A stretch of 64,000 bases of DNA from Gemmatimonadales bacterium. Lineage in GTDB: Bacteria > Gemmatimonadota > Gemmatimonadetes > Gemmatimonadales > GWC2-71-9. Below the pieces are notes generated by a model that was given only the letters and a program-made list of their open reading frames with translations, was not told the DNA's origin and made no database searches. The stretch covers positions 36,244-100,243 of the forward strand of contig DATJVM010000046.1 of NCBI GenBank assembly GCA_035501775.1, read 5' to 3'. Shown here piece after piece: positions 1 through 64,000 of this stretch (within the stretch, counting starts at the first letter, position 1; each line of letters opens with the position of its first letter). The position numbers and the translations under genes were made by a program.

Positions 1-1741
<1,741 letters not shown>

Positions 1742-1837
1742 CCCAGCAGCGGCTGTTCATCAGGAACCGGCCGGAGGACCGGCGCCGGCATCGTGTCACC
1801 TCACGTTGTCTTTCCTCACTCTCTCTCGGAGAGCGTC

Positions 1838-3292
1838 ATGGACCTGTTCCGCCGCAAGAGTGTCACCGACCTCCAGACCGAGGCGCTGACCGACAACAGC
1901 CTGAAGCGAGCCCTGAGCGCGTGGAATCTGACCCTGCTCGGCATCGGTGCCATCATCGGCACCGGCATCTTCGTGCTGACCGGGACCGTCGCCGCCCAGA
2001 ACTCCGGGCCAGCGGTCGTGCTGTCGTTCGTGCTCGCGGGCGTGGCCTCGATCTTCGCCGCGCTCTGCTACGCCGAATTCGCCTCACTGGTGCCGATGGC
2101 GGGCAGCGCCTACACCTACGGGTACGCGACGCTCGGCGAGTTCGTGGCATGGGTGATCGGGTGGGACCTGATCCTGGAGTACGCGCTGGGGGCGGTGACG
2201 GTCGCGATCGGCTGGTCGGGGTACGTCGTCTCCTTCCTGAAGGACATCGGCATCAACGTCCCGGCCAGGTTGAGCGCGGCGCACGGAGTGCCGGTGACGC
2301 TCGCGGATGGGAGCACCGTCACCTCGGTCTTCAACCTGCCGGCGGTGGTGATCATCGCCATCGTCACCACGCTCCTGGTGGTGGGGATCCGGGAATCCGC
2401 GAACGTGAACAACGTGATCGTGTTCGTGAAGGTCGCCGTGGTGATCCTGTTCATCGTGGGCGCCGCGGGCGCGGTGCACGCGGCGAACTGGCATCCCTTC
2501 ATACCGCCGCAGACGATCGGCCCCGACGGCCAGCCGGTCCGGGGCGCGTTCGGCTGGGACGGGGTGGTGGCCGGCGCCGGTGTGGTGTTCTTCGCGTACA
2601 TCGGCTTCGATGCCGTGAGCACCGCCGCCCAGGAGGCGAAGAACCCCCAGCGCGACATGCCGGTCGGCATCATCGGCTCACTTCTCATCTGTACCGTCCT
2701 CTACATCCTCGTCTCCGGCATCGCCACCGGCGTGATGTCGTATACCGAACTCAACGTTCCCGACCCGATCGCCGTGGTCGCCGACCGGGCCGGGCTCGGG
2801 TGGCTGTCGACGCTCATCAAGCTGGGCGCCATTGCCGGCCTCTCGTCGGTCATTCTCGTGATGCTGCTCGGGCAGTCCCGGGTGTTCTACAGCATGGCCC
2901 GCGACGGACTGCTGCCGCAGTTCGTCAACAACGTGCACCCGAAGTTCAAGACGCCGTGGATCACCTCCATCGTGACCGGCTTGGCCGTGGCCGTCCCCTC
3001 CGGCTGGTTCACGGTGCGGGAAGCCGGGAGCCTGGTCTCGATCGGCACCCTGCTGGCATTCGTGATCGTGTCCGTCGGCATCCTGGTGCTCCGCGTCCGC
3101 GAGCCCAATCTGGAACGGCCATTCCGGGCCCCGCTGGTCTGGGCGACCGCGCCGCTCGGCGCGATCTCCGCCGTCTACCTCATGATCCATCTCGAGATGA
3201 GGACCTGGGAACGGCTGGTGATCTGGCTGGTGATCGGGCTCGTGGTCTACTTCACCTATGGAGTACGCAACTCGCGCCTGGCCAGACGCTAG
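1838..3292 (+). CDS. APC-superfamily amino acid permease (cationic amino acid transporter-like)
   Basis: ORF 1793..3292. ATG at 1838 (MDLFRRKSV...). About 12 hydrophobic segments and APC motifs (LLGIGAIIGTGIFVLTG, FFAYIGFDAVSTAAQEAKNPQRD). Confidence 0.85.
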   Translation: MDLFRRKSVTDLQTEALTDNSLKRALSAWNLTLLGIGAIIGTGIFVLTGTVAAQNSGPAVVLSFVLAGVASIFAALCYAEFASLVPMAGSAYTYGYATLGEFVAWVIGWDLILEYALGAVTVAIGWSGYVVSFLKDIGINVPARLSAAHGVPVTLADGSTVTSVFNLPAVVIIAIVTTLLVVGIRESANVNNVIVFVKVAVVILFIVGAAGAVHAANWHPFIPPQTIGPDGQPVRGAFGWDGVVAGAGVVFFAYIGFDAVSTAAQEAKNPQRDMPVGIIGSLLICTVLYILVSGIATGVMSYTELNVPDPIAVVADRAGLGWLSTLIKLGAIAGLSSVILVMLLGQSRVFYSMARDGLLPQFVNNVHPKFKTPWITSIVTGLAVAVPSGWFTVREAGSLVSIGTLLAFVIVSVGILVLRVREPNLERPFRAPLVWATAPLGAISAVYLMIHLEMRTWERLVIWLVIGLVVYFTYGVRNSRLARR

Positions 3293-3364
3293 CGCGCGGC
3301 CGCTGGTGCCGGCCCGGCGGGATCCGACTTGGCCCCGCCGGGCCGCGCCGTATCTTTACCGCCC

Positions 3365-4405
3365 ATGACTTCCCTGTCCACTGAGCGTGAGGCGGTCGCG
3401 CTGGCCTTCGCACGGGCGTTGCGACCCGGCCAGCGGATCTGCATCACTACGCACGTGAACCCTGACGGTGACGGCCTCGGAAGCGAGGCCGGCCTGGTGC
3501 ACCTCCTCCGGGCCAGGGGGCTCGACGCCGTCGTGACCAATCCGTCGCCCACCCCGGACCGGTACCACTTTCTCTTCAAGGAGCTCCCCGGCGTGGACCG
3601 GACGTCCGAGGCCGTGAAGGAGCTGCGGCGAGCGGACGCGATCGTGGTGTTGGACATCTCCGATGTCGGCCGCCTCGGGATGCTGAGCCAGACGGTTCTG
3701 GAGCGCGGGGTGCCCGTCGCCTGCATCGACCACCACGTGAGCCAGGGGCACCTCCCCGAGGGTCCGCGGTTCGTGGACCCCGAGGCGTCTGCCACCGGGG
3801 AACTCGTCTACGCGCTGGCCGTGGCCAACCGATGGCCGCTCACGCCACTCGCCGCGCGCGCCTTGTACGTGGCGATTCTCACTGATACCGGGGCCTTCCG
3901 GTTCAGCAACACCAAGCCCGCCGTGCTTCGCGCCGCCGCGGCGCTGCTGGAAACGGGCCTCGACCCAGAGCAGATCTATCTTGACGTGTACGCCAACGCG
4001 CCGGAGGGCCGGGCCCGCCTGCTGGCCGAAACGCTGCAGACGCTGGTGGTGGAGCCGGACCAGGGCCTTGCCTGGGTCACCGTTCCGCCGGGAGCGCTGG
4101 AACGGCTGGGCGCGACCCCGGACGACCTCGACGGCATCGTCGAGGTTCCGCGCAGCATTTCCGGGGTGCGGATGGCCCTCCTCTTCCGCGAGATCGCCGC
4201 GGGTCGGGTCAAGGTGAGTCTCCGTTCGGTGGGTGCCGTGGACGTGGCGGAGTTCTCGCGCCCCTTCGGGGGCGGGGGCCACACCAAGGCGTCCGGCCTG
4301 TCCCTCGAGGGCTCGCTCGCCCAGGTCCAGGCGCAGGTGCTGGCGGCGGCGCGTGAGTACCTTTCGGGGAGAGGTACCGCGAATGGAAACGGTGGTGTCC
4401 GATGA
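3365..4405 (+). CDS. DHH/DHHA1 phosphoesterase (NrnA-like oligoribonuclease/pAp phosphatase)
   Basis: ORF 3329..4405, ATG at 3365. Motifs HVNPDGDGLGS, CIDHHVS (DHH) and GGGGH (DHHA1). Confidence 0.8.
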   Translation: MTSLSTEREAVALAFARALRPGQRICITTHVNPDGDGLGSEAGLVHLLRARGLDAVVTNPSPTPDRYHFLFKELPGVDRTSEAVKELRRADAIVVLDISDVGRLGMLSQTVLERGVPVACIDHHVSQGHLPEGPRFVDPEASATGELVYALAVANRWPLTPLAARALYVAILTDTGAFRFSNTKPAVLRAAAALLETGLDPEQIYLDVYANAPEGRARLLAETLQTLVVEPDQGLAWVTVPPGALERLGATPDDLDGIVEVPRSISGVRMALLFREIAAGRVKVSLRSVGAVDVAEFSRPFGGGGHTKASGLSLEGSLAQVQAQVLAAAREYLSGRGTANGNGGVR

Positions 4406-4653
4406 ATGAACCGATGGCTGGACCCGATATCCTCGACCGGATCGAGCGCACGCTCGACACGCTCCGACCGTATATCGCGTCGCACCGCGGGAGCGTGGAA
4501 GTCGTGGATTTCGACGAGGCGGATGGCGCGCTGCTGCTGAGACTCGGCGGCACCTGCCACGGTTGCTCCGCCTCGACCATTACCCTGAAGCAAGGAATCG
4601 AAACCCGCCTGCGACAGCTCGTTCCCGAGGTGAAGCGGGTGGATGCCATCTGA
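4402..4653 (+). CDS. NifU C-terminal domain (Nfu-type) Fe-S cluster assembly protein
   Basis: 83 aa with the GGTCHGCSAS CxxC motif. Its start overlaps the upstream stop by 4 nt. Confidence 0.8.
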   Translation: MNEPMAGPDILDRIERTLDTLRPYIASHRGSVEVVDFDEADGALLLRLGGTCHGCSASTITLKQGIETRLRQLVPEVKRVDAI

Positions 4654-4705
4654 CCCGACCGGCCGGGGCTTTCGCGCCACCGGGCCGTAGTACTTGAGGA
4701 TCGAG

Positions 4706-5839
4706 ATGTCCGAACCGCTTGCCGCGCAGGTCGCCGCCGTCCTGGGGCGCATTCAGAACCCGCGCCTCGAAAACGACCTGCTCTCCTCCGGCATGATCCG
4801 GGACCTGAACGTGAGCGAGGATGGCAAGGTCAGCTTCACCTTCCTCCTGGCGCGGGAAGATCCCGCGACCCTGGTGCGCGAGGCGCGGGCCGCCGTCCGC
4901 GCCGTTCCAGGCGTCAATCCCGCGGAGCTCAGAATCAGCGTGGTGGACCCGGGCGGGGCCGCGAAAGCCACCCACCCACCTCCAGGCCAGCCGGCTCCCG
5001 GCCAGACCCACGGCCAAGCCGGATTGGTTCCGCCCCCACCCTCGCCCAGCGACTACCCCAACCTCGGTCGCATCATCGCGATCTCGTCCGGCAAGGGCGG
5101 AGTGGGCAAGTCCACCGTGTCGGTGAACCTCGCGGTGGCCCTCGCATCCAGGGGCCATCGGGTGGGCCTCATGGACGGCGACATCTACGGGCCCAACGTG
5201 CCGAGGATGTTCGGGGTCTTCGAGAAGCCTCCGGTGGTACAGGGGAAGATCCAGCCCCTCGTGGCCTGGGGTGTGAAGCTGATGTCGCTGGGGTTCCTGG
5301 TGGATCGTGATGCTCCGGCCATCTGGCGCGGCCCGATCATCATGAAGATCGTGCAGCAGTTCCTGCGCGATGTGGACTGGGGCGACCTCGATTTCTTCAT
5401 CGTGGATCTCCCGCCCGGCACCGGGGACGCCCAACTGTCGCTGGTGCAGTCGTGCCAGGTGGCCACGGCCGTGATCGTGACCACGCCACAGGAGGTGGCC
5501 GTCGGCGACGCGCTGCGCGGCGCGCGGATGTTCGAGAAGGTGAACGTCCCGGTCTCGGGTGTCGTCGAGAACATGAGCGCCTGGACCGACCCCGCCACCG
5601 GGCACCGCCTCGAGATGTTCGGGAGCGGTGGCGGCCAGCGGCTCGCGGAGGAGCTCAAGATCCCGCTCCTGGGATCGATCCCTCTTCAGCCCGGCATGGC
5701 GGAACTCGCCGACCGCGGGAAACCCATCGTGGCCGCTGAACCCGAGAGCCCGGCCGCCAAGGCCCTCACGGCTATCGCGGACCAGCTGACCAGGGCAGGC
5801 GTGGTACGATCGGTGTCCCTCCCGGTGCTGCGCGGGTAG
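4706..5839 (+). CDS. apbC: Mrp/NBP35 (ApbC) Fe-S cluster carrier ATPase
   Basis: ORF 4694..5839. ATG at 4706 is preceded by GAGGA. Has an N-terminal DUF59-like region and the deviant Walker A SGKGGVGKST. Confidence 0.9.
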   Translation: MSEPLAAQVAAVLGRIQNPRLENDLLSSGMIRDLNVSEDGKVSFTFLLAREDPATLVREARAAVRAVPGVNPAELRISVVDPGGAAKATHPPPGQPAPGQTHGQAGLVPPPPSPSDYPNLGRIIAISSGKGGVGKSTVSVNLAVALASRGHRVGLMDGDIYGPNVPRMFGVFEKPPVVQGKIQPLVAWGVKLMSLGFLVDRDAPAIWRGPIIMKIVQQFLRDVDWGDLDFFIVDLPPGTGDAQLSLVQSCQVATAVIVTTPQEVAVGDALRGARMFEKVNVPVSGVVENMSAWTDPATGHRLEMFGSGGGQRLAEELKIPLLGSIPLQPGMAELADRGKPIVAAEPESPAAKALTAIADQLTRAGVVRSVSLPVLRG

Positions 5840-5873
5840 GCGGCCCGCCGAGTCCGCGGGCCCGACCGAGCCC

Positions 5874-6632
5874 ATGCCGATCATCACGCTCCTCACCGAT
5901 TTCGGAACCACCGACTCCTACGTGGGCGAACTCAAGGGCGTGCTGTGCTCCCGCGCCCCCGCCGCGACCCTGATTGACGTCACTCACACCATCGCTCCGG
6001 GGGATGTCGCCGCGGCAGCCTACGTGCTCGCCCGGACGTGGGTCCGCTTTCCGCCGGGGACCGTCCACCTCGCCGTGGTCGACCCCGGCGTCGGCACGGC
6101 GCGCGAGGCCCTGGCCCTCCGCGCGCGCGACCACTACTTCGTGGGCCCCGACAACGGGATCTTCTCGGGCGTCATTCGCGGGGCCGAGGTCGAGGCCGTC
6201 TCCCTGCCCACGCCGGCCGGAGCCGCGCCGACCTTCCACGGGCGAGACGTCTTCGCGCCCGCCGCCGCGCGACTGGCGGTGGGCGCGGGGCTGGAGAGCC
6301 TCGGCCAGCGCTTCACCGGCATTCCTCGCCGCGTGTCCGGGTCGGTGCCGCACTATGAAGGGAAGGTGCTGGTGGGCGAGGTGATCTACATCGATCGCTT
6401 CGGAAACCTGGTCACCAACTTCGCCGCCGAACTGGTTCCACCCCATGCCATGCTCGAGGTGGAGGCAACCACCATCGGTCCGGTCCGGAGCACCTTCGGC
6501 GATGTCCCGTCCGGAGGCCTGCTCGCCTACATGGGCTCCGGTGGGATGATCGAGATCGCGGTCCGGAACGGCTCGGCCGCCCGCCGACTGGGATTGGGAG
6601 TAGGAGGAAAGATCCGGGCGCGGCTCGGGTGA
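5874..6632 (+). CDS. SAM hydroxide adenosyltransferase / SAM-dependent halogenase-like (DUF62) family protein
   Basis: The N-terminus ITLLTDFGTTDSYVGELKGV and motifs VVDPGVG and GPDNG are typical of the DUF62 family. Confidence 0.75.
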   Translation: MPIITLLTDFGTTDSYVGELKGVLCSRAPAATLIDVTHTIAPGDVAAAAYVLARTWVRFPPGTVHLAVVDPGVGTAREALALRARDHYFVGPDNGIFSGVIRGAEVEAVSLPTPAGAAPTFHGRDVFAPAAARLAVGAGLESLGQRFTGIPRRVSGSVPHYEGKVLVGEVIYIDRFGNLVTNFAAELVPPHAMLEVEATTIGPVRSTFGDVPSGGLLAYMGSGGMIEIAVRNGSAARRLGLGVGGKIRARLG

Positions 6633-6645
6633 CCGACGCCGCTGA

Positions 6646-8223
6646 CTATTGGCGGGACCGCTCGCTGGGCGGGCGCTGAACGGCGGTGACCCCGAACTGG
6701 GGGGTGGCCCAGAGGTACTCGTCGGTGAGCGCCTCGGCCGGCAGGAGCCGCCCGGCAAAATGCTCGCGGAAGCCAGCCCGCGACAGGAGCGAGGCCCCGA
6801 ATCCCACGGTCGCGAGCAGCCAGGTGACCAGAACGGCCGTCGCGAGGACCAGCGTGCCCGCGACTGGCACCCATCCGAAGAGCACCCAGCAGAGCCAGAG
6901 AGCGGCCACCCCCGCCAGGCCCACCAGCACGTACCGGTAGCTGTTGGCCGACCCTAATGCCACGCCGCGTGCCAGTTGCCGCCGTGTCAGGCTCTCACCC
7001 ATGGCATGGGCCACGGCCAGGAACCCGCCGAGGACCGCGACGATCAAGAGCAGCGCGAAGACGATGACGGCGAACGGGACGAGAAGGATGCCGGCCACGC
7101 TGAGCACCAGGCCCACGATCAACATGCCGAAGGTGGGGAGGATCAACACCTCTCCCAGGAGCCCGACCAGGAGAGAGCGGCTGAAGGAGTGAAGCGCAGT
7201 ATCGCTGATGACCTCCAGCGGAGGCCGCGCGAAGAGCACGAGCCCGAACCCGACCAGGACCAGCGTGAAGAACACTCCCGCCACTCCGGCCGCGTTCCGC
7301 GAGGCGACCAGCCAGGCCGGCGGTGATTCCGGCGGCGCGGGGAGGCGGTCGGCGCTCGGCCGCGCCGAGTCGACGGTGCGGATCTGCCCCCGAATCTCGC
7401 CACCCAGGTCCCGCACCTGCCCCCGGACCGCGAGCACGTCGCCCGTGACCACCCCGCCGGGGTGGACCAGGATGTTGCCCTCCACGGTGGCCAGATTCCC
7501 GTCGAGTGTGCCGTAGATATCCGCGTCACCGCGCACCACGAGGAGCGGACCCGGGAACTCTTCGTCGGTACCGATGCTGAAATGCCCCTCGCGCGCCTGG
7601 CCACCCGGGACGGTGATCCGGAGCGCATCGCCCCGGAGCTCGGCGGCCGCGTGCAGCATGGGACTCAGGCGGACCGGATCGGACAGATCCGAGAGATCGA
7701 TCGTGAGTCCGCCGGGCGGGCTCGGCGCAATCCGCTGAGACTGGATGCCCGCGTCGGGTGGCGCGCTCAGCGGGGAGGCGCGCTGCCGGAACAATTCGGC
7801 GTAGGCGGCTTCCTCGTGGGACAGCCCCTGTGGATGCCACTCGCGAACCAGGTCCAGGGCCGCCGGAGTGCCCTTACGTGAGGCCTCTACCACGAGGGCG
7901 CGCCAGGCAGCCTCGAAGGCCCCCCCCGCCGGCGCGTGACCCACCAGGCGGCCGTCCACGCGTATGTCGCCGCCGTCCAGCGACAGGACCAGCGACCCGC
8001 CGTCCGCATAGTCGAACGTGAGCGACTCCATGCCCGTGGCGATCGTCACGCTGTGATCCCGCACCACGTGGCTCGGTGTCTCGGACAGGAACTGGCTCAC
8101 CAGCTCGAGGCGGGATCTCCACCCCGTGCTCGAGCCCACTACCGGTTCTTCGGCACGAAGCGCCACAGTGGCCGCGCCCAGCGCGGTCACGGCCAGCAGG
8201 ACCGCAGGCTTACGAAAGAGCAC
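6646..8223 (-). CDS. Membrane protein with bactofilin-like (polymer-forming) repeat region and C-terminal multi-TM domain
   Basis: ORF 6646..8316. The likely start is GTG at 8223 (VLFRKPAVLLAVTALGAATVALRA signal/TM). A central G-x-I/V-x-G repeat stretch (DADIYGTLDGNLATVEGNILVHPGGVVTGDVLAVRGQVRDLGGEIRGQIR) is followed by 4-5 C-terminal TM helices. It lies last in the ECF sigma operon. Confidence 0.5.
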   Translation of the reverse strand: MLFRKPAVLLAVTALGAATVALRAEEPVVGSSTGWRSRLELVSQFLSETPSHVVRDHSVTIATGMESLTFDYADGGSLVLSLDGGDIRVDGRLVGHAPAGGAFEAAWRALVVEASRKGTPAALDLVREWHPQGLSHEEAAYAELFRQRASPLSAPPDAGIQSQRIAPSPPGGLTIDLSDLSDPVRLSPMLHAAAELRGDALRITVPGGQAREGHFSIGTDEEFPGPLLVVRGDADIYGTLDGNLATVEGNILVHPGGVVTGDVLAVRGQVRDLGGEIRGQIRTVDSARPSADRLPAPPESPPAWLVASRNAAGVAGVFFTLVLVGFGLVLFARPPLEVISDTALHSFSRSLLVGLLGEVLILPTFGMLIVGLVLSVAGILLVPFAVIVFALLLIVAVLGGFLAVAHAMGESLTRRQLARGVALGSANSYRYVLVGLAGVAALWLCWVLFGWVPVAGTLVLATAVLVTWLLATVGFGASLLSRAGFREHFAGRLLPAEALTDEYLWATPQFGVTAVQRPPSERSRQ

Positions 8224-9058
8224 GGGCCGTATCGGCGGGGGGCGGGGCGAGCAGCCGGCGGAGCAGCATGATGCCACCGGCGTAGAGGACGAGCAGGGTA
8301 CCGGAGAGGGCAGCAATGCGACCAGGGGTCAGAGCGCTGCGCATGCTGTCATACCATGGCTGACGCTGGAGCAGGGCGGTGACCAGGCCTGCGCCCTGCC
8401 ACCACCATTGCTGGGCCTGGCCGACGAGCCAGTTGCCGGCCCCCGTAATGACCTCCTGGTGTCCGGCGGTCCAGGCGGCGCTCGCGGCGATCGATCCGCC
8501 GAGCATCATGGCCACGGCGGCGGTGATCCCCACGGTCCTGGGCTCGCGGCCGGCGCGAACCCGCCAATGGCGCCACGCCGTCGCGAGCGACGTCACGGGC
8601 AGGTCCACCTGTCGCATCACCCGGTCGGCGAGTCCCGGACGCGGGTCGAACAGCGGCAGCGCCTGCAGGCGCATCACGAGGACCCGCTCCTGATCCGCCA
8701 GTGCCTGGCACTCGGGACAGCGTCGGAGGTGCGATTCCCGCTCGGGCGGAAGCACGCCGAGCACCCAGGCGTCGAGATCGTCGCCGGTCAGGTGAGGCAC
8801 GGGCGCCGGGGCGGGGACGGCGGAGGGGGAAGGCTCCGGGGAGGCAAGTCGCACGCGGGCCATCACGAGATCGGCGAACCGTGGCGACGGGGCCGCCTTG
8901 GGCAGCCGCTCGAGATGTGACACGACCTCGCGGATTTCTTCGGCGGCGGTGCGGCAGAGATCACATGTTTCGAGATGAGACAAGCGGGATTCGGGGAGAC
9001 GACCCTCGAGCCAGAGATCCAGTTCTTCCGGAACCAGGTGGAGAGCGTCGTCGATCAT
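8210..9058 (-). CDS. Zinc-finger (zf-HC2) anti-sigma factor
   Basis: Has the N-terminal H-x3-C-x2-C motif (HLETCDLC) plus a second HLRRCPEC, with a TM segment downstream. It sits immediately downstream of the ECF sigma gene. Confidence 0.6.
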   Translation of the reverse strand: MIDDALHLVPEELDLWLEGRLPESRLSHLETCDLCRTAAEEIREVVSHLERLPKAAPSPRFADLVMARVRLASPEPSPSAVPAPAPVPHLTGDDLDAWVLGVLPPERESHLRRCPECQALADQERVLVMRLQALPLFDPRPGLADRVMRQVDLPVTSLATAWRHWRVRAGREPRTVGITAAVAMMLGGSIAASAAWTAGHQEVITGAGNWLVGQAQQWWWQGAGLVTALLQRQPWYDSMRSALTPGRIAALSGTLLVLYAGGIMLLRRLLAPPPADTARALS

Positions 9059-9092
9059 ATGGCGCCTTTACGGGGCTCGAGAAGGTGCGGTT

Positions 9093-9695
9093 TCAGTCGC
9101 GCAGATGCGCGAGCAGGTCCCGCAACTCGTGGCGAGCCCGGTGGATGTAGGTCTTCACGGTCCCCAATGGCAGGTCGAGAAGCTGGGCGATCTCCTCGTA
9201 GGCCAGTCCCTCGACGTGACGTAGCATGATGCAGGAGCGGTATTCCGGACGGAGCTGGCCGATGGCCCGCTCGATGGCGCTGCCGAGCTCTCTGGCCTCG
9301 AGTTCGTCGAGAGGAGTTTCGGCCTTGTCGCCCACCTGCAGTGCCGTCGCCTCGATGTCTTCCGCGCTGGTGGCGTGCGGCGCTCCGTCGATCGACAGGG
9401 TGACCAGCTCGCGGCGGCGCAGGTGATCGATGGCCGCATTGTTCGCGATCTTGAAGATCCAGCTCGAGAACTTGAACTCCGGCCGGTAGGTCCCGATGGC
9501 GTTGAGTGCTTTGATGAAGGTTTCCTGAGCGAGATCCTCGGCCAGCTGCCGGTCGCGGACCATGCGGAGGATCAGGGAGAAGACCGGTCGTTCGTAGCGT
9601 CGGATGAGCTCGCGATACGCGGCCTCCCGGCCTTCCCGAGCGAGGGCCACGACGTCCTGGTCCGATGCCGAAACCAGGCCGGGCTCACGAGCCAC
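9093..9695 (-). CDS. ECF-type RNA polymerase sigma-70 factor
   Basis: Region 2 (DLAQETFIKAL) and the region 4 HTH (LRHVEGLAYEEIAQLLDLPLGTVKTYIHRAR). Confidence 0.9.
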   Translation of the reverse strand: MAREPGLVSASDQDVVALAREGREAAYRELIRRYERPVFSLILRMVRDRQLAEDLAQETFIKALNAIGTYRPEFKFSSWIFKIANNAAIDHLRRRELVTLSIDGAPHATSAEDIEATALQVGDKAETPLDELEARELGSAIERAIGQLRPEYRSCIMLRHVEGLAYEEIAQLLDLPLGTVKTYIHRARHELRDLLAHLRD

Positions 9696-9748
9696 GGGAG
9701 GGCCGGCGGCTTGCGACGCCGCCGCTCCGAGAACTACATTGCGCGCCT

Positions 9749-10480
9749 ATGTTAGCCACGGATAGGAAGTTACCGCTCCCAGCCGCTCTGGAGAAGCGGT
9801 CCTATGTCCGGGCGATGTTCACCGCCATCGCCCCGCGCTACGACCTCCTCAACCATCTCCTCAGCCTGAACGCGGACCGGCGCTGGCGCCGCCAGGCCGT
9901 GGCGGCTCTGGACTGGGAGCGAACGCCGGGCGGCCGCTACCTCGATCTCTGCGCGGGCACGCTCGACCTGGCGGCCACTCTCGCCAACGCGCCTGGCTTT
10001 TCGGGGCAAGTAATCGCGGCGGATTTCGTCCTGCCGATGCTCGCTCTGGGCCGGGGGAAGGGCGAGCGGGTGGCGCCGGTCAACGCCGATGCCCTGGAGC
10101 TTCCGTTTGTGGACGCGGCCTTCGATGGCGTAATGGTGGGGTTCGGTGTGCGCAACCTGGCCGACCTGGATCAGGGCCTCGCGGAAGCGCGGCGGGTTCT
10201 TTCGAACGGTGGGCGTCTGGTGATCCTCGAGCTGGCCATCCCCGGCTGGCAGCCTCTCAGGGGCCTCTACTTTCTCTACTTCCGGCACCTGCTCCCCTTC
10301 ATCGGGAAGCGGATTTCGCGCCACCGCGATGCATACGACTATCTGCCCGCGTCGGTGTTGGCCTTCCCGGAGCCGGCCGCCCTCGCGCGGCGCATGGCCA
10401 GGGCGGGGTTCACCGCGGTCTCCTACCGGCTGCTGCTCGGTGGGATCTGCGCCATCCACGTCGGCACTCGCGCGCCATGA
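9749..10480 (+). CDS. ubiE: Demethylmenaquinone/ubiquinone C-methyltransferase (UbiE/MenG)
   Basis: ORF 9665..10480, ATG at 9749. Motifs FTAIAPRYDLLNHLLSLNADRRWR and the SAM motif LDLCAGT. Confidence 0.9.
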   Translation: MLATDRKLPLPAALEKRSYVRAMFTAIAPRYDLLNHLLSLNADRRWRRQAVAALDWERTPGGRYLDLCAGTLDLAATLANAPGFSGQVIAADFVLPMLALGRGKGERVAPVNADALELPFVDAAFDGVMVGFGVRNLADLDQGLAEARRVLSNGGRLVILELAIPGWQPLRGLYFLYFRHLLPFIGKRISRHRDAYDYLPASVLAFPEPAALARRMARAGFTAVSYRLLLGGICAIHVGTRAP

Positions 10481-12003
10481 CGCTCGACAGCCTGCAGGAA
10501 TTCATCGCGGCCATCGAGGGCATCGGTGAACTGGTGCGCATCCGGGAGCCGGTCCGCGCGAGGCTCGAGGTGGCGGAGATCGCCGACCGCTGCATGAAGA
10601 GCCCCGGCGGCGGCCCGGCGCTCCTTTTCGAACACGTCGTGCTGGAAGGGGGCCGGCGGAGCGAGTGGCCGGTGGCGATCAACTTGTTCGGCTCCATGCG
10701 GCGGATGGGGCTGGCGCTGGGCGTGAGCGACCTCGACGAGATCGGCCACCGGATCAGCGACCTCCTCAATCTCAAGGTTCCCGACGGCCTGTTAGGCAAA
10801 CTGGCCATGCTTCCCAAGCTGGCTGAGGTCGCGAAGTTTCCGCCCCGCCGACGGAGCGTCCGCGCGCCGTGTCAGGAGATCGTGCTGCGGGACGCCGAGA
10901 TTGACCTCGATCGCATACCCTTTCTCACGACCTGGCCTCAGGACGCGGGGCGCTACATCACCCTGCCGATGGTGGTCACGCAAGACCCGGCGAGCGGAGT
11001 GCGGAACGTGGGGATGTATCGGGTCCAGGTACTGGGGCGCTCCACGCTGGCCATGCACTGGCAGCGACACAAGGTCGGCGCGGCCCATTGGCGGCACCTC
11101 GCCGAGCGTGGCGAGCGGATGCCGGTGGTGATCGCGGTCGGCGCGGATCCCGCCAGCGTCTACTCCGCCTCGGCCCCGCTCCCGCCCACGATCGACGAGT
11201 TTCTGTTCGCGGGCTTTCTCCGCCGGGAGCCGGTGGAACTGGTCAAGGCGGTGAGCTGCGACCTCGAGGTGCCCGCGGAATCGGAGTTCGTGATCGAGGG
11301 CTACATCGACCCGGCCGAACCTCTGGTGATGGAGGGGCCCTTCGGCGATCACACCGGGTTCTACTCGCTGGCCGACCGGTATCCCCAGGTGCACGTCACG
11401 GCCATCACCATGCGGAGTTCCCCGGTCTACGCTGCCACCCTGGTGGGGCGGCCTCCGATGGAGGACTACTACCTGGGGCACGCCACCGAGCGGATCTTCC
11501 TGCCGCTCATCCGGCTCACGATTCCCGAAATCGTGGATTACCACATGCCGGCGTACGGGATCTTCCACAACTTGGTGTTCGTCGCCATCGACAAGCAGTA
11601 CCCCGGCCAGGCGTACAAGGTGATGAACGCCCTGTGGGGCGCCGGCCTCATGTCGCTCGCCAAGGTGATCGTCGTGGTGGACCGGGACGTCAATGTGCGC
11701 GATCCGGACGAGGCGTGGTGGATTGCGCTCAACCATATTGACCCGGAGCGGGACGTTCGCTTTACGCGCGGGCCGGTGGACGTCCTGGACCATGCCAGCG
11801 AGTTCTTCACCTTCGGCACCAAGATGGGCATCGATGCCACGCGGAAATGGAAGGACGAGGGATTCTCGCGGGAGTGGCCGGACCGGATCGTCATGGACGA
11901 GGCCACTCGTCAGGCGGTTGACGCGCTGTGGCCGCGGCTCGGCATCTCGCTGCACGGATCGGGGACAATGGGTCCGCCCGGGAGAGGACCCACCACGGGC
12001 TGA
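10477..12003 (+). CDS. ubiD: UbiD-family prenylated-FMN-dependent decarboxylase (MqnL-like by context)
   Basis: 508 aa with the typical UbiD layout and sequence (ITLPMVVTQDP, GMYRVQV, GADP, EGPFGDHTGFYS). ATGA overlap with the ubiE stop. Confidence 0.9.
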   Translation: MTLDSLQEFIAAIEGIGELVRIREPVRARLEVAEIADRCMKSPGGGPALLFEHVVLEGGRRSEWPVAINLFGSMRRMGLALGVSDLDEIGHRISDLLNLKVPDGLLGKLAMLPKLAEVAKFPPRRRSVRAPCQEIVLRDAEIDLDRIPFLTTWPQDAGRYITLPMVVTQDPASGVRNVGMYRVQVLGRSTLAMHWQRHKVGAAHWRHLAERGERMPVVIAVGADPASVYSASAPLPPTIDEFLFAGFLRREPVELVKAVSCDLEVPAESEFVIEGYIDPAEPLVMEGPFGDHTGFYSLADRYPQVHVTAITMRSSPVYAATLVGRPPMEDYYLGHATERIFLPLIRLTIPEIVDYHMPAYGIFHNLVFVAIDKQYPGQAYKVMNALWGAGLMSLAKVIVVVDRDVNVRDPDEAWWIALNHIDPERDVRFTRGPVDVLDHASEFFTFGTKMGIDATRKWKDEGFSREWPDRIVMDEATRQAVDALWPRLGISLHGSGTMGPPGRGPTTG

Positions 12004-12062
12004 TCCGCCCGCCCGACCCACGACCTGACGCCCTTCATCCTGACCGCACTCGAGGTGTTCGG

Positions 12063-14567
12063 ATGTCGTCCCTGACGCGTCGTGACCTGCTCCGTGCCGG
12101 TCTTCTGGTTTCGGCTTCCACACTCGCGATTGGCCCCGCGACCCGCGCTTTGCTGGGCGAGGTTCCCGCCGGAGGGCCGGGCGCGCCGCCCGCGCTTCCT
12201 CCGCGGGACCGTCTGCTCTTCGACTTCGGGTGGAAGTTCTTCCAGGGGCACGCCACCGATCCGAGACGTGATCTCGGGTTCGGGATGGGGCAGGGTGACT
12301 TTGCCAAGAGCGGGGAGTTCGACTTCGCGACGGCGAAGTTCGACGACTCCCAGTGGCGCCCGCTTGACCTGCCGCATGACTGGGCCGTCGAGTTGCCCTT
12401 CGTCCGGGATGACGAGCAGAGCAGTCACGGCTACAAGCCGCTGGGCCGGCGCTACCCGGAAACGAGCATCGGCTGGTATCGCCGCACCTTCGACCTGCCG
12501 GACACCGACCGCGGCCGGCGCATCGCGGTGGAGTTTGACGGGGCGTTCCGGAGCGCGCTGGTCTTTCTCAACGGGTACTTCATTGGCCGGAACGACAACG
12601 GCTACGCGCCCTTCTGCTTCGACATCACCGACTTTGCCAACGTCGGCGGCCAGAATCATCTCGTGGTGCGCATGGACGCCAGCTTCGGTGACGGGTGGTT
12701 CTACGAAGGAGCCGGCATCTACCGCCATGTGTGGCTGACCAAGACGGACCCGCTCCATCTCGCGCGCTGGGAGAGCTACGTGCGCCCCGAGGTCAGGGGC
12801 GGAGCGGCGGTGCTCAACCTGGGCGCCGTGGTCCAGAACGAGGGTCGACGGGCCGAGCCGTGCCGCGTGCGGTGGCAGATTCTCGATGCCGGAGGGAAGG
12901 CGGTGGCCAGCGCCGACGCCCAGCCGCAAACGGTCGCCGCCGACGCCGCGGCGACGTTCACCGCCGCCACAAGAATCACTAATCCCTCGCTCTGGTCTTC
13001 GGAGGCTCCGAGCCTGTACTCGGCGGTGGTCACGGTCGAGTCCGGTGGCCAGGCGCGCGATGCGGAGCGCGTGACCTTCGGCGTACGGGACATCAAGTGG
13101 GATCCCGAACGGGGATTCTTCCTGAACGGCAAGTCCGTCAAGATCCGGGGGACCTGCAACCATCAGGATCACGCCGGTGTCGGGGCGGCGCTGCCGGATC
13201 GCCTGCAGGCCTATCGGGTGGCCGTGTTGAAGGACATGGGAGGGAACGCCGTCCGCACTTCACACAACATGCCGACGCCCGAATGGGTGGAAGCCTGCGA
13301 TCGCATGGGCATGATGATGATGTGCGAGACCCGCCTGATGAGCTCGAACCCCGAAGGCATGGCGCAGCTGGAAGCGATGATCAAGCGGTATCGCAACTCG
13401 CCCTCGATCATCATCTGGTCCATGGGCAACGAGGAGTGGACCATGATGCCCCAGCCGCAAGGTGTGCGGGTTATCGATGACATGATCGCCAGGGCCCATG
13501 CGCTCGATCCGACTCGGCCCTGCACCGCGGCGGTGAACGCGGCCTTCGAGACGCCCTTCCCGGAACAGCTCGATGTGATGGGCTTCAACTACAACCTGGG
13601 CGTCATCGATGCGTGGCACAGCGCGCATCCCGGGGTTCCGTGTGTTGGAACGGAAACGGCGAGCACCGTGTGCACCCGTGGGGTGTACCTCACCGACAAG
13701 CTGCGCAACTGGGTAAGCGCGTACGACGCGGTGCACCCCCCGTGGGCTGAGCTTGCGGAAGAGTGGTGGAAGTTCTACGCCGCGCGGGAGTGGCTTGCCG
13801 GTGGCTTTGCCTGGACCGGCTTCGACTACCGCGGCGAGCCGACGCCGTATGGATGGCCCTCCATCGGCTCCCAGTTCGGCATTGTGGACATGTGCGGATT
13901 CCCCAAGGACAACTTCTACTACTACAAGGCGTGGTGGGGGTCGGAACCCGTGCTCCACCTGCTGCCGCACTGGAACTGGGAGGAGCGCCTGGGTGAGCCG
14001 ATCGCCGTTTGGGCGCAGACCAATCTCGATGCGGTCGAGCTGTTCCTCAACGGCAAGAGCCAGGGCTCCCGAGCGGTGGAGCGGCTCGGCCACGTGGAGT
14101 GGCAGGTTCCCTATCAGCCCGGCGTGCTCGAGGCGCGGGGGATGAGAGACGGGAAGGTGGTGCTGACGACAAAGCGCGAGACGACTGGCAGGCCCGCGTC
14201 CATCCGGGTCACTCCCGACCGCGATGAGATCGGCGCGGATGGGCAGGATGTGGCGATCCTCCGCGCGGAAGTCCTCGATGGGGAAGGTCGGGCGATCCCC
14301 ACCGCCGATCTGGCGCTTACCTTCAAGGTTACTGGCGAGGGCAGGCTGATCGGCGTGGGCAACGGCGACCCGAATTGCCAGGAATCCGACAAGGGGCCGC
14401 GGCGCAGTCTGTTCAACGGATTGGCCCAGGCGCTCGTGCAGTCGACGCGCTCGCCGGGAACGATCACCATCGAAGTGTTCGCCGGCGAGGGGCCGTCTCC
14501 GAAACTGCCCGGCACAACCGTAACGATTACGACCAGGCGCGTGGAGTCGCGGCCGTCGGTACGCTGA
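12063..14567 (+). CDS. Glycoside hydrolase family 2 (beta-galactosidase/beta-glucuronidase-like), Tat-exported
   Basis: ORF 11928..14567. ATG at 12063 gives the twin-arginine signal MSSLTRRDLLRAGLLVSAS. GH2 motifs NHQDHAGVGAA and WSMGNEEW (acid/base Glu). Confidence 0.9.
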   Translation: MSSLTRRDLLRAGLLVSASTLAIGPATRALLGEVPAGGPGAPPALPPRDRLLFDFGWKFFQGHATDPRRDLGFGMGQGDFAKSGEFDFATAKFDDSQWRPLDLPHDWAVELPFVRDDEQSSHGYKPLGRRYPETSIGWYRRTFDLPDTDRGRRIAVEFDGAFRSALVFLNGYFIGRNDNGYAPFCFDITDFANVGGQNHLVVRMDASFGDGWFYEGAGIYRHVWLTKTDPLHLARWESYVRPEVRGGAAVLNLGAVVQNEGRRAEPCRVRWQILDAGGKAVASADAQPQTVAADAAATFTAATRITNPSLWSSEAPSLYSAVVTVESGGQARDAERVTFGVRDIKWDPERGFFLNGKSVKIRGTCNHQDHAGVGAALPDRLQAYRVAVLKDMGGNAVRTSHNMPTPEWVEACDRMGMMMMCETRLMSSNPEGMAQLEAMIKRYRNSPSIIIWSMGNEEWTMMPQPQGVRVIDDMIARAHALDPTRPCTAAVNAAFETPFPEQLDVMGFNYNLGVIDAWHSAHPGVPCVGTETASTVCTRGVYLTDKLRNWVSAYDAVHPPWAELAEEWWKFYAAREWLAGGFAWTGFDYRGEPTPYGWPSIGSQFGIVDMCGFPKDNFYYYKAWWGSEPVLHLLPHWNWEERLGEPIAVWAQTNLDAVELFLNGKSQGSRAVERLGHVEWQVPYQPGVLEARGMRDGKVVLTTKRETTGRPASIRVTPDRDEIGADGQDVAILRAEVLDGEGRAIPTADLALTFKVTGEGRLIGVGNGDPNCQESDKGPRRSLFNGLAQALVQSTRSPGTITIEVFAGEGPSPKLPGTTVTITTRRVESRPSVR

Positions 14568-14604
14568 TCCGGCCTTGCAGACTCGCTCGCACGAACCGAC
14601 GACC

Positions 14605-15537
14605 ATGAAGCCACTGCTCACCGCCGACCGCTCGCCCCGGCCATCCCGTGAAGGCCAGACCTGGGAGGGCAGGTCGCTGCTGGTCCGGTACGTGAATTTC
14701 GTCAAGCTGCCGCACACGCTGTTCGCGCTTCCATTCGCGCTGCTCGGCGTGTTGGCGGCGTCATACGCGACACGCGTCACCTGGCGCACCGTGGCGCTCG
14801 TGGTGGCCGCGTTCAGCGCGGCCCGGTGGGTCGCGATGGGTTTCAATCGCATCGTCGACCGCGACTTCGACGCGCGAAACCCGCGCACGATGAATCGGGA
14901 GCTGCCGCGCGGCACCCTGTCGCTCGCGCAGGCATGGGCCTCGGTCCTCGTGGCCGGCGCGGCCTTCCTTCTGTGCGCCGAGTGGCTCAATCGCCTCTGT
15001 CTGTACCTGAGCCCGTTGGCCCTCGCCTGGGTGATGCTTTACAGCGTGAGCAAGCGCTTCACGTGGTGGCCGCATCTCTGGCTGGGGCTCTCCCTGGCCA
15101 TCGCCCCCGTCGGGGGGTACCTCGCTGTCCTCGGCCGCTGGAGCGATCCGTGGTGGGTGCTGGCGGCCATCACTGTGGCCGTGGCCACCTGGGTGGCGGG
15201 ATTCGACATCTTCTACGCCCTGCCAGACGCCGCATTCGACCGTACCGAGGGGCTCAAGAGCGCCGTGGTTCGCCTGGGCGAGCCTCGGGCGATTCTCCTG
15301 GCCAAGCTGTTGCACGGGATCACGGTGCCGGCATTGGTGTTGTTTGGCTGGGGCGCGGGCTTCGGGGGCTGGTACCTCTGTGGCGTCCTCGTGGCCGCGG
15401 GCCTCCTGGTCTACGAGCATCAGCTGGTGAAGCCTGGCGACCTGTCCCGGCTCGATGCCGCGTTCTTTACGATGAACGGAGTGATGAGTGTGACGGTGTT
15501 CGGGTTCGCGTTGCTGGATCGCGTTCTACGGCGGTAG
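14605..15537 (+). CDS. ubiA: UbiA-family aromatic polyprenyltransferase (4-hydroxybenzoate or MqnP-like)
   Basis: ORF 14575..15537, ATG at 14605. Multi-TM protein with the Asp-rich motif NRIVDRDFDARNPRT. Confidence 0.85.
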   Translation: MKPLLTADRSPRPSREGQTWEGRSLLVRYVNFVKLPHTLFALPFALLGVLAASYATRVTWRTVALVVAAFSAARWVAMGFNRIVDRDFDARNPRTMNRELPRGTLSLAQAWASVLVAGAAFLLCAEWLNRLCLYLSPLALAWVMLYSVSKRFTWWPHLWLGLSLAIAPVGGYLAVLGRWSDPWWVLAAITVAVATWVAGFDIFYALPDAAFDRTEGLKSAVVRLGEPRAILLAKLLHGITVPALVLFGWGAGFGGWYLCGVLVAAGLLVYEHQLVKPGDLSRLDAAFFTMNGVMSVTVFGFALLDRVLRR

Positions 15538-15640
15538 AGCGGTAGGGCGGTAGGGCGGTAGGGCGGTAGGGCGGTAGGCTAACGGCTAACGGCTAACGGC
15601 TGACGGCTAATGGCTGACGGCTGATGACTGACGTCTGACA
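15532..15640. repeat. Two abutting microsatellite-like arrays: (GCGGTAGG/GGTAGGGC)x6, then (CTAACGG)x about 9, degenerating
   Basis: Read directly from the sequence: gcggtaga gcggtagg x5, then ctaacgg x3, ctgacgg, ctaatgg, ctgacgg, ctgatga, ctgacgt. The first unit contains the ubiA TAG stop. Confidence 0.95.
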
Positions 15641-15653
15641 AGGAGCATCTCAC

Positions 15654-15803
15654 ATGAGCAAACGTCCACGCGAAACGCTGATACCCCAGCGCGGCCGCGG
15701 GAAGCCGAGACCGGAGAAGGGCGCGATTCAGCCCAAGGTCCCGCCGCCGGCACCGGAGCGCCATCCGGTCAAGACGCCCACCGCAAGCCGGCGAGGGCGC
15801 TGA
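15654..15803 (+). CDS. Possible 49-aa highly basic Pro/Arg/Lys-rich small protein
   Basis: AAGGAG at 15640-15645 lies 8 nt upstream of ATG 15654. The ORF MSKRPRETLIPQRGRGKPRPEKGAIQPKVPPPAPERHPVKTPTASRRGR ends at TGA 15801-15803, 2 nt before the ubiX ATG. It is below the ORF-track length cutoff. Confidence 0.3.
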   Translation: MSKRPRETLIPQRGRGKPRPEKGAIQPKVPPPAPERHPVKTPTASRRGR

Positions 15804-15805
15804 GC

Positions 15806-16384
15806 ATGGACCCGCTGGTGGTGGCGATCACCGGGGCATCCGGCGCGCCGTACGGCGTCCGGCTCCTGGAGGTGCTTGCCCGCCAGCGGGTGCCCGTCTG
15901 GCTCATCGTCTCTGGTCACGGGTGGCGCCTGCTCAAAGCGGAGTGCGGGATCGCGGACGAGGCCGCGCTGCGCACCGCGACCGGCGGCGACTGGTCGACC
16001 GTCACGCCGTTCGGCGATGACGACCGCGGAGGAAGGCCCGCGTCCGGATCGGCGAAGTCGCAGGGCATGGTGGTGTGCCCCTGCTCGATGGGGACCGTGG
16101 CTGCCATCGCGTCGGGCAGCAGTCGCTCTCTGGTGGAGCGGGCGGCGGACGTGGCCCTGAAGGAGCGACGGAAGCTGGTGCTGGTCCCGCGCGAAACGCC
16201 ACTCTCTCTCGTTCATCTCCGGAATCTCACCGCTGCCACCGAGGCCGGCGCCGTTGTCCTCCCAGCCGCGCCCGGCTTCTATCACCGCCCCGACGCCGTG
16301 GGGCAGCTCGTCGACTTCATCGTGCAGCGAGTCCTCGATCAACTCGGGCTCGACATCGAGATCGCGCCGAGGTGGCAGGGATAA
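15806..16384 (+). CDS. ubiX: Flavin prenyltransferase UbiX (MqnM-like by context)
   Basis: ITGASGAPYGVRLLE N-terminus. Size (192 aa) and motifs are typical of UbiX/Pad1. Confidence 0.9.
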   Translation: MDPLVVAITGASGAPYGVRLLEVLARQRVPVWLIVSGHGWRLLKAECGIADEAALRTATGGDWSTVTPFGDDDRGGRPASGSAKSQGMVVCPCSMGTVAAIASGSSRSLVERAADVALKERRKLVLVPRETPLSLVHLRNLTAATEAGAVVLPAAPGFYHRPDAVGQLVDFIVQRVLDQLGLDIEIAPRWQG

Positions 16385-16393
16385 CGGCGGGCA

Positions 16394-16876
16394 ATGCGGC
16401 TCGGCATCATCTCCGACACCCATGGGCTGGTGCGCCCCGAGGTCTTCGACGTCTTCGCGCAGGTCGACCTGATCCTGCACGCCGGCGACATCGGATCATC
16501 GGACGTCCTGGTGCAGCTCGAAGCGCTCGCCCCTGTCATTGCGGTCTATGGAAACTGCGACGACTTCGAGATCCGTTCCCGGACCCCGGCCACGGTGGAG
16601 CGGCGCATCGAGGGGTTGGATTTCGTGCTGGTCCACGGCGATCACCTCGGCTCACCCACGCCCGATGGGCTCCATAAGGAGTTTCCCGCCGCCGAAGTGA
16701 TCGTCTACGGACACACCCATCGTCCGCTCCTCACCACCATCGATCTCGTCGTGACGGTCATGAACCCCGGGGGCGCCGGCCAGCGGCGGTTCGATCTTCC
16801 GCCGTCGGTGGGGATCATGGAGCTGGAAGCCGGCTTGCCGCCCCGCGCGAGACTCGTGCCGCTGATCGATCTGTGA
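16394..16876 (+). CDS. YfcE/MJ0936-family metallophosphoesterase
   Basis: Motifs MRLGIISDTHG, GD..S, GNCD and GHTH. 160 aa. Confidence 0.85.
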   Translation: MRLGIISDTHGLVRPEVFDVFAQVDLILHAGDIGSSDVLVQLEALAPVIAVYGNCDDFEIRSRTPATVERRIEGLDFVLVHGDHLGSPTPDGLHKEFPAAEVIVYGHTHRPLLTTIDLVVTVMNPGGAGQRRFDLPPSVGIMELEAGLPPRARLVPLIDL

Positions 16877-17071
16877 GGTGAGGCTTCCAAGACCGGAGTG
16901 ATCAGGGCCGGTACCTGGGCCATCATCCCGAGGGGCGGAGCCCCGAGGGACCTGCCTTCCTGTCCTCGGCGTCGCTCGACTGACACCGAGCCGTCCGGAC
17001 TGGACCCCTCGCTGCGCTCGGGATGATGCAGCGGAAGATCGTTGCAGCAGTCGCCAGCAGACGTGCCCGCT

Positions 17072-19267
17072 TCATTCAACGATGCTGATCGATTGCGTCG
17101 TGCGTGCCTGGGCTCCATCCTCGCGGGCAACCTCCACGATCAGCTCGTACTGGCCGGGCTGCACGGTCTCGAACGAGAGGGAGCGGGTCACGCGTGTCGT
17201 TGCTCCCTCGGCGTCCCCCTCCCATCCGGTCGTAAGCACAATCCTCTTCCCTCGACGAAGCGACAGCCGAGCGGAGTAGGACGAGCCGGTTCGGAGCCCG
17301 TAGATCTCGTAATAGAGCGCGATCGTATCGGTCCGGCGCCAGGTGCGGCGCGGATTGAAGTAGGCGGTATCCCCCTCCGCCGGGACCCAGCGCGCTCCCC
17401 GCTGTTCCTTGGAGAGGACAAGGTCGCTCACCGCGAGCCCCCCGCCGGTGAAGCGGCGGACATCGATCGAATCGGTGGGGAGAACGATGCCGGTCGAATC
17501 GCGAGTTTCGAGCGAGATCCGATAACGCCAGCGACCGGCGGGAGCCGGGACGGTGACGCGGCCCACGGCATCGACCGCGCCCCGCGCGGCCTCATCCCCG
17601 GGAAGCAGGATGAGCGAGGTCGTATCGACGTATGCCCCGACATGGCCCGCGCTGTCGAGGAGGCTCAGGCGGACCCGGAGCGGAAGGCGGAACGCCACCC
17701 GCTCGGGGAGCCGGGTCGGAGCCTCCAGGGCGACCTGGTAGGCAACGTGAATCAGCTGCTGTTCGCCGGCCGTGCCCACGGCAAAGGCCGCCGCCGCGGC
17801 CTCGAGGGCATGGGCGAACTTCGGCTCGTCTCCATCGCTGGAGACCGCCAGCGCCGCGCTCACTCTGGCGAGGTCGCTCTCCTCGCGGAGCACCCTGGCC
17901 GCGCCGTACCGGCCCCAGCTCTGGACCTTGCAGAATGGAGGGTACAGCGGGCAGCGATCGCCGATGATGACGTCCCTCGAGTCCTCATTCGTGTCCCCAC
18001 CGATCTCGAGGGCGCTCGGAATCAGGCGATAGTCGCGGATGTCACCGCCGGGATTGGCGGCGAAATCGAGGAGGAAGTCGCCGTCGGCACGGCGGTAGCG
18101 CCAGGTCTGATTGGGCGAGACGCCGAAGGCGTGCGTCTCGACCTTGGCGTCGGGCTCTCCGTAGCGGATATAGATGATCCCACGGTCGTCGAAACGGGTG
18201 CTGTTCGAATGGTAGATATCGGTCCACCCGCCGTTGCCGCCCAGGCCGTAGTGTCGCCGGTTCACCTCGAGCCCGTACCGTCGTTCGGCCGTTGTGATAC
18301 GCCGGTAGTGCTCCCGCAGCCGCTCCGGCTCGCTCCTGAGCGCCTGCGCCGCATGGTCCGACCAGAAGCGGTGCAGGGCCGCCGCCCGGCCTGGGCCACT
18401 GGCTCTGTCGAAGGCCGCGAGCGTGCTGTCGTCGGCGATGAGCGCGAGGTCTTCCCGGTACGCTGCTGCGCTGCTCGAGTCGTCCGCGGCCGCCCCCGCG
18501 TAATACGCGGAATCCCCGCCTGGCTCCCCGGCGACAAACAGGCTCCAGGCTAGCTCGTGAAGGCCCAGCCCCGGATTGCCGCCGGCGGCGAGATAGCGCC
18601 GGAACAGTCGGACCGAAGCCAGCGAGTCGCCCATCAACCGCTCCAGGCGCCCCAGTTCGAAGAGCAGCGTCGTGTCCGGCGCATCCTCGCTGGCGGCCCG
18701 GCGCAGCGCGGGCAGCACTACCTCCTTCTTCCGGGTGGTGTCCCCAAGGATCTGGGCGACCTGATACAGCCCGTGGGCAGCCACCGGGTCGCTGGGATCG
18801 AGCTCGAGGGCGCGGGCGAAGCTTCTGAGGGCCTCCTCGTACGACCCGAAGCCTACGCGCTTCCCGATGTTGAGCCGATCGCCGGCGAGCCAGTCACCCT
18901 CGGCCTGATACGCGACGCCTCGATAGGCCCACGTCGAGCCGGTGCCCGGCTCCAGTTCCGCGGCCTGATCGAAATCCCCGGTGGCCCGGCGGAAGCTCCA
19001 CCCATCGCCCAGCTCGCCGAGGCGGATCCGCACCAGGCCGCGCCGCAGGTGACGGTCGGCTTCGGCGGCGGAGTCGCTGAGCGATTCGTGGTAGCGATGC
19101 TCGAGATCGCGGAGCCGCGCCGGGTCTTCGATGGCGGCGACTTCAGTTTGGAAGGCCCGCAGGTCCCGCGGGGGGAAGACGGCCTGCGCACTCAGCCGAT
19201 GAGATGAGCCAAGCGACGCGGCCAGCAGGCTGGCGGCGAGCAGGGTGCGGCGAGGGGCGAGGGCCAT
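17072..19267 (-). CDS. Secreted TPR plus GWxTD domain protein
   Basis: Signal peptide MALAPRRTLLAASLLAASLG, TPR-like N-terminal half, and a GWxTD-type motif GGWTDIYHSNSTRFDDRGIIYIRYGEPD. Confidence 0.7.
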   Translation of the reverse strand: MALAPRRTLLAASLLAASLGSSHRLSAQAVFPPRDLRAFQTEVAAIEDPARLRDLEHRYHESLSDSAAEADRHLRRGLVRIRLGELGDGWSFRRATGDFDQAAELEPGTGSTWAYRGVAYQAEGDWLAGDRLNIGKRVGFGSYEEALRSFARALELDPSDPVAAHGLYQVAQILGDTTRKKEVVLPALRRAASEDAPDTTLLFELGRLERLMGDSLASVRLFRRYLAAGGNPGLGLHELAWSLFVAGEPGGDSAYYAGAAADDSSSAAAYREDLALIADDSTLAAFDRASGPGRAAALHRFWSDHAAQALRSEPERLREHYRRITTAERRYGLEVNRRHYGLGGNGGWTDIYHSNSTRFDDRGIIYIRYGEPDAKVETHAFGVSPNQTWRYRRADGDFLLDFAANPGGDIRDYRLIPSALEIGGDTNEDSRDVIIGDRCPLYPPFCKVQSWGRYGAARVLREESDLARVSAALAVSSDGDEPKFAHALEAAAAAFAVGTAGEQQLIHVAYQVALEAPTRLPERVAFRLPLRVRLSLLDSAGHVGAYVDTTSLILLPGDEAARGAVDAVGRVTVPAPAGRWRYRISLETRDSTGIVLPTDSIDVRRFTGGGLAVSDLVLSKEQRGARWVPAEGDTAYFNPRRTWRRTDTIALYYEIYGLRTGSSYSARLSLRRGKRIVLTTGWEGDAEGATTRVTRSLSFETVQPGQYELIVEVAREDGAQARTTQSISIVE

Positions 19268-19283
19268 CCCGGCCTCCGGGTGG

Positions 19284-20375
19284 TCAGGCCACCCAGGTCT
19301 CCAGAGGGCTGGTCCGCCGGAACGCCTCGGGGTGGCGGCGGAACCATGCCATCACGAGGAGGATCTCGTCCAGGTACTGAAACGGCAAGGGCCCGGGCCG
19401 CGGAGAAGGCCGGACCAGCTCATCGTGCACCACGCCGCGAAACGCCTCCCGCTCGATGGGCGTTGCGGGCCACGGATAGCTTGCCCGGACGATCCCGTGT
19501 CGGATGAGATAGGCGCGCTCGTCGCCCTGGGTGCCAGGATCGCGGTAGACGAACGTGAGCGCAGCGACCGCCGCGCGGGCGCGGCTGGTCGCAGCGAGGA
19601 GCCACTCCAGGTGCTCGAAGCGCTCCCGCCATTTGGTGGCGCGCTCGAACTCCGACGTGGCCGCGGCCTCCTGCATCTCGGCGACGACCCGGTCCAGGGG
19701 CTGAATGGTGCGCCCTTCCAGGAATGCCACCGCCGTGTCCGCGCGCCGCCAGTAATCCTCCTGCGTGACGAAACCCGCGCACGGCCCGGAACAGAAGCCG
19801 AACTCGTGGCGCATGCACGCGGCCCGGAGCGCCGGAGCGAACAGGTCGGTCTGACCCGCAAACACGATGGGCATGGCGGGGGCGCAGTCCCGGAGACCCA
19901 GGAGATCGTTGAGCGTCCGCACCCCGTCGCGGACCCGGCCGGCGCTCACAAACGGGCCGTACCAGCGCTGGTCCTCGCGGCCTGACGCGGTGCCGGTGCC
20001 GACCCGTGGCGCCGGGCCCGCCGTGACCTTGATGAAGAGGGTGCGGCGCGCGCGATTCATGTGATGGTTGAAGGGCGGGCGGAGTCGCGCGATCTGGCGC
20101 AGCTCGCTCAGCTGAGCCGCGAACTCGCTCGGCGCATAGTCCCAGACCACGTCCGCTGCCGCATGCAGAATCCGCGCGGCCTTGTCCTCCGGGTAGCTGG
20201 CGCGGAAGTACGACAGCAGGCGGCTCCGGAGTCGCTTGGCCTTCCCCACGTACAGCACCCGACCATGCGGATCGATCATCCGGTAGGTTCCGGGCCGCGG
20301 TTCCGCCAGGCGGCGGATCCGGGTGCGCAGGGCGGGAAGGTCGGTAGTGGGGAGGGAAAGGCCGAGCGCGGTCAT
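19284..20375 (-). CDS. GIY-YIG nuclease, UvrC N-terminal-half-like (Cho-like excinuclease)
   Basis: ORF 19284..20462, ATG at 20375. The GIY-YIG motif YRMIDPHGRVLYVGKAKRLRSRLLSYF is followed by a UvrC-like region. Confidence 0.65.
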   Translation of the reverse strand: MTALGLSLPTTDLPALRTRIRRLAEPRPGTYRMIDPHGRVLYVGKAKRLRSRLLSYFRASYPEDKAARILHAAADVVWDYAPSEFAAQLSELRQIARLRPPFNHHMNRARRTLFIKVTAGPAPRVGTGTASGREDQRWYGPFVSAGRVRDGVRTLNDLLGLRDCAPAMPIVFAGQTDLFAPALRAACMRHEFGFCSGPCAGFVTQEDYWRRADTAVAFLEGRTIQPLDRVVAEMQEAAATSEFERATKWRERFEHLEWLLAATSRARAAVAALTFVYRDPGTQGDERAYLIRHGIVRASYPWPATPIEREAFRGVVHDELVRPSPRPGPLPFQYLDEILLVMAWFRRHPEAFRRTSPLETWVA

Positions 20376-20444
20376 TGGTGAAGGGTAGGGGGAGGAGGCA
20401 CGTCGGGACAGGGCGGCGTCAGGGTGCCTCGAACCCTCTACCCT

Positions 20445-20479
20445 GTACGCGGAACGCTGCACGCTGAACGCTCACCTCT
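20445..20479. repeat. Heptamer array (GTACGCG GAACGCT GCACGCT GAACGCT CACCTCT)
   Basis: Read directly. It is the reverse complement of the AGCGTAC/AGCGTTC motif seen at 35014-35146 and overlaps the mutM stop codon. Confidence 0.8.
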
Positions 20480-21296
20480 GGCACCGGTGACAGAACACCG
20501 TGATCCGTGCGTCGATCTCATGCGTGCCCGTGAGCCGAGTGCCGCACCGACGGCACGGCTGGCCCTCGCGCTCGTACACGGCCAGGGAGAGCTGGAAGTT
20601 GCCGGGCTCCCCCGTGCCGGTACGGTAATCTCGGAAGGTCGTGCCTTCCGCGTCGATTGCCGCTTGCAGGATCCGCCGTGTTTCCTGGTACAGCCTCCCG
20701 TACTGCTCGACCCCTACGCGCCTTGCCGACTTCGAGGGATCGATTCCGGCGCTCCAGAGGGCCTCGTTGGCGTAGATGTTCCCCACGCCCACGATACGGC
20801 GCTGGTCCATCAGGACCTTCTTGACCGCTGCCGTGTAAGGCTTGAGTCGCTCGATGAACTGCTGTTCGGTAAGGGCGGGATCGAGAGGCTCGGGGCCGAG
20901 CGCCCGATCATAGGCCTCCCATCCCCGGGCATCGAGCAGGAGCAGGGTCCCGATGCGCCTGATGTCCCGGAAGACAAACTCGGAGCCGCTGTCGAGGCGC
21001 GCCCGGAGCACGGCGTACTTCGCCTCCTCGGCCGAAAGGGGCCGGTGATAGACCAGGAGGTTGCCGGTCATGCCCGGCTGGAGGACAAAGTAGCGACTGC
21101 CGAGCCGCAGCACGCCGTGCTTGGCTCGACGCGAGACCTCGTCGATGACCTGGCCCCTCAGGGCCTTGAGGAGCTTGGGCCGGGTCACCCCGCGCAGCAC
21201 GTCGGTGTGCGTGAGCCGGGCCTCGACGATCCTCCGACCGATGAGGTCCGGACGGACACCCCGCACCATGGTTTCGACTTCGGGCAACTCCGGCAT
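20472..21296 (-). CDS. mutM: Formamidopyrimidine-DNA glycosylase
   Basis: MPELPEVE N-terminus (catalytic Pro2), H2TH region, and C-terminal zinc finger CRRC...CHRC. Confidence 0.92.
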   Translation of the reverse strand: MPELPEVETMVRGVRPDLIGRRIVEARLTHTDVLRGVTRPKLLKALRGQVIDEVSRRAKHGVLRLGSRYFVLQPGMTGNLLVYHRPLSAEEAKYAVLRARLDSGSEFVFRDIRRIGTLLLLDARGWEAYDRALGPEPLDPALTEQQFIERLKPYTAAVKKVLMDQRRIVGVGNIYANEALWSAGIDPSKSARRVGVEQYGRLYQETRRILQAAIDAEGTTFRDYRTGTGEPGNFQLSLAVYEREGQPCRRCGTRLTGTHEIDARITVFCHRCQR

Positions 21297-21494
21297 AACC
21301 GCAATCTAAGTGCTTGTAAATGGATGACTGCCTCGTCTGGGTGGGGGCTGAGTCGCAACAACGCCAGCTGATCGCAACGCCTTTGGGGTAACGGCGAGGG
21401 CCGAGCTCCGGGCGCATCCGGAGCCCGATTCTGCGCCGCGTCGCGACGATCAGGCTGACAATCGTGCTGATCGGCTCCAACGGGTCGCCATGCC

Positions 21495-24113
21495 CTACTC
21501 ACTCCGTAGCGCCGTCATCGGATCGACGCGCAGTGCGCGGAGCGTCGGTCCGAGGCCAGCAATCAACGCCACCAGCAGGAGCACACCAGAGACGGCCACC
21601 AGTGTCGCCGGATCGGTGGGCGTGATCTCGAAGAGTGATTTCTGAAGCACGCGCGTGACGGCCAGCGCGCCAACCAGCCCGATCAGCAATCCAGGAATCA
21701 CGAGCGACAGCGTCCGACGCGCGACGACCCGGACCACATCGTGCGACACCGCGCCGAGCGCGACGCGGACCCCGAGCTCGTGCGCTCGCGCCGCGACGTC
21801 GTACGCGAGGACACCGTACGTTCCGACCGCGGCGAGCAACAACGCGAGCGCCGAGAAGATCGTCAGCAGCTGAGTCTCGAAACGCGAATCGGCGGTCGCT
21901 GCGGCGACGACATCGTCCATTGACCGGATGGTCCGCAGTGGCACCGTCGGGTTCAGCTCGTGGATGATCGCGCGCAACGACGGCGTCAGGTCAGGCGCGG
22001 TTCGCGCCGTCCGCACCGCGAACGTGACGCTGCTGATGAACGGCATGATTTCAGTCTGCGCCATCGGAAAGTACTGCGCGCCGTCGCGCCCCTGCGTGAC
22101 GCCCTGCTGCACGATGTCGTCGACGACGCCGACGATCGTCTGCCAGTCGCCGGGCTGTGGATTCTCGCCGTTTTCCGTGAGGCGCCGACCAATCGCGCCG
22201 CGTCCGTCGGGGGGCCAAAACCGTCGCGCGACCGAGCGGGTCACGATCGTGACCGGAAGCGACGACTGGTCGTCGCGGCTGTCGAAGTCGCGGCCGGCGA
22301 AGAGTCGGATCCCCATGGTGCTGAAATACCCGGGCGCAATCACCAGCTTGTCGACCAGGTATCCTCTGGGAATGGTACTGATGCCTTCAATGTGGAGATC
22401 GCCGATGACGAGCGCTGCCTTCCCGAGCGGAAGCCAGTTCACCATCGTCGCCGCCTCGACGCCGGGCACTTGCCGCAGGCGTTCGACCACACGTGCGTCG
22501 AAGGTGTGAACGTCCGCGGGGGTTGGGAACGCGGCGCGCGAGAGGCTCACACCGAACGTCACGAGCTCGCTCGAGCGAAATCCGGGATCGACGGCGCGCA
22601 TTCGCGCGAAACTCTTGAGCAACAATGCGGCGCCGGTCAGCAGCACGATCGCCAGCGAGAGCTGCGCGACCACGAACACGCGCCGCAGCCGGTCGTTGCT
22701 CCCGGCGATCATGCGTCCTGTCGTCGTGAGCGCTTCGCGTGGATCACGGCGTGTGCTCGCGAGCGCGGGGAGGATCCCGCAGACAAGGCCTGCGAGGAGC
22801 GACACGCCGAATGCCGCGCCAAGCACCCGCCAATCCACCGTGATCTCCTGGCTGCGCGGAATCCGGCCGGCGGGCGCTGTGGCGAGAAGGAGGCGTACGC
22901 CCCATATCGAGAGCACGAGTCCGGCCGCGCCGCCGATGCAGGCAACGAGGGTGCTCTCGGTCACGAGCTGACGTACGATGCGCGGACGTCCGGCGCCAAG
23001 CGCTGCCCGAACGCCGATCTCATGCCGGCGGTTCGACACGCGGATGAGCAGCAGGTTCGCGACGTTGGCGCACGCGATCAGCAAAACGAAGGAAACGGCG
23101 CCGCTGAAGAGCCACAGCGATGGTCTCGCCTGCGCCACGAGCAAGTCGACCAGCGGACGAACCTCCGTGAGGTGTGTGCCCGGTTTCTCGTCCGCCGTTG
23201 ACGGCAATCGTGCGAACAGTGACTGCAGCTCGCGACGCGCCGCCTCGATCGACGTTCCAACGGACAGCCGCGCGATGACCGGCAGGAGCATGTGATTGTG
23301 TGAATCGAACCGTGCGGGGAGCAGGGTCCAGAGCGATACGCCATGAGGAAAGTCGAATCTCGGCGGCATCACGCCGATCACCGTGTATGGCACGCCGTCC
23401 AAGATGATCGACGTGCCGAGCACGGATCGGGCGCCGCCGAAGCGCTCCCGCCACAACCCGTCGCTCAAGAGCACGACGTGATCGCCACCCGCCTCTTCCG
23501 TCGCTGTGAACGTGCGCCCAATGGGCGCCGATGCGCCGAGGGTGGTCGTGAGATTCGCCGATGCTTGCGCCGTGCTGAGTTGCTGGGCGTCACCGACGCC
23601 GGTGAGCGTCATCTGAGTCGGCCAATAGCTGGCGACGGATGCGAACGCACGCGAGGCCGTCGTGCGCAACTCAGCGAACGTCTGATCGGCCACGGCGTGA
23701 GCGTCGGGCCCGAACTCCGCTGGCAGGTGCGAGAGCATGACGAGCCGGCCCGGCTGCGCGAATGGCAGCGGATTGAGCAGCGCACCGTTCACGACGGTGA
23801 ACATCGCCGTCGTGGCACCGATCCCGAGTGCGAACGTGGCGACAGCGACCGCGGTGAAGGCCGGGGACCGACGGAGGCCGCGCGCCGCATGGCGGACATC
23901 GCGAACGAACGCGTCCCACGACCTGGCGCCCCACATGTCGCGAGTTACTTCGGCGACATGGGTCACGTTGCCGAACTCGCGGAGTGCGTTGTCTCGAGCC
24001 ACGGCAGGCGACTCGCCGCGTTGGATGCGCAGCGCCACGGCCATCTCGAGATGCGCTTGGATCTCCTCGGTGAGCTCCGCGTCGCGCGCGTCGCCCCGCC
24101 ACGGCCACCTCAT
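21495..24113 (-). CDS. ADOP-family duplicated MacB/FtsX-type ABC transporter permease
   Basis: ORF 21495..24542. The ATG at 24113 gives [24 protein letters not shown]..., the typical permease-prefix. Two MacB-periplasmic plus FtsX 4-TM halves. ATGA overlap with the padR stop. Confidence 0.85.
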
Positions 24114-24466
24114 GACTCGCCCTCCGGGACGGGCGGGTTGAGAATGCCGGCAATCGCCTGCGTCATCCGCTCCCACTTCGTGCGCTCGGCGACCAGGCGT
24201 TTGCGGCCGGCCGCGGTGAGCCGGTAGACGCGCACGCGCTGGCCTTTGTCGGACCGGTCCCACTTGGCGTCGATGAGCTTGCGGCGCTCGAGGCGGTGGA
24301 GCGCCGGATAGAGCGACCCTGTGTCCACCTCGAGCGTGTTGCTCGAGTTGGCCTTGATCATCTGCGCGAGCCCGAACCCGTGCTGCGGGCCCCAGCGGAG
24401 TGTCTGAAGAATGATGAAGTCGAGCGTGCCTTGGAGCAGCTCGATGCGTGAGTGTCCGCCGGACAT
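24110..24466 (-). CDS. PadR-family transcriptional regulator
   Basis: wHTH sequence [23 protein letters not shown]...[19 protein letters not shown] at 24466; the ORF-track start at 24481 is TTG. Confidence 0.9.
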
Positions 24467-24485
24467 GCGCGCCCCGTACAAAAGG

Positions 24486-24523
24486 TGTAGACAATCTACA
24501 GCAAAGCTGAAGAATGTCTACAC
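24486..24523. promoter_or_regulatory. Putative PadR operator: palindrome TGTAGA-CAA-TCTACA plus a third half-site TGTCTACA
   Basis: A perfect inverted repeat at 24486-24500 lies 20 nt upstream of the padR ATG. GTGTAGAC (24485-24492) and GTCTACAC (24516-24523) also form an inverted pair. Confidence 0.4.
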
Positions 24524-24665
24524 CCAACGGCGCGCGCGTCAAGCGCAGCGTGGTCCGTGGGCCATCGACCCTACGATCGACATACGATGGCTTCCGCCGC
24601 AGATCAATCAGCTATCTACTTGCGCGGCCTGACTGTGACCCGGCCCCGACCGCTCCGGCCTCGGC

Positions 24666-25058
24666 TCAGGGGGTGACGACGATCAACCCCCGCATCGCGG
24701 AGCCGTGGATGGTGCAATGATAGGGATAGGAGCCGGCGCTCCCGAAGGTGACGGTGACGGTGTCACCGTGGGCGAGGGTGCCGGTGTAGAACCCCGCCGT
24801 CGAGTCCTGAGCGCTGTCCGCGGTGGCGGTATGAGCCGTCCCGTCATCGTTCCTCCAGGTGACCTTGCCGCCGTGCGCGAGGCTCACGGTGAAGGTGTCG
24901 GGCTGGTAGGCCTTGAAGCCCTTGAGCGGGGCGCCGGAGACGATGGAGACGTTGGCGGCGGGCGTCATGCTGTTCGAGGTCGAGCTGCTGCAGGCGGCGA
25001 GGATGAGGAGCCCGCTGCACCGGGCGGCTGATTGGAAGGTCGAGCGCGGCACGGGCAT
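24666..25058 (-). CDS. Cupredoxin (plastocyanin/azurin-like blue copper) lipoprotein
   Basis: Lipobox LLILAAC, and C-terminal type-1 Cu ligand pattern YHCTIHGSAM. Confidence 0.75.
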   Translation of the reverse strand: MPVPRSTFQSAARCSGLLILAACSSSTSNSMTPAANVSIVSGAPLKGFKAYQPDTFTVSLAHGGKVTWRNDDGTAHTATADSAQDSTAGFYTGTLAHGDTVTVTFGSAGSYPYHCTIHGSAMRGLIVVTP

Positions 25059-25132
25059 CTCCTGGCAGGCGTGGCGAAATGGGAAGATGGCCGCCGGGGT
25101 CGGACCGACCTAGGACCTGGGTCACATCATGG

Positions 25133-26416
25133 TCATACCCCCAGCTTCTGGCGAACGACTTCGCGCCATCCGATGTCCCGCCGGTAGACCTTGCCATCGA
25201 AGTGAATGGCCGCCGCGGCCTCCCGGCTCTGTGCCTGCGCGTCGGCAAAGCTGGTGGCGACGGCGGTAACCGTGAGCACCCGGCCACCGCTCACCCGGAG
25301 CGTCCCGTCGGCGTCGCGTGAAGTCCCCGCGTGGAAGATGACTACGCCCTCGGGAAGCACCTGGGGCAGCGTGATCGCGGCCCCCTTCTCCGGCTGGTCG
25401 GGATAGCCGCGCGCGGCCAGCACGGTCGTGACCGCGTGCGCATCCATGATCGAAAGCGGCGAGGGGGCTTCCCCGCGAGCCACCCGCCAGAGGCAGTCAA
25501 CCAGCCCGCTTCCCACTAAAGGAAGCACCGCCTGGGCCTCCGGGTCACCCAGCCGGCAGTTGAATTCCACGACCCGAAGCGAGCCATCGGGGCCTACCAT
25601 GAGGCCCGCATACAGCACGCCGTTGTAGGGCACTCCCTGCCGGGAAAGCTGGCGCAGGGTAGGAATGAAGATCTCCTGCTCCGCCCGCGCGAGGAGGCTC
25701 GGCGTGGCCAGGGTCACGGGGCTGTACGCCCCCATGCCGCCGGTGTTCGGCCCCGTGTCTCCCTCCCCCAGCCGCTTGTGATCCTGCGCCGCTGGCAAGA
25801 GCACCAGCTCGGCCCCGTCGGTGATGGCCAGGAGCGAGAGCTCCTCGCCCGGCATGAATTCCTCCACGATCACGGTTTGGCCCGCCGTCCCGAAGCGGCC
25901 TCCGTCCAGCATCGCCGTCACCGCGGCGCGAGCTTCCCCGCGAGTCGCGCAGACCATGGCGCCCTTTCCCGCCGCCAGGCCGGACGCCTTGACCACCAGC
26001 GGCTCGGTCTGACGGTCGACGAACGCGAGCGCCTCTCTGAGCGCGGTGAAGGTACCGCTCGCCGCGGTGGAGACTCCGGCCTTTCCCATGATTTCCTTGG
26101 CGAAGGCCTTGGACGCCTCGATCTGTGCGGCGGAGCGGCTCGGGCCGAACACCGCCCTTCCTTCGGCGCGAAGCCGGTCGGCGAGTCCCTCGGCGAGCGG
26201 CGCCTCGGGGCCGACGATCGTCAGGTCGATGCCGTACGCATCGGCCGCGTCTGCCAGGCGGTCGAGGTCGGTGGGAGCGATAGGAAGATTGGTGGCCAGG
26301 CCGCCGGTGCCGGGGTTGCCCGGGGCGCAGTAGATCGCCGCGTCAGGCGACTCGCGGCGGATCGCCCAGACCAGCGCATGCTCCCGCCCGCCGCCTCCGA
26401 CCACCAGGATTCTCAC
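25133..26416 (-). CDS. purD: Phosphoribosylamine-glycine ligase
   Basis: MRILVVGGGGREHAL N-terminus with full-length ATP-grasp PurD architecture. Confidence 0.95.
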   Translation of the reverse strand: MRILVVGGGGREHALVWAIRRESPDAAIYCAPGNPGTGGLATNLPIAPTDLDRLADAADAYGIDLTIVGPEAPLAEGLADRLRAEGRAVFGPSRSAAQIEASKAFAKEIMGKAGVSTAASGTFTALREALAFVDRQTEPLVVKASGLAAGKGAMVCATRGEARAAVTAMLDGGRFGTAGQTVIVEEFMPGEELSLLAITDGAELVLLPAAQDHKRLGEGDTGPNTGGMGAYSPVTLATPSLLARAEQEIFIPTLRQLSRQGVPYNGVLYAGLMVGPDGSLRVVEFNCRLGDPEAQAVLPLVGSGLVDCLWRVARGEAPSPLSIMDAHAVTTVLAARGYPDQPEKGAAITLPQVLPEGVVIFHAGTSRDADGTLRVSGGRVLTVTAVATSFADAQAQSREAAAAIHFDGKVYRRDIGWREVVRQKLGV

Positions 26417-27432
26417 GATTCCCGCTCTCGGTTCTTGCGGAACGCGTCCCGTGCCCGGTCGGCCACCCGCTTGGCCGCGTCGACCACATGGCCGATCGTC
26501 TCCCGGGCCTCGCCGGCGTAGTACTCGCGGGCCGCCTGGAACTCCGCGCCGAGCGGCCGCTCCCGGCTGGCCGGGCCGCGGCGGGTGTATTCGCCGCGCA
26601 GGATCCGGTCGTAGTCCCCGTTCGCGATCCAGTCCACGAGCTCCGCCGCGCGAACCGTGTGCATCGGGTGGGTGAGCACCAGCGTGCTCAGGAGCTTGTA
26701 CAGCACATCCAGCCCCTCGTGGCTTCCCGCATACTCCTGAGCCTGCGCCATGAAGGTCTCGACGTCGAGCTGACCGCTGGAGACGGGAGCCCGGACTCCA
26801 CCGGCCAGCTTCATGAACAGGCTCTGCGCCGCGATCGGGTCCTGACCCCCTAGCAGGCCAGCGCGGTCACTGGAGAGCTCGGACTTGCGCGACCACTCGA
26901 GGAAGGCCAGCCGGATCGGGAGAAGGGCGATCCCCGCCAGGCCGGGCAGGACCGAAGCGCCGAGGAGAAAGACGATCGCGGCGATGGTGCGGTAGAAGGC
27001 GTGCCCGCTGATCACATGCCCCATCTCATGGGCCAGGAGTACGCGGACCTCGTCGTCGTCCAGCAACTCAAGTGCGGCCGAGTGGAGGACGATAAATGGG
27101 GTGTCGACTCCATACGCGCCCGCATTGAAGACGGGGGTCTGGGTGACATACAGCTCCGGGGTCGTCGGCCAGTCGAACGTCGTGCAGACCTCGACGTGGG
27201 TCGTCCAGAGCTTCGGGAATTGGGTCGGGCCCACCCGCACAGCGTTCGCCTGGAACAGCAGGCGAATCCCACGTTCCCCTCCCAGAAAGGCGAGCACCTT
27301 CCGGGTGACCTCCTCGAACCCGGGCAGGGAGCGGAGTGTCTGGAGCGCGGCGCGATCGGCCGGGTGTTCCCAACTCACGCCTGCGATTTCGGGAAAGGTG
27401 CGACGGGGACGTGGGGCAGGCGGCGGGGTCAT
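26413..27432 (-). CDS. M48-family zinc metallopeptidase
   Basis: HEMGH (HExxH) followed by TM segments. 4-nt overlap with the purD start. Confidence 0.8.
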   Translation of the reverse strand: MTPPPAPRPRRTFPEIAGVSWEHPADRAALQTLRSLPGFEEVTRKVLAFLGGERGIRLLFQANAVRVGPTQFPKLWTTHVEVCTTFDWPTTPELYVTQTPVFNAGAYGVDTPFIVLHSAALELLDDDEVRVLLAHEMGHVISGHAFYRTIAAIVFLLGASVLPGLAGIALLPIRLAFLEWSRKSELSSDRAGLLGGQDPIAAQSLFMKLAGGVRAPVSSGQLDVETFMAQAQEYAGSHEGLDVLYKLLSTLVLTHPMHTVRAAELVDWIANGDYDRILRGEYTRRGPASRERPLGAEFQAAREYYAGEARETIGHVVDAAKRVADRARDAFRKNRERES

Positions 27433-27504
27433 CAGCGACTCGCGGTCAGGGATGGAGTCCGTACGCCCGCGGGAAGGGACGGTTTCATGTTGAGACGGCG
27501 TGGG

Positions 27505-28668
27505 CTATTGCAGCGCATGGGTCAGATCCGCGATCAGGTCATCGGCGTCTTCCACGCCGCAAGAGAGTCGCACCAGGCTGTCGGTGAGTCCCATCGCCTG
27601 CCGGAGGGCGAGTGGCACGGCCGCGTGGGTCATACTGGCCGGATGCCCGATCAGGCTTTCCACGCCCCCCAGGGACTCGGCCAGCGCGAACAAGCGGGTG
27701 CGCTCGACCACCCGACGCGCGAAGGCCACGTCGCCCAGTTCGATCGAAATCATGCCACCGAAGCCGTCCATCTGTCGTCGGGCCAGCTCGTGCTGCGGAT
27801 GGGTGGGGAGGCCGGGGTAGTAGACCTGTTTCACCTTCGGATGATCGACCAGCCAGGCCGCAATCCGTCGGCCGTTGGCGTCGTGCTGCCTGAGCCGGAG
27901 CGGCAGCGTCTTGAGTCCCCGCAGGCACAGCCAGCAGTCCATGGGGCCGGGAACCCCGCCGGCCGCGTTCTGGAGAAAGCCGATCCGCTCGGCCAGGTCG
28001 TCCCGAGAGGTGACCAGAATCCCGCCCACCATGTCGCTGTGCCCATTCAGGTATTTCGTCGAGGAGTGGAGGACGATGTCCGCCCCGAAGCCGAGCGGTC
28101 GCTGGAAGACCGGCGTGGCGAAGGTGTTGTCCACCACGAAGACCAGTCCTCGGGCCTGCGCGATGTCGCCGATCGCCGCGAGGTCGGCGAGGAACATCAT
28201 GGGGTTGGTCGGCGTCTCGCAGTAGATCATCCGGGTAGCGGGGGTGATCGCCCGCGCGACGCGCTCGGGTTCCCGCATGTCGACGAAGCTCGCCGCGAGG
28301 CCCAAGCGGCCGTAGACCTGCTCCATCAGCCGATGGGAACCGCCGTAGATGTTCTCCCCGGAGACGATATGGTCGCCGGCGGAGAGGAGCTTGAGGACGG
28401 TGTCGAGCGCGGCGAGGCCCGAGGCGAACGCGAAGCCATAGGTTCCGCCTTCGAGACTGGCCACACACCGTTCCAGGGCCTCCCGGGTGGGGTTCTGGGT
28501 CCGAGCGTATTCGTACCCCTTGTGGCGCCCAAGCCCCTCCTGGACGTAGGTGGACGTCTGATAGATGGGCGTCATCACCGCGCCCGAAAAGGGATCGGGA
28601 GCCTGCCCGGCGTGAACCGCCCTGGTGGCGAGGCCGTGCTCAGCGTCGGTGTTCCGGATCTGCGTCAT
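27505..28668 (-). CDS. Cys/Met-metabolism PLP-dependent enzyme (cystathionine gamma-synthase/beta- or gamma-lyase family)
   Basis: ORF 27505..28884, ATG at 28668 (MTQIRNTDAEHGLATRAVHAGQ). PLP-Lys motif SSTKYLNGHSD. Confidence 0.9.
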   Translation of the reverse strand: MTQIRNTDAEHGLATRAVHAGQAPDPFSGAVMTPIYQTSTYVQEGLGRHKGYEYARTQNPTREALERCVASLEGGTYGFAFASGLAALDTVLKLLSAGDHIVSGENIYGGSHRLMEQVYGRLGLAASFVDMREPERVARAITPATRMIYCETPTNPMMFLADLAAIGDIAQARGLVFVVDNTFATPVFQRPLGFGADIVLHSSTKYLNGHSDMVGGILVTSRDDLAERIGFLQNAAGGVPGPMDCWLCLRGLKTLPLRLRQHDANGRRIAAWLVDHPKVKQVYYPGLPTHPQHELARRQMDGFGGMISIELGDVAFARRVVERTRLFALAESLGGVESLIGHPASMTHAAVPLALRQAMGLTDSLVRLSCGVEDADDLIADLTHALQ

Positions 28669-28751
28669 GCGCGGTGGGGTCGGAGTCGCGGGAAGGTTAT
28701 CCACCGCTCTCCGCCCGAGCAAGGCGAGACGGCCGGGCGCGGAGAGTCGTC

Positions 28752-29819
28752 GTGACACGTCCCGAAGCCGGGGACCTCCGCGTGGAGCCGAAGGCGCTCG
28801 AGCCGCGCTGCCTGGTGGTGGACGACGATTCCCAGGTGCGCGGCAGCATCGCCCGCGTGGCGCGCCTCCTGGGCCTGCTGCCACTGGAGGCCGGCAGCGG
28901 TGACGAGGCCCTGGAGATGCTCGCCGCGGAGGGAGAGGTCCCCGTCGTCATCAGCGACGTGAACATGCCGGGACTTCACGGGATCCAGTTTCTCGAGGAG
29001 GTGGTCCGCCGCTTTCCCGAGACCGGGGTCCTCATGCTCTCCGGCGTGTCGGACGTGAAGGTCGCCGTGCAGTGTCTCGACAAGGGGGCGCTCGACTACA
29101 TCTCGAAGCCGGCCATGGTGGACGAAGTCCGGGCCCGGCTGACCAAGGCGCTCGAGAAGCGGGACCTGCTGCTGCAGAAGCGGTTCTATCAGCGGAACCT
29201 CGAGCTTCGGGTACGGGTGCAGGCGAACCGCATCCGCGAGCTCTTCCTGCAGGGCGTCCAGACCCTCGCCCAGGCGCTCGAAGCCAAGGACGCCTACACC
29301 AGCGGCCACTCCATCCGGGTGAGCCGGTACGCGGTGCAGACCGCCATTCGACTCGGCTTCACCGGCGAGCGGCTGGAGGAGATCCGTCTGGGCGGGGAGC
29401 TGCACGACATCGGCAAGATCGGCACCCGGGAAGCCGTTCTCAACAAGCCCGGCCCGCTGACCGAGGAGGAGTTCGCGCACATCACCGAGCACACCGTGTT
29501 GGGCGAACGCATCCTCGCCCCGCTGGCGAAGGAGAACCCGACCGTGCTGAGCATCGTGCGGAACCACCACGAGCGGATGGACGGCCGGGGCTTCCCGGAC
29601 CGACTCGAGGGCGAGGCGATCCCGATCGAGGCCCGGATCGTGTGCGTGGTCGACGCCTTCGACGCCATGACCACCAATCGCGCCTACCGAAGCTCGCGGC
29701 AGCCGCACGATGCGGTCCTCGAGCTGGTGCGCTGCGCCGGCTCGCACTTCGACGCGGACGTGGTGCGGGCCTTTCGCGACGCGTTCCCCGATCCCTCCCT
29801 GCTCCCGATCTCGGTGTAG
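28752..29819 (+). CDS. Response regulator receiver + HD-GYP domain protein (putative c-di-GMP phosphodiesterase), copy 1
   Basis: ORF 28674..29819. GTG at 28752 is preceded by GGAGAG. REC (LVVDDD...SDVNMPG), then HDIGKIG and HHERMDGRGFPD. Confidence 0.85.
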   Translation: MTRPEAGDLRVEPKALEPRCLVVDDDSQVRGSIARVARLLGLLPLEAGSGDEALEMLAAEGEVPVVISDVNMPGLHGIQFLEEVVRRFPETGVLMLSGVSDVKVAVQCLDKGALDYISKPAMVDEVRARLTKALEKRDLLLQKRFYQRNLELRVRVQANRIRELFLQGVQTLAQALEAKDAYTSGHSIRVSRYAVQTAIRLGFTGERLEEIRLGGELHDIGKIGTREAVLNKPGPLTEEEFAHITEHTVLGERILAPLAKENPTVLSIVRNHHERMDGRGFPDRLEGEAIPIEARIVCVVDAFDAMTTNRAYRSSRQPHDAVLELVRCAGSHFDADVVRAFRDAFPDPSLLPISV

Positions 29820-29952
29820 TCCCTCTCTGCGTGACCTCGGTCACCGCCCGACGGCGTCGGCTGGGCCACAATCCGATGTGCCCAACGATTCCCTCGCCCG
29901 ATCCGCAACCGGCGCCCCCCGTGACGTGCTCGCCGGGGCATCGCGTCCCGGC

Positions 29953-30978
29953 ATGGCGCCCGAGCCGCGCTGCCTGGTGGTAGACGACGATCCGGACCTC
30001 CGGCGCAGCATGTCGCGCGTGCTCGAGGGGATGGGGTTCGCCTGCATCGAGGCGGGGTCCGGGGCCGAGGCGCTCACCATCCTCCACAGCACCGGCGAGC
30101 TGCATCTGCTCCTTTCCGACGTCTCCATGCCGGGGCTCGACGGGCTCGGGCTTCTGCGAGAAGTGCAACGCCGGTTCCCGGATATGGCGGTGGTCATGCT
30201 GTCGGGGGTGCGGGAGGCGGAGATCGCGGTGGAATGCCTGCAGGCGGGCGCGCTCGACTACATCACCAAGCCGGCGCTGCTCATCGAAATCCGCTCGCGT
30301 GTGGCGCGCGCGCTCGAAAAGCGCGACCTCATGCTCCAGAACCGTTTCTATCAGCAGAACCTGGAGCAACTGGTGGACCAGCAGGCGGGCCGGCTCCGGG
30401 AGCTTTTCTTCGAGGGCGTCCAGACCCTGGTCCACGCGCTGGACGCCAAGGATCCCTACACCCGGGGCCATTCGACTCGGGTCAGTCAGTACGCCGAGCG
30501 CATCGCCGCCCGGCTGGGCCTCGGTGGGCCGACCCTCGAGGACGTGCGCCTCGGCGCCGAGCTGCACGACATCGGGAAGATCGGCACGCCGGAGGCCATC
30601 CTGCGGAAGCCGGGCCCCCTTACCCAGGACGAGTTTGATCACATCAGCGGTCATACCGTGCTTGGGGAGCGCATTCTCGCTCCGCTGGCGCGGGCCAACC
30701 CGGTGGTGCTCGCGATCGTCCGCTCCCATCACGAGCGGGTGGATGGCGCCGGCTTTCCGGATCACCTGGCGGGGGAGAGGATTCCTCTCCCCGCCCGGAT
30801 CGTCGCGGTCGCCGACGCGTTCGATGCGATGACCACCGATCGCTCCTACCGCTCGTCGCTCAGCGCCTCCCAGGCTCTGGACGAGCTCGAATCCAGCGCC
30901 GGCACTCACTTCGACCGCGAGGTGGTGAAGGCGTTCCGGAAGGAGTTCCCCAATCCCGGAGCGCTCCTGGTCGGCTGA
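29953..30978 (+). CDS. Response regulator receiver + HD-GYP domain protein, copy 2 (tandem paralog)
   Basis: ORF 29710..30978, ATG at 29953 (MAPEPRCLVVDDD). Colinear with copy 1, including HDIGKIG and HHERVDGAGFPD. Confidence 0.85.
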   Translation: MAPEPRCLVVDDDPDLRRSMSRVLEGMGFACIEAGSGAEALTILHSTGELHLLLSDVSMPGLDGLGLLREVQRRFPDMAVVMLSGVREAEIAVECLQAGALDYITKPALLIEIRSRVARALEKRDLMLQNRFYQQNLEQLVDQQAGRLRELFFEGVQTLVHALDAKDPYTRGHSTRVSQYAERIAARLGLGGPTLEDVRLGAELHDIGKIGTPEAILRKPGPLTQDEFDHISGHTVLGERILAPLARANPVVLAIVRSHHERVDGAGFPDHLAGERIPLPARIVAVADAFDAMTTDRSYRSSLSASQALDELESSAGTHFDREVVKAFRKEFPNPGALLVG

Positions 30979-30994
30979 CCTCTACCCCCCCACG

Positions 30995-31034
30995 TACCGC
31001 CCTACCGCCCTACCGTCCTACCGCCCTACCGTCT
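30995..31034. repeat. Octamer array (TACCGCCC)x5, reverse complement of GGGCGGTA
   Basis: Read directly: taccgccc taccgccc taccgtcc taccgccc taccgtct. It is preceded by a C7 run and ends 20 nt upstream of the glmM ATG. Confidence 0.9.
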
Positions 31035-31053
31035 GCCCGCTACCTTACGCCTC

Positions 31054-32445
31054 ATGAGCGAAACATTGATGATCAGCGTCTCCGGAATGCGCGGGATCGT
31101 GGGCAAGGACCTCACGCCCGAGCTGGTGGCGCGTCATGCCGCCGCGCTTGGCGCCTGGGCCGGTCAACGTGGCCGACCGCTCGTCGTGCTGGGGCGCGAC
31201 GCCCGGACCAGCGGCGCCATGTTCGCCCGGGCGGCAACCGCCGGCGTCATGTCCGTCGGCTCGGAGGTTGTCGACGTGGGCATCGCCCCAACCCCCACCG
31301 TGCAGCTGGCGGTGGAGCATCATCATGCGGGCGCCGGCCTGATCCTGACCGCGAGCCACAATCCGATCGAATGGAACGCTCTCAAACTGGTGGGCCCCGA
31401 CGGGATCTTCCTGGATGGCGCGGATGGACGCCGGGTCCGGGAGCTGGCCGACCAGGGGCCCGCGCGCGTGGGGTGGGAGGGGGTCGGTGCGGTGCGAGAG
31501 GACCGTGAGGCGATCGCTCGGCACATCGCCCAGGTGCTCGCGCTGCCGATGATCGATGTGGCCCGGATCCGTGCCAAGCGGTTTACGGTGGCGCTCGACT
31601 GCGTACGGGGCGCCGGCGGCACGACGATGCCGCAGCTGCTCGAGGCGCTGGGCTGCACGGTGCGGGGCATCAACCTGGAGGTGGACGGCCGCTTTCCGCG
31701 CCCGCCGGAGCCTCTGCCTGAGAATCTGGGCGACTTGTCGCGTCTGGTAATGGAGACCGGTGCCGCCATCGGGCTTGCGGTCGACCCCGACGTCGACCGA
31801 CTGGCGCTGGTGGACGAGACCGGCTCGCCCATCGGGGAGGATTACACCCTGGCGCTGGCGGTACGCGCCGTCCTCGAAAACCGCTCCCGAACCACGAGCC
31901 TTGGAGCGGACGGGCATGGTCCCCCCCCGGTTGTGGTTGCCAACCTGTCGACCTCCCTGGTCGTTGAAGACGCGGCCCGGCTGGGAGGCGCGCGGTTCAT
32001 GCGGGCGCCGGTGGGCGAGGCCAACGTTGCTCGGGCCATCCGGGACGAGGGTGCGCTGATCGGCGGCGAGGGGAACGGCGGGGTGATCCTGCCCTCACTC
32101 CATATCGGCCGTGACGCGCCGGTTGGTGTGGCATTGATCCTGCACTTGCTTGCCACGTCGGGGGCGACGGTGAGCGATCTGGTCAGGCGGCAGCCGCAGT
32201 ACCGAATCGTCAAGGCTAAAGCGCCGAGGGGCAATGACTTAGAGCCAGTCTACGAGCAGCTCAAGCGGCGCTTCGCGGATGCCACGCTCGACCTGCGGGA
32301 CGGACTGAGGCTTGCATGGCAGGACCGCTGGGTACATGTCCGGCCTTCGGGAACGGAACCTATCGTTCGGTTCATCGCCGAAGCACCCACCCAGGCCGAC
32401 GCCGAAGCGCTGGTGTCGGTCTGTCGTGACCTCTTTTTGAGATAA
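31054..32445 (+). CDS. glmM: Phosphohexomutase (phosphoglucosamine mutase-like by context with glmS)
   Basis: Active-site TASHNPIEWNALKL and Mg loop DPDVDR. Lies 11 nt upstream of glmS. Confidence 0.8.
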   Translation: MSETLMISVSGMRGIVGKDLTPELVARHAAALGAWAGQRGRPLVVLGRDARTSGAMFARAATAGVMSVGSEVVDVGIAPTPTVQLAVEHHHAGAGLILTASHNPIEWNALKLVGPDGIFLDGADGRRVRELADQGPARVGWEGVGAVREDREAIARHIAQVLALPMIDVARIRAKRFTVALDCVRGAGGTTMPQLLEALGCTVRGINLEVDGRFPRPPEPLPENLGDLSRLVMETGAAIGLAVDPDVDRLALVDETGSPIGEDYTLALAVRAVLENRSRTTSLGADGHGPPPVVVANLSTSLVVEDAARLGGARFMRAPVGEANVARAIRDEGALIGGEGNGGVILPSLHIGRDAPVGVALILHLLATSGATVSDLVRRQPQYRIVKAKAPRGNDLEPVYEQLKRRFADATLDLRDGLRLAWQDRWVHVRPSGTEPIVRFIAEAPTQADAEALVSVCRDLFLR

Positions 32446-32456
32446 GGACCCATCGT

Positions 32457-34283
32457 ATGTGTGGGATCGTCGGGTACGTGGGACCGCGGCAGGCGGTGGC
32501 TCTGCTGGTGGACGGACTCAAGCGTCTCGAGTATCGCGGGTATGACTCCTCCGGCATTGCGGTGCTCAACGGCCAGGGGCTGGTGGTGCTCAAGCAGTCC
32601 GGGAAGCTGAGTGCCCTCGAGAAGCAGTTGCAGGAGTACACCCCAAAGGGCACGGTCGGGATCGGCCACACCCGGTGGGCTACCCACGGGCCGCCGACGG
32701 CCGCCAACGCGCACCCCCACACCGACCAGTCGGGCAAGATCGCGCTCATTCACAACGGGATCATCGAGAACGCCTCGGCCATCCGGAAGGTGCTGGAGCA
32801 GCGCGGCCACCGGTTCAAGTCGGAGACCGATACCGAGGTGCTGGCCCACCTGATCGGCGAGTGCTACCACGGAAACCTGGAGGACGCGGTCGCGGAGGCG
32901 CTGCGCGAGGTGGATGGAGCGTACGGGATCGCGGTGATCTGCGAGGACGAACCCGACTGCCTGGTGGCGGCCCGCAAGGGCTCTCCCCTGCTGGTCGGCG
33001 TTGGAGACGGCGAGTGGTTCGTCGCCTCGGACGCGTCCGCCATTCTGGCGCACACCCGGTCGGTGGTCTACCTCGACGACGGCGAAATGGTGGTCCTCTG
33101 CCGCAAGGGTTATCACGTGCGGGACCTTGCCGCGACGCGGATCGAGAAGCCGGTCAATCAGATCGAGTGGGACCTGGCGACGATCGAGCGCGGCGGATAC
33201 GCGCACTTCATGCTGAAGGAGATCTTCGAGCAGCCGGACACGGTCCGCAACACGATGCGCGGCCACCTGCTCGAGGAAGAGGGGACCGCCCGCATGAGCG
33301 GGCTCAACCTCACCGACGATGAAATCAAGAAGATCGACCGCATCGTCATCACCGCGTGCGGCACCAGCTGGCACTCCGGGCTCATCGGCGAGTACATGCT
33401 GGAGGAGCTGGCCCGGATTCCGGTGGAGGTGGAATACGCCTCCGAGTTCCGGTACCGGAACCCCGTGGTGGACGAGCGGACCCTGGTGATCGGCATCTCT
33501 CAGTCGGGCGAGACGGCGGATACCCTCGCGGCAATCCGGGAGGCGAAGCGCCGCGGCGCCCGCACCATCGGCCTGGTCAACGTGGTCGGGTCCACGATCG
33601 CGCGTGAGGTGGATGGCGGCATCTACTTGCACGCCGGTCCCGAGGTGGGCGTGGCGAGCACCAAGGCCTTTACCAGCCAGGTGATCGCGCTGGCTCTCAT
33701 CACTCTCCGGTTCGGGCGGCTCCGCAATCTGAGCATCCTGCAGGGTCGCCAGATCATCCAGGGGCTCCGCGCCCTGCCTGAGCAGATCGAGGACATCCTG
33801 AACCGCGCCCACGAAGTGGAGGCGCTGGCCGAGCGGTTCTGGCGGAGCAACAACGCGCTCTATCTGGGGCGCGGCGTGAACTTCCCCGTGGCGCTCGAAG
33901 GTGCGCTCAAGCTCAAGGAGATCTCCTACATTCACGCGGAGGGCTACCCCGCCGCGGAGATGAAGCACGGGCCGATCGCCCTGATCGACGAGAACATGCC
34001 GGTGGTGTTCATCGCTCCCAAGGACGCCGTGCACGGCAAGATCGTCTCCAACGTCGAGGAAGTACGGGCCCGGGGCGGGCAGGTCATCGCCATCAAGAAC
34101 GACGGCGACGATCAGATCAGCTCCCTGGCGGCGGCCACGTTCACGATTCCGGATACGCTCGATCTCCTGACGCCGATTCTCACGATCATCCCGCTGCAGC
34201 TGTTCAGCTACTACGTCGCGGTGCGCCGGGGCTGCAACGTGGATCAGCCGCGGAACCTCGCCAAGAGCGTCACGGTGGAGTAG
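32457..34283 (+). CDS. glmS: Glutamine-fructose-6-phosphate aminotransferase
   Basis: MCGIVGY N-terminal nucleophile, two SIS domains, C-terminal ...NLAKSVTVE. Confidence 0.97.
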   Translation: MCGIVGYVGPRQAVALLVDGLKRLEYRGYDSSGIAVLNGQGLVVLKQSGKLSALEKQLQEYTPKGTVGIGHTRWATHGPPTAANAHPHTDQSGKIALIHNGIIENASAIRKVLEQRGHRFKSETDTEVLAHLIGECYHGNLEDAVAEALREVDGAYGIAVICEDEPDCLVAARKGSPLLVGVGDGEWFVASDASAILAHTRSVVYLDDGEMVVLCRKGYHVRDLAATRIEKPVNQIEWDLATIERGGYAHFMLKEIFEQPDTVRNTMRGHLLEEEGTARMSGLNLTDDEIKKIDRIVITACGTSWHSGLIGEYMLEELARIPVEVEYASEFRYRNPVVDERTLVIGISQSGETADTLAAIREAKRRGARTIGLVNVVGSTIAREVDGGIYLHAGPEVGVASTKAFTSQVIALALITLRFGRLRNLSILQGRQIIQGLRALPEQIEDILNRAHEVEALAERFWRSNNALYLGRGVNFPVALEGALKLKEISYIHAEGYPAAEMKHGPIALIDENMPVVFIAPKDAVHGKIVSNVEEVRARGGQVIAIKNDGDDQISSLAAATFTIPDTLDLLTPILTIIPLQLFSYYVAVRRGCNVDQPRNLAKSVTVE

Positions 34284-34307
34284 GCAGTTCACGTCATCGT
34301 TGCCGGG

Positions 34308-34331
34308 GGGGAGATCCTCAGCGGTCTCCCC
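34308..34331 (+). terminator. Possible intrinsic terminator after glmS
   Basis: GGGGAGA (34308-34314) pairs with TCTCCCC (34325-34331) across a 10-nt loop, followed by tcgtcgtttctcc. The U-tract is weak. Confidence 0.3.
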
Positions 34332-34533
34332 TCGTCGTTTCTCCCCTCCCATTCCTTGCGCCGACTCCCCGGACCCCTCGCCCCCTCGCCGCTTGCCCGG
34401 CGGCGGTTAGCTTTCCTGCCTCCCTCACCGGACCCGAAATGAGCGATCTCTCCTCCCAACCGGCCTGCGCTCTGGCTGGCCGGGCGCCGCTTCGAGGCGA
34501 TCTCCGGTTCCGGCAGCGCGCCGCCCGTCCCTG

Positions 34534-34998
34534 ATGCGGGTCGTGCTTCAGCGGGTGAGCTCCGCGGCGGTCACGATTGACGGGCGCACTGTCGGGTCCA
34601 TCCGGCGCGGCTTCTGCCTGCTGGTGGGCTTCACTCACCGCGACACGGCCGCTGAGGTGGACTGGATGGCCGAGAAGGTCGCCGGCCTCAGGTTGTTCGG
34701 TGATGCCGCGGACAAGATGAACCTGCCGCTCGCCGAAGTCGGGGGTTCCCTCCTCGTCATCTCGCAGTTCACGCTTTATGGTGACGTGGAGAAGGGGCGA
34801 CGGCCCTCGTTCATCGAAGCCGCGAGGCCCGAGACCGCGATTCCCCTGTACGAACGCTTCGTTGTCCAGTTGCGGGCCAAGGGACTCCAGGTGGAAACCG
34901 GCGAGTTCGGCGCGATGATGCAGGTCGAGATCCACAACGACGGACCGGTAACCCTGGTTCTCGAACGGAAACCGTCGGTGGGTGGGGGTACGGCGTAG
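34534..34998 (+). CDS. dtd: D-aminoacyl-tRNA deacylase
   Basis: MRVVLQRV... N-terminus, SQFTLYGD motif, about 150 aa. Confidence 0.9.
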   Translation: MRVVLQRVSSAAVTIDGRTVGSIRRGFCLLVGFTHRDTAAEVDWMAEKVAGLRLFGDAADKMNLPLAEVGGSLLVISQFTLYGDVEKGRRPSFIEAARPETAIPLYERFVVQLRAKGLQVETGEFGAMMQVEIHNDGPVTLVLERKPSVGGGTA

Positions 34999-35013
34999 GT
35001 GGGAGCCGCGTGG

Positions 35014-35272
35014 AGCGTAGAGCGTACAGCGTACAGGGGGTGTGAGGCGGGCATGGCACCCGAAGTGAGTAGGTGGTACGTTCGGCGCCGCTCACCGCTC
35101 ACCGCTCACCGCTCACCGCTCACCCAGCGTACAGCGTTCAGCGTACAGGGGTGTGAGGCGGGCATGGCATACGAGGTGAGTGAGCGGCAGGTTCGGCACC
35201 GCTCACCGCTCACCGCTCACCGCACTTCTCACTTCTCACTTCTCACCTCTCACTTCTCACCTCTCACTTCTC
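35014..35272. repeat. Composite repeat: two tandem 112-nt units, each [AGCGTAC]x3 + about 52-nt core + [CCGCTCA]x3-5, followed by (ACTTCTC/ACCTCTC)x7
   Basis: Read directly. Unit 1 is 35014-35122 and unit 2 is 35126-35222; their cores differ at a few positions. The CT-rich heptamer array 35224-35272 ends 3 nt before the maf ATG. Confidence 0.9.
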
Positions 35273-35275
35273 CCC

Positions 35276-35845
35276 ATGCCCCCCCACCTCATCCTCGCCT
35301 CCGCATCTCCCCGGCGGCGCGAGTTGCTCGCCATGCTCGGCATCCGGTTCGAGGTGCGTCCCTCGCAGGTCGCCGAGCAGCGCAATCCGGGCGAGGCGCC
35401 GCGGGCCTACACCGAGCGTCTGGCCCGGGAGAAGGCGCTGGAGGTTGCCGGAGACCTGGTGCTCGGCGCCGACACGACAGTTCTCCTGGAGGACACCCTG
35501 CTCGAGAAGCCGGTCGATGAAGCCGACGCGCTCCGCATGCTGCTGGCCCTGCAGGGTCGCGCCCACCAGGTGATCACTTCCGTGGCCCTCAAGGCGCACG
35601 GGCGCCTGCTCGAGGCAACCGATCTCACGCGGGTGGTGTTCCGAGCGGCCGACGAGGAGTTCCTGCGCGCCTACATCGCCACGGGGGAGCCGATGGACAA
35701 GGCGGGGGCTTACGGCATCCAGGGCTACGGTGCCGCCCTGGTGGAGCGGATCGAAGGGGACTTCTTCTCCGTGATGGGGCTGCCGGTCAGGCTGGTGCTG
35801 CGATTGCTGGAGGAGGCTGGCCATCCCTACCGGTTCGGGCGCTGA
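35276..35845 (+). CDS. maf: Maf-family nucleoside triphosphate pyrophosphatase
   Basis: ORF 35180..35845. ATG at 35276 gives MPPHLILASASPRRRELL. The upstream part of the ORF is translated repeat DNA. Confidence 0.9.
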   Translation: MPPHLILASASPRRRELLAMLGIRFEVRPSQVAEQRNPGEAPRAYTERLAREKALEVAGDLVLGADTTVLLEDTLLEKPVDEADALRMLLALQGRAHQVITSVALKAHGRLLEATDLTRVVFRAADEEFLRAYIATGEPMDKAGAYGIQGYGAALVERIEGDFFSVMGLPVRLVLRLLEEAGHPYRFGR

Positions 35846-35854
35846 CCTCCCCGC

Positions 35855-37498
35855 TCAGACCTTGACGCTCCAGACCGGCACGGCCTGGGCCCGGTTCTTC
35901 ACGCTGAGCGGCTCGCGGGTGTCGACCGGAGGCTTCTGTTTGAGCACCTGGTAGAGGGGGTCGCTGATCAGGATCTCTCCCCCCTTGGCGTTGGAGCAGA
36001 GCCGGCTCGCGACGTTGACCGCATCCCCGATGACGGTGTATTCGAGCCGGAGGTGGCTGCCGATGTTGCCCGCGAACGTGTCGCCGTAGTTGATCCCGAT
36101 GCCCACGCTGATCGTGGGCCGTCCCTGGGCGGCCCACTGCTCGTTGAGGGCGTGGATGGCGCGCTGCATGGCGATCGCGGCCTGCACCGCGCGGTCGGGG
36201 TCATCGGCGTGGGGGATGGGCGCGCCCCACAGCGCCATGATCGCGTCGCCGATGAATTTGTCGAGCGTCCCCCCGTTGGCGAAGATGATATCCACCATCT
36301 CCGTGAAATAGTCCGAGAGCAGGCTCGCGATCGAGTCCGGACTCATGTGCTCGGACATCGTGGTGAAGCCGCGGATGTCGGAGAAGAGAATCGTGACCGG
36401 CCGCTTGTCGCCGCCGAGCTTCACTGCGCCCTGCTGCTGCGCGATCTCCGCGGCCACGTTGGGGGCGAAGTACCGCTCGAAGTTGGAGCGGACCATGGCC
36501 TCGCGCTGAATCTGCTCCGCGAACCGGCTGTTCTTGATGGCGATGGCGGCCAGCCCGCCGAACGCAATCAGGAACTGCAGATCCTCGTCGCTGAACGAGT
36601 TCGTGGCCGTCAGATTGTCGACATAGAGAATGCCCAGCACCATTTCCGCGCTGGCCATGAGGGGAATGCACATCGCGCTCCGGACGCTCTGGAGCAGGAT
36701 GGACTGCCCGCCCTTGAAGCGGTCATCGGCCACGGCATTGTCCGTGAGGATCGCCACCCGCTCTTCGACCGCCTTCCGCGCGATGGAGCGCGGCACGTGC
36801 TGAGCCGAGGCATCGCCCAGGCGGCTCTTGGAGACCCGCGGCACCAGCTCCTTGGAGTCGGTGGCCAGCAGGACCGACACCCGGTCCACGCCCATCACGT
36901 CGAACGTGGTTTCAACCACGCGGCCGAGCAGCTTGTCGAGATCCAGCTCGCCTGACAACTTCTGTGAGACATCGAGCAGCAGGGACAGCTTCTTGGCGTT
37001 GCGTTCCGCGGTGCTCGCTCCCGCGACCTTGAGCTGGCCGGCGCCACCGGCCGTTGAATCCGTCGGCTTCACCGAGCTCGGCGTCCCGACCGCGGCCGCC
37101 GCCACGTCGCCCACGATCACCGCCGGCACCCCGCCGCTCATGGCGATCTGCTTGACGATGGTCCCGCCTGGCTGCGGCAGATTCTGGCCCGTGATGTGGC
37201 GGCCGGTGCCCATGTCAGGCGACTTGAGCTGGAAGACGACCTTCCCGAACGTGACCGAGTCCCCGGGCTCGAGGGTGGCCTCGGTGACCCGCTCCCCGTT
37301 GATGAATGTTCCGTTGGAGCTTCCCAGATCCTTGAGCGCCACGCCCTTCTGGTTGACCGTGAGCTCGGCGTGACGACGGCTGATGGTGGGATCGAAGATG
37401 GGGATGTCGCTCGTCACGGCGCGGCCCACCACGTACACGTGGCCCGCGGCCAGCTCGAAATCCTGGTCCCCGGTGAAGGAGATGAGCTTGAGCGTCAT
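35855..37498 (-). CDS. FHA - GAF - class III adenylate/guanylate cyclase
   Basis: N-terminal FHA (GRAVTSDIPIFDPTISRRHAEL...GSSNGTFING), a central GAF-like region, and a C-terminal cyclase (ILFSDIRGFTTMSE, FIGDAIMALWGAP). Confidence 0.85.
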   Translation of the reverse strand: MTLKLISFTGDQDFELAAGHVYVVGRAVTSDIPIFDPTISRRHAELTVNQKGVALKDLGSSNGTFINGERVTEATLEPGDSVTFGKVVFQLKSPDMGTGRHITGQNLPQPGGTIVKQIAMSGGVPAVIVGDVAAAAVGTPSSVKPTDSTAGGAGQLKVAGASTAERNAKKLSLLLDVSQKLSGELDLDKLLGRVVETTFDVMGVDRVSVLLATDSKELVPRVSKSRLGDASAQHVPRSIARKAVEERVAILTDNAVADDRFKGGQSILLQSVRSAMCIPLMASAEMVLGILYVDNLTATNSFSDEDLQFLIAFGGLAAIAIKNSRFAEQIQREAMVRSNFERYFAPNVAAEIAQQQGAVKLGGDKRPVTILFSDIRGFTTMSEHMSPDSIASLLSDYFTEMVDIIFANGGTLDKFIGDAIMALWGAPIPHADDPDRAVQAAIAMQRAIHALNEQWAAQGRPTISVGIGINYGDTFAGNIGSHLRLEYTVIGDAVNVASRLCSNAKGGEILISDPLYQVLKQKPPVDTREPLSVKNRAQAVPVWSVKV

Positions 37499-37576
37499 GG
37501 AACGGGGAATATAGGCTGGGAGGTAGGGCGCGCTACTGTCGCGGGGCCGGCTACGTCGGCCTCTGTCGACGAACCG

Positions 37577-39067
<1,491 letters not shown>

Positions 39068-39078
39068 GGTGGCCTCTC

Positions 39079-39672
39079 TCAGCGTGGCGCCACGACGAGG
39101 TAGCTCCCGGCGCCACGGAGCTGTGCCTGGAGATTGTCCAGGGCGGGCCGATCGGAGGCCAGAAGCCCCCACCGATCGTTGTCGAGCTCGACCCCGACGG
39201 AGAGCGCTCGCTCCACTCCCGCGGCGTCGCCATATCGACGGAGCGCGGCCAGGGGCGCGGCGAAATGTACCGGATAGCTGAATCGCACCGTCGCCCCGGG
39301 ACCGGGGGGCAGGCTGCTCGTCAGGTCGACCCCGTAGACCCCGGGCCGCGGGTGAATTGACACCGTCACCGACTCGGGGGCGCCCGGCGCGGCGAAGGCC
39401 GCCGCGGGGAAAGCGAGCTCCACGAATGGCGTGTTGTCCGGGGCGCCATGCCGCAGGATCACCCGGCGCATCGTCCCGGTGGCGAAGGTGACGGTCGTGT
39501 CGCTTGCCGCCGGCCCGTCCATCTCGAGGATGTACAGCTGGTCGAGCCGGAGCACTCGCGTCACCGGCGCGGGGCCGGTCGCCGGGGCCGCGGAAGGCGC
39601 GGCGTGCCGGCACGAGACGAGGCCGACAAGGAGCCCCGTTGCCGCCGCGAGGATCGATCGGGTAGTTCTCAC
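39079..39672 (-). CDS. Hypothetical lipoprotein
   Basis: ORF 39079..39906. GTG at 39672 gives VRTTRSILAAATGLLVGLVSC (lipobox). Its stop lies 12 nt upstream of the trpE start. I recognised no family. Confidence 0.4.
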   Translation of the reverse strand: MRTTRSILAAATGLLVGLVSCRHAAPSAAPATGPAPVTRVLRLDQLYILEMDGPAASDTTVTFATGTMRRVILRHGAPDNTPFVELAFPAAAFAAPGAPESVTVSIHPRPGVYGVDLTSSLPPGPGATVRFSYPVHFAAPLAALRRYGDAAGVERALSVGVELDNDRWGLLASDRPALDNLQAQLRGAGSYLVVAPR

Positions 39673-39696
39673 GACGCGTAAAGTAAGGAGTCCGAA

Positions 39697-41739
39697 GTGC
39701 GGAGTGCGATGCCGCGACTTACCCTGGCCCTCCTCGCGGCGCTCCCCCCTGGAGCCCTGGCCGGGCAGCAGTGGAACGACTCGGCTACCGTTGCCCTGAT
39801 CCGCCGGGGAATCGCGGTGCGCCGACTGGCGGAGCCGGATTCCACCTTGCGGAGTTACCGGGCCCAGGCCCACGGCTTCGTCTTCTTCCTGGGTCAGGCC
39901 GGTCACGATCTCCTCCAGCCGCCCCGGCTCATCAAGGCCGATGAGCTTCAGGTCGACATCTACTGGCAGGCGCCCGGCGTGAGCCGTCAGGTAATCCGGG
40001 CCTGGCGCGACGGCAGGTGGCTACCCACCGACATCACCTACCACCGCGACCACCTCGGTATTGTCACCAACAACTTCGGCGATCGGATCCGGATCGGCGA
40101 GGGAGACGAAGTGAAGGACGTCGTCCACCCCCTCGCCGCGCAGGGGCTTGCCCTGTACGACTTCCGGCTCCGGGACTCCGTGCGCCTGCGGGTCCGGGAT
40201 ACCGTGCTCGAGCTGGACGAGATCGAGGTCCGCCCCCGCGATCTCAACGCTCCACGCGTCGTGGGTACCCTCTCCCTCGATCGTGCCACCGGAGACCTGG
40301 TCCGCTTCCGCTTCAGCTTCACGCCGGCTGCCTACCTCGACCCCTCGGTGGAGGACATCAGCATCGTTGTCGACAACGCCCGGGTGGAACAGCGCTGGTG
40401 GCTGCCCTGGCGCCAGGAAGTGGAGATCCGACGCCGGGTGACCTGGCTCGATTTTCCCGCCCGTTCCATCATCCGTGGCCGCTGGGAGATCGATGACTAT
40501 GATCTGAACGTCGCCATTCCGCCCGAAGTCATCGCGGGGCCGGCCATCGGCGGGCTCCAGCAACCGGTCGATACGGGGGGGAGCTGGCCCGAGCCGCTGG
40601 CGGAGGCGGTCCGCGGAGTGGCCCGTCCGGTCGAGCGGGAGGACCTCGAAGAGGTTCGTCAGGAAATCGACCGCATCGCCGAGGGTCGGCTCTCCGCCCT
40701 CCCGGGCGCCCGCCTCGGTTTCTCCTCGATCAGCGATATCGCGCATGTCAACCGGGTCCAGGGGCTCGCCCTCGGGGCGGGGCTCGCCCTCCGGGTGCTG
40801 CCGCACGTCGTTCTGCGACCCCGGGCGGCATTCGGCACCTCGGATTCGCGGCTGCTGGGCGATCTTCGCCTGAGCTGGGAGAGGCCACAGGGCACCGTCA
40901 CCCTGGGCGCCGGTCGCCGGCTCGCCGACCTCGGCGACACGCCGATCATCTCGGGCCTCACCAACTCGCTGCTCTCGCAGGAGGGAGGGCGGGACTACGG
41001 GGACTACGTCCTTCTCGATCAGGCCAGGCTGACCGTGGAGCAGCAGGTGGGCTCGGGCGCCAGCGTGACGGCAGAAGGTGGCGTCGACCGCTCCCGATCG
41101 GTCTCGACCGAGGCCACGCCCGCCAGTGGGCACTACGCTCCCAACCCGGCCCTGGGTGCGGGAACGATCGGCATGGGGCGGCTCGGCTTCGACTTCGAAT
41201 CGGCTTCGCTCGACCGTACGGCGGGGGTGGTTGCCCAGGCGAATCTGGAAGGCGGGGCGGGCGACCACCGCTATCTCAGGGCGACGCTCAATCTGGAGGT
41301 CAGGGCACGGGCCGGGATTGGTGGGCTCCAGCTGCGGGCACAGGCCGGTGCGGGCACCGACGATCTCCCCGCCTATCGAAGCTTCGCGATCGGAGGGTGG
41401 GGCACCCTGCCCGGCGAACCGTTTCGGGCCTGGGGGGGCAGGCAGATGGTGCTGGGTGAGCTGGAATACCGCCTTGACGTGCCCTTTCCCGAGATTCCTC
41501 TCGGCCCATTCGTTTCGACCGGGCCGCGGATGACCCTCGCGCCCTTCCTGGCCGCGGGCTGGACCAGAGGCGGGTTGAGCGGGGTGCCCTGGGTGCCAAG
41601 CGGCACCGTCCGTCCGGTTGCGGGTCTGGGGCTCGAGTGGTTTCACCACCTGATCCGGGCTCGGGCGGGAGTGTCCCTCCGGACCGGCACGCTGGGGATC
41701 ACCCTGGACCTGAACCGGGAGTGGTGGGGAATCCTGTAG
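39697..41739 (+). CDS. Hypothetical secreted protein with Omp85/BamA-like C-terminal beta-barrel character
   Basis: Signal MPRLTLALLAALPPGALAG. The C-terminal third is rich in alternating G/aromatic beta-strand patterns (LGELEYRLDVPFP..., GLGLEWFHHLIRARAGVSL). The family call is weak. Confidence 0.45.
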   Translation: MRSAMPRLTLALLAALPPGALAGQQWNDSATVALIRRGIAVRRLAEPDSTLRSYRAQAHGFVFFLGQAGHDLLQPPRLIKADELQVDIYWQAPGVSRQVIRAWRDGRWLPTDITYHRDHLGIVTNNFGDRIRIGEGDEVKDVVHPLAAQGLALYDFRLRDSVRLRVRDTVLELDEIEVRPRDLNAPRVVGTLSLDRATGDLVRFRFSFTPAAYLDPSVEDISIVVDNARVEQRWWLPWRQEVEIRRRVTWLDFPARSIIRGRWEIDDYDLNVAIPPEVIAGPAIGGLQQPVDTGGSWPEPLAEAVRGVARPVEREDLEEVRQEIDRIAEGRLSALPGARLGFSSISDIAHVNRVQGLALGAGLALRVLPHVVLRPRAAFGTSDSRLLGDLRLSWERPQGTVTLGAGRRLADLGDTPIISGLTNSLLSQEGGRDYGDYVLLDQARLTVEQQVGSGASVTAEGGVDRSRSVSTEATPASGHYAPNPALGAGTIGMGRLGFDFESASLDRTAGVVAQANLEGGAGDHRYLRATLNLEVRARAGIGGLQLRAQAGAGTDDLPAYRSFAIGGWGTLPGEPFRAWGGRQMVLGELEYRLDVPFPEIPLGPFVSTGPRMTLAPFLAAGWTRGGLSGVPWVPSGTVRPVAGLGLEWFHHLIRARAGVSLRTGTLGITLDLNREWWGIL

Positions 41740-41838
41740 CAGGATGCCCTTGGCCCCGACCGCCGCGCGGGGCTAGGTTTCAAAGTTCGGACAGCAACCA
41801 CTTTCGTCGTCTTATCAGGTTCTCAGGCAATCGCTTGC

Positions 41839-44148
41839 ATGCAGTTCACGGATGAGTGGCTGATCCCTACGATTGAGAAGGTCGTGGCCCCTGAGGCGGT
41901 GGAAACGCTGCGTCAGGAGCCAGCGGCGGAGCCGCAGTCGCTATGGCTTATGGTGGTGGCCCGGAAGCTTGCCAGCGATGAAGAGATCCTCAAGGCCGCG
42001 GCGGCGCGGTTCCGGCTCCCCGTGGCGGATCTCGGGCAACTCGACCGGGCGGTTCGGGACGCGGTTCCCGAGCCGTTGATCCGGCGCTTCAACATCCTCC
42101 CCATCCGGATCACCGATTCGGTGCTGGAAATCGCGACGGCCAATCCCTTCGATATCGACGCGGAGAAGGACCTCGCGTTCGCCACCGGGCGCGAGGTACG
42201 GACCTATCTCTCCTCGCCCAGCCGCATCAAGGAAAAGATGGAGGAGATCTACCGTGGCGGCGGGGGGGGTGGGACGGACGTGATGGCCCAGCTGCTGGGC
42301 GGCATGGACGAGAACCTCCAGGTCACCCAGATCGAGGATGACGACACCGTCACCGATCTCGCGGCCTCGGCCGAAGAGGCCAGCCAGCGGCCAGTGGTGC
42401 GCCTGGTTGATCTCATGTTGTCCGACGGCATCCTCTCCCGGGCCAGCGACATCCACATCGAGCCGGGAGAGGCCGGGGTCGCGGTCCGCTACCGGATCGA
42501 CGGCGTGCTGCGCCAGGTGATGAATATCCCGCGCACCGCGGGGGCACCGCTCATCTCGCGCATCAAGATCATGTCGGGCCTCGATATCGCCGACCGGCTG
42601 CGGCCCCAGGACGGCCGGGCCCGGGTGGCGGTGAACGGCGCGCCAGTGGACCTGCGGGTTTCGACCCTGCCCGCCTCCCACGGCGAGAAGGTCGTCATCC
42701 GCATCCTGAACGCCAAGGCGACGGTGCTCACGCTCGAGTCGCTCGGGATGTCGGTGGACGAGCGGGCATCGATGCAGGCCCTGCTCAACCACAAGGAAGG
42801 GATCATCCTGGTCACCGGGCCGACCGGCTCCGGCAAGACCACCACGCTGTACTCCATGCTGCGCATGGTGCAGGACGAAGGCGTCAACATCGTGACGGTC
42901 GAGGACCCGGTCGAGTATCGGCTGGGGAAGGGCATCGTGCAGGTCCAGGTGCACGAAAAGGCGGGTCTCACCTTCGCCGCGGCTTTGCGCTCCATCCTCC
43001 GGCAGGACCCTGACGTGGTGCTGCTGGGCGAGATTCGTGATAAGGAGACCGCGCAGATCGCTGTGCAGGCCTCGCTGACGGGTCACCTGGTGCTCTCCAC
43101 GCTCCACACCAACGATGCCTCGAACGCCGTGACGCGGCTGGTGGACATGGGGATCGAGGCCTACAAGCTGGCGTCCGCCTTGCGCGGGGTGATCGCCCAG
43201 CGCCTGATGCGGAAGCTCTGCACCACCTGTCGCGTGGTCAACGATCAGCCGCTTCCCGAGCGGATCCGCCGCTATATCCCCGACGGGGTCGAAGTCTATC
43301 GCCCACTGGGCTGTCCTGACTGTTCGATGACGGGCTATCGCGGTCGCTTCAGCGTCGTCGAGGTGCTGACGATGAACGTGGAGCTGGAGCGGCTCATCGG
43401 TGGCGGGGCCACGGCGGAAAAGATCGCGGAAGGGGCCCGCGCCAACGGCATGCTCTCGCTCTTCGAGAGCGGACTCAAGCACGTCCTTGCCGGGGAGAGC
43501 AGCGTGGATGAGCTGCTCCGGGTGGTCGATGTGCCTCTGGCCGACAGCGCCACCGCATCCCGGCTTGGGGGCGGCGCGCCCGCGGCACCGAAGGCCCCGG
43601 AAGCCGCACCGACGCGACGGACTCCTCCTTCCTCTTCGCCGCCGGCGCAGCCGGTGGAGGTGGTGCCCTTCGCGGCCACGACGCAGGTCGCGGACTTGAG
43701 CTCTGCGTTCGAGCTGCTCGAGGAGGAAGAGGAGGACGCCGATCTTGCGGCCACGCGGCGGCCCGCGCTCCCCAAGGGCGCGACGGTCCTCCTGGTTGAC
43801 GACGAAGACTCCCTTCGGCGGGTCATGCGGGATCTGCTCCTGCGCGACGGGTTCGACGTGGTCGAGGCGCGGACTGGTGCGGAGGCCCTCGACCAGGTGG
43901 ACCGGCACGCGCCGGACATCGTCGTGCTCGATCTCAATCTCCCGGGGATGGACGGATACTCGGTGCTCTCCGAGCTCCGGACCCGACCGGCGACTCAGCG
44001 GATTCCGGTCATCGTCCTGACCGCCAAGGGAGACGAGGACAACGAGGTCCGGGTCTTCGAGCTCGGGGCAGACGACTTTCTCAGCAAACCCTTCCGGGCC
44101 AAGGCGCTCTCGAAGCGGCTCGAAGTTGTTCTCGCCCGGCGCAAGTAA
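41839..44148 (+). CDS. GspE/PilB-family secretion ATPase fused to a C-terminal response-regulator receiver domain
   Basis: T2SSE N-domain (aa about 20-130), Walker A GPTGSGKTTT, Walker B VVLLGEIRD, and tetracysteine CTTC...CPDC. An Ala/Pro/Glu-rich linker leads to REC (VLLVDDEDSL...VVLDLNLPGMDG...LTAKG...DFLSKPF). Confidence 0.85.
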   Translation: MQFTDEWLIPTIEKVVAPEAVETLRQEPAAEPQSLWLMVVARKLASDEEILKAAAARFRLPVADLGQLDRAVRDAVPEPLIRRFNILPIRITDSVLEIATANPFDIDAEKDLAFATGREVRTYLSSPSRIKEKMEEIYRGGGGGGTDVMAQLLGGMDENLQVTQIEDDDTVTDLAASAEEASQRPVVRLVDLMLSDGILSRASDIHIEPGEAGVAVRYRIDGVLRQVMNIPRTAGAPLISRIKIMSGLDIADRLRPQDGRARVAVNGAPVDLRVSTLPASHGEKVVIRILNAKATVLTLESLGMSVDERASMQALLNHKEGIILVTGPTGSGKTTTLYSMLRMVQDEGVNIVTVEDPVEYRLGKGIVQVQVHEKAGLTFAAALRSILRQDPDVVLLGEIRDKETAQIAVQASLTGHLVLSTLHTNDASNAVTRLVDMGIEAYKLASALRGVIAQRLMRKLCTTCRVVNDQPLPERIRRYIPDGVEVYRPLGCPDCSMTGYRGRFSVVEVLTMNVELERLIGGGATAEKIAEGARANGMLSLFESGLKHVLAGESSVDELLRVVDVPLADSATASRLGGGAPAAPKAPEAAPTRRTPPSSSPPAQPVEVVPFAATTQVADLSSAFELLEEEEEDADLAATRRPALPKGATVLLVDDEDSLRRVMRDLLLRDGFDVVEARTGAEALDQVDRHAPDIVVLDLNLPGMDGYSVLSELRTRPATQRIPVIVLTAKGDEDNEVRVFELGADDFLSKPFRAKALSKRLEVVLARRK

Positions 44149-44163
44149 GCGCGCCGCCCTGCC

Positions 44164-45249
44164 ATGTTACCCGATTCCGCGCCCGCGCTGGGTCTGGTCA
44201 AGCCGTCGGTTCGTGCCGCGCCGGCCTACGGCCTCGAAGCCCCGACTACGGCCCTCAAGCTCAATCAGAACGAGGCACCGGAAGACGTTCCCGAGGATAT
44301 TCGCCGGGAGATCGTCTCCCGCGCCCTCCTCGAGCCCTGGCACCGCTACCCCGCGTTTGTCCCCGCCAGGCTCACCGCTCGTCTGGCGGCCCGGCACCAA
44401 TGGGAGCCCGACGGCGTGCTGGTTGGCAATGGATCGAACGAGATCATTCAGGCGGCACTCGCGGTGCATGTCGGCGCCGGGGACGTGGTCGTGGCTCCCG
44501 AGCCGACCTTCGCGCTCTACCGCCTGCTCACCGCGGTGGGCGGGGGCCGCTACGTCCCGGTGGCGCTCGGGCGTGATTTCGCCTACGATGTCGGCGCGCT
44601 GATCGCTGCCGCCCGCCGCGAGCGGGCCAGGGTCGTGGTGCTCAACTCACCCAACAATCCGACCGGCTCCGCCCTGCCGGAGGGCGCGCTGCGCCGCATC
44701 CTCGATGAGACGGAGGCCCTCGTGCTGTGCGACGAGGCCTATCAGGACTTTGGCGGCCCCAGCGCGGTGAGCCTGTTGCGGCAGTCGGCCCGCCTCGTCG
44801 TGCTGAGGACCTTCTCTAAGGCCATGGGGATGGCCGGCCTTCGGTTCGGGTATGGCCTGGCTCACCCGGACCTGGCCCGGGAGATCGGCAAGGCCAAATT
44901 GCCGTACAACGTGAACGCGATCACGCTGGTGGCGGCCGACGTTGCCCTGGACCATCAGGCGCGCTTCGACGAGCGCACCCGGGCCGTCATCGCGGAGCGG
45001 GAGCGGTTTCTTCCGCTGCTCCGGGCCGTATCGGGGATCCAGGTCTTCCCGAGCGCGGCGAACTTCGTGCTGATTCGGGTCGAGGCCAAGCCGGCCCGGG
45101 TGGTCTTCCGCCGTCTGATCGATGATCATGGCATCCTGGTGCGCGACGTGTCGGCGGGCCCGGGCCTGGCGGAGTGCCTCCGAATCTCGATCGGGACGCG
45201 CGCCCAGATGGACGCGGTCCTGGCGGCGCTGGACCACACTCTCCGATAG
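44164..45249 (+). CDS. hisC: Histidinol-phosphate aminotransferase
   Basis: Class II aminotransferase with the PLP-Lys context RTFSKAMGMAGLRFGY. Leads the his operon. Confidence 0.9.
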   Translation: MLPDSAPALGLVKPSVRAAPAYGLEAPTTALKLNQNEAPEDVPEDIRREIVSRALLEPWHRYPAFVPARLTARLAARHQWEPDGVLVGNGSNEIIQAALAVHVGAGDVVVAPEPTFALYRLLTAVGGGRYVPVALGRDFAYDVGALIAAARRERARVVVLNSPNNPTGSALPEGALRRILDETEALVLCDEAYQDFGGPSAVSLLRQSARLVVLRTFSKAMGMAGLRFGYGLAHPDLAREIGKAKLPYNVNAITLVAADVALDHQARFDERTRAVIAERERFLPLLRAVSGIQVFPSAANFVLIRVEAKPARVVFRRLIDDHGILVRDVSAGPGLAECLRISIGTRAQMDAVLAALDHTLR

Positions 45250-45261
45250 GCGGGCCCCGGT

Positions 45262-45849
45262 ATGCGCACCGCCGAACAGAGCCGCAAGACCCGCGAGACC
45301 CAGATCCGCGTCCGCTTGAACCTGGACGGGAGCGGCCGAGCCCAGGTGAAGACTGGCATCGGATTCTTCGACCACATGCTCGAGGCGCTGGCGCGACATG
45401 GACTCCTGGATCTGCAGGTGGAGTGCGTGGGGGATCTGCAGGTAGACGGGCACCACACCGTGGAGGATGTCGGCATCGTGCTGGGGCAGGCGCTGGCGCA
45501 GGCCCTCGGGGACCGGGCCGGGATCCGCCGCTATGCCGACGCGGCCGTGCCCCTCGATGAGTCGCTCGTCCGCGTGGCGATGGATATCTCGGGACGGCCC
45601 TTCCTCGCCTATCACGTTGAGATCGCCAAGTGGCAGATGCTGGGAGACTACGACGTATTCCTCACGCCCGAGTTCTTCCGGGCCCTGGTCCACAATGCGG
45701 GACTCACCGTGCACATGGACCTGGTGCGCGGTGACAACCCCCACCACATCGTCGAGGCGGCATTCAAGGCCTTTGCCCGGGCGCTCTACGAGGCCGCTGG
45801 CCTCGATCCGAGGGTGTCCGGCATACCCTCGACCAAGGGAGCGCTGTGA
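45262..45849 (+). CDS. hisB: Imidazoleglycerol-phosphate dehydratase
   Basis: [16 protein letters not shown], and the HH/DxHH metal motifs ([29 protein letters not shown]). Confidence 0.95.
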
Positions 45850-46466
45850 TCGTTGTGGTGGACTACGGGGTGAACAATCTCAAGAGCGTGGTCCGTGCCC
45901 TTGGGGCCGGCGGCCACACCGCCACGCTGACCGCCGATCCCGCGCTGGTCCGCCGGGCCGAGCACCTGCTGGTGCCGGGCGTCGGCAACTTCGGGCAGGC
46001 CGCGAAGAACCTCGGCGCCACCGGTCTGGGCGACGCCATCCGCGACGTGGCGCGGACCGGCCGCCCGGTGATGGGCATCTGTCTGGGCATGCAGCTCTTC
46101 TTCGAGCGGAGCGAGGAGGCGCCGGAGGCCCGGGGTCTCGGCCTCCTCGACGGAGTGGTTGAGCGGTTCCGAACCACTCTGCCGGTGCCTCATGTCGGGT
46201 GGGCCGGAGTGACCCTCACCTCGGCCGGCGCGGCGCACCCGGTGCTGGGCACGCTCTTTCACGGTGAGACGCAGTTCTTCTACCACGTGCACAGCTATCA
46301 CCCGGCGGGGTTGGGTCCGGACGCGGTCCTGGGCACGGCGGAGTACGACGGGACCTTCCCGACGATCGTAGGCTCGCGCAACGTGATCGGGACCCAGTTT
46401 CATCCCGAGAAGTCGCAGCGGGCCGGGATCGAGCTGCTCTCTGGCTTCGTCGCGTGGACCCCATGA
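45846..46466 (+). CDS. hisH: Imidazole glycerol phosphate synthase, glutaminase subunit
   Basis: [12 protein letters not shown], catalytic GICLGMQ, and FHPEKS. The GTG start overlaps the hisB stop. Confidence 0.95.
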
Positions 46467-46963
46467 CCTCGGTCCGGGTAGCCTTCGTGGATGTGTACGT
46501 GCTCCGCCGCGGGGCCCAGGGGCTCGAAGTCCTCACGCTGAGGCGTGCCCGGGGCGGGCGCTGCCCGGGGGCCTGGGAGGTCGTGCACGGAAGCATCGAG
46601 GCCGGAGAATCCCCGCTCGATGCCGCCCTGCGGGAACTCCGGGAGGAGACCGGGCTTGCGCCGGGTCGCTTCTACAATCTCAGTCGAATAGAACTGTTCT
46701 TCCGGCACGCGGCCGACGAGATCGGCCTGATCCCGGTCTTCGCCGCGATCGTGCCGGCTCGGGAGCCGCGGCTCTCGATCGAGCACGATCAGGCTGAATG
46801 GCTTCCGCTCAAGGCCGCACAGGCCCGGCTGTCCTGGCCGCGTGAACGACGGGCCCTCGAAGATATCGAGATCCTGCTGTCCACCGGCGATGCCGGCCCG
46901 CTGGAGGATGTGCTGCGGGTGCGAACTCCGGCGGGCGCGGGAGCGTCCGACGGGGATGCCTGA
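46463..46963 (+). CDS. NUDIX hydrolase
   Basis: Nudix box [26 protein letters not shown] at 46463 overlaps the hisH TGA (ATGA). Confidence 0.8.
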
Positions 46964-46997
46964 CGCACCCACCACGGCCCGGCCGCCCGAGACGTCC

Positions 46998-47765
46998 ATG
47001 CTTGCCCGCCGCATCATCCCCTGTCTCGACGTCGCCAATGGGCGCGTGGTCAAGGGTGTGCATTTTCAGTCGCTCCGAGACGCCGGTGACCCCGTCGAGC
47101 AGGCCGCCCGCTACGACGCCGAGGGCGCCGACGAGTTGGTCTTCCTCGACATCTCGGCGAGTCACGAGGCGCGTGAGACCACGCTCGAGATGGTCTCCCG
47201 GGTTGCCGACACGATCTTCATTCCGTTCACGGTCGGCGGCGGCATCCGGTCCGTGGAGGATGCCGGCCGGGCCCTGCGTGCCGGGGCTGACAAGGTGGCG
47301 GTGAACACGGCGGCCGTGCGCGACCCTGGTCTCGTCAGCCGTCTCTCCGAGAGCTTCGGGGCGCAGTGTGTCGTCGCGGCGGTGGATGTGCGCCGTGCCC
47401 CCGCGACGGGATCAGGGGCTAAGTGGTCGGTGTACGTGAATGGGGGGCGGGAGGCCACGCCGCTGGACGGCCTCGACTGGATCGCCAAGCTGGAAGCACT
47501 CGGCGCCGGGGAGATCCTGCTCACCAGCATGGACCGGGATGGAACGCAACTCGGGTACGACCTCGAGCTTCTTCGCGGCGCGGCCGCTCGCGTCTCGATC
47601 CCTGTCATCGCTTCGGGCGGCGCGGGCACGTTGGAGCATCTCGCCGAGGCCCTCGACGCCGGCGCCCACGGCGTCCTTGCGGCGTCCATCTTCCACTATC
47701 AGGGCCGCTCGCTCCCGGAGGCACGGGCCTTCCTGCGAGCGCGCGGCCACCCGGTGAGGCCATGA
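46998..47765 (+). CDS. hisF: Imidazole glycerol phosphate synthase, cyclase subunit
   Basis: ORF 46842..47765. ATG at 46998 gives [21 protein letters not shown]. An alternative ATG at 46956 overlaps the NUDIX stop. Confidence 0.93.
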
Positions 47766-49198
47766 GACTCTCGTCCACGGCGCTTCTCTTGCCCCTCCTC
47801 GGCGCGACGTCAGCGCCGGCGCGGACCATGGGCTCGTGCGTGCGCCTGGACAAGGCGGGCACCCAGGTGCGTGGCGACGTCAAGATCTGCCCTGGCCGCT
47901 ACCGCATCCCGGATCGTGGTGAGACGGGGGTCATCGTGATCATCGCCTCGGATACCCGGGTCGATCTGACGGGCGTGACCCTGGAGAGCCCGGACTCGGT
48001 CCCCGCGCTCTTCACCGGCATCGGCATCGCCAGTCGCGGAGTCGACAGCGTCGTGATACGGGGCGGAACCGTCCGCGGCTTTCGCTATGGCATCCTGCTG
48101 GAGGGCGGCCGAGGGCACCGGGTGAGCGGGGTCGACCTCTCGAGTTCCAGGGCGCAGGTCCTGCGATCGACCGAGACGACCTTCGACGAGGCGGACTGGC
48201 TCGACATCTTCCATCCCGACACATTCGAGACCTACGGCGCCGGCATCTATCTCAGGCATACACAGGGCGCGTCCATCACCGGAATCATCGCACGGGGGAG
48301 CCAGAACGGGATCGGCCTGTTCGAGAGCAGGGATGCCTGGATCGCCGACAACGATGTGTCAGGCAATTCCGGCTGGGGCATCCACCTCTGGAAATCGAGC
48401 GGCAACACGATCATCCGCAACAAGGCGGATCACAACGTGCGGTGCGAGAGTCCAGCCTATCGCCGTGGATGCGACAGCGCGGCCCTGTTGCTGCGCGAGG
48501 CCAGCGATTCCAACCTCGTCGCCGACAACGACCTCAGCTCTTCTGGAGACGGATTCTTTCTCAGTGGCCAGCGCGGGGAGGTCGCCCCATCGGTGGGAAA
48601 CATCGTGGTGCGAAACGACGCCTCCCACGCCTGGCATAATGGGTTCGAGTCCACCTTCAGCTCCTGGAACAGCTTCCTCGAGAATCGCGCCGACAGCGCC
48701 GATTACGGCTTCTGGCTGGGCTACTCCCGGGGCAACCTGGTGCGGGGCAACGTGGTGTTCGGCAGCCGGACCGCCGCGATCGCCATCGAGCACGGCTCCG
48801 AGAATGACTTGAGCGAGAACACGATCGTGGGCGGGCCCACCGGCATCCTCCTTTTCACACGTGCCCCCGGCGACGATCCCAGCACCGTCTACCGGATCAG
48901 CGACAACACCTTCGCCAAGGTGGGGCAGGGCGTCGTGCTCCGGCACACCACTCATGCCCGGATCAGCGGGAACCGCTTCGACGGCGTGGTGGACGGTCTG
49001 GTGGTGGACAGCGCGGGCGCAGACGCCGCCGTGACGGGCAACGTCTTCCTCTCGGCGAGCCGCTGGTTCATCGACGCGGTTCGGCTGGAGGCCGGTGACA
49101 ATTACTGGGGAGTGAAGGATCTCGATGCTGCGCGGGGCAAGGTCCGGGGCGAGGTGGAGCTCAAGCCCTTCCTGCCCGCCGAGGCGGCCGGGTTCTGA
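47762..49198 (+). CDS. Secreted right-handed parallel beta-helix repeat (PbH1/NosD-like) protein
   Basis: ORF 47423..49198. ATG at 47762 (signal [20 protein letters not shown]) overlaps the hisF stop. Has repeated N/G-rich units ([15 protein letters not shown], ...N.I..N). Confidence 0.7.
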
Positions 49199-49201
49199 TC
49201 G

Positions 49202-51529
49202 CTACTGCTTGGCAGTCGTTTCCAGCAGGTCTCCCACCACACTCACCAGGTCGCGCGGCAGGAAGGGGCGCGGCAGGACCCCGGCTCCAATGGCGCGGCA
49301 ATGGGCGGCGAGGTCGGCATCGGCCGTCGTCACCACGACACGGGGGCCGCCGTTCGTGCTCAGCTCTTCCATCAGGAGGCGGCGTCCGTCCGCCGACATC
49401 GCGCCATCCACGATGACCAGGGTCCACAGCCGCGCGTCTGCCTGTTCCAAGGCGTCCCCCGGTGTCCGCACCACCTGCACGGCATAGCCCGCCGGCTCGA
49501 ACAGGGCCCGCACCACCAGCTCCGCTCCGGGATCCGTATCCACCAGCAGAACGGCGCGTGCCTGTGCCCCCGAGAGGCGCTGCCCGGTGGGAGGTGTCTG
49601 CCGGTCCGCATCGCCAAAGAGGGGCAGGCTGAACCAGAACTCCGCCCCCCGCTCCGCGTCGGGCGCCGGGCGGTAGGCGAGCCGCCCACCGTGGGATTCG
49701 ATGATCCGGTAACTGAGGGAGAGACCGAGGCCCGTGCCTTCCCCGGGTTCTTTGGTAGTGAAGAACGGAGTAAAGAGCTGGGAAACCAGCTCCTCGGGGA
49801 CACCCCCGCCCGAATCCCGCACCCGCACCACCGCCTGCCCCTGCTCGGCCGAAGAGAGCAGCGACACCCGTCGCGGCATCCCGTCCGGCAGCCCGCGCAC
49901 CGCCTGCACGGCGTTGTTGACCAGGTTGAGGATGACCTGCTGCAGCTCGTCACGGTTGCCCCGAACCGGGAGTGGGCCGTCCGCGAGCGACTCGGCCAGC
50001 TCGATGCCGCGCAGATGCAGCTCGTAGGTCACGACCTGCGCGGTGCGGGCGAGCACGTCGTTCAGGTCCACCGTGCCTTTCCCGGGCGAGCCCTTGCGGG
50101 CGAACGTGAGCAGGTTCCGCACGATCCGGCCGGCACGGTCCGCCTGCTCCTGGATGACGCGCAGGTGTTCCCGCTCGGACTTGGGAATCCCGGGCTGCTC
50201 CTGGAGCAGCTCCGACAGGCCCGCGATCGACGTGAGAGGGTTGTTGAGTTCGTGCGCGACACCCGAGACCAGCTGGCCGACCGCGGCCAGCTTCTCGCTC
50301 TGAATGAGCTGCGCCTCCAGGGCCCGCTGCTCGGTCACGTCCTCGATGAGGACGACTACCGCGGCATCGAGCGCCGGCTCCCCGAGCGGCGCCGCCGTCA
50401 ACCGGAGCACGCGGCCGATGGCCGCGCTCCGCACAGTGAGCGGCGCGATCCGCTCCCCCCGGCGCGCGGCTCCGATCAGGCGATCCTCGGCCTCGAGCTC
50501 GCCAACCACCAGCGGCCAGAAGAGCTGACCGAGGAGCGCCGCCGCCGAGCGGTTGAGGAGGCGCGCCAACCCCTGGTTGGCGCGCGCGATCCGGCCCCGC
50601 CCGTCCAGAACGGCGATCCCCTCCGTCAGGGCGTTGAAGGCCGTCTCCCATTCCTCCTTGGCCTGGCGCACCATCTCGAAGAGACGGCTGTTGGCCATGA
50701 CTACCGCCACGTGCGTCGCGACCGTGGACAGGAGCCAGAGGTCTTCGGCGCTGAACGACCCCTGCCGACGGTTCGCCACCGCCAGGACCCCCATCGTGAG
50801 GCCATGAGCCCGGAGGGGCGCCGCCGCGCCGGTGAGCACCGGGACGCCCGGCAGCAAGTGTACCGGGTCGACCTCACTGCCGTTCGTCACCTCGATCCGT
50901 TCGGTGGAATGGGCTCGCAGGAGGAGGCTGGGGGTCCGGTCCGTGACCTGGTGCCCCTGCGCCGCGGCCAGTGAGCCCTCGGCCGCGGCGATCAGCAGGC
51001 TGCTGTCCTGCGCTGCGGGCAGGGCGACCGCCGCTCCTTCCGCGTTCAGGAACCGCATGACATAACGCGCCACCTGTCCCGCGATGCGCTCGCTCTGCAG
51101 GGACTCGGCCAGCACATAACTCAGTTCCTGCAGGGAGAAGATCTCGTTGATCCGCCGATCGACCTGCCGGGCAAGCCCCCGTCGCTCTTCCTCCAGCGCC
51201 CGTACGCGTCGATTGGTGAGCGACAGCTGCAGCGCCACCGCGCTGAAGCAGCACAGGGCCGCGAAGGCCGGCCACCAGCCGCGTGAGCCGCTGACGGCGG
51301 TCAGCAACGCCGCTAGGACGCCGGCGAGGAGGTGAACGTAGGGAAGCCAGACGCGGCGCTCCCGCCCGGCGACCCACAGCGCACCCCCTCCCAGCGCGAG
51401 CGTCAGGAAGAGTGGCACCCGGATCGGCCACGCCGCGCCGGCGCCTATCGCAGCCACCAGCCAGGCGGCTGATGGAAGCTGGGCCAGCAACGCCCCGCGA
51501 CTGGTACCGCGCAGAACGGTCAAGGCCAC
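49202..51529 (-). CDS. Membrane-anchored GAF-PAS sensor histidine kinase with C-terminal receiver-like domain
   Basis: N-terminal TM helices, GAF, PAS, H-box [10 protein letters not shown], and HATPase N/G boxes ([19 protein letters not shown]). The tail is REC-like (VLLVDTDPG...). Confidence 0.85.
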
Positions 51530-51535
51530 AGGCCC

Positions 51536-52174
51536 CTAGGGTTTGCGGCCAGCGGAATCGGTCTGGCTCGCCTGGTAGCGCGAGAGAATGCGGGAGCGCT
51601 CACGCAGAATCACGGGGACGATGTCCTTCCAGGCGGTCGACTCCGTGCCCGCATAATCGACGTCGAACTCCTCGAAGATGGGGAGCGCGAGTTCGAACAC
51701 GTAGATCGCCGAGGCCTGCTCGCGCAGGTGAAGCTGGTGGCTCGAGAAATTGACGGTGAGAGGAATGATGGCCGCCGGGCGATAGTACTGGTTCCGGTAC
51801 AGCAGGCTCAGGTTCTGGGGGTCGAACCGTGCATCGCGGCGCAGGGCGAAGAACGAGACCAGCGCTAGCCCGGGCGTCGAGATCCCAGCGTCCTGCGTCG
51901 CGGAATCGATCTGGGCCTGCCGGCTCACCACCAGCCCATGCAGGGACGCATAGGCGTCCTTGCCCACCATCCGGATCGCTCGCTCATCGAGCGGCAGGAA
52001 GCGCACCTGGAGATCGCCGGCCGTGAACAGGATGCTGATCTGGTCCTGGTTCAAGGCACCGTACCCTGCTGGCAGATCGATGACCTGCGAGGTGTCCTGC
52101 GCACTCGCGGGCCCGCCCCCCAGGGCCGCCTCGAGGGCCAGGGGCACCGCCACCATCGCCGCCCAGGATCTCAC
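51536..52174 (-). CDS. Hypothetical secreted protein
   Basis: ORF 51536..52441. GTG at 52174 is preceded by AGGAGGG at 5-6 nt spacing and overlaps the engB stop. Signal-like MVAVPLALEAALGGGPASA. I recognised no family. Confidence 0.4.
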   Translation of the reverse strand: MRSWAAMVAVPLALEAALGGGPASAQDTSQVIDLPAGYGALNQDQISILFTAGDLQVRFLPLDERAIRMVGKDAYASLHGLVVSRQAQIDSATQDAGISTPGLALVSFFALRRDARFDPQNLSLLYRNQYYRPAAIIPLTVNFSSHQLHLREQASAIYVFELALPIFEEFDVDYAGTESTAWKDIVPVILRERSRILSRYQASQTDSAGRKP

Positions 52175-52818
52175 GGGGGACCCTCCTTCGTGGGGGCCAC
52201 GGCCAACAAGCTCTCGCCCAGCTCGCCGAGCCCTTCGCCGCTGGTACTGCTCGTAAGCTGGAGCTGTTCCTCCGGGAGCGCCAGCATGGCCTGGAGCGCC
52301 TGCAGTCGCCGACGCCGTTGGGCAAAGGGCAGCTTGTCCGCCTTGGTGAGGGCCACGAGAACCGGGAGTCCGCGGGCCGCCAGAGCATCGCCGTGGGCCA
52401 GGTCCTCGCGCGTCGGGTCGTGACGGATATCGAGCAGCCACAGGACGGCCGTGAGGGTCTTTCTCCGGACCAGGACATCCTGAATCAGGCGCTGGTAGCG
52501 GCGTTGCTCGCCCTGGGAGACCCTGGTGAAACCGTACCCCGGCAGGTCCAGCAGGTACAGGGTCGGGAGCTCGAAGACGTTGATGAAGGCGGTGCGACCG
52601 GGGCGGCCACTCACCCGCGCCAGCGACCGCCCCAGCAGCGCGTTGAGGAGACTCGACTTCCCCACGTTAGACCGGCCGAGGAGCGCGATCTCGGGGCGGG
52701 CCGGGCTGAGCCGGTGGGTCGCGTCCGGGAAGCTGCCGACGAACCGGACGGGGAGGTGCGCCAGAGGGGCCGTGCTTTCCTGCGCGGGGGCATACACCGA
52801 AGGGCGGGAGGTGCGCAT
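52171..52818 (-). CDS. engB: Ribosome biogenesis GTPase YsxC/EngB
   Basis: ORF 52171..53004, ATG at 52818. G1 GRSNVGKSSLLNAL, G3 DLPGYG, G4 TKADK. Confidence 0.9.
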   Translation of the reverse strand: MRTSRPSVYAPAQESTAPLAHLPVRFVGSFPDATHRLSPARPEIALLGRSNVGKSSLLNALLGRSLARVSGRPGRTAFINVFELPTLYLLDLPGYGFTRVSQGEQRRYQRLIQDVLVRRKTLTAVLWLLDIRHDPTREDLAHGDALAARGLPVLVALTKADKLPFAQRRRRLQALQAMLALPEEQLQLTSSTSGEGLGELGESLLAVAPTKEGPP

Positions 52819-52937
52819 GGTCCGCTGATCGATCCCGGGAGAGCTTCCGGCGAGAAGCGATGCGAGGGATCTCCGGCGGGCCGTCCCCGGAGATCCCTCG
52901 GTTGCGGCGTGATCACTCGGCCGCGCCCCGCCGCGAG

Positions 52938-54182
<1,245 letters not shown>

Positions 54183-54265
54183 GCGCCCGGGACCCGTGGT
54201 CTTAGTGTAACGGGAGGAGAGTGCAGGGAATCATGCCCCGTCCCTCCACCCCCGTCAAGGGACCG

Positions 54266-54874
54266 TCACTTCGCCGGCTGAATCTCGGTCCGCTTCGTGA
54301 TGACATTGTCGATGAGCCCGTATTCGCGGGCCTCCTCCGCCGACATGAACCGGTCGCGGTCCATGTCGCGCTCGATCGTCTCGACCGGCTGGCCCGTGTG
54401 CTGCGCGTAGAGTCCGTTGAGCTTGGAGCGCAGATAGAGAATCTCCCGCGCCTGGATCTCGATGTCGGCCGCGGTCCCCTGCGCCCCGCCTGACGGCTGG
54501 TGGATCATGATTCGTGAGTGAGGCAAGGCGCTGCGCTTGCCCCTGACGCCCGCCGCGAGCAGGAAGGAGCCCATCGAGGCCGCCATCCCCATGCAGATGG
54601 TGTTCACCGGGGCCTTGAGGTACTGCATCGTGTCGTAGATCGCGAGTCCGCTGGAAACGATCCCGCCCGGCGAGTTGAGGTAGAGATAGATGTCGCGCTC
54701 GGGATTGTCTGCCTCCAGAAACAGCAGCTGCGCGATCACGATATTCGCCACGTCATCGTTGATCGGCGCGCCGAGGAAGACAATCCGGTCCATCAGCAGC
54801 CGCGAGAAGATGTCGTAGGACCGCTCGCCGCGGCTCGACCGCTCGATGACGTAAGGAGGATATAGAGTGGCCAT
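54266..54874 (-). CDS. clpP: ATP-dependent Clp protease proteolytic subunit
   Basis: [11 protein letters not shown], active-site Ser context [14 protein letters not shown]. Confidence 0.97.
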
Positions 54875-54882
54875 GCGTGGCC

Positions 54883-56130
54883 TCAGGCCTCGACAACTGT
54901 GGATTGGGCGAGGAGCCAGGCGAATGCCTTCTCCTCCGTGATGGACCGCTCCAGCTCGCGGAGGCGGCCCGCCTTCTCGAGCTGACTGTACAACTGTCCC
55001 GCGGAAACGTGCCGCTCCTGGGCCAGGGACGAAACCCGCTCGTCCAGCTCGGCCTCGGTGGCCGCCAGCTTCTCCCGCTCGACCACGGCGTCGAGTACCA
55101 GCTCCCGGCGCACCTGCTGCTCGGCCACGGGGCGGAACTCGCCCTGGAACGTCTCGAACTGTTCCGCCGGAATCTTGTACGCCTCCATGTAGCCCCGCAC
55201 CAGCCGTGTCACCAGCGACGCCGGTGCCGGCACCGCGTTGGCCGCGTAAAGCTGCTGCAGCAGCTCCTGGCGCACCCCGGCGTCGGCCGAGGCCTTCGCC
55301 TCCGCCTCCAGGTCCTCGCGGAGCCGCGCCCGGAGCGCATCCACCGTTTCGAAATCTCCCACCGCGCGGGCGAAGGCATCGTCCAGGACCGGGAGCTCCT
55401 GCCGCTTGACCTCGTGCAACGTGATCCGCACTCGCCGGGACTGGCCGCGGCGGCTCTCGTCCGGGTGATCGTCAGGGAAACGGACGTCGGTGTCGACCGT
55501 TTCGCCCGGTCCCATCCCCATCACTTTCTCTTCGATGTCTGGCAGGGCGCGGCCCTCGCCCAGCACCACCGTGTATGGCTGCGGCGGACCCAGCGTCTCG
55601 CCATCGTACGAGGCGACCTCGAGACGCACCAGCTGGCCGGGGGACGGCCGCTCCCCTTCAACCGGCAGCCAGGACGCCTGACGCTCGCGCAGGTCCCGGA
55701 GCTTCTCCTCAACGTCCTCGTCCGTCACCGCCTTCACCTGGCGCCGAATGGTGAACCCGCCGGTCCGGCTCAGGGAGACGTCGGGACGCACCTCCACGTG
55801 GAACTCGAATTCGAGAGGCTTCCCCTCCTCGAACTTGAGATCGTGGATGTGCGGCTCCGCGATTGGCTTGAGGTCCTGGGCCTTGAGGGCCGTGTCCCAG
55901 CTCTCGCGGATCAGTTCCTCCAACACGCTCTGCCGGATTGCCTCGCCAAACCGACGCCGGACAACCGCCTCCGGGGCCTTGCCTGGCCGAAAACCGGGCA
56001 GCCTGGCCCTCTGACTATAGTATCGGACGGCCTTGGTCTCGGCCTGCAGGATCCGGTCCAGTGGAACCGTTACCTGCAAGGACTTGGAGGCGGCGTCTTC
56101 CTTTGTTTTGACGATTGAGATGTCCGACAT
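54883..56130 (-). CDS. tig: Trigger factor
   Basis: ORF 54883..56139, ATG at 56130. Ribosome-binding motif GFRPGKAP, in conserved tig-clpP-clpX order. Confidence 0.95.
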
Positions 56131-56241
56131 GGGCGGCAATCTACCCGGGCCTGTCCCCGGGGGTCAAATGAACCTGCCCGGTTGCCGATAGTGGGAAGGA
56201 GGTGGAGTGGGGCTGCTTAACCCTTTGCTTGAGAACGACCT

Positions 56242-56643
56242 GTGACCACAGTCCTCCTCGTCGATGATGAGCCCTCCATGCGGCGGGCACTTCGGGGGCT
56301 CTTCGAGCGCGCGGGGTTCGCGGTAGCAGAAGCGGCCTCGGGTGAGGCGGCTTTGGCTCAGCTTGCCAAGGGCTCGCCGGCGGACGCCGTGGTGATCGAT
56401 GTGCTCATGCCCGGGCTCAACGGGGTAGAGCTCTATGACCGGCTCCGGGAGACGGCTCCGGCCCTGGCTAATCGCGTGGTCTTCCTCACCGGGGCCGCCC
56501 GGGACCCCCGGGTCCACGGGCCGATCGAGCAGCGGGGTGTTCCCCTGATCTCGAAGATGGACGATCTCAGACTGGTGGTCGACGCGGTACGCCTTTCCGT
56601 AGTCCGGCAGTCTGGATCGTTCTCGGCCGGCGGCGGCGCCTGA
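56242..56643 (+). CDS. Stand-alone response regulator receiver protein
   Basis: 133 aa: VLLVDDEPSMRR...VIDVLMPGLNG...LTG. No output domain. Confidence 0.8.
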   Translation: MTTVLLVDDEPSMRRALRGLFERAGFAVAEAASGEAALAQLAKGSPADAVVIDVLMPGLNGVELYDRLRETAPALANRVVFLTGAARDPRVHGPIEQRGVPLISKMDDLRLVVDAVRLSVVRQSGSFSAGGGA

Positions 56644-56648
56644 CGGGA

Positions 56649-57863
56649 CTATTCCACGACTACGGTGCCGGTCTGGCGCTCGAACTCGTCAGTCTGCACC
56701 GGGGCCCCGGCAGGAGGATGCCATGGGCCGCCATCGGCGCGGATCTCCAGGGAGTGCATTCCGGCGGCGATCACGAAGTGATTGTGCCAGACACACCCGC
56801 TCAGGTAGCGTAGCTCCACCGGGCGCCAATCGGTGAAATCGCCTCTCACCTCCAGCACGCGCGGGCGATCCGTTGCCGGCTCGCAGACCTGAAGGTCGAT
56901 CACGTCGCCGGAGAGGCGGTGGTATTGAACCCCGTGCACCTGAGCCTCGCGGAGCTCCACGTGGCTCGACGGCCTGCCGAAGGATGCCCGGAAGGAAAAG
57001 CGAAAGAACTTCGTAGCGGGGATCTGGAACGCAAAATCGGGCGGGCTTGTCCCTACCGCTGCGTTGAAGCCGAGTCGTGGGGAGAACCACCAGGTGGCAT
57101 CGGCCGCCCACCAGTCGTTCCTCACGGTCACCTGCTGCGCGGCATTGACCCCGGTGAGGAGGTTGGTGGTGGCCGCGCCCGTCGTCCCCCACCGCCGCCC
57201 TGCGGCCACGCTCAGCTCGATTGCCTGTGTAGTCCAGTGCGCCCAGATGCCAAGATCGGTGGTGCGTTGGTAGCGGCGTTCCTGTGCCAGGGTGTCGGGC
57301 GGGCCGGCGAGTGTATCCGCGAAAGGCCCCTTGGGTACAAGCGGGTTGGTTCCTGTCTGCTGCGATCCCTGCACCTGCACCGCGATCGACCCGATGCGGC
57401 TCCACACCGCGCCGCCCCACCTTGTGGTGGGCCCGATCTGACCATTGCCGCCAGCGAGCTCGAGCCATCCGCCGCCCCGGCCGCCTCCGACGTGGAGGCG
57501 CCCGCCGGCGCTCCACAGGGCACCGCTCGATCCGACATCTCCGTTCCAGGTACGGAGCGCCCCGGTGGCCTCGAACAGGAACGGGCCGCGGCGGCGGACG
57601 AACTGGGAGACCTCGCTCAGGCTCCCCACGCCCGAGGGTGCTGTCGCTCCGCTCCTGGCCCCGCCGTCGATGCTGAGGCGCAGGTCCTTCCTCTGGAAGC
57701 TGAGTGACGGAAGGAGGGTGAGGAGCGACGCCATGCCGTTCCGGAGGCCTGTGGCCGCGCCGAGCCCCAGGTCGACCCCACCCCCGACCTGGGCGAGCGC
57801 GGGAGTGCGCGCGGTGGCGACGAGGGCCATGCCGAGGAACCAGGCCCGGTAACGGCTAGTCAC
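56649..57863 (-). CDS. Secreted protein with Gly-rich beta-rich N-terminal region and C-terminal glycogen-binding/E-set (CBM48-like) domain
   Basis: Signal MALVATARTPALAQ, and C-terminal VRGDFTDWRPVELRYLSGCVWHNHFVIAAGMHSLEIRADG. Last gene of the ECF operon. Confidence 0.45.
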   Translation of the reverse strand: MTSRYRAWFLGMALVATARTPALAQVGGGVDLGLGAATGLRNGMASLLTLLPSLSFQRKDLRLSIDGGARSGATAPSGVGSLSEVSQFVRRRGPFLFEATGALRTWNGDVGSSGALWSAGGRLHVGGGRGGGWLELAGGNGQIGPTTRWGGAVWSRIGSIAVQVQGSQQTGTNPLVPKGPFADTLAGPPDTLAQERRYQRTTDLGIWAHWTTQAIELSVAAGRRWGTTGAATTNLLTGVNAAQQVTVRNDWWAADATWWFSPRLGFNAAVGTSPPDFAFQIPATKFFRFSFRASFGRPSSHVELREAQVHGVQYHRLSGDVIDLQVCEPATDRPRVLEVRGDFTDWRPVELRYLSGCVWHNHFVIAAGMHSLEIRADGGPWHPPAGAPVQTDEFERQTGTVVVE

Positions 57864-58483
57864 GGGCGCTCCGGTGAGGCCTCGCCTGGCGCGTGTTCCG
57901 GCGCCGGCGGCAGCGGGCGAGGCCGGTCCGCTCCGTCGCGACCCAGCCGGTCACGGAGGCGCAGAAACTGGGCGTCGCTGGCTCCGTTCGAGGCCATGTC
58001 GCGAACCGAGCTCCAGACCTGGCTGGCCGGAACCCCGTCGCTCAGCAGGTCTGCGAGGACACTGAGCGGGACAAAGAGCGATCGGTTAGGGCGGAGCGTG
58101 CGCAGGGTATGCACCGAGCCTGGATCGGCCCCGGCCCGGAGGGCGGCGGCCCCGGCTACGAGCTCCGCCTCCGAGGCCTCGTTCCCGAGGGCCTGGCGCG
58201 CCGTATCCATTCTGGCGAGCAGTCCCCCCACGGCCACCATGATTCGCGAGGAGTCGGCCCCCTTGCTCTCGCCCTCCAGGGCCTTCTGGATGAGAGGCTC
58301 CGTGGGGAGTCTCAAGCGGGCCGCGCTGTCCACTAGGCGCTGCACTTCGACGGCCGTGCCGTGAGGGAGCCGAGCCGCCAGCCGTGCCTCTTGCCCAAGG
58401 AGCGGCGGGGAGGGGGCCCCGAGCAGGATCAGCACCGGGCAGAGCCAGGGTACGAACCGGCGGACATCCCTATCAGTTGGCAA
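57860..58483 (-). CDS. Hypothetical exported helical protein
   Basis: Signal-like VPWLCPVLILLGAPSPPLLG. It overlaps both neighbours by 4 and 11 nt. I recognised no family. Confidence 0.4.
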   Translation of the reverse strand: MPTDRDVRRFVPWLCPVLILLGAPSPPLLGQEARLAARLPHGTAVEVQRLVDSAARLRLPTEPLIQKALEGESKGADSSRIMVAVGGLLARMDTARQALGNEASEAELVAGAAALRAGADPGSVHTLRTLRPNRSLFVPLSVLADLLSDGVPASQVWSSVRDMASNGASDAQFLRLRDRLGRDGADRPRPLPPAPEHAPGEASPERP

Positions 58484-58955
58484 CGGTGATCACCGAAGTC
58501 GGGGTGTTGAAGTCGTTGTCCGCTCTTGGCGTGGCGGCGTCAGGCGCCCAGTGCCGCCCATCCAGCAGATAAGCGTAGCGATATCTCCCCGGCCTGAGAC
58601 GGAGGGTCACCGACCACTCGCCGTCGAGATCGGTAAGCGGGTCTGCCGCGGGGTTCCAGTCGTTGAAGTCCCCCACCACAGCAACGGCCCTCGAGCCGGG
58701 CGCCCGAAGCTCGAAGCGGATGGGGAGCGTCTCCCGCCTGCCGGGCAGACGGAGGCTGAGCCCGAGAACCAGCGCCGCCGCCACCACGGCGCTCGCGATG
58801 GCCCATCTTCGCCAGCGCCGGTCGCGCGCGAGTCCGGCCAATGCCGCTTCGACCGCTCGGCTCTCCGGAACGCGCGCGGACCGGAGCTCGCGCACCAGCG
58901 CTTCCAGCAGCGGGCTCGAGTCCCGGTCGTCGTCGACATCAACCATGGTAGACAT
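58473..58955 (-). CDS. Single-pass anti-sigma-like protein with extracytoplasmic CBM48/AMPK-beta-type glycogen-binding domain
   Basis: TM WAIASAVVAAALVLGLSL, then VAVVGDFNDWNPAADPLTDLDGEWSVTLRLRPGRYRYAYLLDG. Overlaps the ECF sigma stop by 17 nt. Confidence 0.55.
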   Translation of the reverse strand: MSTMVDVDDDRDSSPLLEALVRELRSARVPESRAVEAALAGLARDRRWRRWAIASAVVAAALVLGLSLRLPGRRETLPIRFELRAPGSRAVAVVGDFNDWNPAADPLTDLDGEWSVTLRLRPGRYRYAYLLDGRHWAPDAATPRADNDFNTPTSVITVAN

Positions 58956-59478
58956 CCTTGAGCAGATCGCGGAGCCGCTCGCAGGCGCGGTTCACCCGCA
59001 TCTTGAGCGCCGAGATCGATGCACCCGTGAGCGCGGCGATCTCCTCATAGCTCAGCTCCTCGACGTGCTTGAGCAGAAAGGCCTCCCGCTGGTCCGGCGC
59101 CAGACGACTCAACGCGCGGTCGATCTCCTCGCGCCAAAGTCCGGCTTCGCTCAGGTCAGGGCCGCCGGCACGTTCCAGTGCGTCACGTGCCGGCGAGTCT
59201 CTTACCACGGCGTCGCGCCGCGCCAGGCGGGTCCGACACCGGTTCATCAGGATCGAAAGCAGCCAGGCCTGGAAGCGTTCCGGGTGTCTGCACTGGCTGA
59301 TCGATCGGTACGCCCGCATCAGCGCGTCCTGCAAGGCATCTTCGGCGTCCGCCGCGTCACCCAGCAGGTGATAAGCCAGGCGCTCGAGGCGCTGGCGATG
59401 TCGCGTCACGAGCTCGGCATAGGCCGTGAGATCTCCGCCACGGACCCGTCCCACCAGCTCCGCGTCGCTCGCGCTCAT
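58939..59478 (-). CDS. ECF-type RNA polymerase sigma-70 factor
   Basis: Region 2 (DAEDALQDALMRAY) and region 4 (LKHVEELSYEEIAALTGASISALKMRVNRA). Confidence 0.9.
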   Translation of the reverse strand: MSASDAELVGRVRGGDLTAYAELVTRHRQRLERLAYHLLGDAADAEDALQDALMRAYRSISQCRHPERFQAWLLSILMNRCRTRLARRDAVVRDSPARDALERAGGPDLSEAGLWREEIDRALSRLAPDQREAFLLKHVEELSYEEIAALTGASISALKMRVNRACERLRDLLKDVYHG

Positions 59479-59636
59479 GGAATATGGACCCCGTTACGCG
59501 GGAGTAGGTCACACTGGACGGCGGCGGAGCCGAGTGACGTCTCGCCCTGTTAGGGGGTCAGTACGGTGGATCCGGCGGATCGGTTGCGGGCCGGAGCCGG
59601 CACTCTCATCTTTGGGTCCAAAAGCGAGGTTGACGC

Positions 59637-60278
59637 ATGCGGAGCGAGCACGTAGCGCTGGTCGCGCTCGGATTGTTGAGCGCCTGTGGTCCGGATGCCG
59701 CGGCACCGACGGGAGGCCTGGGGCGGAGGGTAGAGGGCGGCACCCTGGTGGAGGGAACGGCGTTCGGGCTCACCCCGCCGCCGGACAGCGTCGAGATCGG
59801 GGTCCCCAACGCGCAAGTGGTGTTCATGAGGGTCGGAGATCTTCCCCCGGATTCCGGCGGTATCAACCCGGACTCCGGCACCACCAATCCCAATCCGCCT
59901 GATTCGGGTGGCATCAACCCGGACTCCGGCACCATCAACCCCAATCCGCCCGAATCGTTGACGGTGCATGCCGTGCGGCAGGTCGCCATTCATGGCGGCT
60001 CGATTCTCCCCCTGGACACCCTGCCGCCCGACAGCGGCGGCACCCCGCCCCCGCCCCCGCCGCCCCCGTTCGGGTGCGGCCATGTCGGTGATACCCTCGC
60101 GATTACCGTGACCGGGAGCGACGGTGGCTTCAAGCAGGCCGATCTGCCGGAGGGTCTCTATGACATCCAGGTGGCCGCGAAGCCCGGGTCCGGTTACGGG
60201 GTCGGGTTCGCCTGCAGTCAGGCGGTCCGGGCGGGCTCGCCGCTCAAGGTCTCGATCTGGATGCCCCCGCGGCCCTAG
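59637..60278 (+). CDS. Lipoprotein with Pro/Asp/Ser/Gly/Asn tandem repeats and a small beta-sandwich-like C-terminus
   Basis: Lipobox ALGLLSAC, repeats PPDSGGINPDSGTTNPN, then a poly-Pro run and GSDGGFKQADLPEGLYDIQV (carboxypeptidase-regulatory-like). Confidence 0.55.
   Translation: MRSEHVALVALGLLSACGPDAAAPTGGLGRRVEGGTLVEGTAFGLTPPPDSVEIGVPNAQVVFMRVGDLPPDSGGINPDSGTTNPNPPDSGGINPDSGTINPNPPESLTVHAVRQVAIHGGSILPLDTLPPDSGGTPPPPPPPPFGCGHVGDTLAITVTGSDGGFKQADLPEGLYDIQVAAKPGSGYGVGFACSQAVRAGSPLKVSIWMPPRP
59847..59960 (+). repeat. In-frame 51-nt tandem repeat (2.2 copies) inside the lipoprotein gene
   Basis: 59847-59897 and 59898-59948 are near-identical and encode PDSGGINPDSGT(T/I)NPNP. A partial third copy follows. 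Confidence 0.85.
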
Positions 60279-60290
60279 CCGCGGAACGCC

Positions 60291-60314
60291 GAGGGCCCCT
60301 CGAGAGGGGCCCTC
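60291..60314. terminator. GC-rich palindromic hairpin between the lipoprotein gene and the tRNA fragment (possible bidirectional terminator)
   Basis: GAGGGCCCCTC (60291-60301) is the reverse complement of GAGGGGCCCTC (60304-60314). Flanking T-tracts are weak. Confidence 0.4.
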
Positions 60315-60325
60315 AGCGATTTGCA

Positions 60326-60375
60326 TGCGAACGCCGGGACTCGAACCCGGACGGGTTGCCCCACAGGATCCTAAG
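60326..60375 (-). other. 3-prime half of a tRNA-Leu(UAG)-like gene (anticodon loop to discriminator base) with no 5-prime half: putative att core/junction
   Basis: The minus strand reads CTTAGGA-TCCTG-TGGGGCAACCCGTC-CCGGGTTCGAGTCCCGG-CGTTCGC-A. That is anticodon loop, 3-prime anticodon stem, long variable arm, T-arm and acceptor 3-prime strand. The complementary acceptor strand (GCGAACG) and D-arm are absent upstream. Confidence 0.7.
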
Positions 60376-60493
60376 AAACGCTTCACGCTGTGACTAGACG
60401 TGACTCGGTTGGAAGCGGATGACTTAGACGTCGGAACTAGTGCCTAGTTGTGACAGGGAGTGACACCGGCGCTGCATTGGGGTTGCATTCCCT

Positions 60494-60536
60494 ACAAAGA
60501 AACTCGCCCCGATGCCCTTACGGGTCCGGGGCGAGT
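60494..60536 (-). terminator. Intrinsic terminator closing the minus-strand cassette
   Basis: On the minus strand a perfect 10-bp stem ACTCGCCCCG/CGGGGCGAGT with a 15-nt loop is followed by TTCTTTGT. It lies 18 nt after the stop of ORF 60555..60773. Confidence 0.65.
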
Positions 60537-60554
60537 GGCTTCCCCTCGGTCAGA

Positions 60555-60773
60555 CTATGGCTGGTAGCGAATCAGGTCAACGCTTGCCGGTGGCAGCGGC
60601 AGGTGGGCAAGGAAGAATGGCTGCACTGCCGTGGAGGTCAGTCGCGTTCCTGCAAGCGGATCGCTTACGGAATAGTTCGCCGCGCTGGGCGCCCACAGCC
60701 CCGCAGACACAAATAGCGGATCAAGAGACTCGATTGTATGGGGCGTGTCGTCGATCATCATAGTTGAGTCCAA
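60555..60773 (-). CDS. Possible 72-aa protein of unknown function (fourth cassette gene)
   Basis: ATG start overlaps the SDH protease 3-prime end by 16 nt, and the terminator lies just downstream. I recognised no family. Confidence 0.3.
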   Translation of the reverse strand: MDSTMMIDDTPHTIESLDPLFVSAGLWAPSAANYSVSDPLAGTRLTSTAVQPFFLAHLPLPPASVDLIRYQP

Positions 60774-61744
60774 CCTTCCCGGATAACCTGCATCTGGACG
60801 CCCTGTGGCGCTAGGGCGGCACGACCCTCAGTCTGAAAACCGTCCAGCCTTCCTGCCGACTCGATGTAGGCCCGGTCGAGCTTAAACGGGTACGGGTTCG
60901 TGGTTGCCAGTGCGGCCAAAGGGTTAAATGGCGCACGCAACTCCAGGTCTGCTTCGTATTGTTGCAGCAAATCCACAAGCGCCTGCTCAAGTTTCGACTC
61001 CGGCTCCTCAACCTTGAGCCCGATGCTCTTTGCCTCGCGCCGGGTGATAAGGTAGTCGTGCGAGTAAAGCTTTTCCGTAAGCGTTTCGATTATTCCGTCC
61101 ACCGTTGGGTCGTCGCCTTTCGTGTGAAACTGCAACAACTTGCGAGAAAGCATCCGGATCTGCGTCCGCGACCGGAATACCTGCCCTAGGGCCACCGGCC
61201 GCACGTCTGATGCCAGCTTCTCGAAAACGCTGACCATCCCGTCCTCGCCCTTGATGTCCGCCGCCTCACGCGCCAGGCTCAGGTACCCAATCACCTCCTC
61301 AACACTGACCGGGAGGGTCGGGAGGGGGGCGCCGGGTTGGATCGGCATCCCATGTACGAGGGGGTTGTAGGGCCCGTTGGTGGAGGGGTCCACTGGAGAA
61401 AGCTGCCCCTCCGGGAGCATGATGATCCGGTCGGCGCCCAAGGCAACGAGCGTCCCGGCGCTTTGGCAACGAAAGGGAACAAGCAGAGTGAACTCGTTGC
61501 AATACTCTCGGATCAGCCCCACTAGACGGAACGCCGACATCACGTCGCCGCCGAGTGTGTAGAGGAATAGATCCAATTTCGGCTGCTTGCCGATTAGCCG
61601 AAGATGTCGCGACGCGAGCGGGATCAGATCGGCCGCGACACGCGTTTCCATACCCTGTCGATCGCCGAGCACGATCGTCAGGACCCGACTACCTCGGGCT
61701 TTCTCGATCCGCTGAAGCGCTGCTACACGAGTATCTCGCGGCAC
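60758..61744 (-). CDS. SDH-family (serine dehydrogenase proteinase) ClpP/SppA-fold serine protease
   Basis: The stretch LTIVLGDRQGMETRVAADLIP...KLDLFLYTLGGDVMSAFRLVGLIREYCNEFTLLVPFRCQSAGTLVALGADRIIMLPEGQLSPVDPS matches my memory of the SDH family core, with the Ser in QSAGT. GTG start is preceded by AGGAAG at 6-nt spacing. Confidence 0.8.
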   Translation of the reverse strand: MPRDTRVAALQRIEKARGSRVLTIVLGDRQGMETRVAADLIPLASRHLRLIGKQPKLDLFLYTLGGDVMSAFRLVGLIREYCNEFTLLVPFRCQSAGTLVALGADRIIMLPEGQLSPVDPSTNGPYNPLVHGMPIQPGAPLPTLPVSVEEVIGYLSLAREAADIKGEDGMVSVFEKLASDVRPVALGQVFRSRTQIRMLSRKLLQFHTKGDDPTVDGIIETLTEKLYSHDYLITRREAKSIGLKVEEPESKLEQALVDLLQQYEADLELRAPFNPLAALATTNPYPFKLDRAYIESAGRLDGFQTEGRAALAPQGVQMQVIREGWTQL

Positions 61745-61786
61745 CGAATACTTCCTAGGAAGAGAGCTAACAACTTACCACCATCT

Positions 61787-62563
61787 TCATGGTGGCGGTG
61801 GTATAGGCGTTTCAGCCGTCGTCGTGGGGTCAATCTTACGCGCCCACGTCTGGATGTGATCTTCGAGTTCCCCGAGACACTGATCGTGTTCCTGGAATTC
61901 GGACGGCTCAAGCTCGTGGCCAACGACATCCTTCCCGCTGACCGTCAGCTGCATGATCTGGACGTCTCCCCCAATCCCGCCGGGGTTAGTCTGGATTGCG
62001 TGGCGCATCGCCCAGAGCGCGCCGAGGGTTCCGTCTGCGAGACTGGGCGTCTTGTTCTTCCAGAGCACTCGGCGGACGAAATACATGAACGGTTCTGCTA
62101 AGTGCTGCCCACTCCCTGCGGTAGTGAATGTCAGCGGGTCTGGCCCAATGAACATCGGTTGGCAAGAATGCGCGACACTCACTAAGCAGGGAGTTGAGTC
62201 GAGGGGATAGGCAACAACCAGCTGAAAGCCTGCCTGTTGGAGGACGATCTGCGAATTGTTTTGGGCCTTCGCCTGTTGTTCGGCGAGCTTCCATTCGTCC
62301 TCAACCAGCGGCTTAATCGCCTCTCGCAGCTTTGTCAGGGAGCGGGCAACTGGCCCAGTCCGAAAGGACTTCATGTGGTCGTGGAGCGCGCCACACAAAC
62401 GCTGCCCAAAGGGTACTGAGCCAGCGACCCCGACGATGAGCGGGTCTGAGGTATGGAGGGTCAGCTTGCGCCCGAGCGGCAGGGCGGTGGGTCCAGTGGA
62501 AACCGCACTATCAGCTGCGACGACGATGCCATCGTGGCACCGTACTCCGATAATGAGGGTCAC
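61787..62563 (-). CDS. Proteasome beta-subunit/HslV-like Ntn-hydrolase (Thr protease) homolog
   Basis: (f)M-TLIIGVRCHDGIVVAADSAV...GRKLTL...IVGVAGS...TTAGSGQ. Thr is the first residue after the initiator. Asp at mature position 17, Lys at 32 and the GSG motif fit the T1/D17/K33/S129-G130 proteasome pattern. Confidence 0.75.
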   Translation of the reverse strand: MTLIIGVRCHDGIVVAADSAVSTGPTALPLGRKLTLHTSDPLIVGVAGSVPFGQRLCGALHDHMKSFRTGPVARSLTKLREAIKPLVEDEWKLAEQQAKAQNNSQIVLQQAGFQLVVAYPLDSTPCLVSVAHSCQPMFIGPDPLTFTTAGSGQHLAEPFMYFVRRVLWKNKTPSLADGTLGALWAMRHAIQTNPGGIGGDVQIMQLTVSGKDVVGHELEPSEFQEHDQCLGELEDHIQTWARKIDPTTTAETPIPPPP

Positions 62564-62567
62564 TCAG

Positions 62568-63032
62568 TCAGTCGCGGAAGACGCTCTTGGCGCGCATGGC
62601 CGGGTAGGCCTCATAGATGGCGCGCACGAGGTCGTTGAACGGTAGGGACTGGGCCCACCGCACAACATCGTTCAGGTAGGCAAGGCCGTCCTGGGGAGCG
62701 CGCGTAGCGATGTGCTGCGCAGCTTGCTGCCCCTCTGGCGTCAGCTGATAGCGGCGTAAGCTGTTGCCGCGCGAATAGTCCACGGAGATGAAATCGGTTA
62801 GTGCGAACAGGTCTGCGTCGTTGTAGATCTGTCGGCAAAATGGGCCGTAGTTGTACGGCTCGAAGCGGTAGAATCCCGGGTGGACCGTCGCCTTCTTCCT
62901 CTCGCCGAGGAGGAAGAGAACCTTCTGGAGCTGAACCGGGGTAAGGCCGCTGCGCGACCGCTCAAGTGCGAGCAGCAGCCAATCGCGCGGTTCCAACCGT
63001 GGCGATCGGACCTTATTCGGCGTCTTGGCCAT
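62568..63032 (-). CDS. DUF4065/Panacea (SocA-like) domain protein, predicted wHTH
   Basis: ORF 62568..63209. The ATG at 63032 has GGAG 9 nt upstream. LTPVQLQKVLFLLGE...FEPYNYGPFCRQIYNDADLF resembles the kLqKLLY...W.yGPv..evY signature of DUF4065. The stop lies 4 nt before the next gene's GTG. Confidence 0.5.
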   Translation of the reverse strand: MAKTPNKVRSPRLEPRDWLLLALERSRSGLTPVQLQKVLFLLGERKKATVHPGFYRFEPYNYGPFCRQIYNDADLFALTDFISVDYSRGNSLRRYQLTPEGQQAAQHIATRAPQDGLAYLNDVVRWAQSLPFNDLVRAIYEAYPAMRAKSVFRD

Positions 63033-63057
63033 GAGGCGGGCTCCAGCAAAGGGGCTG

Positions 63058-63092
63058 CTTGTGAAAATAGTCACAAGCCAAGCTACCGGCAA
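63058..63092 (-). promoter_or_regulatory. Sigma-70-like promoter overlapped by a perfect inverted repeat (operator candidate)
   Basis: On the minus strand: TTGCCG (63092-63087), a 17-nt spacer, TATTTT (63069-64). The IR CTTGTGA-N6-TCACAAG (63077-63058) spans the -10, about 25 nt upstream of ATG 63032. Confidence 0.35.
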
Positions 63093-63171
63093 CGATTGCA
63101 GGAGGCTTTCATAACGTAGTGACGGACGCTTCATCGGTCCAGAATAGACCGGTGTCATCGACTCGTCGTCA

Positions 63172-64000
63172 TCATATTCCCGCAACGGGCTCCTTGAATG
63201 GCCCGTCAAACCGCGCGGTTCCGTCGGCGGCTACGGCCAGGACGCATGCATCGAGGCGGTCCGGGCTGCGCGCGATGATCGCCCGCCACTCCGCCTTGCT
63301 GATGATCTGGAGCTTCCCGGAGGAGTTCGTGAATCCCCGACAGGTCCGGAGCTCCTCCTCCAGCAGCGGGTCGGGCGGCAGCGCCACCAGCCCCCGCACC
63401 AACATCGTCCGGAACCGGTCGTAGGCCTCGGCCCGGAGGTTTGCGTACCGGATCACCGCGCCCTCCTCCTCGGGGCGCTTCGAGGCGATGAACGCCGTGC
63501 AGGGGTAGCCCGCCTCGCGGAGCCGGTCGCCGAGCCCTTTCCCGACGCCGATCTCATCTACGACCACGGAGGTCGGTGGCCCCAGCGCGGTGAGCGGGTC
63601 GCCCATGATCCTGACCGGGAACCCGGCGGCCATCAGCGCGGTTGCCCGGGCGGTCTCGCGGATCTTCGGCGGGACGTGCAGCTCGCGGAAGATGTCGATG
63701 ATCCGCCCCACCGACCTCATGGTGTCCGACTCCCGCCACGTGATCAGCCGTTCCACGAACCCGCCCCGCGCGACGGCGATCACCGATTCATCGCCGGCTT
63801 CTGAGGCCCCGACGTCCACGCCCAGGACACGGCGCTTCCGCTGCTGCGTGACCTGGAAGGCCGCGTTCTCGTACCGAGCGAAGGCGGCGGCGATGGCCTC
63901 GGGCGGGAAGAAGGCGTCGGAGGGCGACTCCGGGAACCGCGCGCAGACCCGCGACTGGAAGACCGCCGACTCCTCGCCGTAGGTCCAGCGGAGATTGTCG
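63172..64000 (-). CDS. terL: Phage terminase large subunit, C-terminal (nuclease) part; N-terminus beyond the window
   Basis: The frame stays open from 63819 up to base 64000 (...YGEESAVFQSRVCARFPESPSDAFFPPEAIAAAFARYENAAFQVTQQRKRRVLGVDVGASEAGDESVIAVA...VVVDEIGVGKGLGDRLREAG...YANLRAEAYDRFR...SSGKLQIISKAEWRAIIARSPDRLDACVLAVA). This is the classic RNaseH-like terminase nuclease pattern. Confidence 0.75.
   Translation of the reverse strand, partial: DNLRWTYGEESAVFQSRVCARFPESPSDAFFPPEAIAAAFARYENAAFQVTQQRKRRVLGVDVGASEAGDESVIAVARGGFVERLITWRESDTMRSVGRIIDIFRELHVPPKIRETARATALMAAGFPVRIMGDPLTALGPPTSVVVDEIGVGKGLGDRLREAGYPCTAFIASKRPEEEGAVIRYANLRAEAYDRFRTMLVRGLVALPPDPLLEEELRTCRGFTNSSGKLQIISKAEWRAIIARSPDRLDACVLAVAADGTARFDGPFKEPVAGI

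What the first reader, a model, noticed from the sequence alone, without database searches (positions are those of the whole stretch)
60326..60375. Half a tRNA-Leu gene marks an integration junction
Only the anticodon loop, variable arm, T-arm and acceptor 3-prime strand are present. The 5-prime acceptor strand and D-arm cannot be found upstream.

Established knowledge: tyrosine integrases that target tRNA 3-prime ends leave an intact tRNA at one end of the element and a displaced 3-prime fragment at the other.

Given the tRNA orientation (minus strand), the element should extend rightwards. An intact tRNA-Leu plus an integrase would then lie beyond base 64000. The composition shift begins exactly here.
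Basis: partly seen in the sequence, partly recalled or inferred. Interest (0 to 1): 0.6.

Follow-up and report, generated by a model that had tools for sequence, protein, structure and literature searches.

The report
Displaced tRNA-Leu half marks integrase-less island
The 50 bases are the cut-off original 3' half of a leucine tRNA gene, left behind when a small mobile element inserted into the gene's anticodon loop; the repaired tRNA sits 5.8 kb to the right, but the element has no integrase, so this is an ordinary, probably immobile island remnant.

Summary
Window 60326-60375 (minus strand) is the 3' half of tRNA-Leu(UAG), from anticodon loop to discriminator base, with no 5' half. ARAGORN and Rfam find no tRNA there.

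An intact tRNA-Leu(UAG) lies on the same strand 5,873 bp to the right, at window-equivalent 66199-66280 on the same contig. It carries an 86%-identical copy of the 50 nt. The 5.8 kb between the copies is lower in G+C (0.63 against 0.67). Its signature TerL-like gene is missing from the genus relatives sampled, and several relatives have an empty site.

No integrase exists in the island or anywhere on the contig. The island carries:
- an XRE repressor
- a DUF2299 protein
- a terminase-large-subunit-like gene
- a Panacea-like plus proteasome-like gene pair
- an SDH protease

The two repeat copies differ by three compensatory base-pair flips in the variable arm. The fragment matches the tRNA type of the closest relatives, so the working tRNA is a host/element chimera. 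The crossover was in the anticodon loop (CTTAGGAT).

A roughly 115-bp arm next to the fragment is conserved in one other genome, and TGCATT doublets mark both island ends. Intact relatives of the element carry integrase, primase-polymerase and TerL. This is a known kind of feature and a degraded member of it. Interest is low to moderate.

The parts
60287..60318 (.). Host-side hairpin (stem GGGCCCCTC / GAGGGGCCC) just downstream of the displaced tRNA 3' end and of the convergent lipoprotein gene. Read as the native terminator of the original tRNA.
   Evidence: Inverted repeat I11. The motif GGGCCCCTC-N-GAGGGGCCC occurs only twice in the 3.85-Mb genome, here and just after the intact tRNA.
60326..60375 (-). 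Displaced 3' half of tRNA-Leu(UAG), from anticodon loop to discriminator base. This is the attR core plus the host B' arm and is inferred to be the host's original sequence.
   Evidence: D1: 50 nt, 86% identity, spacing 5,873. No tRNA model match. The variable arm GGGGCAACCC and the T-loop match the nearest relatives G014, G016 and G008. The in-silico empty site folds as tRNA-Leu.
60368..60375 (-). CTTAGGAT, the anticodon loop plus one base. Inferred crossover (overlap) region of the recombination.
   Evidence: Homology between fragment and intact tRNA starts exactly here. In G098 the duplicated 5' halves of the same tRNA end exactly here. T34-C41 of these bases are invariant in all 22 aligned sequences.
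60376..60491 (.). Element-side arm of attR (P arm), about 115 bp. It holds GTGAC(T) repeats, the palindrome AACTAGTGCCTAGTT and a TGCATT doublet. Inferred to carry integrase or accessory-protein binding sites.
   Evidence: About 80% identical to the arm beside the tRNA-Leu fragment of genome G017, whose cargo is otherwise unrelated. Found in only 2 of 401 genomes of the family.
60473..60489 (+). TGCATT-N5-TGCATT doublet, a candidate arm-type site. A twin doublet lies at the other island end, at window-equivalent 66139-66156.
   Evidence: Three such doublets occur in the genome against 0.05 expected, and two of them are at the island ends. The same motif (GTGCATTGAAGGTGCATT) lies about 105-115 nt from the core in the arms of the integrase-bearing G098 element.
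60497..60541 (-). Hairpin followed by TTTCTTTG on the minus strand. Read as the terminator of the island's last (cargo) operon.
   Evidence: Inverted repeat I13 and the sequence.
60758..61744 (-). Cargo gene: ClpP-fold SDH-type serine protease (328 aa).
   Evidence: PF01972, E=4e-17. phrog_11747, E=1e-35.
61787..62563 (-). Cargo gene: divergent proteasome/HslV-like Ntn hydrolase (258 aa).
   Evidence: PF00227, E=4.5e-4, below the family cut-off. phrog_1040, HslV family.
62568..63032 (-). Cargo gene: Panacea/SocA-like small protein (154 aa as called on public contigs).
   Evidence: PADLOC PDC-M19A E=5e-11 and a DarG-antitoxin-like hit. Gene call.
63172..64000 (-). C-terminal part of the terminase-large-subunit-like gene. 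The full gene is 523 aa and runs on to window-equivalent 64743. It is the only core gene left from the parent element.
   Evidence: phrog_2 terminase large subunit, E=6e-25. Homologues sit in integrase / Prim-Pol / TerL elements. A 22-bp frameshifting deletion breaks it in a strain that is otherwise identical over the 500 bp aligned.

Best explanation
**What it is.** Window 60326-60375 is the host's original 3' half of tRNA-Leu(UAG). It was displaced when a small integrative element recombined site-specifically with the tRNA gene inside the anticodon loop (core CTTAGGAT).

**How it formed.**
- The element carried its own copy of the tRNA 3' half plus a terminator hairpin.
- That copy now completes the working tRNA 5.8 kb to the right (attL), so the working tRNA is a chimera of host 5' half and element 3' half.
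- The fragment plus a conserved arm of about 115 bp forms attR.

**What the element was.** It belongs to a family whose intact members encode a tyrosine integrase, a Prim-Pol/AAA_25 replicase, small genes, a TerL-like protein and variable cargo. They have no capsid genes.

**Present state.** In this Gemmatimonadales genome the integrase and replicase are gone. What remains is:
- an XRE / DUF2299 divergent switch
- the TerL-like gene
- two protease-containing cargo modules

The island is therefore most likely a fixed, decaying remnant that can no longer move by itself.

**Shown:** the repeat, the intact tRNA, the empty sites, the lack of an integrase, the conserved arm.

**Inferred:** the crossover position, which copy is native, the loss (rather than original absence) of the integrase, and the binding-site role of the TGCATT and GTGAC repeats.
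For: 1. An intact tRNA-Leu(UAG) lies on the same strand 5,873 bp away, with an 86% direct repeat of exactly the 50 nt.
2. The seven differences are three G-C to C-G pair flips in the variable-arm stem plus one T-loop base. Both copies therefore evolved as working tRNA parts and are not a local duplication.
3. By GlmS identity the nearest relatives are G014, G016 and G008 (93-94%). They carry the fragment's variable-arm and T-loop type. The intact tRNA's 3' half is 100% identical to the more distant G001, G002, G006, G015 and G022 (89-90% where full length).
4. Empty sites exist. G021 has both flanking genes around one tRNA. About ten genus members have an intact tRNA roughly 0.9 kb from the sigma gene.
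5. The terminator-like hairpin is duplicated with the tRNA half and occurs nowhere else in the genome.
6. Island G+C is 0.627 against 0.672 for the flanks. Its TerL-like gene is absent from all but one of the genus relatives listed, and that one hit (G003, 28%) is distant.
7. The arm next to the fragment is 80% conserved with G017's attR, although the cargo is unrelated.
8. TGCATT doublets lie at both island ends (0.05 expected genome-wide). The same motif lies in the arms of the integrase-bearing G098 element.
9. TerL homologues (46-47% identity) sit in integrase / Prim-Pol / TerL elements. The G098 one lies at tRNA-Leu(UAG), with repeats ending at CTTAGGAT.
10. There is no integrase domain on the contig and no homologue of the G098 integrase in the 98.6%-complete genome.
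11. The same island is seen in every contig of this species long enough to show it, from at least three samples. One strain has a 22-bp frameshifting deletion in terL.
Against: - No integrase remnant or pseudogene was found, so loss is inferred from relatives, not seen.
- Calling the fragment native rests on a single-gene (GlmS) ranking of relatives. The genus is polymorphic for this tRNA.
- The closest intact relative (G098) is inserted in the opposite orientation and duplicates the 5' half, so its integrase may not be the cognate type.
- G017's tRNA-proximal side is not conserved with this island.
- The TerL assignment rests on a PHROG profile only. Pfam gave no hit and the PDB sequence search gave only weak acylphosphatase matches at E about 0.01.
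Confidence: 0.82

Rival explanations
1. Same integration event, but the island is a cis-mobilizable element (CIME-like). It is naturally or secondarily integrase-less, keeps functional attL and attR, and is still excised and moved in trans by the integrase of a related element that visits the same tRNA site.
For: - Both ends keep repeated TGCATT doublets, and attR keeps a conserved arm of about 115 bp.
- A second genome (G017) has another integrase-less islet with the same arm at the same site.
- tRNA-Leu(UAG) is repeatedly occupied in this family, with tandem arrays in G098.
Against: - No homologue of the G098-type integrase exists in this genome.
- The only other TGCATT doublet lies beside a frameshifted, unrelated integrase on contig C55.
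- The island is seen in every contig of the species that is long enough to show it.
- terL is broken in one strain, which suggests decay rather than active transfer.
Confidence: 0.12
2. The intact tRNA is wholly native and the fragment is the element's copy. The crossover was at the 3' end of the tRNA (acceptor or T-loop block), so the variable arm of the fragment comes from the element's P arm.
For: - The intact tRNA is 100% identical to that of five genus members.
- Three identity blocks of 12-14 bp exist, so a 3' crossover is mechanically possible.
- G021, the relative with both flanks conserved, has the CCCGCAAGGG variable arm.
Against: - The nearest relatives by GlmS carry the fragment's type.
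- In G017 the fragment carries that lineage's own T-stem, while the adjacent arm is the shared element sequence.
- Homology with the tRNA starts exactly at the anticodon loop, where the G098 repeats also end.
- An element has no need to carry tRNA sequence on the P side of a 3' crossover.
Confidence: 0.05
3. There was no mobile-element integration. The fragment is a decayed copy from a tandem tRNA duplication, or a chance resemblance.
For: No integrase is present.
Against: - Relatives have a single tRNA at this locus.
- The intervening DNA differs in composition and is phage- or element-like.
- The differences are compensatory rather than decay.
- The adjacent arm is shared with another genome's junction.
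- The repeat boundaries coincide with the anticodon loop and the discriminator base.
Confidence: 0.01

Closest known systems
tRNA-gene genomic islands of the kind catalogued by Islander (PMC4383910), with the sublocation classes of tyrosine integrases (anticodon-loop class) described by Williams in 2002 (the 2002 paper is cited from my own knowledge)
   Same: - The target tRNA gene is split.
- Element-borne sequence regenerates it.
- The regenerated gene and the displaced fragment mark the two ends as direct repeats.
- The crossover is in the anticodon loop, flanked by the symmetric anticodon stem.
- The element lies 3' of the intact tRNA.
   Different: - There is no integrase gene in the island.
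- It is only 5.8 kb.
- The repeat is 86% identical, with compensatory variable-arm changes, so the working tRNA is a visible chimera.
CIMEs (cis-mobilizable elements), meaning att-flanked and integrase-less derivatives of integrative elements (ICEberg 2.0, PMC6323972; IME review, PMC5704250)
   Same: It is flanked by attL and attR derived from a site-specific integration. It lacks recombination and replication or transfer genes. It carries only accessory genes.
   Different: CIMEs were defined for ICE and IME families of Firmicutes, and trans-mobilization was demonstrated for them. Here the parent looks like a capsid-less integrase / Prim-Pol / TerL element of Gemmatimonadales, and no helper or cognate integrase is present in the genome.
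Integrase / Prim-Pol / TerL-like elements found here: G098 contig C15 and the JGI 3300056388 contig carrying P0009. They resemble phage satellites or cryptic prophage remnants.
   Same: - The TerL-like protein is 46-47% identical.
- Variable cargo, which looks defence-like to me, follows terL.
- Genes are transcribed away from the intact-tRNA end.
- G098 uses the same tRNA-Leu(UAG) anticodon loop and has TGCATT-type doublets about 105-115 nt from the core.
   Different: - The window's island lacks the integrase, the Prim-Pol and the small genes. It has an XRE / DUF2299 pair in their place.
- G098 is inserted in the opposite orientation and duplicates the 5' half of the tRNA together with about 100 nt upstream.

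Membership tests
tRNA-integrated genomic island (Islander-type) | Intact target tRNA gene at one end | tested here: met
   ARAGORN finds tRNA-Leu(tag) at C46 c[102441,102523]. Rfam RF00005 scores it at 53.9 bits.
tRNA-integrated genomic island (Islander-type) | Displaced tRNA fragment, as a direct repeat in the same orientation, at the other end | tested here: met
   50 nt, 86% identity, spacing 5,873, same strand.
tRNA-integrated genomic island (Islander-type) | Tyrosine integrase gene inside the island, usually next to the intact tRNA | tested here: not met
   No PF00589 match on contig C46. No integrase among the island ORFs of at least 80 aa or in the scans of its six candidate genes. The gene next to the tRNA is an XRE repressor.
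tRNA-integrated genomic island (Islander-type) | Island absent from related genomes, which have an uninterrupted site | tested here: met
   Empty sites in G021, G015, G006, G001, G002, G016, G008 and others. The TerL-like gene has no hit in the genus relatives listed, apart from a distant one (28%) in G003.
CIME (cis-mobilizable element) | Flanked by att sites and devoid of recombination or mobility genes | tested here: met
   attL and attR repeats. No integrase and no G098-type integrase in the genome.
CIME (cis-mobilizable element) | Excision or mobilization in trans by a cognate element's integrase | not testable with these tools
Prophage or phage satellite | Packaging gene (terminase large subunit) | tested here: inconclusive
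   phrog_2 at E=6e-25. Pfam gave no hit and the PDB sequence search gave no terminase.
Prophage or phage satellite | Capsid, portal or tail genes (prophage); or integrase plus replicase plus helper-interference genes (satellite) | tested here: not met
   None among the six island genes. Integrase and Prim-Pol are present only in relatives.

The most novel reading that the evidence does not exclude
The island is a relic of an undescribed family of capsid-less integrase / Prim-Pol / TerL integrative elements of Gemmatimonadales, possibly phage satellites.
- They target the anticodon loop of tRNA-Leu(UAG).
- They use TGCATT-doublet arm sites.
- They can insert in either orientation, carrying either the 3' half (this genus) or the 5' half plus promoter (G098) of the tRNA.
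- They seed the site with integrase-less islets of cargo that looks defence-related or metabolic, and whose conserved att arms may still allow trans-mobilization.
Probability: 0.3. Interest if true: 0.5.

Novelty: new member of a known kind. Interest (0 to 1): 0.28.

Why it matters
**Island limits.** The fragment fixes the left end of a 5.8-kb island at window 60376. The right end is at the tRNA, window-equivalent 66198.

**Context for neighbouring findings.** Other notes of this scan describe unusual protease cargo genes here (the Panacea-like plus proteasome-like pair and the SDH protease). This result places them as horizontally acquired cargo of a decayed mobile element.

**The working tRNA is a chimera.** The cell's tRNA-Leu(UAG) is part host and part element. 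This matters for tRNA phylogeny and for genome annotation.

**Beyond that it is routine.** It is a textbook signature of tRNA-targeted integration. Its wider value is as a first handle on mobile elements and their att sites in the little-studied Gemmatimonadales.

Tried and rejected
- **Complete tRNA at the fragment.** Looked for with ARAGORN and with Rfam at permissive thresholds. None found.
- **Integrase.** Looked for in the island, on the contig and in the genome. There is none on C46. A tblastn search with the G098 integrase found nothing.
- **C55 integrase as the cognate enzyme.** It lies next to the third TGCATT doublet, but it is frameshifted and unrelated to the G098 integrase. The link is left as weak.
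- **Shared hairpin as a common genomic repeat.** It is not. There are only two copies.
- **Strain-level decay of the cargo in contig ERZ27256612.** The different gene calls there turned out to be gene-calling differences on 100%-identical DNA. That claim was dropped. Only the 22-bp terL deletion in JGI 3300032892 is real.
- **Other homology checks.** DUF2299 and the Panacea-like protein have no counterparts beside G098's terL. The G017 tRNA-proximal side shares no homology with this island.
- **The search for related loci with TerL in genome contigs.** It found nothing.
- **PDB sequence search with TerL.** It gave no terminase, only weak acylphosphatase matches.

Full report
**1. The observation**

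The reverse complement of window 60326-60375 reads CTTAGGATCCTGTGGGGCAACCCGTCCGGGTTCGAGTCCCGGCGTTCGCA. It covers:
- the anticodon loop, with anticodon UAG
- the 3' strand of the anticodon stem
- a long variable arm
- the T-arm
- the 3' acceptor strand and discriminator A

ARAGORN finds no tRNA anywhere in the window. Rfam finds no tRNA match here, either at E<=10 or at gathering score. The bases on its 5' side do not resemble a D-arm.

**2. The partner**

The window is G000:C46:36244-100243 on a 109.6-kb contig. The organism is an uncultured member of Gemmatimonadales, judged from GlmS relatives.

ARAGORN on the whole genome finds one tRNA-Leu(UAG), on the same contig and strand, at c[102441,102523]. 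This is window-equivalent 66198-66280. Rfam places it at 66199-66280 with 53.9 bits.

The repeat finder pairs the fragment with the tRNA's 3' half. The repeat is 50 nt, 86% identical, with a spacing of 5,873 bp. No other copy exists in the genome.

The seven differences are not decay:
- Six of them flip three G-C pairs of the variable-arm stem (GGGGCAACCC against CCCGCAAGGG).
- One lies in the T-loop.

Joining the fragment to the tRNA's 5' half in silico gives a perfect 82-nt tRNA-Leu(UAG).

A hairpin, GGGCCCCTC-loop-GAGGGGCCC, follows both copies and occurs nowhere else in 3.85 Mb. The duplicated unit is therefore the tRNA 3' half plus a terminator.

**3. Empty sites**

- In about ten genomes of the same genus, the ECF sigma gene of the left flank lies roughly 0.9 kb from an intact tRNA-Leu(UAG).
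- In G021 both flanking genes, the polysaccharide deacetylase and the sigma factor, bracket a single tRNA within 1.8 kb.
- The island's TerL-like gene is absent from the genus relatives listed, apart from a distant 28% hit in G003.
- Island G+C is 0.627 against 0.672 for the flanks. The drop starts at the fragment.

**4. Which copy is native, and where the crossover was**

The genus has at least two versions of the tRNA 3' half.
- By GlmS identity the nearest relatives are G014, G016, G005 and G008 (93-94%). G014, G016 and G008 carry the fragment's type, with variable arm GGGG(C/A)AACCC and T-loop GAGTC.
- The intact tRNA's 3' half is 100% identical to that of G001, G002, G006, G015 and G022. 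G001, G002 and G022 score 89-90% for GlmS. G006 scores 93% over a partial match, and G015 gave no GlmS hit.

So the fragment is most likely the host's original. The working tRNA is a chimera of the host 5' half and the element's 3' half.

Homology between the two copies begins exactly at C32 of the anticodon loop. In genome G098, three copies of the 5' half of the same tRNA end exactly at CTTAGGAT. T34-C41 of this stretch are invariant across all relatives aligned. CTTAGGAT is therefore the inferred crossover region. This is the classical anticodon-loop sublocation.

**5. The arms**

The roughly 115 bp on the element side of the fragment (window 60376-60491) are about 80% identical to the sequence beside a tRNA-Leu fragment in genome G017. 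That fragment lies at the same locus, after the sigma factor and lipoprotein genes. Everything further in is unrelated: G017's 2.6-kb islet encodes an ArsR-rhodanese regulator, a DsrE-like protein and an SQR-like oxidoreductase, and has no integrase.

Only these two of 401 genomes of the family have the arm.

G017's fragment carries that lineage's own T-stem and shows random decay. This again fits a native fragment next to an element-derived arm.

The arm ends in a TGCATT-N5-TGCATT doublet. A twin doublet lies 45-60 bp inside the other island end. Genome-wide there are three such doublets against 0.05 expected. The arms of the G098 elements carry GTGCATTGAAGGTGCATT about 105-115 nt from the core. 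I read these doublets as arm-type binding sites. That is an inference.

The tRNA-proximal sides of G000 and G017 are not conserved.

**6. Content of the island**

Reading from the intact tRNA:
- the element-borne terminator hairpin
- an XRE repressor, divergent from a DUF2299 gene, with strong divergent promoter-like sites between them
- a 523-aa TerL-like gene (phrog_2, E=6e-25)
- a Panacea/SocA-like gene followed by a proteasome/HslV-like gene
- an SDH ClpP-fold protease
- a terminator, the arm and the fragment

There is no integrase. PF00589 has nine hits in the genome and none on C46.

**7. The parent element**

TerL homologues are rare and come from metagenomes. The informative contexts are these:
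- G098 (46% identity): integrase, then a Prim-Pol/AAA_25 protein, then TerL, then a DNA methylase, beside tRNA-Leu(UAG).
- P0009 (47% identity): integrase, Prim-Pol/AAA_25, six small genes, TerL, then cargo.
- P0002 and P0004: TerL followed by methylases or an AAA_15/21 ATPase.
- P0013 and P0016: remnants without an integrase.

No capsid genes were seen in any of them.

This genome has no homologue of the G098 integrase. G098 is inserted in the opposite orientation and duplicates the 5' half of the tRNA, so I do not claim that its integrase is the cognate type.

**8. State in the population**

The same island, 100% identical over the 6.4 kb compared, is on the contigs from ERZ27256612 and ERZ27256514, and a 4.2-kb stretch is on SRR8881005. 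It is next to the lipoprotein gene on all four contigs long enough to show it, from at least three samples. No empty-site variant turned up.

In JGI 3300032892 a 22-bp deletion frameshifts terL. The rest of the 500 bp aligned is identical. This is consistent with relaxed selection on the element's core gene.

**9. Verdict**

Its interpretation is right in all respects except the integrase.

The feature is attR of a tRNA-Leu(UAG)-integrated element that has lost its integrase and replicase. This is a known kind of structure (Islander-type island, CIME-like remnant). It has some attractive details:
- a visibly chimeric tRNA
- a conserved att arm
- a candidate new element family in Gemmatimonadales

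Earlier notes of this scan on the cargo modules (e1-3203308, e1-3203309), on the repeats by the att site (e1-3203314) and on terL being followed by cargo (e1-3203315) fit this frame. I tested the arm repeats and the terL context myself, but not the cargo claims.

Noticed in passing
G000 contig C2:1-39 and C2:11682-11720; contig C33:7285-7370 and 7520-7969: The 5' half of tRNA-Leu(UAA), up to the anticodon loop, occurs twice on contig C2, 11.7 kb apart, with one copy at the contig start. The intact tRNA-Leu(UAA) on C33 has a tyrosine integrase on its 5' side. This looks like a second element in the same genome that duplicates the 5' half of a Leu tRNA, as in G098.
   Followed up: partly
L034 (G017:C27) 4838-7595: A second integrase-less islet lies at the same tRNA-Leu(UAG) site in a genus relative. 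A decayed 3' fragment and the conserved arm are followed by genes for an ArsR-rhodanese regulator, a DsrE-like protein and an SQR-like oxidoreductase (2.6 kb), and then the intact tRNA.
   Followed up: partly
L066 (G098:C15:18000-37500) 180-221, 2908-2949, 18174-18256: This is a tandem array at tRNA-Leu(UAG) in another genus. Two displaced 5' halves bound a 2.7-kb islet and a 15.3-kb element carrying integrase, Prim-Pol, TerL and a methylase. One 5' half carries about 100 nt of upstream sequence. All repeats end at CTTAGGAT, and the arms carry GTGCA(T/C)T doublets.
   Followed up: partly
G000 contig C55:20900-22875 (L064 12926-14490): The only other TGCATT doublet in the genome lies at the start of an excisionase-like HTH gene. 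Next to it is a tyrosine integrase that is split by a frameshift within the HDLRH motif region. That integrase is unrelated to the G098 integrase.
   Followed up: partly
L153 (JGI 3300032892) about 13540, equivalent to L001 6419-6440, window-equivalent 64175-64196: A 22-bp deletion flanked by GCCGC microhomology frameshifts the TerL-like gene. The rest of the 500 bp aligned is identical to this genome.
   Followed up: yes
G011:C73:6753-6809 (contig end) and G014:C10:64360-64441 (contig end): In two genus relatives the contig breaks inside or at the tRNA-Leu(UAG) gene. In G011 the break is exactly at the anticodon loop, after a 3' half that is 100% identical to the intact tRNA here. This suggests further insertions or strain heterogeneity at this hotspot.
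   Followed up: no
L001 7909-7994 (window-equivalent 65665-65750): Strong divergent sigma-70-like promoters lie between the DUF2299 gene and the XRE repressor gene (TTGACC-17-TATAAT and TAGACA-17-TATACT). AATGCA motifs lie about 100 bp downstream, inside the start of the XRE gene. The layout resembles a phage-like genetic switch.
   Followed up: no
window 60758-63032: There are two protease-containing cargo modules, an SDH protease and a Panacea-like plus proteasome-like pair. They are already the subject of other notes of this scan. Here they are shown to lie inside the att-bounded island, downstream of terL, where relatives carry methylases or AAA_15/21 ATPases.
   Followed up: no

Follow-up and report, generated by a model that had tools for sequence, protein, structure and literature searches.

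The C-terminal domain of DarG neutralizes DarT by direct binding. Neutralization by the Panacea domain depends critically on a "GPV" signature (PMC8832971), and a proteasome-like partner is absent from the main text and supplements of the Panacea paper and from the main text of the NetFlax paper. On their own, proteasome subunits generally show no activity before their complex is assembled, and for the new proteasome homologs no genomic context was found and no AAA+ partner is known (Fuchs et al. 2021).

The locus described here brings relatives of these families together in one unit. It lies in a window (the whole stretch of DNA analyzed, 64,000 nt) from Gemmatimonadales bacterium (GCA_035501775.1, contig DATJVM010000046.1, positions 36,244-100,243 of the forward strand), in which the unit under study occupies positions 60,494-63,092 (2.6 kb). 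Four co-directional minus-strand ORFs, which we call A, B, C, and D in transcription order, make up the unit. We conclude that it very probably consists of two horizontally mobile modules in tandem, A-B and C-D, each made up of two genes and independent of the other.

A tRNA-Leu island and its four-gene unit

The unit has a GC content of 0.602 against a window mean of 0.68, and the lowest other 2.6-kb stretch in the window has 0.652. GC3 is 0.66-0.79 in A to D, compared with a host-like 0.91 in the neighboring TerL-like gene (63172..64000, minus strand), a 523-aa gene of which the window contains the 3' part and which belongs to neither module. Its full-length protein, taken from copy L107 of the island, matches phrog_2 at 5.9e-25. 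On the other side lies a degenerate direct repeat (60326..60375, minus strand) that matches the 50 nt at the 3' end of tRNA-Leu, an att-type island boundary with a T-arm-like partial Rfam match at 60331-64. The two repeats, at 5497-5546 and 11370-11419 of locus L001, are 86% identical, with compensatory differences in the variable arm, and the intact tRNA-Leu gene lies past the window end, 5.87 kb from the att-type repeat. Lower GC, a tRNA-fragment att site, and a terL neighbor had all been noticed in a previous sequence-only reading of this DNA, and each is confirmed by these data.

The island of 5.87 kb (~5.9 kb) holds an HTH_3 repressor-like gene, a DUF2299 gene, the TerL-like gene, and A to D, and nothing else. 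A prophage would carry an integrase together with structural, lysis, and replication modules between its att repeats; across the whole 5.9-kb island there is no integrase, portal, capsid, or phage structural gene other than the TerL-like one, and we thus rejected a prophage. The proposed prophage-cargo setting stands as foreign cargo beside a tRNA att repeat but not as a prophage: what had been called an "integrated element" is an island of 5.9 kb at tRNA-Leu that carries foreign cargo DNA and no integrase.

The ORFs are spaced exactly as first described, with 4 nt between A and B, 42 nt between B and C, and a 16-nt overlap of C and D counted from D's TTG start. Upstream of A lies the expected promoter-like TTGCCG-17-TATTTT (63064..63092, minus strand; TTGCCG at 63092-63087, TATTTT at 63069-63064), a weak sigma-70-like site that was identified by reading, agrees with the consensus at 8 of 12 positions, and fell below the threshold of a promoter scan, which made no call. 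The inverted repeat reported to overlap it is also present. An inverted-repeat search returned the perfect palindrome GCTTGTGA-N6-TCACAAGC (63057..63078, not assigned to a strand), which has 8+8 arms, conforms to the CRP/FNR-type consensus TGTGA-N6-TCACA, and overlaps the -10-like hexamer. Its arm length alone is unremarkable, because three inverted repeats with perfect 8-nt arms occur within these 3 kb; the TGTGA-N6-TCACA core, in turn, has a single copy in the 64-kb window, even at one mismatch. Among the loci compared, this CRP-type palindrome is confined to the island and to L132, a locus without A or B, where 81 nt separate it from the closest homolog of C downstream. Since the site precedes a C homolog in a locus that lacks A, it is not the operator of A, and we rejected its interpretation as a signal of A autoregulation, which the sequence-only reading had entertained.

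Two hairpins complete the layout. The B-C junction, where the two modules meet, carries the predicted hairpin CCACCAT-GAAG-ATGGTGG (61778..61795, minus strand; -12.8 kcal/mol), which spans the stop codon of B and, by RNA folding, is not followed by a U-run. The unit ends in an intrinsic-terminator-like hairpin and U-run (60490..60541 or, more tightly delimited, 60497-60541, minus strand; RNAfold -32.6 kcal/mol) with a GC-rich stem of 11 bp rather than the 10 bp first counted, a 15-nt loop, and a UUUCUUUG tail; a terminator scan gave no call because of the 15-nt loop.

Proteins A and B and their conserved pairing

Gene B (61787..62563, minus strand; GTG start) encodes a divergent proteasome-beta-type N-terminal-Thr hydrolase of 258 aa whose product begins MTL and has no propeptide. 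Its match to Pfam Proteasome (PF00227) is sub-threshold (4.5e-4, 20.3 bits against a 22.4-bit cutoff), and PF00227 is part of the precomputed annotation of seven of nine other B homologs. A profile of the B family, which at 50% identity and E <= 1e-30 counts no fewer than 557 clusters, matches PDB beta subunits (1.6e-9) and HslV (3.5e-5), and Thr1, Asp17, Lys33, Gly47, and GSG are aligned. Thr2 of B aligns with the mature Thr1 of the PDB beta subunits, and 86 of 87 family sequences begin Met-Thr-Leu. All 10 homologs compared keep D18, K33, G48, and G150-x-G152-Q153, which align to ADTRAT, RKI, AGT, and MGSGS of beta2, while the position matching proteasome Asp166 seems, by eye only, to be an invariant His. 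An AF2 model (pLDDT 86, pTM 0.83) forms an alpha-beta-beta-alpha sandwich with a long C-terminal helix, H220-244, and Foldseek matches it to 20S proteasome subunits and Anbu (probability 1.0, TM 0.6-0.7). By its residues and predicted fold, B is a proteasome-beta/HslV-type Thr hydrolase, and the catalytic set that had appeared intact in this one protein is conserved across the family. Because B has no propeptide, removal of Met1, which we infer from MetAP specificity, would expose the catalytic Thr. We rejected B as the HslV of an HslVU pair: it is 258 aa long against about 175, matches NCBIfam HslV at just 0.057-0.08, and has no conserved AAA+ neighbor.

Gene A (62568..63032, minus strand; ATG start) encodes a small winged-helix and helical protein of 154 aa. 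In PADLOC it matches PDC-M19A (1.9e-11), DarG (1e-3), and the C terminus of Specificity_I, all as domain-only matches; NCBIfam SocA is matched at 5e-3, with 16.4 bits against a 190-bit cutoff. A Pfam search of A gave no SocA_Panacea (PF13274) match, and 7 of 45 A homologs have one, with a best E of 0.084. The AF2 model (pLDDT 94) has a winged-helix core, and its best PDB fold match in Foldseek is 7yk3 chains B/D (E 1.4e-4, TM 0.56-0.63), which are annotated merely as DarTG toxin-antitoxin complex. Across the 45 homologs, Y60, G63, P64, and F65 of a Y-x-Y-G-P-F motif are invariant and Y62 is nearly so; this motif was set against the Panacea "GPV" by eye only. The C-terminal segment N-S-V-F-R-D is strongly conserved as well. 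In modeled fold (the DarG C-terminal domain) and in weak SocA/Panacea and PADLOC matches, A resembles toxin-binding antitoxin domains, so that its initial label of a DUF4065/Panacea-like wHTH protein holds for the likeness to Panacea and the DarG C-terminal domain but not for strict membership, which the Pfam thresholds do not support.

We surveyed 80 metagenome B loci, leaving out three with B at a contig edge, and each of the 77 with readable upstream DNA has a co-directional A homolog as the immediate upstream neighbor of B. The same pairing recurs in about a dozen loci retrieved through exact matches of the protein, among them L002-L007 and, reached from the A side, L110-L113, L135, and L136. 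The distance from the stop of A to the start of B is -4 nt in 25 loci, +3 in 18, and -1 in 12, and it never exceeds 19 nt. Distances among A proteins co-vary with those among B proteins (Mantel r 0.56, p 0.001). No third partner is conserved, with no Pfam family seen more than twice among 150 neighboring ORFs, nor do these ORFs include an AAA+ gene conserved beside B. A-B loci span 27%-67% GC, and their contexts, counted as occurrences and not as enrichment, include housekeeping genes, integrative elements, IS elements, relaxase/T4SS, restriction-modification, DRT4/6, and PD-T7-4; some pairs sit amid housekeeping genes, with no mobile or defense genes in the fetched flanks, and several lie inside integrative elements beside integrase, HTH, and primase genes. 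The A-B pairing is obligate across the loci examined. To our knowledge, it is the first genomic-context clue for such an orphan bacterial proteasome homolog.

The small first gene, the coupled or overlapping junction, the conserved bicistron, and the variable, often mobile contexts reproduce the layout of type II toxin-antitoxin systems, of which this gene order and ATGA coupling are typical. Judged by sequence and context, A-B is best read as a candidate undescribed toxin-antitoxin or defense-like pair. The winged-helix/helical A protein (roughly 145 aa) is translationally coupled to B, whose catalytic Thr would become exposed once Met1 is cleaved off. A bound to B would keep B inactive, as in pairs of the type II toxin-antitoxin or abortive-infection kind. 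Loss or titration of A, for example by host shut-off or a phage trigger, would free B to cleave cellular or phage proteins. For neutralization of B by A itself, we put the chances at a little under even.

Two other accounts of the pair have to be weighed. A might serve a non-toxic, specialized protease B by delivering substrates, by activating it, or by helping its assembly, much as SocA delivers SocB to ClpXP or HslU activates HslV. The weak SocA match, the strongly conserved N-S-V-F-R-D segment, and the pairs in housekeeping contexts agree with such a role, and, because lone proteasome subunits are generally inactive until assembled and the new homologs have no known AAA+ partner (Fuchs et al. 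2021), B may have no intrinsic toxicity, with A as its activator or assembly factor. We nevertheless regard this account as unlikely, since a patchy horizontal spread over 27-67% GC, integrative elements, and RM/DRT neighbors would be unusual for a housekeeping protease, the best fold match of A is a toxin-antitoxin complex, and the toxin-antitoxin-like gene order and coupling point the other way.

The second account makes A-B a regulatory switch, in which a DNA-binding winged-helix repressor, A, is paired with a dedicated protease, B, as in ImmR/ImmA of ICEBs1, controlling neighboring or mobile-element genes. The winged-helix core of A, the MarR, PadR, and ZitR regulators that follow DarG in Foldseek, and the PadR and EarA Pfam matches of some A homologs would also fit a DNA-binding regulator, as would the pairs beside integrase, HTH, and primase genes. 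The regulator folds match weakly, however (E > 5e-3, TM about 0.4), and inverted repeats upstream of A homologs are not enriched (11% against about 5% expected, in a crude test). The one clear palindrome here is the CRP-type site also found in a locus without A, and many pairs occupy non-mobile contexts without candidate regulated genes. A regulatory switch thus appears quite unlikely, and we retain the toxin-antitoxin-like reading of A-B.

Proteins C and D and their independence from A-B

Gene C (60758..61744, minus strand; GTG start) encodes a 328-aa protein that was first called, from its motifs, an SDH-family ClpP-fold serine protease, and the call is substantiated by Pfam PF01972 (4e-17; 62.6 bits against a cutoff of 31.3). 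NCBIfam Clp_like_SDH (NF047768) is matched at 3e-20 with 72.8 bits, under the 250-bit equivalog cutoff, and phrog_11747 at 1e-35. Ser95, in a QSAGT motif, is invariant in 29 homologs. By these matches, C is a predicted SDH-family ClpP-fold protease of a distinct, roughly 330-aa subfamily (phrog_11747), for which a literature search found no published function.

The TerL-like gene directly upstream of the unit raises the question of whether C is a prohead protease in a degraded phage head-morphogenesis module, and C does have faint head-protease matches (phrog_53, 0.009; NCBIfam Clp_rel_HeadMat, 1e-4). These are far surpassed by the SDH_protease and phrog_11747 scores, and the island has no portal or capsid gene beside which C could group with prohead proteases. 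Homologs of C occupy moron or lysogeny-side positions, not head modules: in the E. coli phage-plasmid NZ_CP081704, one occupies the moron slot, with the Q antiterminator on one side and the holin on the other, and is encoded on the opposite strand; the phage-like contigs L133 and L134 carry others. Across 50,697 phage genomes, C homologs are almost entirely missing, with seven weak matches. Together with the GC3 contrast between the TerL-like gene and A to D, the family scores and gene positions refute a degraded head module, to which we assign a negligible probability.

D (60555..60773, minus strand) is a small ORF, taken from the ORF list and homologous loci, that encodes 72 aa from TTG and is a variable partner of C. 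Its start is more likely ATG 60761, judging from the homologous loci L132 and L133, which would give 68 aa and the same 4-nt ATGA overlap with the stop of C as is found there. Among the C loci from genomes (19) and viruses (16), most have a D-like overlapping ORF directly after C (no formal tally), with L121 at least being one without. The nearest relatives of D are conserved in sequence, with the motif sGLWA..DPxAG.R; D has no family matches.

Do A-B and C-D form one system? The sequence-only reading proposed a single protease-based defense or toxin-antitoxin system, with A as autoregulator or adaptor, B and C as joint effectors, and D as an accessory. The co-directional, tightly spaced ORFs, one promoter-like site, one strong terminator, and a common low GC content speak for it. 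The A-B-C-D block, however, is confined to copies of one island (L001, L107-L109). Apart from these, none of about 90 other B loci has a C homolog, and a B homolog is missing from all of the roughly 38 independent loci of C, prophages among them (19 from genomes, 16 viral, and 3 other); A is likewise missing from these C loci. A and B thus co-occur in every informative locus, but the larger block with C does not recur. Since A-B never occurs with C elsewhere, nor C-D with A-B, the cassette juxtaposes two independent modules. The B-C junction is the sole wide gap and holds a hairpin, and the palindrome also precedes a C homolog without A. A search of PADLOC-DB 2.0.0 returned no known defense system: B and C have no match at E <= 1, A matches by domain only, and D matches at chance level. 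The missing co-occurrence largely refutes a four-gene system, which we consider very unlikely, although functional cross-talk of A-B with C-D may occur in this lineage, given their common putative promoter and terminator.

The explanation we favor, at somewhat better than even chances as a whole, is that of two independent modules, both cargo of the 5.9-kb integrase-less island at tRNA-Leu: a toxin-antitoxin or abortive-infection-like A-B pair in which A would neutralize B, and a separate C-D module of prophage-moron type. In the latter, D, a small and fast-evolving ORF across the stop of C, may be a substrate, inhibitor, or specificity partner of the protease. The promoter with its CRP-type palindrome is common to the nearest C-D module; it would most simply be read by a host CRP/FNR-family regulator, and A-B appears to have inserted between promoter and C-D in this lineage.

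Comparison with known systems

The two modules compare with different sets of described systems. A-B resembles PanA-PanT and SocAB in that its first gene encodes a small antitoxin-type protein and is translationally coupled to the gene of a larger enzyme, in variable, often mobile contexts. A also carries a Panacea-like pattern, QKVLFLLG ... YNYGPF, compared by eye with the "GPV" signature (PMC8832971), besides its weak matches to SocA (5e-3) and PDC-M19A (1.9e-11). It differs in that A falls below the PF13274 thresholds (7/45 homologs, best E 0.084), a proteasome-like Thr hydrolase takes the place of the partner, and the A clade seems dedicated to one partner and not promiscuous. The DarG C-terminal domain (7yk3) is the best structural match of the A model (E 1.4e-4, TM 0.56-0.63), and positions 153-257 of the PADLOC DarG model match A; yet A has no macrodomain, identity is 14-18%, and its partner is a protease and not an ADP-ribosyltransferase.

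With HslV, Anbu, BPH, and the 22 families of Fuchs, Alva and Lupas (2021), B shares the proteasome-beta fold and Thr1, Asp17, Lys33, Gly47, and GSG, and its helix H220-244 resembles H5 of Anbu and WPH, but it lacks HslU or another AAA+ partner. C scores above the PF01972 gathering threshold of the SDH proteinases (PF01972, NF047768) and keeps their nucleophile as Ser95, invariant in 29 homologs; it is set apart by its length of roughly 330 aa, a C-terminal half outside the Pfam match, 72.8 of the 250 bits of NF047768, and the small overlapping ORF that usually trails its subfamily. Finally, ImmR/ImmA and RosmerTA, like A-B, combine an HTH-type protein with a protease in mobile elements and defense contexts (PMC10440598), but their protease is an ImmA metallopeptidase, in Rosmer itself the antitoxin, whereas B is a predicted Thr hydrolase and more probably the effector.

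Organization of the unit and co-occurrence of its genes

ORF calling places four co-directional genes on the minus strand within 60494-63092: A (winged-helix protein; 62568-63032, 154 aa), B (proteasome-beta-like protein; 61787-62563, 258 aa, with a GTG start and a product beginning Met-Thr-Leu), C (SDH protease; 60758-61744, 328 aa), and D (small ORF; 60555-60773, 72 aa from a TTG). The spacings claimed from the sequence alone, namely a 4-nt gap, a 42-nt gap, and a 16-nt overlap, are all exact. Gene callers start D at ATG 60761, which produces a 4-nt ATGA overlap with the C stop codon, and a 4-nt overlap is also found in two homologous loci (L132 and L133). The perfect inverted repeat noted earlier lies at 63057-63078 with 8 + 8 arms (GCTTGTGA-N6-TCACAAGC). 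The promoter-like TTGCCG-17-TATTTT (63092-63064, minus strand) is present as described, but agrees with the consensus at only 8 of 12 positions and was sub-threshold in the promoter scan. Both claimed hairpins fold: the one between B and C (61778-61795, minus strand; -12.8 kcal/mol) lies across the B stop codon and lacks a U-run, and the one after D (11-bp stem, -32.6 kcal/mol) is followed by UUUCUUUG and is a credible intrinsic terminator. The cassette also has the lower GC content attributed to it (0.602 against a window mean of 0.68; the lowest other 2.6-kb stretch in the window is 0.652).

The sequence-only reading treated A-B-C-D as one protease-based defense or toxin-antitoxin (TA)-like system and proposed surveying other genomes for A, B, and C as a conserved block. 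Metagenome contigs scanned with a B alignment contained 153 stretches coding for relatives of B; 80 loci were retrieved. A, B, and C were each sought by HMM in these 80, in C loci from genomes (19) and viral contigs (16), and in loci obtained by exact-protein look-up. A same-strand A homolog lies directly 5' of B in all 77 loci with upstream DNA; in the remaining 3 of the 80, B abuts the contig edge. A is also directly upstream of B in L002-L007, and four look-ups made from the A side (L110/111, L112/113, L135, and L136) again returned a B partner. The distance from the A stop to the B start is -4 nt in 25 loci, +3 nt in 18, and -1 nt in 12, and in no locus does it exceed 19 nt. Distances among A homologs rise with those among B homologs (Mantel r 0.56, p 0.001). 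Linkage between genes hardly gets stricter than that of A and B.

No C homolog was found in these B loci (the 77, L002-L007, and the A-side look-ups), and both B and any convincing A are absent from the 19 genome, 16 viral, and 3 further C loci. The lone weak Panacea-like match among the C loci, in L009, is 1.8 kb off and on the other strand. L132 was first taken for C-D-A-B, since D is followed there by two genes of 142 and 266 aa; HMM searches found both unrelated to A and B. The four genes occur together only in copies of the island (L001 and L107-L109), and the survey returned no A-B-C block outside them. Since the block is confined to copies of one island, a single four-gene, two-protease system is refuted by the standard that the earlier reading itself had set, co-occurrence outside this genome. 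This corrects an attractive but wrong reading; the best explanation is two separate two-gene modules, A-B and C-D.

The island at tRNA-Leu and the C-D pair

The window and L107, an ENA metagenome contig, are 100% identical across 11.4 kb. An intact tRNA-Leu gene lies beyond the window end, as read in L001 and L107, and 60326-60375 is an 86%-identical repeat of its last 50 nt, the changes in the variable arm being compensatory. A tRNA search within the window found no tRNA; the att fragment was recognized only against the intact tRNA-Leu of L001 and L107. With tRNA-Leu and the degenerate 50-nt repeat as bounds, the island runs from window 60326 to 64000 and beyond (L107 about 6750-12700; L001 5465-11419). 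On the opposite strand it carries a cI-like HTH_3 gene; its other genes are a DUF2299 gene, a TerL-like gene of full length (523 aa; phrog_2, 5.9e-25), and A, B, C, and D. The integrated element with a tRNA-fragment att site is thus borne out by the tRNA-Leu repeat and the TerL-like gene, but the position of the repeat makes it only 5.87 kb, and no integrase, portal, capsid, lysis, or other phage gene was found within it. The GC3 of the TerL-like gene is 0.91, which is host-like, versus 0.66-0.79 for A-D, and on this contrast the cargo genes look younger than the terminase remnant. A host tig-clpP-clpX cluster lies ~4 kb from the island (window about 52500-56140; L107 16903-20095), and the genome thereby has canonical ClpXP. 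SocA, a Panacea protein, delivers its toxin to ClpXP; the closeness of the cluster to the island is probably a coincidence.

Protein C had been read as an SDH-family ClpP-fold serine protease, and its match to PF01972 (62.6 bits; cut-off 31.3) identifies it as such. It also matches phrog_11747 (1e-35), and Ser95, its ClpP-type nucleophile, is invariant in the 29 homologs compared. The family counts >220 database proteins of about 330 aa. We rejected C as a head protease, as its match to a head-maturation protease family is far weaker (0.009) and its homologs occupy accessory positions. They occur in IMG/VR prophage contigs and at the junction of divergent gene blocks in two phage-like contigs (L133 and L134). 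In the lambdoid E. coli phage-plasmid NZ_CP081704 (L131), a homolog with 36% identity, annotated "serine protease" (2229-3224), sits on the opposite strand between the Q antiterminator and a lambda-family holin, which is a classic moron position. Sequenced phage genomes have next to no C homologs (7 weak matches among 50,697 records). The prophage and moron slots, together with this near-absence, point to accessory cargo. An enterobacterial-type C locus (L122) had no near match among complete E. coli genomes, and a literature search on the SDH protease family returned nothing relevant.

By inspection, a small ORF begins at the C stop codon or slightly overlaps it in most C loci examined, L121 at least being without one. 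D-like ORFs lie at 60555-60761 in the window, 1581-1895 in L132, 5755-5976 in L133, and, in most cases, just 3' of C in L008-L025 and L114-L127. By sequence they form several unrelated groups, and they are highly variable and S/T/A-rich; D itself had no matches in the family databases. The closest C relatives (61-68% identity) are followed by a small ORF that is homologous to D and has the motif sGLWA..(9)..DPxAG.R in common with it, so D is probably a real, fast-evolving gene, and its product may be a substrate, inhibitor, or partner of protease C. We flag the SDH-protease and small-ORF pair as a recurrent prophage moron. In L013 (2532-2954) and L017 (1928-2347), the gene after the D-like ORF resembles a Fic/Doc toxin and carries an HxFxDxNKR motif of that type, which hints that some D-like proteins could be antitoxin-like, with the protease in a three-gene TA arrangement.

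The TGTGA-N6-TCACA core of the palindrome is the CRP/FNR-family consensus. Even with one mismatch allowed, it occurs once in the 64-kb window; the 1.22 Mb of fetched loci contain 5 occurrences, 4 of them in island copies and the fifth at 506-527 in L132, 81 nt upstream of the closest C homolog (68% identity) in a locus without A or B. The window and L132 sites are identical at 19 of 22 positions and their flanks are unrelated; the chance of a perfect site in a 270-nt upstream region is ~0.001. Because the site also stands 5' of C in L132, where A is absent, it appears to belong with the C-D lineage, or with a regulator common to both hosts, and not with A, and the palindrome is no evidence for autoregulation by A. 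Its recurrence suggests either shared host regulation or insertion of A-B into the leader of a C-D operon. In the simplest history, A-B would have inserted between a CRP-type promoter/operator and C-D, leaving the wide B-C spacer with its hairpin as the mark of the junction.

Proteins A and B and the contexts of the pair

The family assignments made from the sequence were largely right, holding for B and C but only in part for A, which had no match in a Pfam search. The Pfam SocA_Panacea model touches 7 of 45 A homologs, with a best E-value of 0.084; A is not a demonstrable member of PF13274, and we therefore call it Panacea/DarG-C-terminal-like. Its matches are to PADLOC PDC-M19A (1.9e-11), a type I specificity-subunit model (C terminus, 6.5e-8), and DarG (1e-3), to NCBIfam SocA (5e-3), and to phrog_14939 (6e-7); the literature searched contained no description of PDC-M19. 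A sequence-profile search against the PDB found nothing significant. In the A model (pLDDT 94), a helical bundle follows a winged-helix core. The model is closest in the PDB to two chains, B and D, of 7yk3, the Mycobacterium tuberculosis DarTG toxin-antitoxin complex (E 1.4e-4, TM 0.56-0.63); these chains are the C-terminal domain of DarG, which binds the toxin. MarR and PadR regulators match only at E > 5e-3, behind DarTG. By fold and weak sequence similarity, the closest relatives of A are thus toxin-binding antitoxin domains. Its Y-x-Y-G-P-F, invariant but for a nearly invariant second Tyr, looks by eye like the Panacea GPV signature. At the C terminus (62568-62600), R-A-x-S-V-F-R-D is among the most conserved parts of A, with S150 and F152 invariant in 45 homologs; this tail might contact B.

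Alternatively, A could be a DNA-binding repressor cleaved by B, forming an ImmR/ImmA-like switch. Upstream of 61 nonredundant A homologs, 11% had inverted repeats at p <= 0.05, which is no clear enrichment in a crude scan that had imperfect start-codon placement and missed the window's own repeat; on this ground A was rejected as an autorepressor.

B scores below the Pfam Proteasome threshold (20.3 bits; cut-off 22.4), yet three lines support its assignment as a proteasome-beta-type hydrolase. A profile from ten B homologs matches PDB proteasome beta subunits (1.6e-9) and HslV (3.5e-5); Thr1, Asp17, Lys33, Gly47, and Gly-Ser-Gly align between this profile and the PDB and are invariant across the B family; and the AF2 model (pLDDT 86) has a Foldseek probability of 1.0 and a TM of 0.6-0.7 to 20S subunits and Anbu. 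B has no propeptide, and 86 of 87 family members start with Met-Thr-Leu, so methionine removal alone should bare the nucleophile, a step that we infer from MetAP specificity. Read by eye, residues 187-196 of B are R-H-x-I-x-x-N-P-G-G where the proteasome has R-D166-x-x-S169-G-G, and the invariant His188 may alter the active-site environment. The apparent B pseudogene in L107 is a gene-calling difference; at the DNA level, L107 and the window are 100% identical. Searched with a profile, 1.84 billion representative proteins yielded 557 clusters at E <= 1e-30 (at least 557 at 50% identity), the best 150 of which are mostly 240-280 aa with full-length matches nearly throughout. The family is sizeable but rare, and no member was found in the phage genomes and viral contigs searched.

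The GC content of A-B loci ranges from 27% to 67%. Among 150 ORFs around A-B, no Pfam family appears more than twice, and PADLOC likewise found no conserved third gene, which argues against a third component or an AAA+ partner. Some pairs lie between housekeeping genes; others lie in integrative elements, such as those of L112 (between tRNA-Lys repeats, with an integrase, an HTH gene, a DnaG zinc-ribbon gene, and DUF3987), L136 (integrase, AAA_25, and methyltransferase), and L003 (integrase and methyltransferase-Mrr gene). Other neighbors are IS1 elements, relaxase/T4SS, type II RM, DRT4/6, PD-T7-4, and PDC-S01/S02. We take these contexts to mark a self-contained pair of genes that moves horizontally, of the TA or small-defense type. 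One A-B pair (L004, 6122-7732; also L005 and L006) adjoins genes for a large multi-GAF protein and a response-regulator/TCAD9 protein; TCAD9 ("ternary complex-associated domain 9") is associated with NTP-dependent conflict systems.

A proposed role for the A-B pair

We propose that A, by binding B, holds it inactive or ungated, and that B is the effector of the pair: were A depleted or displaced, the free N-terminal-Thr protease would cleave cellular or phage proteins. We suggest tentatively, giving it somewhat less than an even chance, that A-B represents a widespread, undescribed TA or abortive-infection class in which a propeptide-less, proteasome-like Thr protease is checked by a Panacea/DarG-C-terminal-like protein. 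If so, it would provide the first function and regulatory logic for an orphan bacterial proteasome homolog and would extend the range of toxin activities to proteolysis by an enzyme of the proteasome fold. A could instead be an adaptor or activator of a nontoxic protease B, in the manner of SocA or HslU; in its favor, isolated proteasome subunits are generally inactive before complex assembly (PMC8665760).

We rate A-B as a putative TA-like pair with an unprecedented effector fold. To our knowledge, dozens of bacterial proteasome-homolog families are known from sequences alone. Fuchs, Alva and Lupas (2021) described 22 new families and reported no genomic context or co-occurrence pattern for them (PMC8665760). 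One proteasome-homolog family without prior context now has an invariant, translationally coupled partner, and this linkage makes the function of an orphan family directly testable. A literature search on proteasome-like toxins returned nothing relevant, and the main texts of the Panacea (PMC8832971) and NetFlax papers mention no proteasome-like partner. As far as we could find, such strict linkage between a Panacea/DarG-C-terminal-like protein and a divergent proteasome-like hydrolase is new. The testable hypothesis is a proteasome-fold toxin or abortive-infection effector gated by a small protein and not by an AAA+ unfoldase, with A restraining B in the way that PanA, or the C-terminal domain of DarG, restrains its toxin.

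Follow-up and report, generated by a model that had tools for sequence, protein, structure and literature searches.

Bacterial relatives of the proteasome catalytic subunit usually come with defined partners: HslV with HslU, the 20S beta subunit with the alpha subunit and Mpa/ARC, and Anbu with ATP-grasp/transglutaminase-type genes. We know of no function for Anbu, for BPH or for the 22 further unfoldase-less subfamilies that have been catalogued. The latter, all proteasome homologs without a co-occurring AAA+ partner, were described by Fuchs, Alva and Lupas in 2021, and an informative genomic context was reported for none of them (PMC8665760).

Three described systems are close to the locus analysed here on account of a different gene. 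In PanAT, a small Panacea-type gene lies directly upstream of, and is coupled to, a larger effector gene; the domain pairs with many unrelated effectors, and more often than not panA precedes the toxin gene (PMC8832971). In the type VI toxin–antitoxin system SocAB, the Panacea-domain protein SocA acts through a protease, delivering the toxin to the housekeeping ClpXP. In DarTG, DarG has a macrodomain and pairs with an ADP-ribosyltransferase.

Here we analyse a proteasome-like protease gene and its surroundings in a 64,000-nucleotide stretch of Gemmatimonadales DNA, referred to as the window (Table 1). The first-pass annotation of this DNA had pointed out the missing unfoldase, which in itself is not unusual, given the 22 such subfamilies already described (PMC8665760). 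The protease family, whether or not it belongs to one of those subfamilies, has an obligate upstream partner. What appears to be new is this partner; orphan proteasome homologs were on record before (Fuchs 2021).

Table 1. Coordinates of the features discussed, in window positions.
Feature	Position	Strand	Basis
Proteasome-beta-like N-terminal-nucleophile (Thr1) hydrolase, putative effector gene of the pair	61787..62563	-	ORF, alignments, profile, fold
Junction TGA-CTGA-GTG, 4 nt, partner stop to protease start	62564..62567	-	sequence
Obligate partner, Panacea/SocA/DarG-C-like helical protein, 154 aa	62568..63032	-	adjacency, PADLOC, fold
Perfect 8+8 inverted repeat GCTTGTGA-N6-TCACAAGC, weak candidate operator/promoter element	63057..63078	.	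sequence
SDH-type ClpP-fold serine protease, 328 aa	60758..61744	-	Pfam, NCBIfam, phrog
Atypical-composition island: 72-aa ORF, SDH protease, Ntn protease, partner	60555..63032	-	GC, GC3
Terminase-large-subunit-like gene, 3' part of 523 aa, runs off the window	63172..64000	-	phrog_2 5.3e-8

A divergent proteasome-like hydrolase

Judged by profile and predicted fold, the protease gene is genuinely related to the proteasome catalytic subunit, though highly diverged, and its initial description held up in that it encodes a proteasome-beta/HslV-like Thr1 hydrolase. Run against the PDB, the family profile matched active 20S beta subunits at E 4.6e-10 and reached HslV structures at E ~1e-6. In the former alignment Thr2 falls on mature Thr1, Asp18 on Asp17, the lysine on Lys33, Gly48 on Gly47 and the GSG on Gly128-Ser129-Gly130. 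The AlphaFold model (pLDDT 86, pTM 0.83) contains the alpha-beta-beta-alpha sandwich of proteasome subunits, and Foldseek retrieved 20S subunits and Anbu with it at E 7e-12 to 1e-10 and TM ~0.6-0.7; there were 1174 PDB matches at E<=1e-3, headed by 20S alpha/beta and Anbu (TM 0.56-0.72). The window protease alone scored 20.3 bits against the Pfam Proteasome model (PF00227), for which the gathering cut-off is 22.4, and a precomputed match to that model is present in seven of nine distinct homologs (P0002-P0010). Neither the HslV equivalog models TIGR03692 (12.7 bits, cut-off 157.75) and NF003964 (13.1 bits, cut-off 137) nor the 20S beta equivalog TIGR03634 (18 bits, cut-off 224) were matched. 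Searching PADLOC-DB v2 returned no match for the protease at E<=1.

The open reading frame encodes 258 residues from a GTG-ACC (fMet-Thr) start, and the N-terminus cannot extend further because the in-frame codon right before the GTG is TGA. Counted from Met1, the residues of interest are T2, D18, K33, G48 and G150-S151-G152; without the Met they become T1, D17, K32, G47 and S150. The early proposal that Thr1 is exposed without a propeptide, as in HslV, agrees with the alignment of Thr2 to mature Thr1 and with the family at large, in which ~140 of 158 representatives start with Met/Val/Leu-Thr. The Asp17, the lysine at position 32 and the GSG noted at the same time are likewise present, and conserved in the family, the last as a G-x-G loop that reads GSG in the window copy; a check for misaligned catalytic residues found the Thr, Asp and Lys at Thr1, Asp17 and Lys33 of active 20S beta subunits. 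Conservation was read from family alignments A1 and A3. In the 149-sequence alignment T2, D18, K33, G152 and C9 are conserved in at least 90% of members and G48 and G150 are invariant, and residues beyond the canonical set (C9, Q54, D157, W168 and W184) are near-invariant and specific to the family. The Ser129 equivalent is not strictly kept, two homologs having GGG or GIG. The S2-S3 loop of the window protease is 5 residues shorter than in the rest of the family and is modelled with low confidence. The family is large: an exhaustive profile search yielded 1808 cluster representatives at E<=1e-3, of which 557 also pass E<=1e-30.

The homologs described in 2021 (WPH, PHI, PMI-1 to 6, PHD, DAH and others) share with this protease the beta-like fold, Thr1/Asp17/Lys33/Gly47, the absence of a propeptide and of an AAA+ unfoldase, and a patchy bacterial distribution, and its long C-terminal H5 helix is as described for Anbu and WPH (PMC8665760). 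The absence of an H3/H4 insertion from the model argues against PMI-2 to 6, and the family accessions HTS88697.1 and OHB18224.1 are not among the Fuchs 2021 representatives listed. HslV also has a Thr1 bared by Met removal alone, along with Asp17, Lys33 and G-S-G, but it is ~175 residues long and accompanied by hslU, whereas the window protease has ~258 residues, an extended H2, an extra C-terminal helix and no hslU. The 20S beta subunits (archaeal, actinobacterial and eukaryotic) gave the best matches in both sequence and fold, with catalytic residues that align one-to-one; in contrast to them, the window protease has no propeptide, no alpha-subunit gene and no Mpa/ARC/PAN. Anbu is similar in size, with a long C-terminal helix and no unfoldase (Foldseek TM 0.62-0.69 to 5nyw), and this fold match is no better than that to 20S subunits. 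The Anbu operon, however, comprises ATP-grasp, alpha-E and transglutaminase-like genes, where the window protease has a Panacea-like partner; none of these three gene types occurs around the window locus, and the Anbu operon families are not among the 25 commonest of 120 flanking genes at other loci.

The protease gene lies in an island with a GC content of 0.59-0.62 and a GC3 of 0.66-0.79, compared to 0.68 for the window GC and 0.78-0.91 for host-gene GC3. The terminase-like gene directly upstream of the pair, which had no match in a Pfam search, marks the context as mobile or prophage-derived. It is seen in full in L074, with DUF2299 and HTH_3 neighbours. The first reading of the locus, with a DUF4065-like gene upstream, an SDH-type ClpP-like protease downstream and a setting in mobile DNA, was accurate: the three genes share the compositionally atypical island and adjoin the terminase-like gene. 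It was also right that no classical partner is adjacent. The 10 kb upstream of the pair, which run past the window end, hold the terminase-like gene, DUF2299, HTH_3, SOI, Big_2, a deacetylase, HtrA and DnaK, and neither there nor in ~5 kb downstream is there an AAA+ unfoldase, an alpha subunit or an Anbu-type gene. This gene content rules out, for those 10 kb, a cognate AAA+ gene just past the window, a possibility raised at first pass. A search for hslU in the same 10 kb and ~5 kb, in the rest of the window and among the 120 flanking genes elsewhere was negative, as was one for 20S alpha, Mpa/ARC and Anbu-type ATP-grasp/transglutaminase genes near the protease and in the rest of the window. 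No protease context that we examined contains an alpha-subunit or AAA+ gene. The sole AAA+ unfoldase of the window is clpX, which belongs to the housekeeping tig-clpP-clpX cluster 7.6 kb off.

An obligate, co-diverging partner gene

The protease had been called an orphan, and this is where the first-pass annotation failed: the DUF4065-like gene is its obligate, co-diverging partner. A genome scan for protease loci (query alignment A1) found the partner directly upstream in 60 of 61 loci from GTDB species-representative genomes, and it is also upstream in all independent metagenome contexts; genomes and metagenome contigs together make up ~140 cases, and in all that are informative the partner gene comes first. 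The adjacency holds in the other direction as well. When metagenome loci were seeded with the partner, the protease lay directly downstream in 76 of 80; three of the four exceptions are contigs that end within 60 nt, and the other is a pseudogene in which the protease is truncated after 25 codons. Look-ups seeded with partner homologs over three contigs again gave the partner-protease order. These frequencies correspond to a bicistronic architecture of the PanAT type, that is, an antitoxin-like gene with a putative cognate effector. No third gene, AAA+ or other, recurs among the 120 flanking genes from ~45 non-syntenic loci.

The junction between the two genes measures -4 to +19 nt in 61 of 67 loci, and its 4 nt in the window suggest translational coupling. 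Across 55 loci the pairwise identities of partner and protease co-vary (r = 0.72), with means of 42% for the partner versus 38% for the protease. The protease is split or interrupted next to an intact partner in 6 loci. Some of the split protease reading frames may be MAG assembly errors. The only truncated partner is found in L007/L008, where the protease is intact and the partner has lost N-terminal sequence and retained its C-terminal end.

By sequence profile and by model, the partner is similar to Panacea/SocA antitoxins and to that part of DarG which binds the toxin. We place its start at the ATG at 63032, which has a GGAG 8 nt upstream; the open frame continues to 63209, but this additional part runs into the gene before it and lacks conservation. 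Of the PDB folds, that of DarG in the DarTG complex 7yk3 matched the AF2 model (pLDDT 94) best, with TM 0.51-0.61 to DarG-C; the window cassette encodes neither a macrodomain nor an ADP-ribosyltransferase. All 52 partner homologs matched the PADLOC defence-candidate model PDC-M19A (best 5.5e-19), a match that spans only the N-terminal 125 of 294 model positions, and 14 of the 52 matched the DarG model. No catalogued defence system in PADLOC-DB v2 is matched by both genes, the partner reaching only the candidate PDC-M19A. The NCBIfam SocA antitoxin model was matched at 0.011, on the QLQK...YGPF region, and Pfam SocA_Panacea (PF13274) was weakly reached by 3 of 52 partners (best E 0.0048); the window partner itself had no Pfam DUF4065 match at E<=1. 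Conserved motifs include Y-x-Y-G-P-F and a C-terminal tail, ...R-x-x-S-V-F-x-x; the extreme C-terminus, ...YP-x-x-R-x-x-S-V-F-x-x, is nearly invariant and is flexible in the model.

The likeness to PanAT extends from gene order and coupling to the G-P-V/F motif and to mobile/defence-island contexts. G63-P64-F65 of the partner occupies the position of G62-P63-V64 of PanA, which is functionally required there (PMC8832971). The cassette differs from PanAT in having a proteasome-family threonine hydrolase in the effector position, a type of effector that we did not find in Kurata et al. 2022 or Ernits et al. 2023, and in a partner too divergent for PF13274. It differs from SocAB, in which the protease is the housekeeping one, in encoding its own. 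Distant plasmid-borne relatives of the partner (partner HMM E 1e-18 to 1e-19) carry a PGAP SocA-domain annotation and sit upstream of unrelated genes, while others are annotated as PadR or HTH regulators.

Distribution and mobility of the pair

The pair is horizontally mobile and evolves rapidly. In Acidobacteriota it forms a 2.4-kb unit with an IS1595 transposase; two copies of this unit at different sites of one MAG share 99.9% identity, and copies from different MAGs share 93-95%. Other copies adjoin integrases, methyltransferases, Mrr-like nucleases, AIPR and transposases. In ~21 Chloroflexota genomes the pair occupies the same chromosomal position, flanked by uvrB and a decarboxylase gene, and in these syntenic genomes UvrB is 82-98% identical compared to 39-88% for the protease. 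We found no match to the protease among 72,556 plasmids, and IMG/VR yielded one 31-residue N-terminal match, which belongs to a different, Ser1 homolog; the protease is thus not a classical plasmid-addiction gene.

Possible functions of the cassette

The partner and protease genes constitute one self-contained, horizontally mobile two-gene cassette. We hypothesize that it is a PanAT-like type II toxin-antitoxin or abortive-defence module with the threonine protease as its effector, a reading to which we give a chance only just short of even. It draws on the obligate pairing, on the antitoxin-like character of the partner, on the marks of mobility and genetic conflict, among which we count the proteases split beside an intact partner, and on the lack of an ATPase or any other recurrent third gene. 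The catalytic Thr would be bared merely by removal of the initiator Met, and the partner would bind the protease stoichiometrically and thereby keep it inactive. Were the partner lost, titrated or degraded, as might happen upon phage infection or when the element is lost, the protease would be freed and could cleave proteins of the cell or the phage with no need of an ATPase. Several observations count against a toxin-antitoxin function. The partner is slightly more conserved than the protease, which is unusual for a disposable antitoxin, and retention at one site in Chloroflexota fits a host-beneficial, stably inherited function. The intact protease beside a truncated partner in L007/L008 speaks against lethality of the protease, provided that the C-terminal remnant of the partner is not sufficient by itself. 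The weak reach of PF13274, the lack of protease matches on plasmids and the single short match in IMG/VR also weigh against a PanAT-like system.

Much of the same evidence speaks for the main rival explanation, that the partner does not inhibit but serves, independently of ATP, as an adaptor or activator, docking on a presumed oligomeric proteasome-like particle and recruiting specific substrates to it for a stress or housekeeping role. The greater conservation of the partner than of the enzyme, the single syntenic site in ~21 Chloroflexota genomes, and the absence of the pair from plasmids and near absence from viral contigs would all suit such a protein. HslU, PAN and Bpa use C-terminal tails to activate the peptidases that they serve, and the partner has a near-invariant, flexible C-terminus that L007/L008 retain. 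The charges of the two proteins are furthermore complementary, with a median pI of 8.9 (basic) for the partner versus 5.6 for the protease. SocA, a Panacea-domain protein, is a proteolytic adaptor and serves ClpXP in this way (PMC8832971). Against an adaptor, those PanA proteins that have been examined by experiment bind their toxins directly to neutralise them and need no proteases (PMC8832971). Carriage as IS1595 cargo, a scattered phyletic distribution, duplicates and fast divergence relative to the flanks are moreover what one would expect of a conflict element more than of a housekeeping protease. On balance we consider an activator unlikely, if a serious contender.

The remaining explanations we regard as much less probable. 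In one of them, a switch of the ImmR/ImmA type, the partner would bind DNA through a winged helix, regulate the cassette or its mobile element, and be cleaved by the protease on a signal. The partner is basic, its model matches MarR/PadR/ZitR winged-helix regulators after DarG, 6 of 52 partners give a weak Pfam PadR match, and the PadR/HTH annotation of plasmid relatives points the same way. In the window there is also the perfect 8+8 palindrome 24 nt upstream of the partner ATG, the best palindrome there beating 96% of shuffles; across 61 loci, however, palindromes upstream of the partner are not generally enriched (8 with p<=0.05; mean arm 6.2 versus 5.4 nt). The MarR/PadR matches reach TM 0.25-0.41 as against 0.51-0.61 for DarG-C, the recognition-helix position holds a conserved Asp and Tyr instead of basic residues, and DNA binding is not known for Panacea domains as such (PMC8832971); we hold a repressor switch to be improbable. 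Slightly more doubtful still is an enzyme that is not a general protease and acts as a sequence-specific transpeptidase/ligase or amidase on the partner or another defined substrate, in the manner of connectase, a monomeric ligase that is a proteasome homolog (PMC8665760). The family's own near-invariant C9, Q54, D157, W168 and W184 and the loosely kept Ser129 equivalent would allow for this, but Thr1/Asp17/Lys33/Gly47 of active beta subunits are conserved, and in comparison with connectase as described the protease possesses H1/H2, which connectase is without, and has no connectase-like S3-S4 insertion. Finally, a pairing of the proteasome homolog with a second protease fold was what had seemed notable at first, and the adjacent SDH gene (Pfam SDH_protease 4e-17; phrog_11747 1e-35; NCBIfam Clp_like_SDH 72.8 bits against a cut-off of 250) might be read as making, with a stand-alone orphan homolog, an unusual unit of two proteases carried by mobile DNA. 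The SDH gene starts 42 nt downstream of the Ntn protease gene, with the same orientation and within one low-GC island. Yet a homolog of the SDH protease is absent from all 69 other protease loci checked, which rules it out as the functional partner, and it is the Panacea-like gene upstream that is conserved next to the protease. The SDH protease is seen only with an identical Ntn protease, in three contigs of the same population; it is a locus-specific co-cargo of the island outside the conserved module, its presence here is incidental, and we give a two-protease unit hardly any credence.

Should the protease indeed be the toxic effector of a toxin-antitoxin or defence module, it would represent a new enzymatic class among toxin-antitoxin and antiphage effectors, as well as a new, ATP-free gating of a proteasome-like active site. 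Our literature searches for links of proteasome homologs to Panacea/DUF4065, toxin-antitoxin systems or antiphage defence, and for work on PDC-M19, found nothing relevant. The cassette may possibly be the first toxin-antitoxin or abortive-defence system with a proteasome-family threonine protease effector that is restrained or directed by a Panacea-type protein, not an AAA+ unfoldase, a claim we make tentatively and with rather more doubt than conviction. If true, this would be a widespread, IS-borne module of ATP-independent controlled proteolysis, and a family of orphan proteasome homologs would for the first time have a partner of its own and a function open to testing. If the partner instead activates the protease or serves as its adaptor, it would represent a novel type of proteasome regulator that is not an ATPase, and either outcome informs the evolution of proteasome regulation. 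One unfoldase-less family now has an obligate, co-evolving partner, from a class known to neutralise toxins or feed them to proteases. As two small soluble proteins, the pair makes the function of orphan proteasome homologs experimentally addressable, and it is present in a cultured host, Methylobacterium tarhaniae DSM 25844 (L041).

Pairing of the protease with an upstream gene

The first-pass annotation described the proteasome-beta-like Thr1 hydrolase of this window as an orphan, a view that our comparisons overturn. All the metagenome contigs found via protease homologs carry a same-strand gene of 139–179 residues directly upstream, with 38–47% identity to the window ORF 62568-63209; we call this gene the partner. 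A genome scan with one genome per GTDB species gave 61 loci, which span Acidobacteriota, Chloroflexota, several candidate-phyla-radiation groups, Ignavibacteria, Planctomycetota, Omnitrophota, Armatimonadota and Methylobacterium tarhaniae, and in 60 of them a partner HMM matches the ORF ending just before the protease start. The sole exception, in a Terracidiphilus MAG (L068), has only a 90-residue match, to a different protein. This 428-residue ORF, which has no partner, matches the protease family over its first ~90 residues only (HMM E 1.4e-9) and may be a fusion or a distinct family. For 61 of 67 loci the partner-protease junction falls between -4 and +19 nt, and ORF-calling artifacts or split genes account for the rest.

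In the reverse test, two look-ups seeded with partner homologs (three contigs) showed the protease directly downstream. A partner-seeded scan of metagenome contigs yielded 504 relatives among the first 600 pattern matches. Among the best 80 of these 504, which were kept, 76 have a protease start 3–30 nt downstream (displaced by 250–300 nt in two), three of the other four have less than 60 nt of contig remaining, and in the fourth, L142, MTLIIGIKCKDGIVVGAG...* is a protease gene truncated after 25 codons. Pairwise identities of partner and protease also co-vary (Pearson 0.72, 55 loci). Partner and protease genes are an obligate, co-diverging and mobile unit, and their short junction suggests translational coupling.

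At two apparent exceptions, L007 and L008, an intact protease gene adjoins an AIPR (abortive-infection-type) gene, and the upstream ORF has 40 codons ending in SFNDLVSAIYKAFPEMKANSIFREP*, the conserved C-terminal end of the partner. The N-terminal part is lost, with the C-terminal 40–60 codons left and stop codons upstream. This suggests that the C-terminal helices and tail are the part of the partner that matters for the protease.

Coordinates of the pair, its neighbors and compared loci
Feature	Location	Strand	Description
Protease ORF	window 61787-62563	-	258 aa, GTG start, sequence begins MTLIIGVRCHDGIVVAADSAV
Partner	window 62568-63032	-	
Perfect 12-bp palindrome	window 61751-61762		CTTCCTAGGAAG
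SDH-type ClpP-fold protease with overlapping 68-72-aa ORF	window 60555-61744; L074 10820-12009	- (window)	
Terminase-large-subunit-like gene, preceded by DUF2299 and Xre-type HTH genes	window 63172-64000; L074 6446-9392	- (window)	523 aa, lone; phrog_2 5e-8, no Pfam match
tig-clpP-clpX cluster	window 52938-56139	-	canonical; tig 54883-56139, clpP 54266-54874, clpX 52938-54182
ECF sigma factor and anti-sigma-like gene	window 58473-59478	-	sigma factor 58939-59478
IS1595 unit	L011/L012 5451-7835		2385 nt
Partner remnants	L007 1-317; L008 2-202		
Partial protease-family match	L068 772-2058		428-aa ORF
TCAD9 conflict system	L002-L004 ~200-7700		
Viral proteasome homolog	L070 7245-9414		IMGVR_UViG_3300028593_000039

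Catalytic residues and fold of the protease

At the junction, the minus strand reads TTC CGC GAC TGA CTGA GTG ACC CTC. The protease N-terminus cannot be longer because the codon before GTG in its frame is a stop. The known specificity of methionine aminopeptidase predicts loss of the initiator Met ahead of Thr, and HslV matures likewise. The Thr1, Asp17, Lys and GSG residues named in the first-pass annotation are indeed present (T2, D18, K33 and G150-S151-G152, counting Met as 1), are conserved in the family (the GSG as G-x-G) and align to active 20S beta subunits.

Taken alone, the protease is weak against curated models, with Pfam Proteasome at E 4.5e-4 and 20.3 bits (threshold 22.4) over residues 4-68 only, the archaeal beta and HslV equivalogs at 13–18 bits (cut-offs 137–224) and a best phmmer match in the PDB of 0.058, whereas the evidence from the family as a whole is strong. 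A word-indexed search gave only nine distinct homologs. When 1.84 billion cluster representatives were searched exhaustively with the profile, 1808 passed E ≤ 1e-3, of which 1040 reached ≤ 1e-10 and 557 reached ≤ 1e-30; with few exceptions they are 240–280 residues long and align from profile position 1. About 140 of 158 family sequences start with Met/Val/Leu-Thr, and a few with Met-Ser. Alignment of 149 sequences shows G48 and G150 to be invariant and T2, G6, C9, G12, D18, K33, G152, D157, W168 and W184 to be at least 90% conserved. Searched against the PDB, the family profile reaches 4.6e-10 with active 20S beta subunits and ~1e-6 with HslV, with Thr2 aligned to the mature Thr1, the Lys to Lys33, Gly48 to Gly47 and GSG to Gly128-Ser129-Gly130.

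The AlphaFold model (pLDDT 86, pTM 0.83) follows the beta-subunit order S1-S10/H1-H4; its additions are an elongated H2 (72-100), one further short helix (105-110) and a C-terminal helix of 25 residues. Its sole low-confidence region is the S2-S3 loop, and five residues of this loop that are present in other members are missing from the window copy. Foldseek returned 1174 PDB matches at E ≤ 1e-3, topped by 20S subunits and Anbu (E 7e-12 to 1e-10, TM 0.56–0.72). The protease thus has the complete set of catalytic residues found in active proteasome beta subunits, with a predicted free Thr1.

Fuchs, Alva and Lupas 2021 (PMC8665760) described 22 proteasome-homolog subfamilies without co-occurring AAA+ proteins and found no informative genomic context for them, so an unfoldase-less homolog, the main surprise of the first reading, was already known. 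Compared by description only, our family resembles the group with a long H5 helix (Anbu, WPH), and the H3/H4 insertion seen in PMI-2 to 6 is missing from it.

Mobility, partner identity and possible roles of the pair

The pair, the ClpP-fold SDH protease downstream and a 72-residue ORF have a GC content of 0.59–0.62 (window, 0.68) and a GC3 of 0.66–0.79 (neighboring host genes, 0.78–0.91); no tRNA lies within the window. In Acidobacteriota, the pair and a convergent IS1595-family transposase (DDE_Tnp_IS1595 5e-42) form a unit that is 99.9% identical at two sites of one MAG and 93–95% identical between MAGs; in the L039 copy the protease gene is split by a 1.8-kb insertion at ~6596. An AT-rich inverted repeat, AAATTATATAAAAAAACAGTTTTTTATATAATTT, with 13–15-nt arms, lies upstream of the partner in this ~2.4-kb unit (L011/L012, L021, L013, L039). 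At other loci the pair's neighbors are an integrase with DUF488 plus an MTase-Mrr gene (L006), integrase, AAA_25 and MTase genes (L073), or a TCAD9-containing conflict system (L002). The last, of ternary-complex type, comprises a GAF-rich 1080-residue protein and a response-regulator-TCAD9 protein, adjoins one pair copy, and is probably a separate system in the same island. Among 120 flanking genes at ~45 non-syntenic loci, no third gene or AAA+ gene recurred; transposases, DNA methyltransferases, integrases and Mrr-like nucleases were the commonest families, and the majority of neighbors were ordinary metabolic genes.

In ~21 Chloroflexota genomes uvrB (divergent) and an Orn/DAP/Arg decarboxylase gene (convergent) flank the pair. 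Identities there are 82–98% for UvrB against 39–88% for the protease and 51–95% for the partner, so the pair is a fast-evolving resident of a fixed site. The uvrB-partner intergenic region contains two conserved small palindromes, AGACCCG-N3-4-CGGGTCT ~75–95 nt before the partner start and CACGACTCATAATCGTG further upstream (for example L040, L042, L046, L051, L052, L054, L056, L057; L001, L020, L032, L044, L048, L053, L059, L060), which may be operators or uvrB regulatory sites. Four genome loci (L036, L060, L064 and L065) have a split protease ORF, an insertion interrupts it in L039, and L142 has a truncated one; the partner is intact each time, and some of these disruptions may be assembly errors. 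The protease was found on none of 72,556 plasmids and is practically absent from IMG/VR; phages encode other, shorter HslV-like homologs. One viral contig (L070) encodes a different homolog of 271 residues with a Met-Ser start, a Cys-rich (CPSC) insertion after strand S2 and no Panacea-like partner, flanked by a LexA/CI-like HTH-S24 repressor and a Fic/Doc-like gene.

The partner likely starts at ATG 63032 (154 residues), 8 nt after a GGAG; in the longer frame, the extension runs into the terminase-like gene and is not conserved. The partner itself has no Pfam match at E ≤ 1. Each of the 52 homologs tested matches both the PADLOC defense-candidate model PDC-M19A (best 5.5e-19) and a Type I specificity-subunit model in its C-terminal region; the DarG model is matched by 14, and Pfam gives SocA_Panacea for three (weakly), PadR for six and EarA for six. 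An NCBIfam SocA-antitoxin match (0.011) falls exactly on the conserved stretch QLQKVLFLLG...F-x-P-Y-N-Y-G-P-F...Y-x-D-A. In the AlphaFold model (pLDDT 94) six helices surround a central one, and there is a small sheet. Within the PDB, the model matches best to chains B and D (DarG) in 7yk3, the DarTG complex of M. tuberculosis (E 3e-4 and 7e-4; TM 0.51–0.61), the matched region presumably being the DarG C-terminal toxin-binding domain, followed at lower TM by MarR/PadR-type winged-helix proteins. PanA has a central helix, five helices around it and a three-strand sheet carrying a G62-P63-V64 motif required for neutralization (Kurata et al., PMC8832971); the partner has an invariant G63-P64-F65 instead. 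Source names of the partner include 'uncharacterized phage-associated protein' and 'YwgA'. Distant relatives occur on haloarchaeal and Arthrobacter plasmids (partner HMM 1e-18 to 1e-19). Of the eight, three carry the annotation 'type II toxin-antitoxin system antitoxin SocA domain-containing protein'; in both contexts examined, unrelated genes follow, not a proteasome homolog. From profiles and the predicted fold, we conclude that the partner is a divergent member of the Panacea/DarG-C fold class, Pfam PF13274 being reached weakly by 3 of 52; characterized members of this class bind toxins.

We propose a complex of the two proteins, in which the protease would be under the partner's control. 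Our tentatively favored reading, held at somewhat less than an even chance, is a PanAT-like toxin-antitoxin or defense cassette, because of the partner's relatives and the gene order (an upstream antitoxin is the commoner arrangement in PanAT; PMC8832971), the IS cargo status, duplicate copies and defense- or mobile-element-type neighbors, and the rapid divergence and excess of disrupted protease genes. The main rival, that the partner is an ATP-independent adaptor or activator of the protease, seems rather unlikely to us, yet it has the SocA precedent, the slightly higher conservation of the partner than of the enzyme (42% vs 38%), the stable Chloroflexota synteny and the absence of the pair from plasmids in its favor, as well as a nearly invariant, flexible C-terminal tail that is the portion kept in the truncated L007 copy. 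Less likely is a repressor-protease switch like ImmR/ImmA: the window has one perfect 8+8 palindrome 24 nt before the partner, but upstream palindromes are not generally enriched across loci. A non-proteolytic, connectase-like activity of the protease is also less likely.

'Proteasome', 'HslV', 'PF00227' and 'Ntn' are absent from the text and available supplements of the two PanAT/NetFlax papers, and nothing relevant joining proteasome homologs with Panacea, DUF4065, TA or antiphage systems was found in a literature of incomplete coverage. The obligate pairing of a proteasome homolog with a Panacea-like protein was likewise not found in this incompletely covered literature, and an earlier description is possible.

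Local neighbors of the pair

The reported absence of classical partners was borne out. On the L074 contig, which carries the identical protein and reaches past the window end, the 10 kb upstream contain the 523-residue terminase-like gene, DUF2299, HTH_3, SOI, Big_2, polysaccharide deacetylase, HtrA and DnaK genes and no AAA+, alpha-subunit, ATP-grasp or transglutaminase gene, which rules out a cognate AAA+ partner just beyond the window. Within the window, clpX is the only AAA+ unfoldase gene; its cluster is 7.6 kb from the cassette, with eight unrelated genes between, and is unrelated to the island by composition and comparative context.

The proposed pairing with a second protease fold did not hold up, since SDH protease homologs occur in none of the 69 other loci checked and adjoin the pair only in contigs carrying the identical protease. 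The SDH protease matches phrog_11747 (1e-35) and, weakly, head-maturation protease models. With its small ORF and the terminase-like gene upstream of the pair, it could be a remnant phage head-morphogenesis module into which the pair was inserted. Upstream of the terminase-like gene are DUF2299 and an Xre-type HTH gene; this region looks like a degraded prophage or satellite because portal and capsid genes were not seen around it in the window or L074. The 12-bp palindrome lies within the 42 nt that separate the protease stop codon from the start of the SDH protease gene, and its AGGAAG half could act as the SDH ribosome-binding site. Further downstream, the ECF sigma factor gene overlaps the anti-sigma-like gene, which has an AMPK1_CBM/CBM_48 glycogen-binding-type domain (Pfam, seen in L074).
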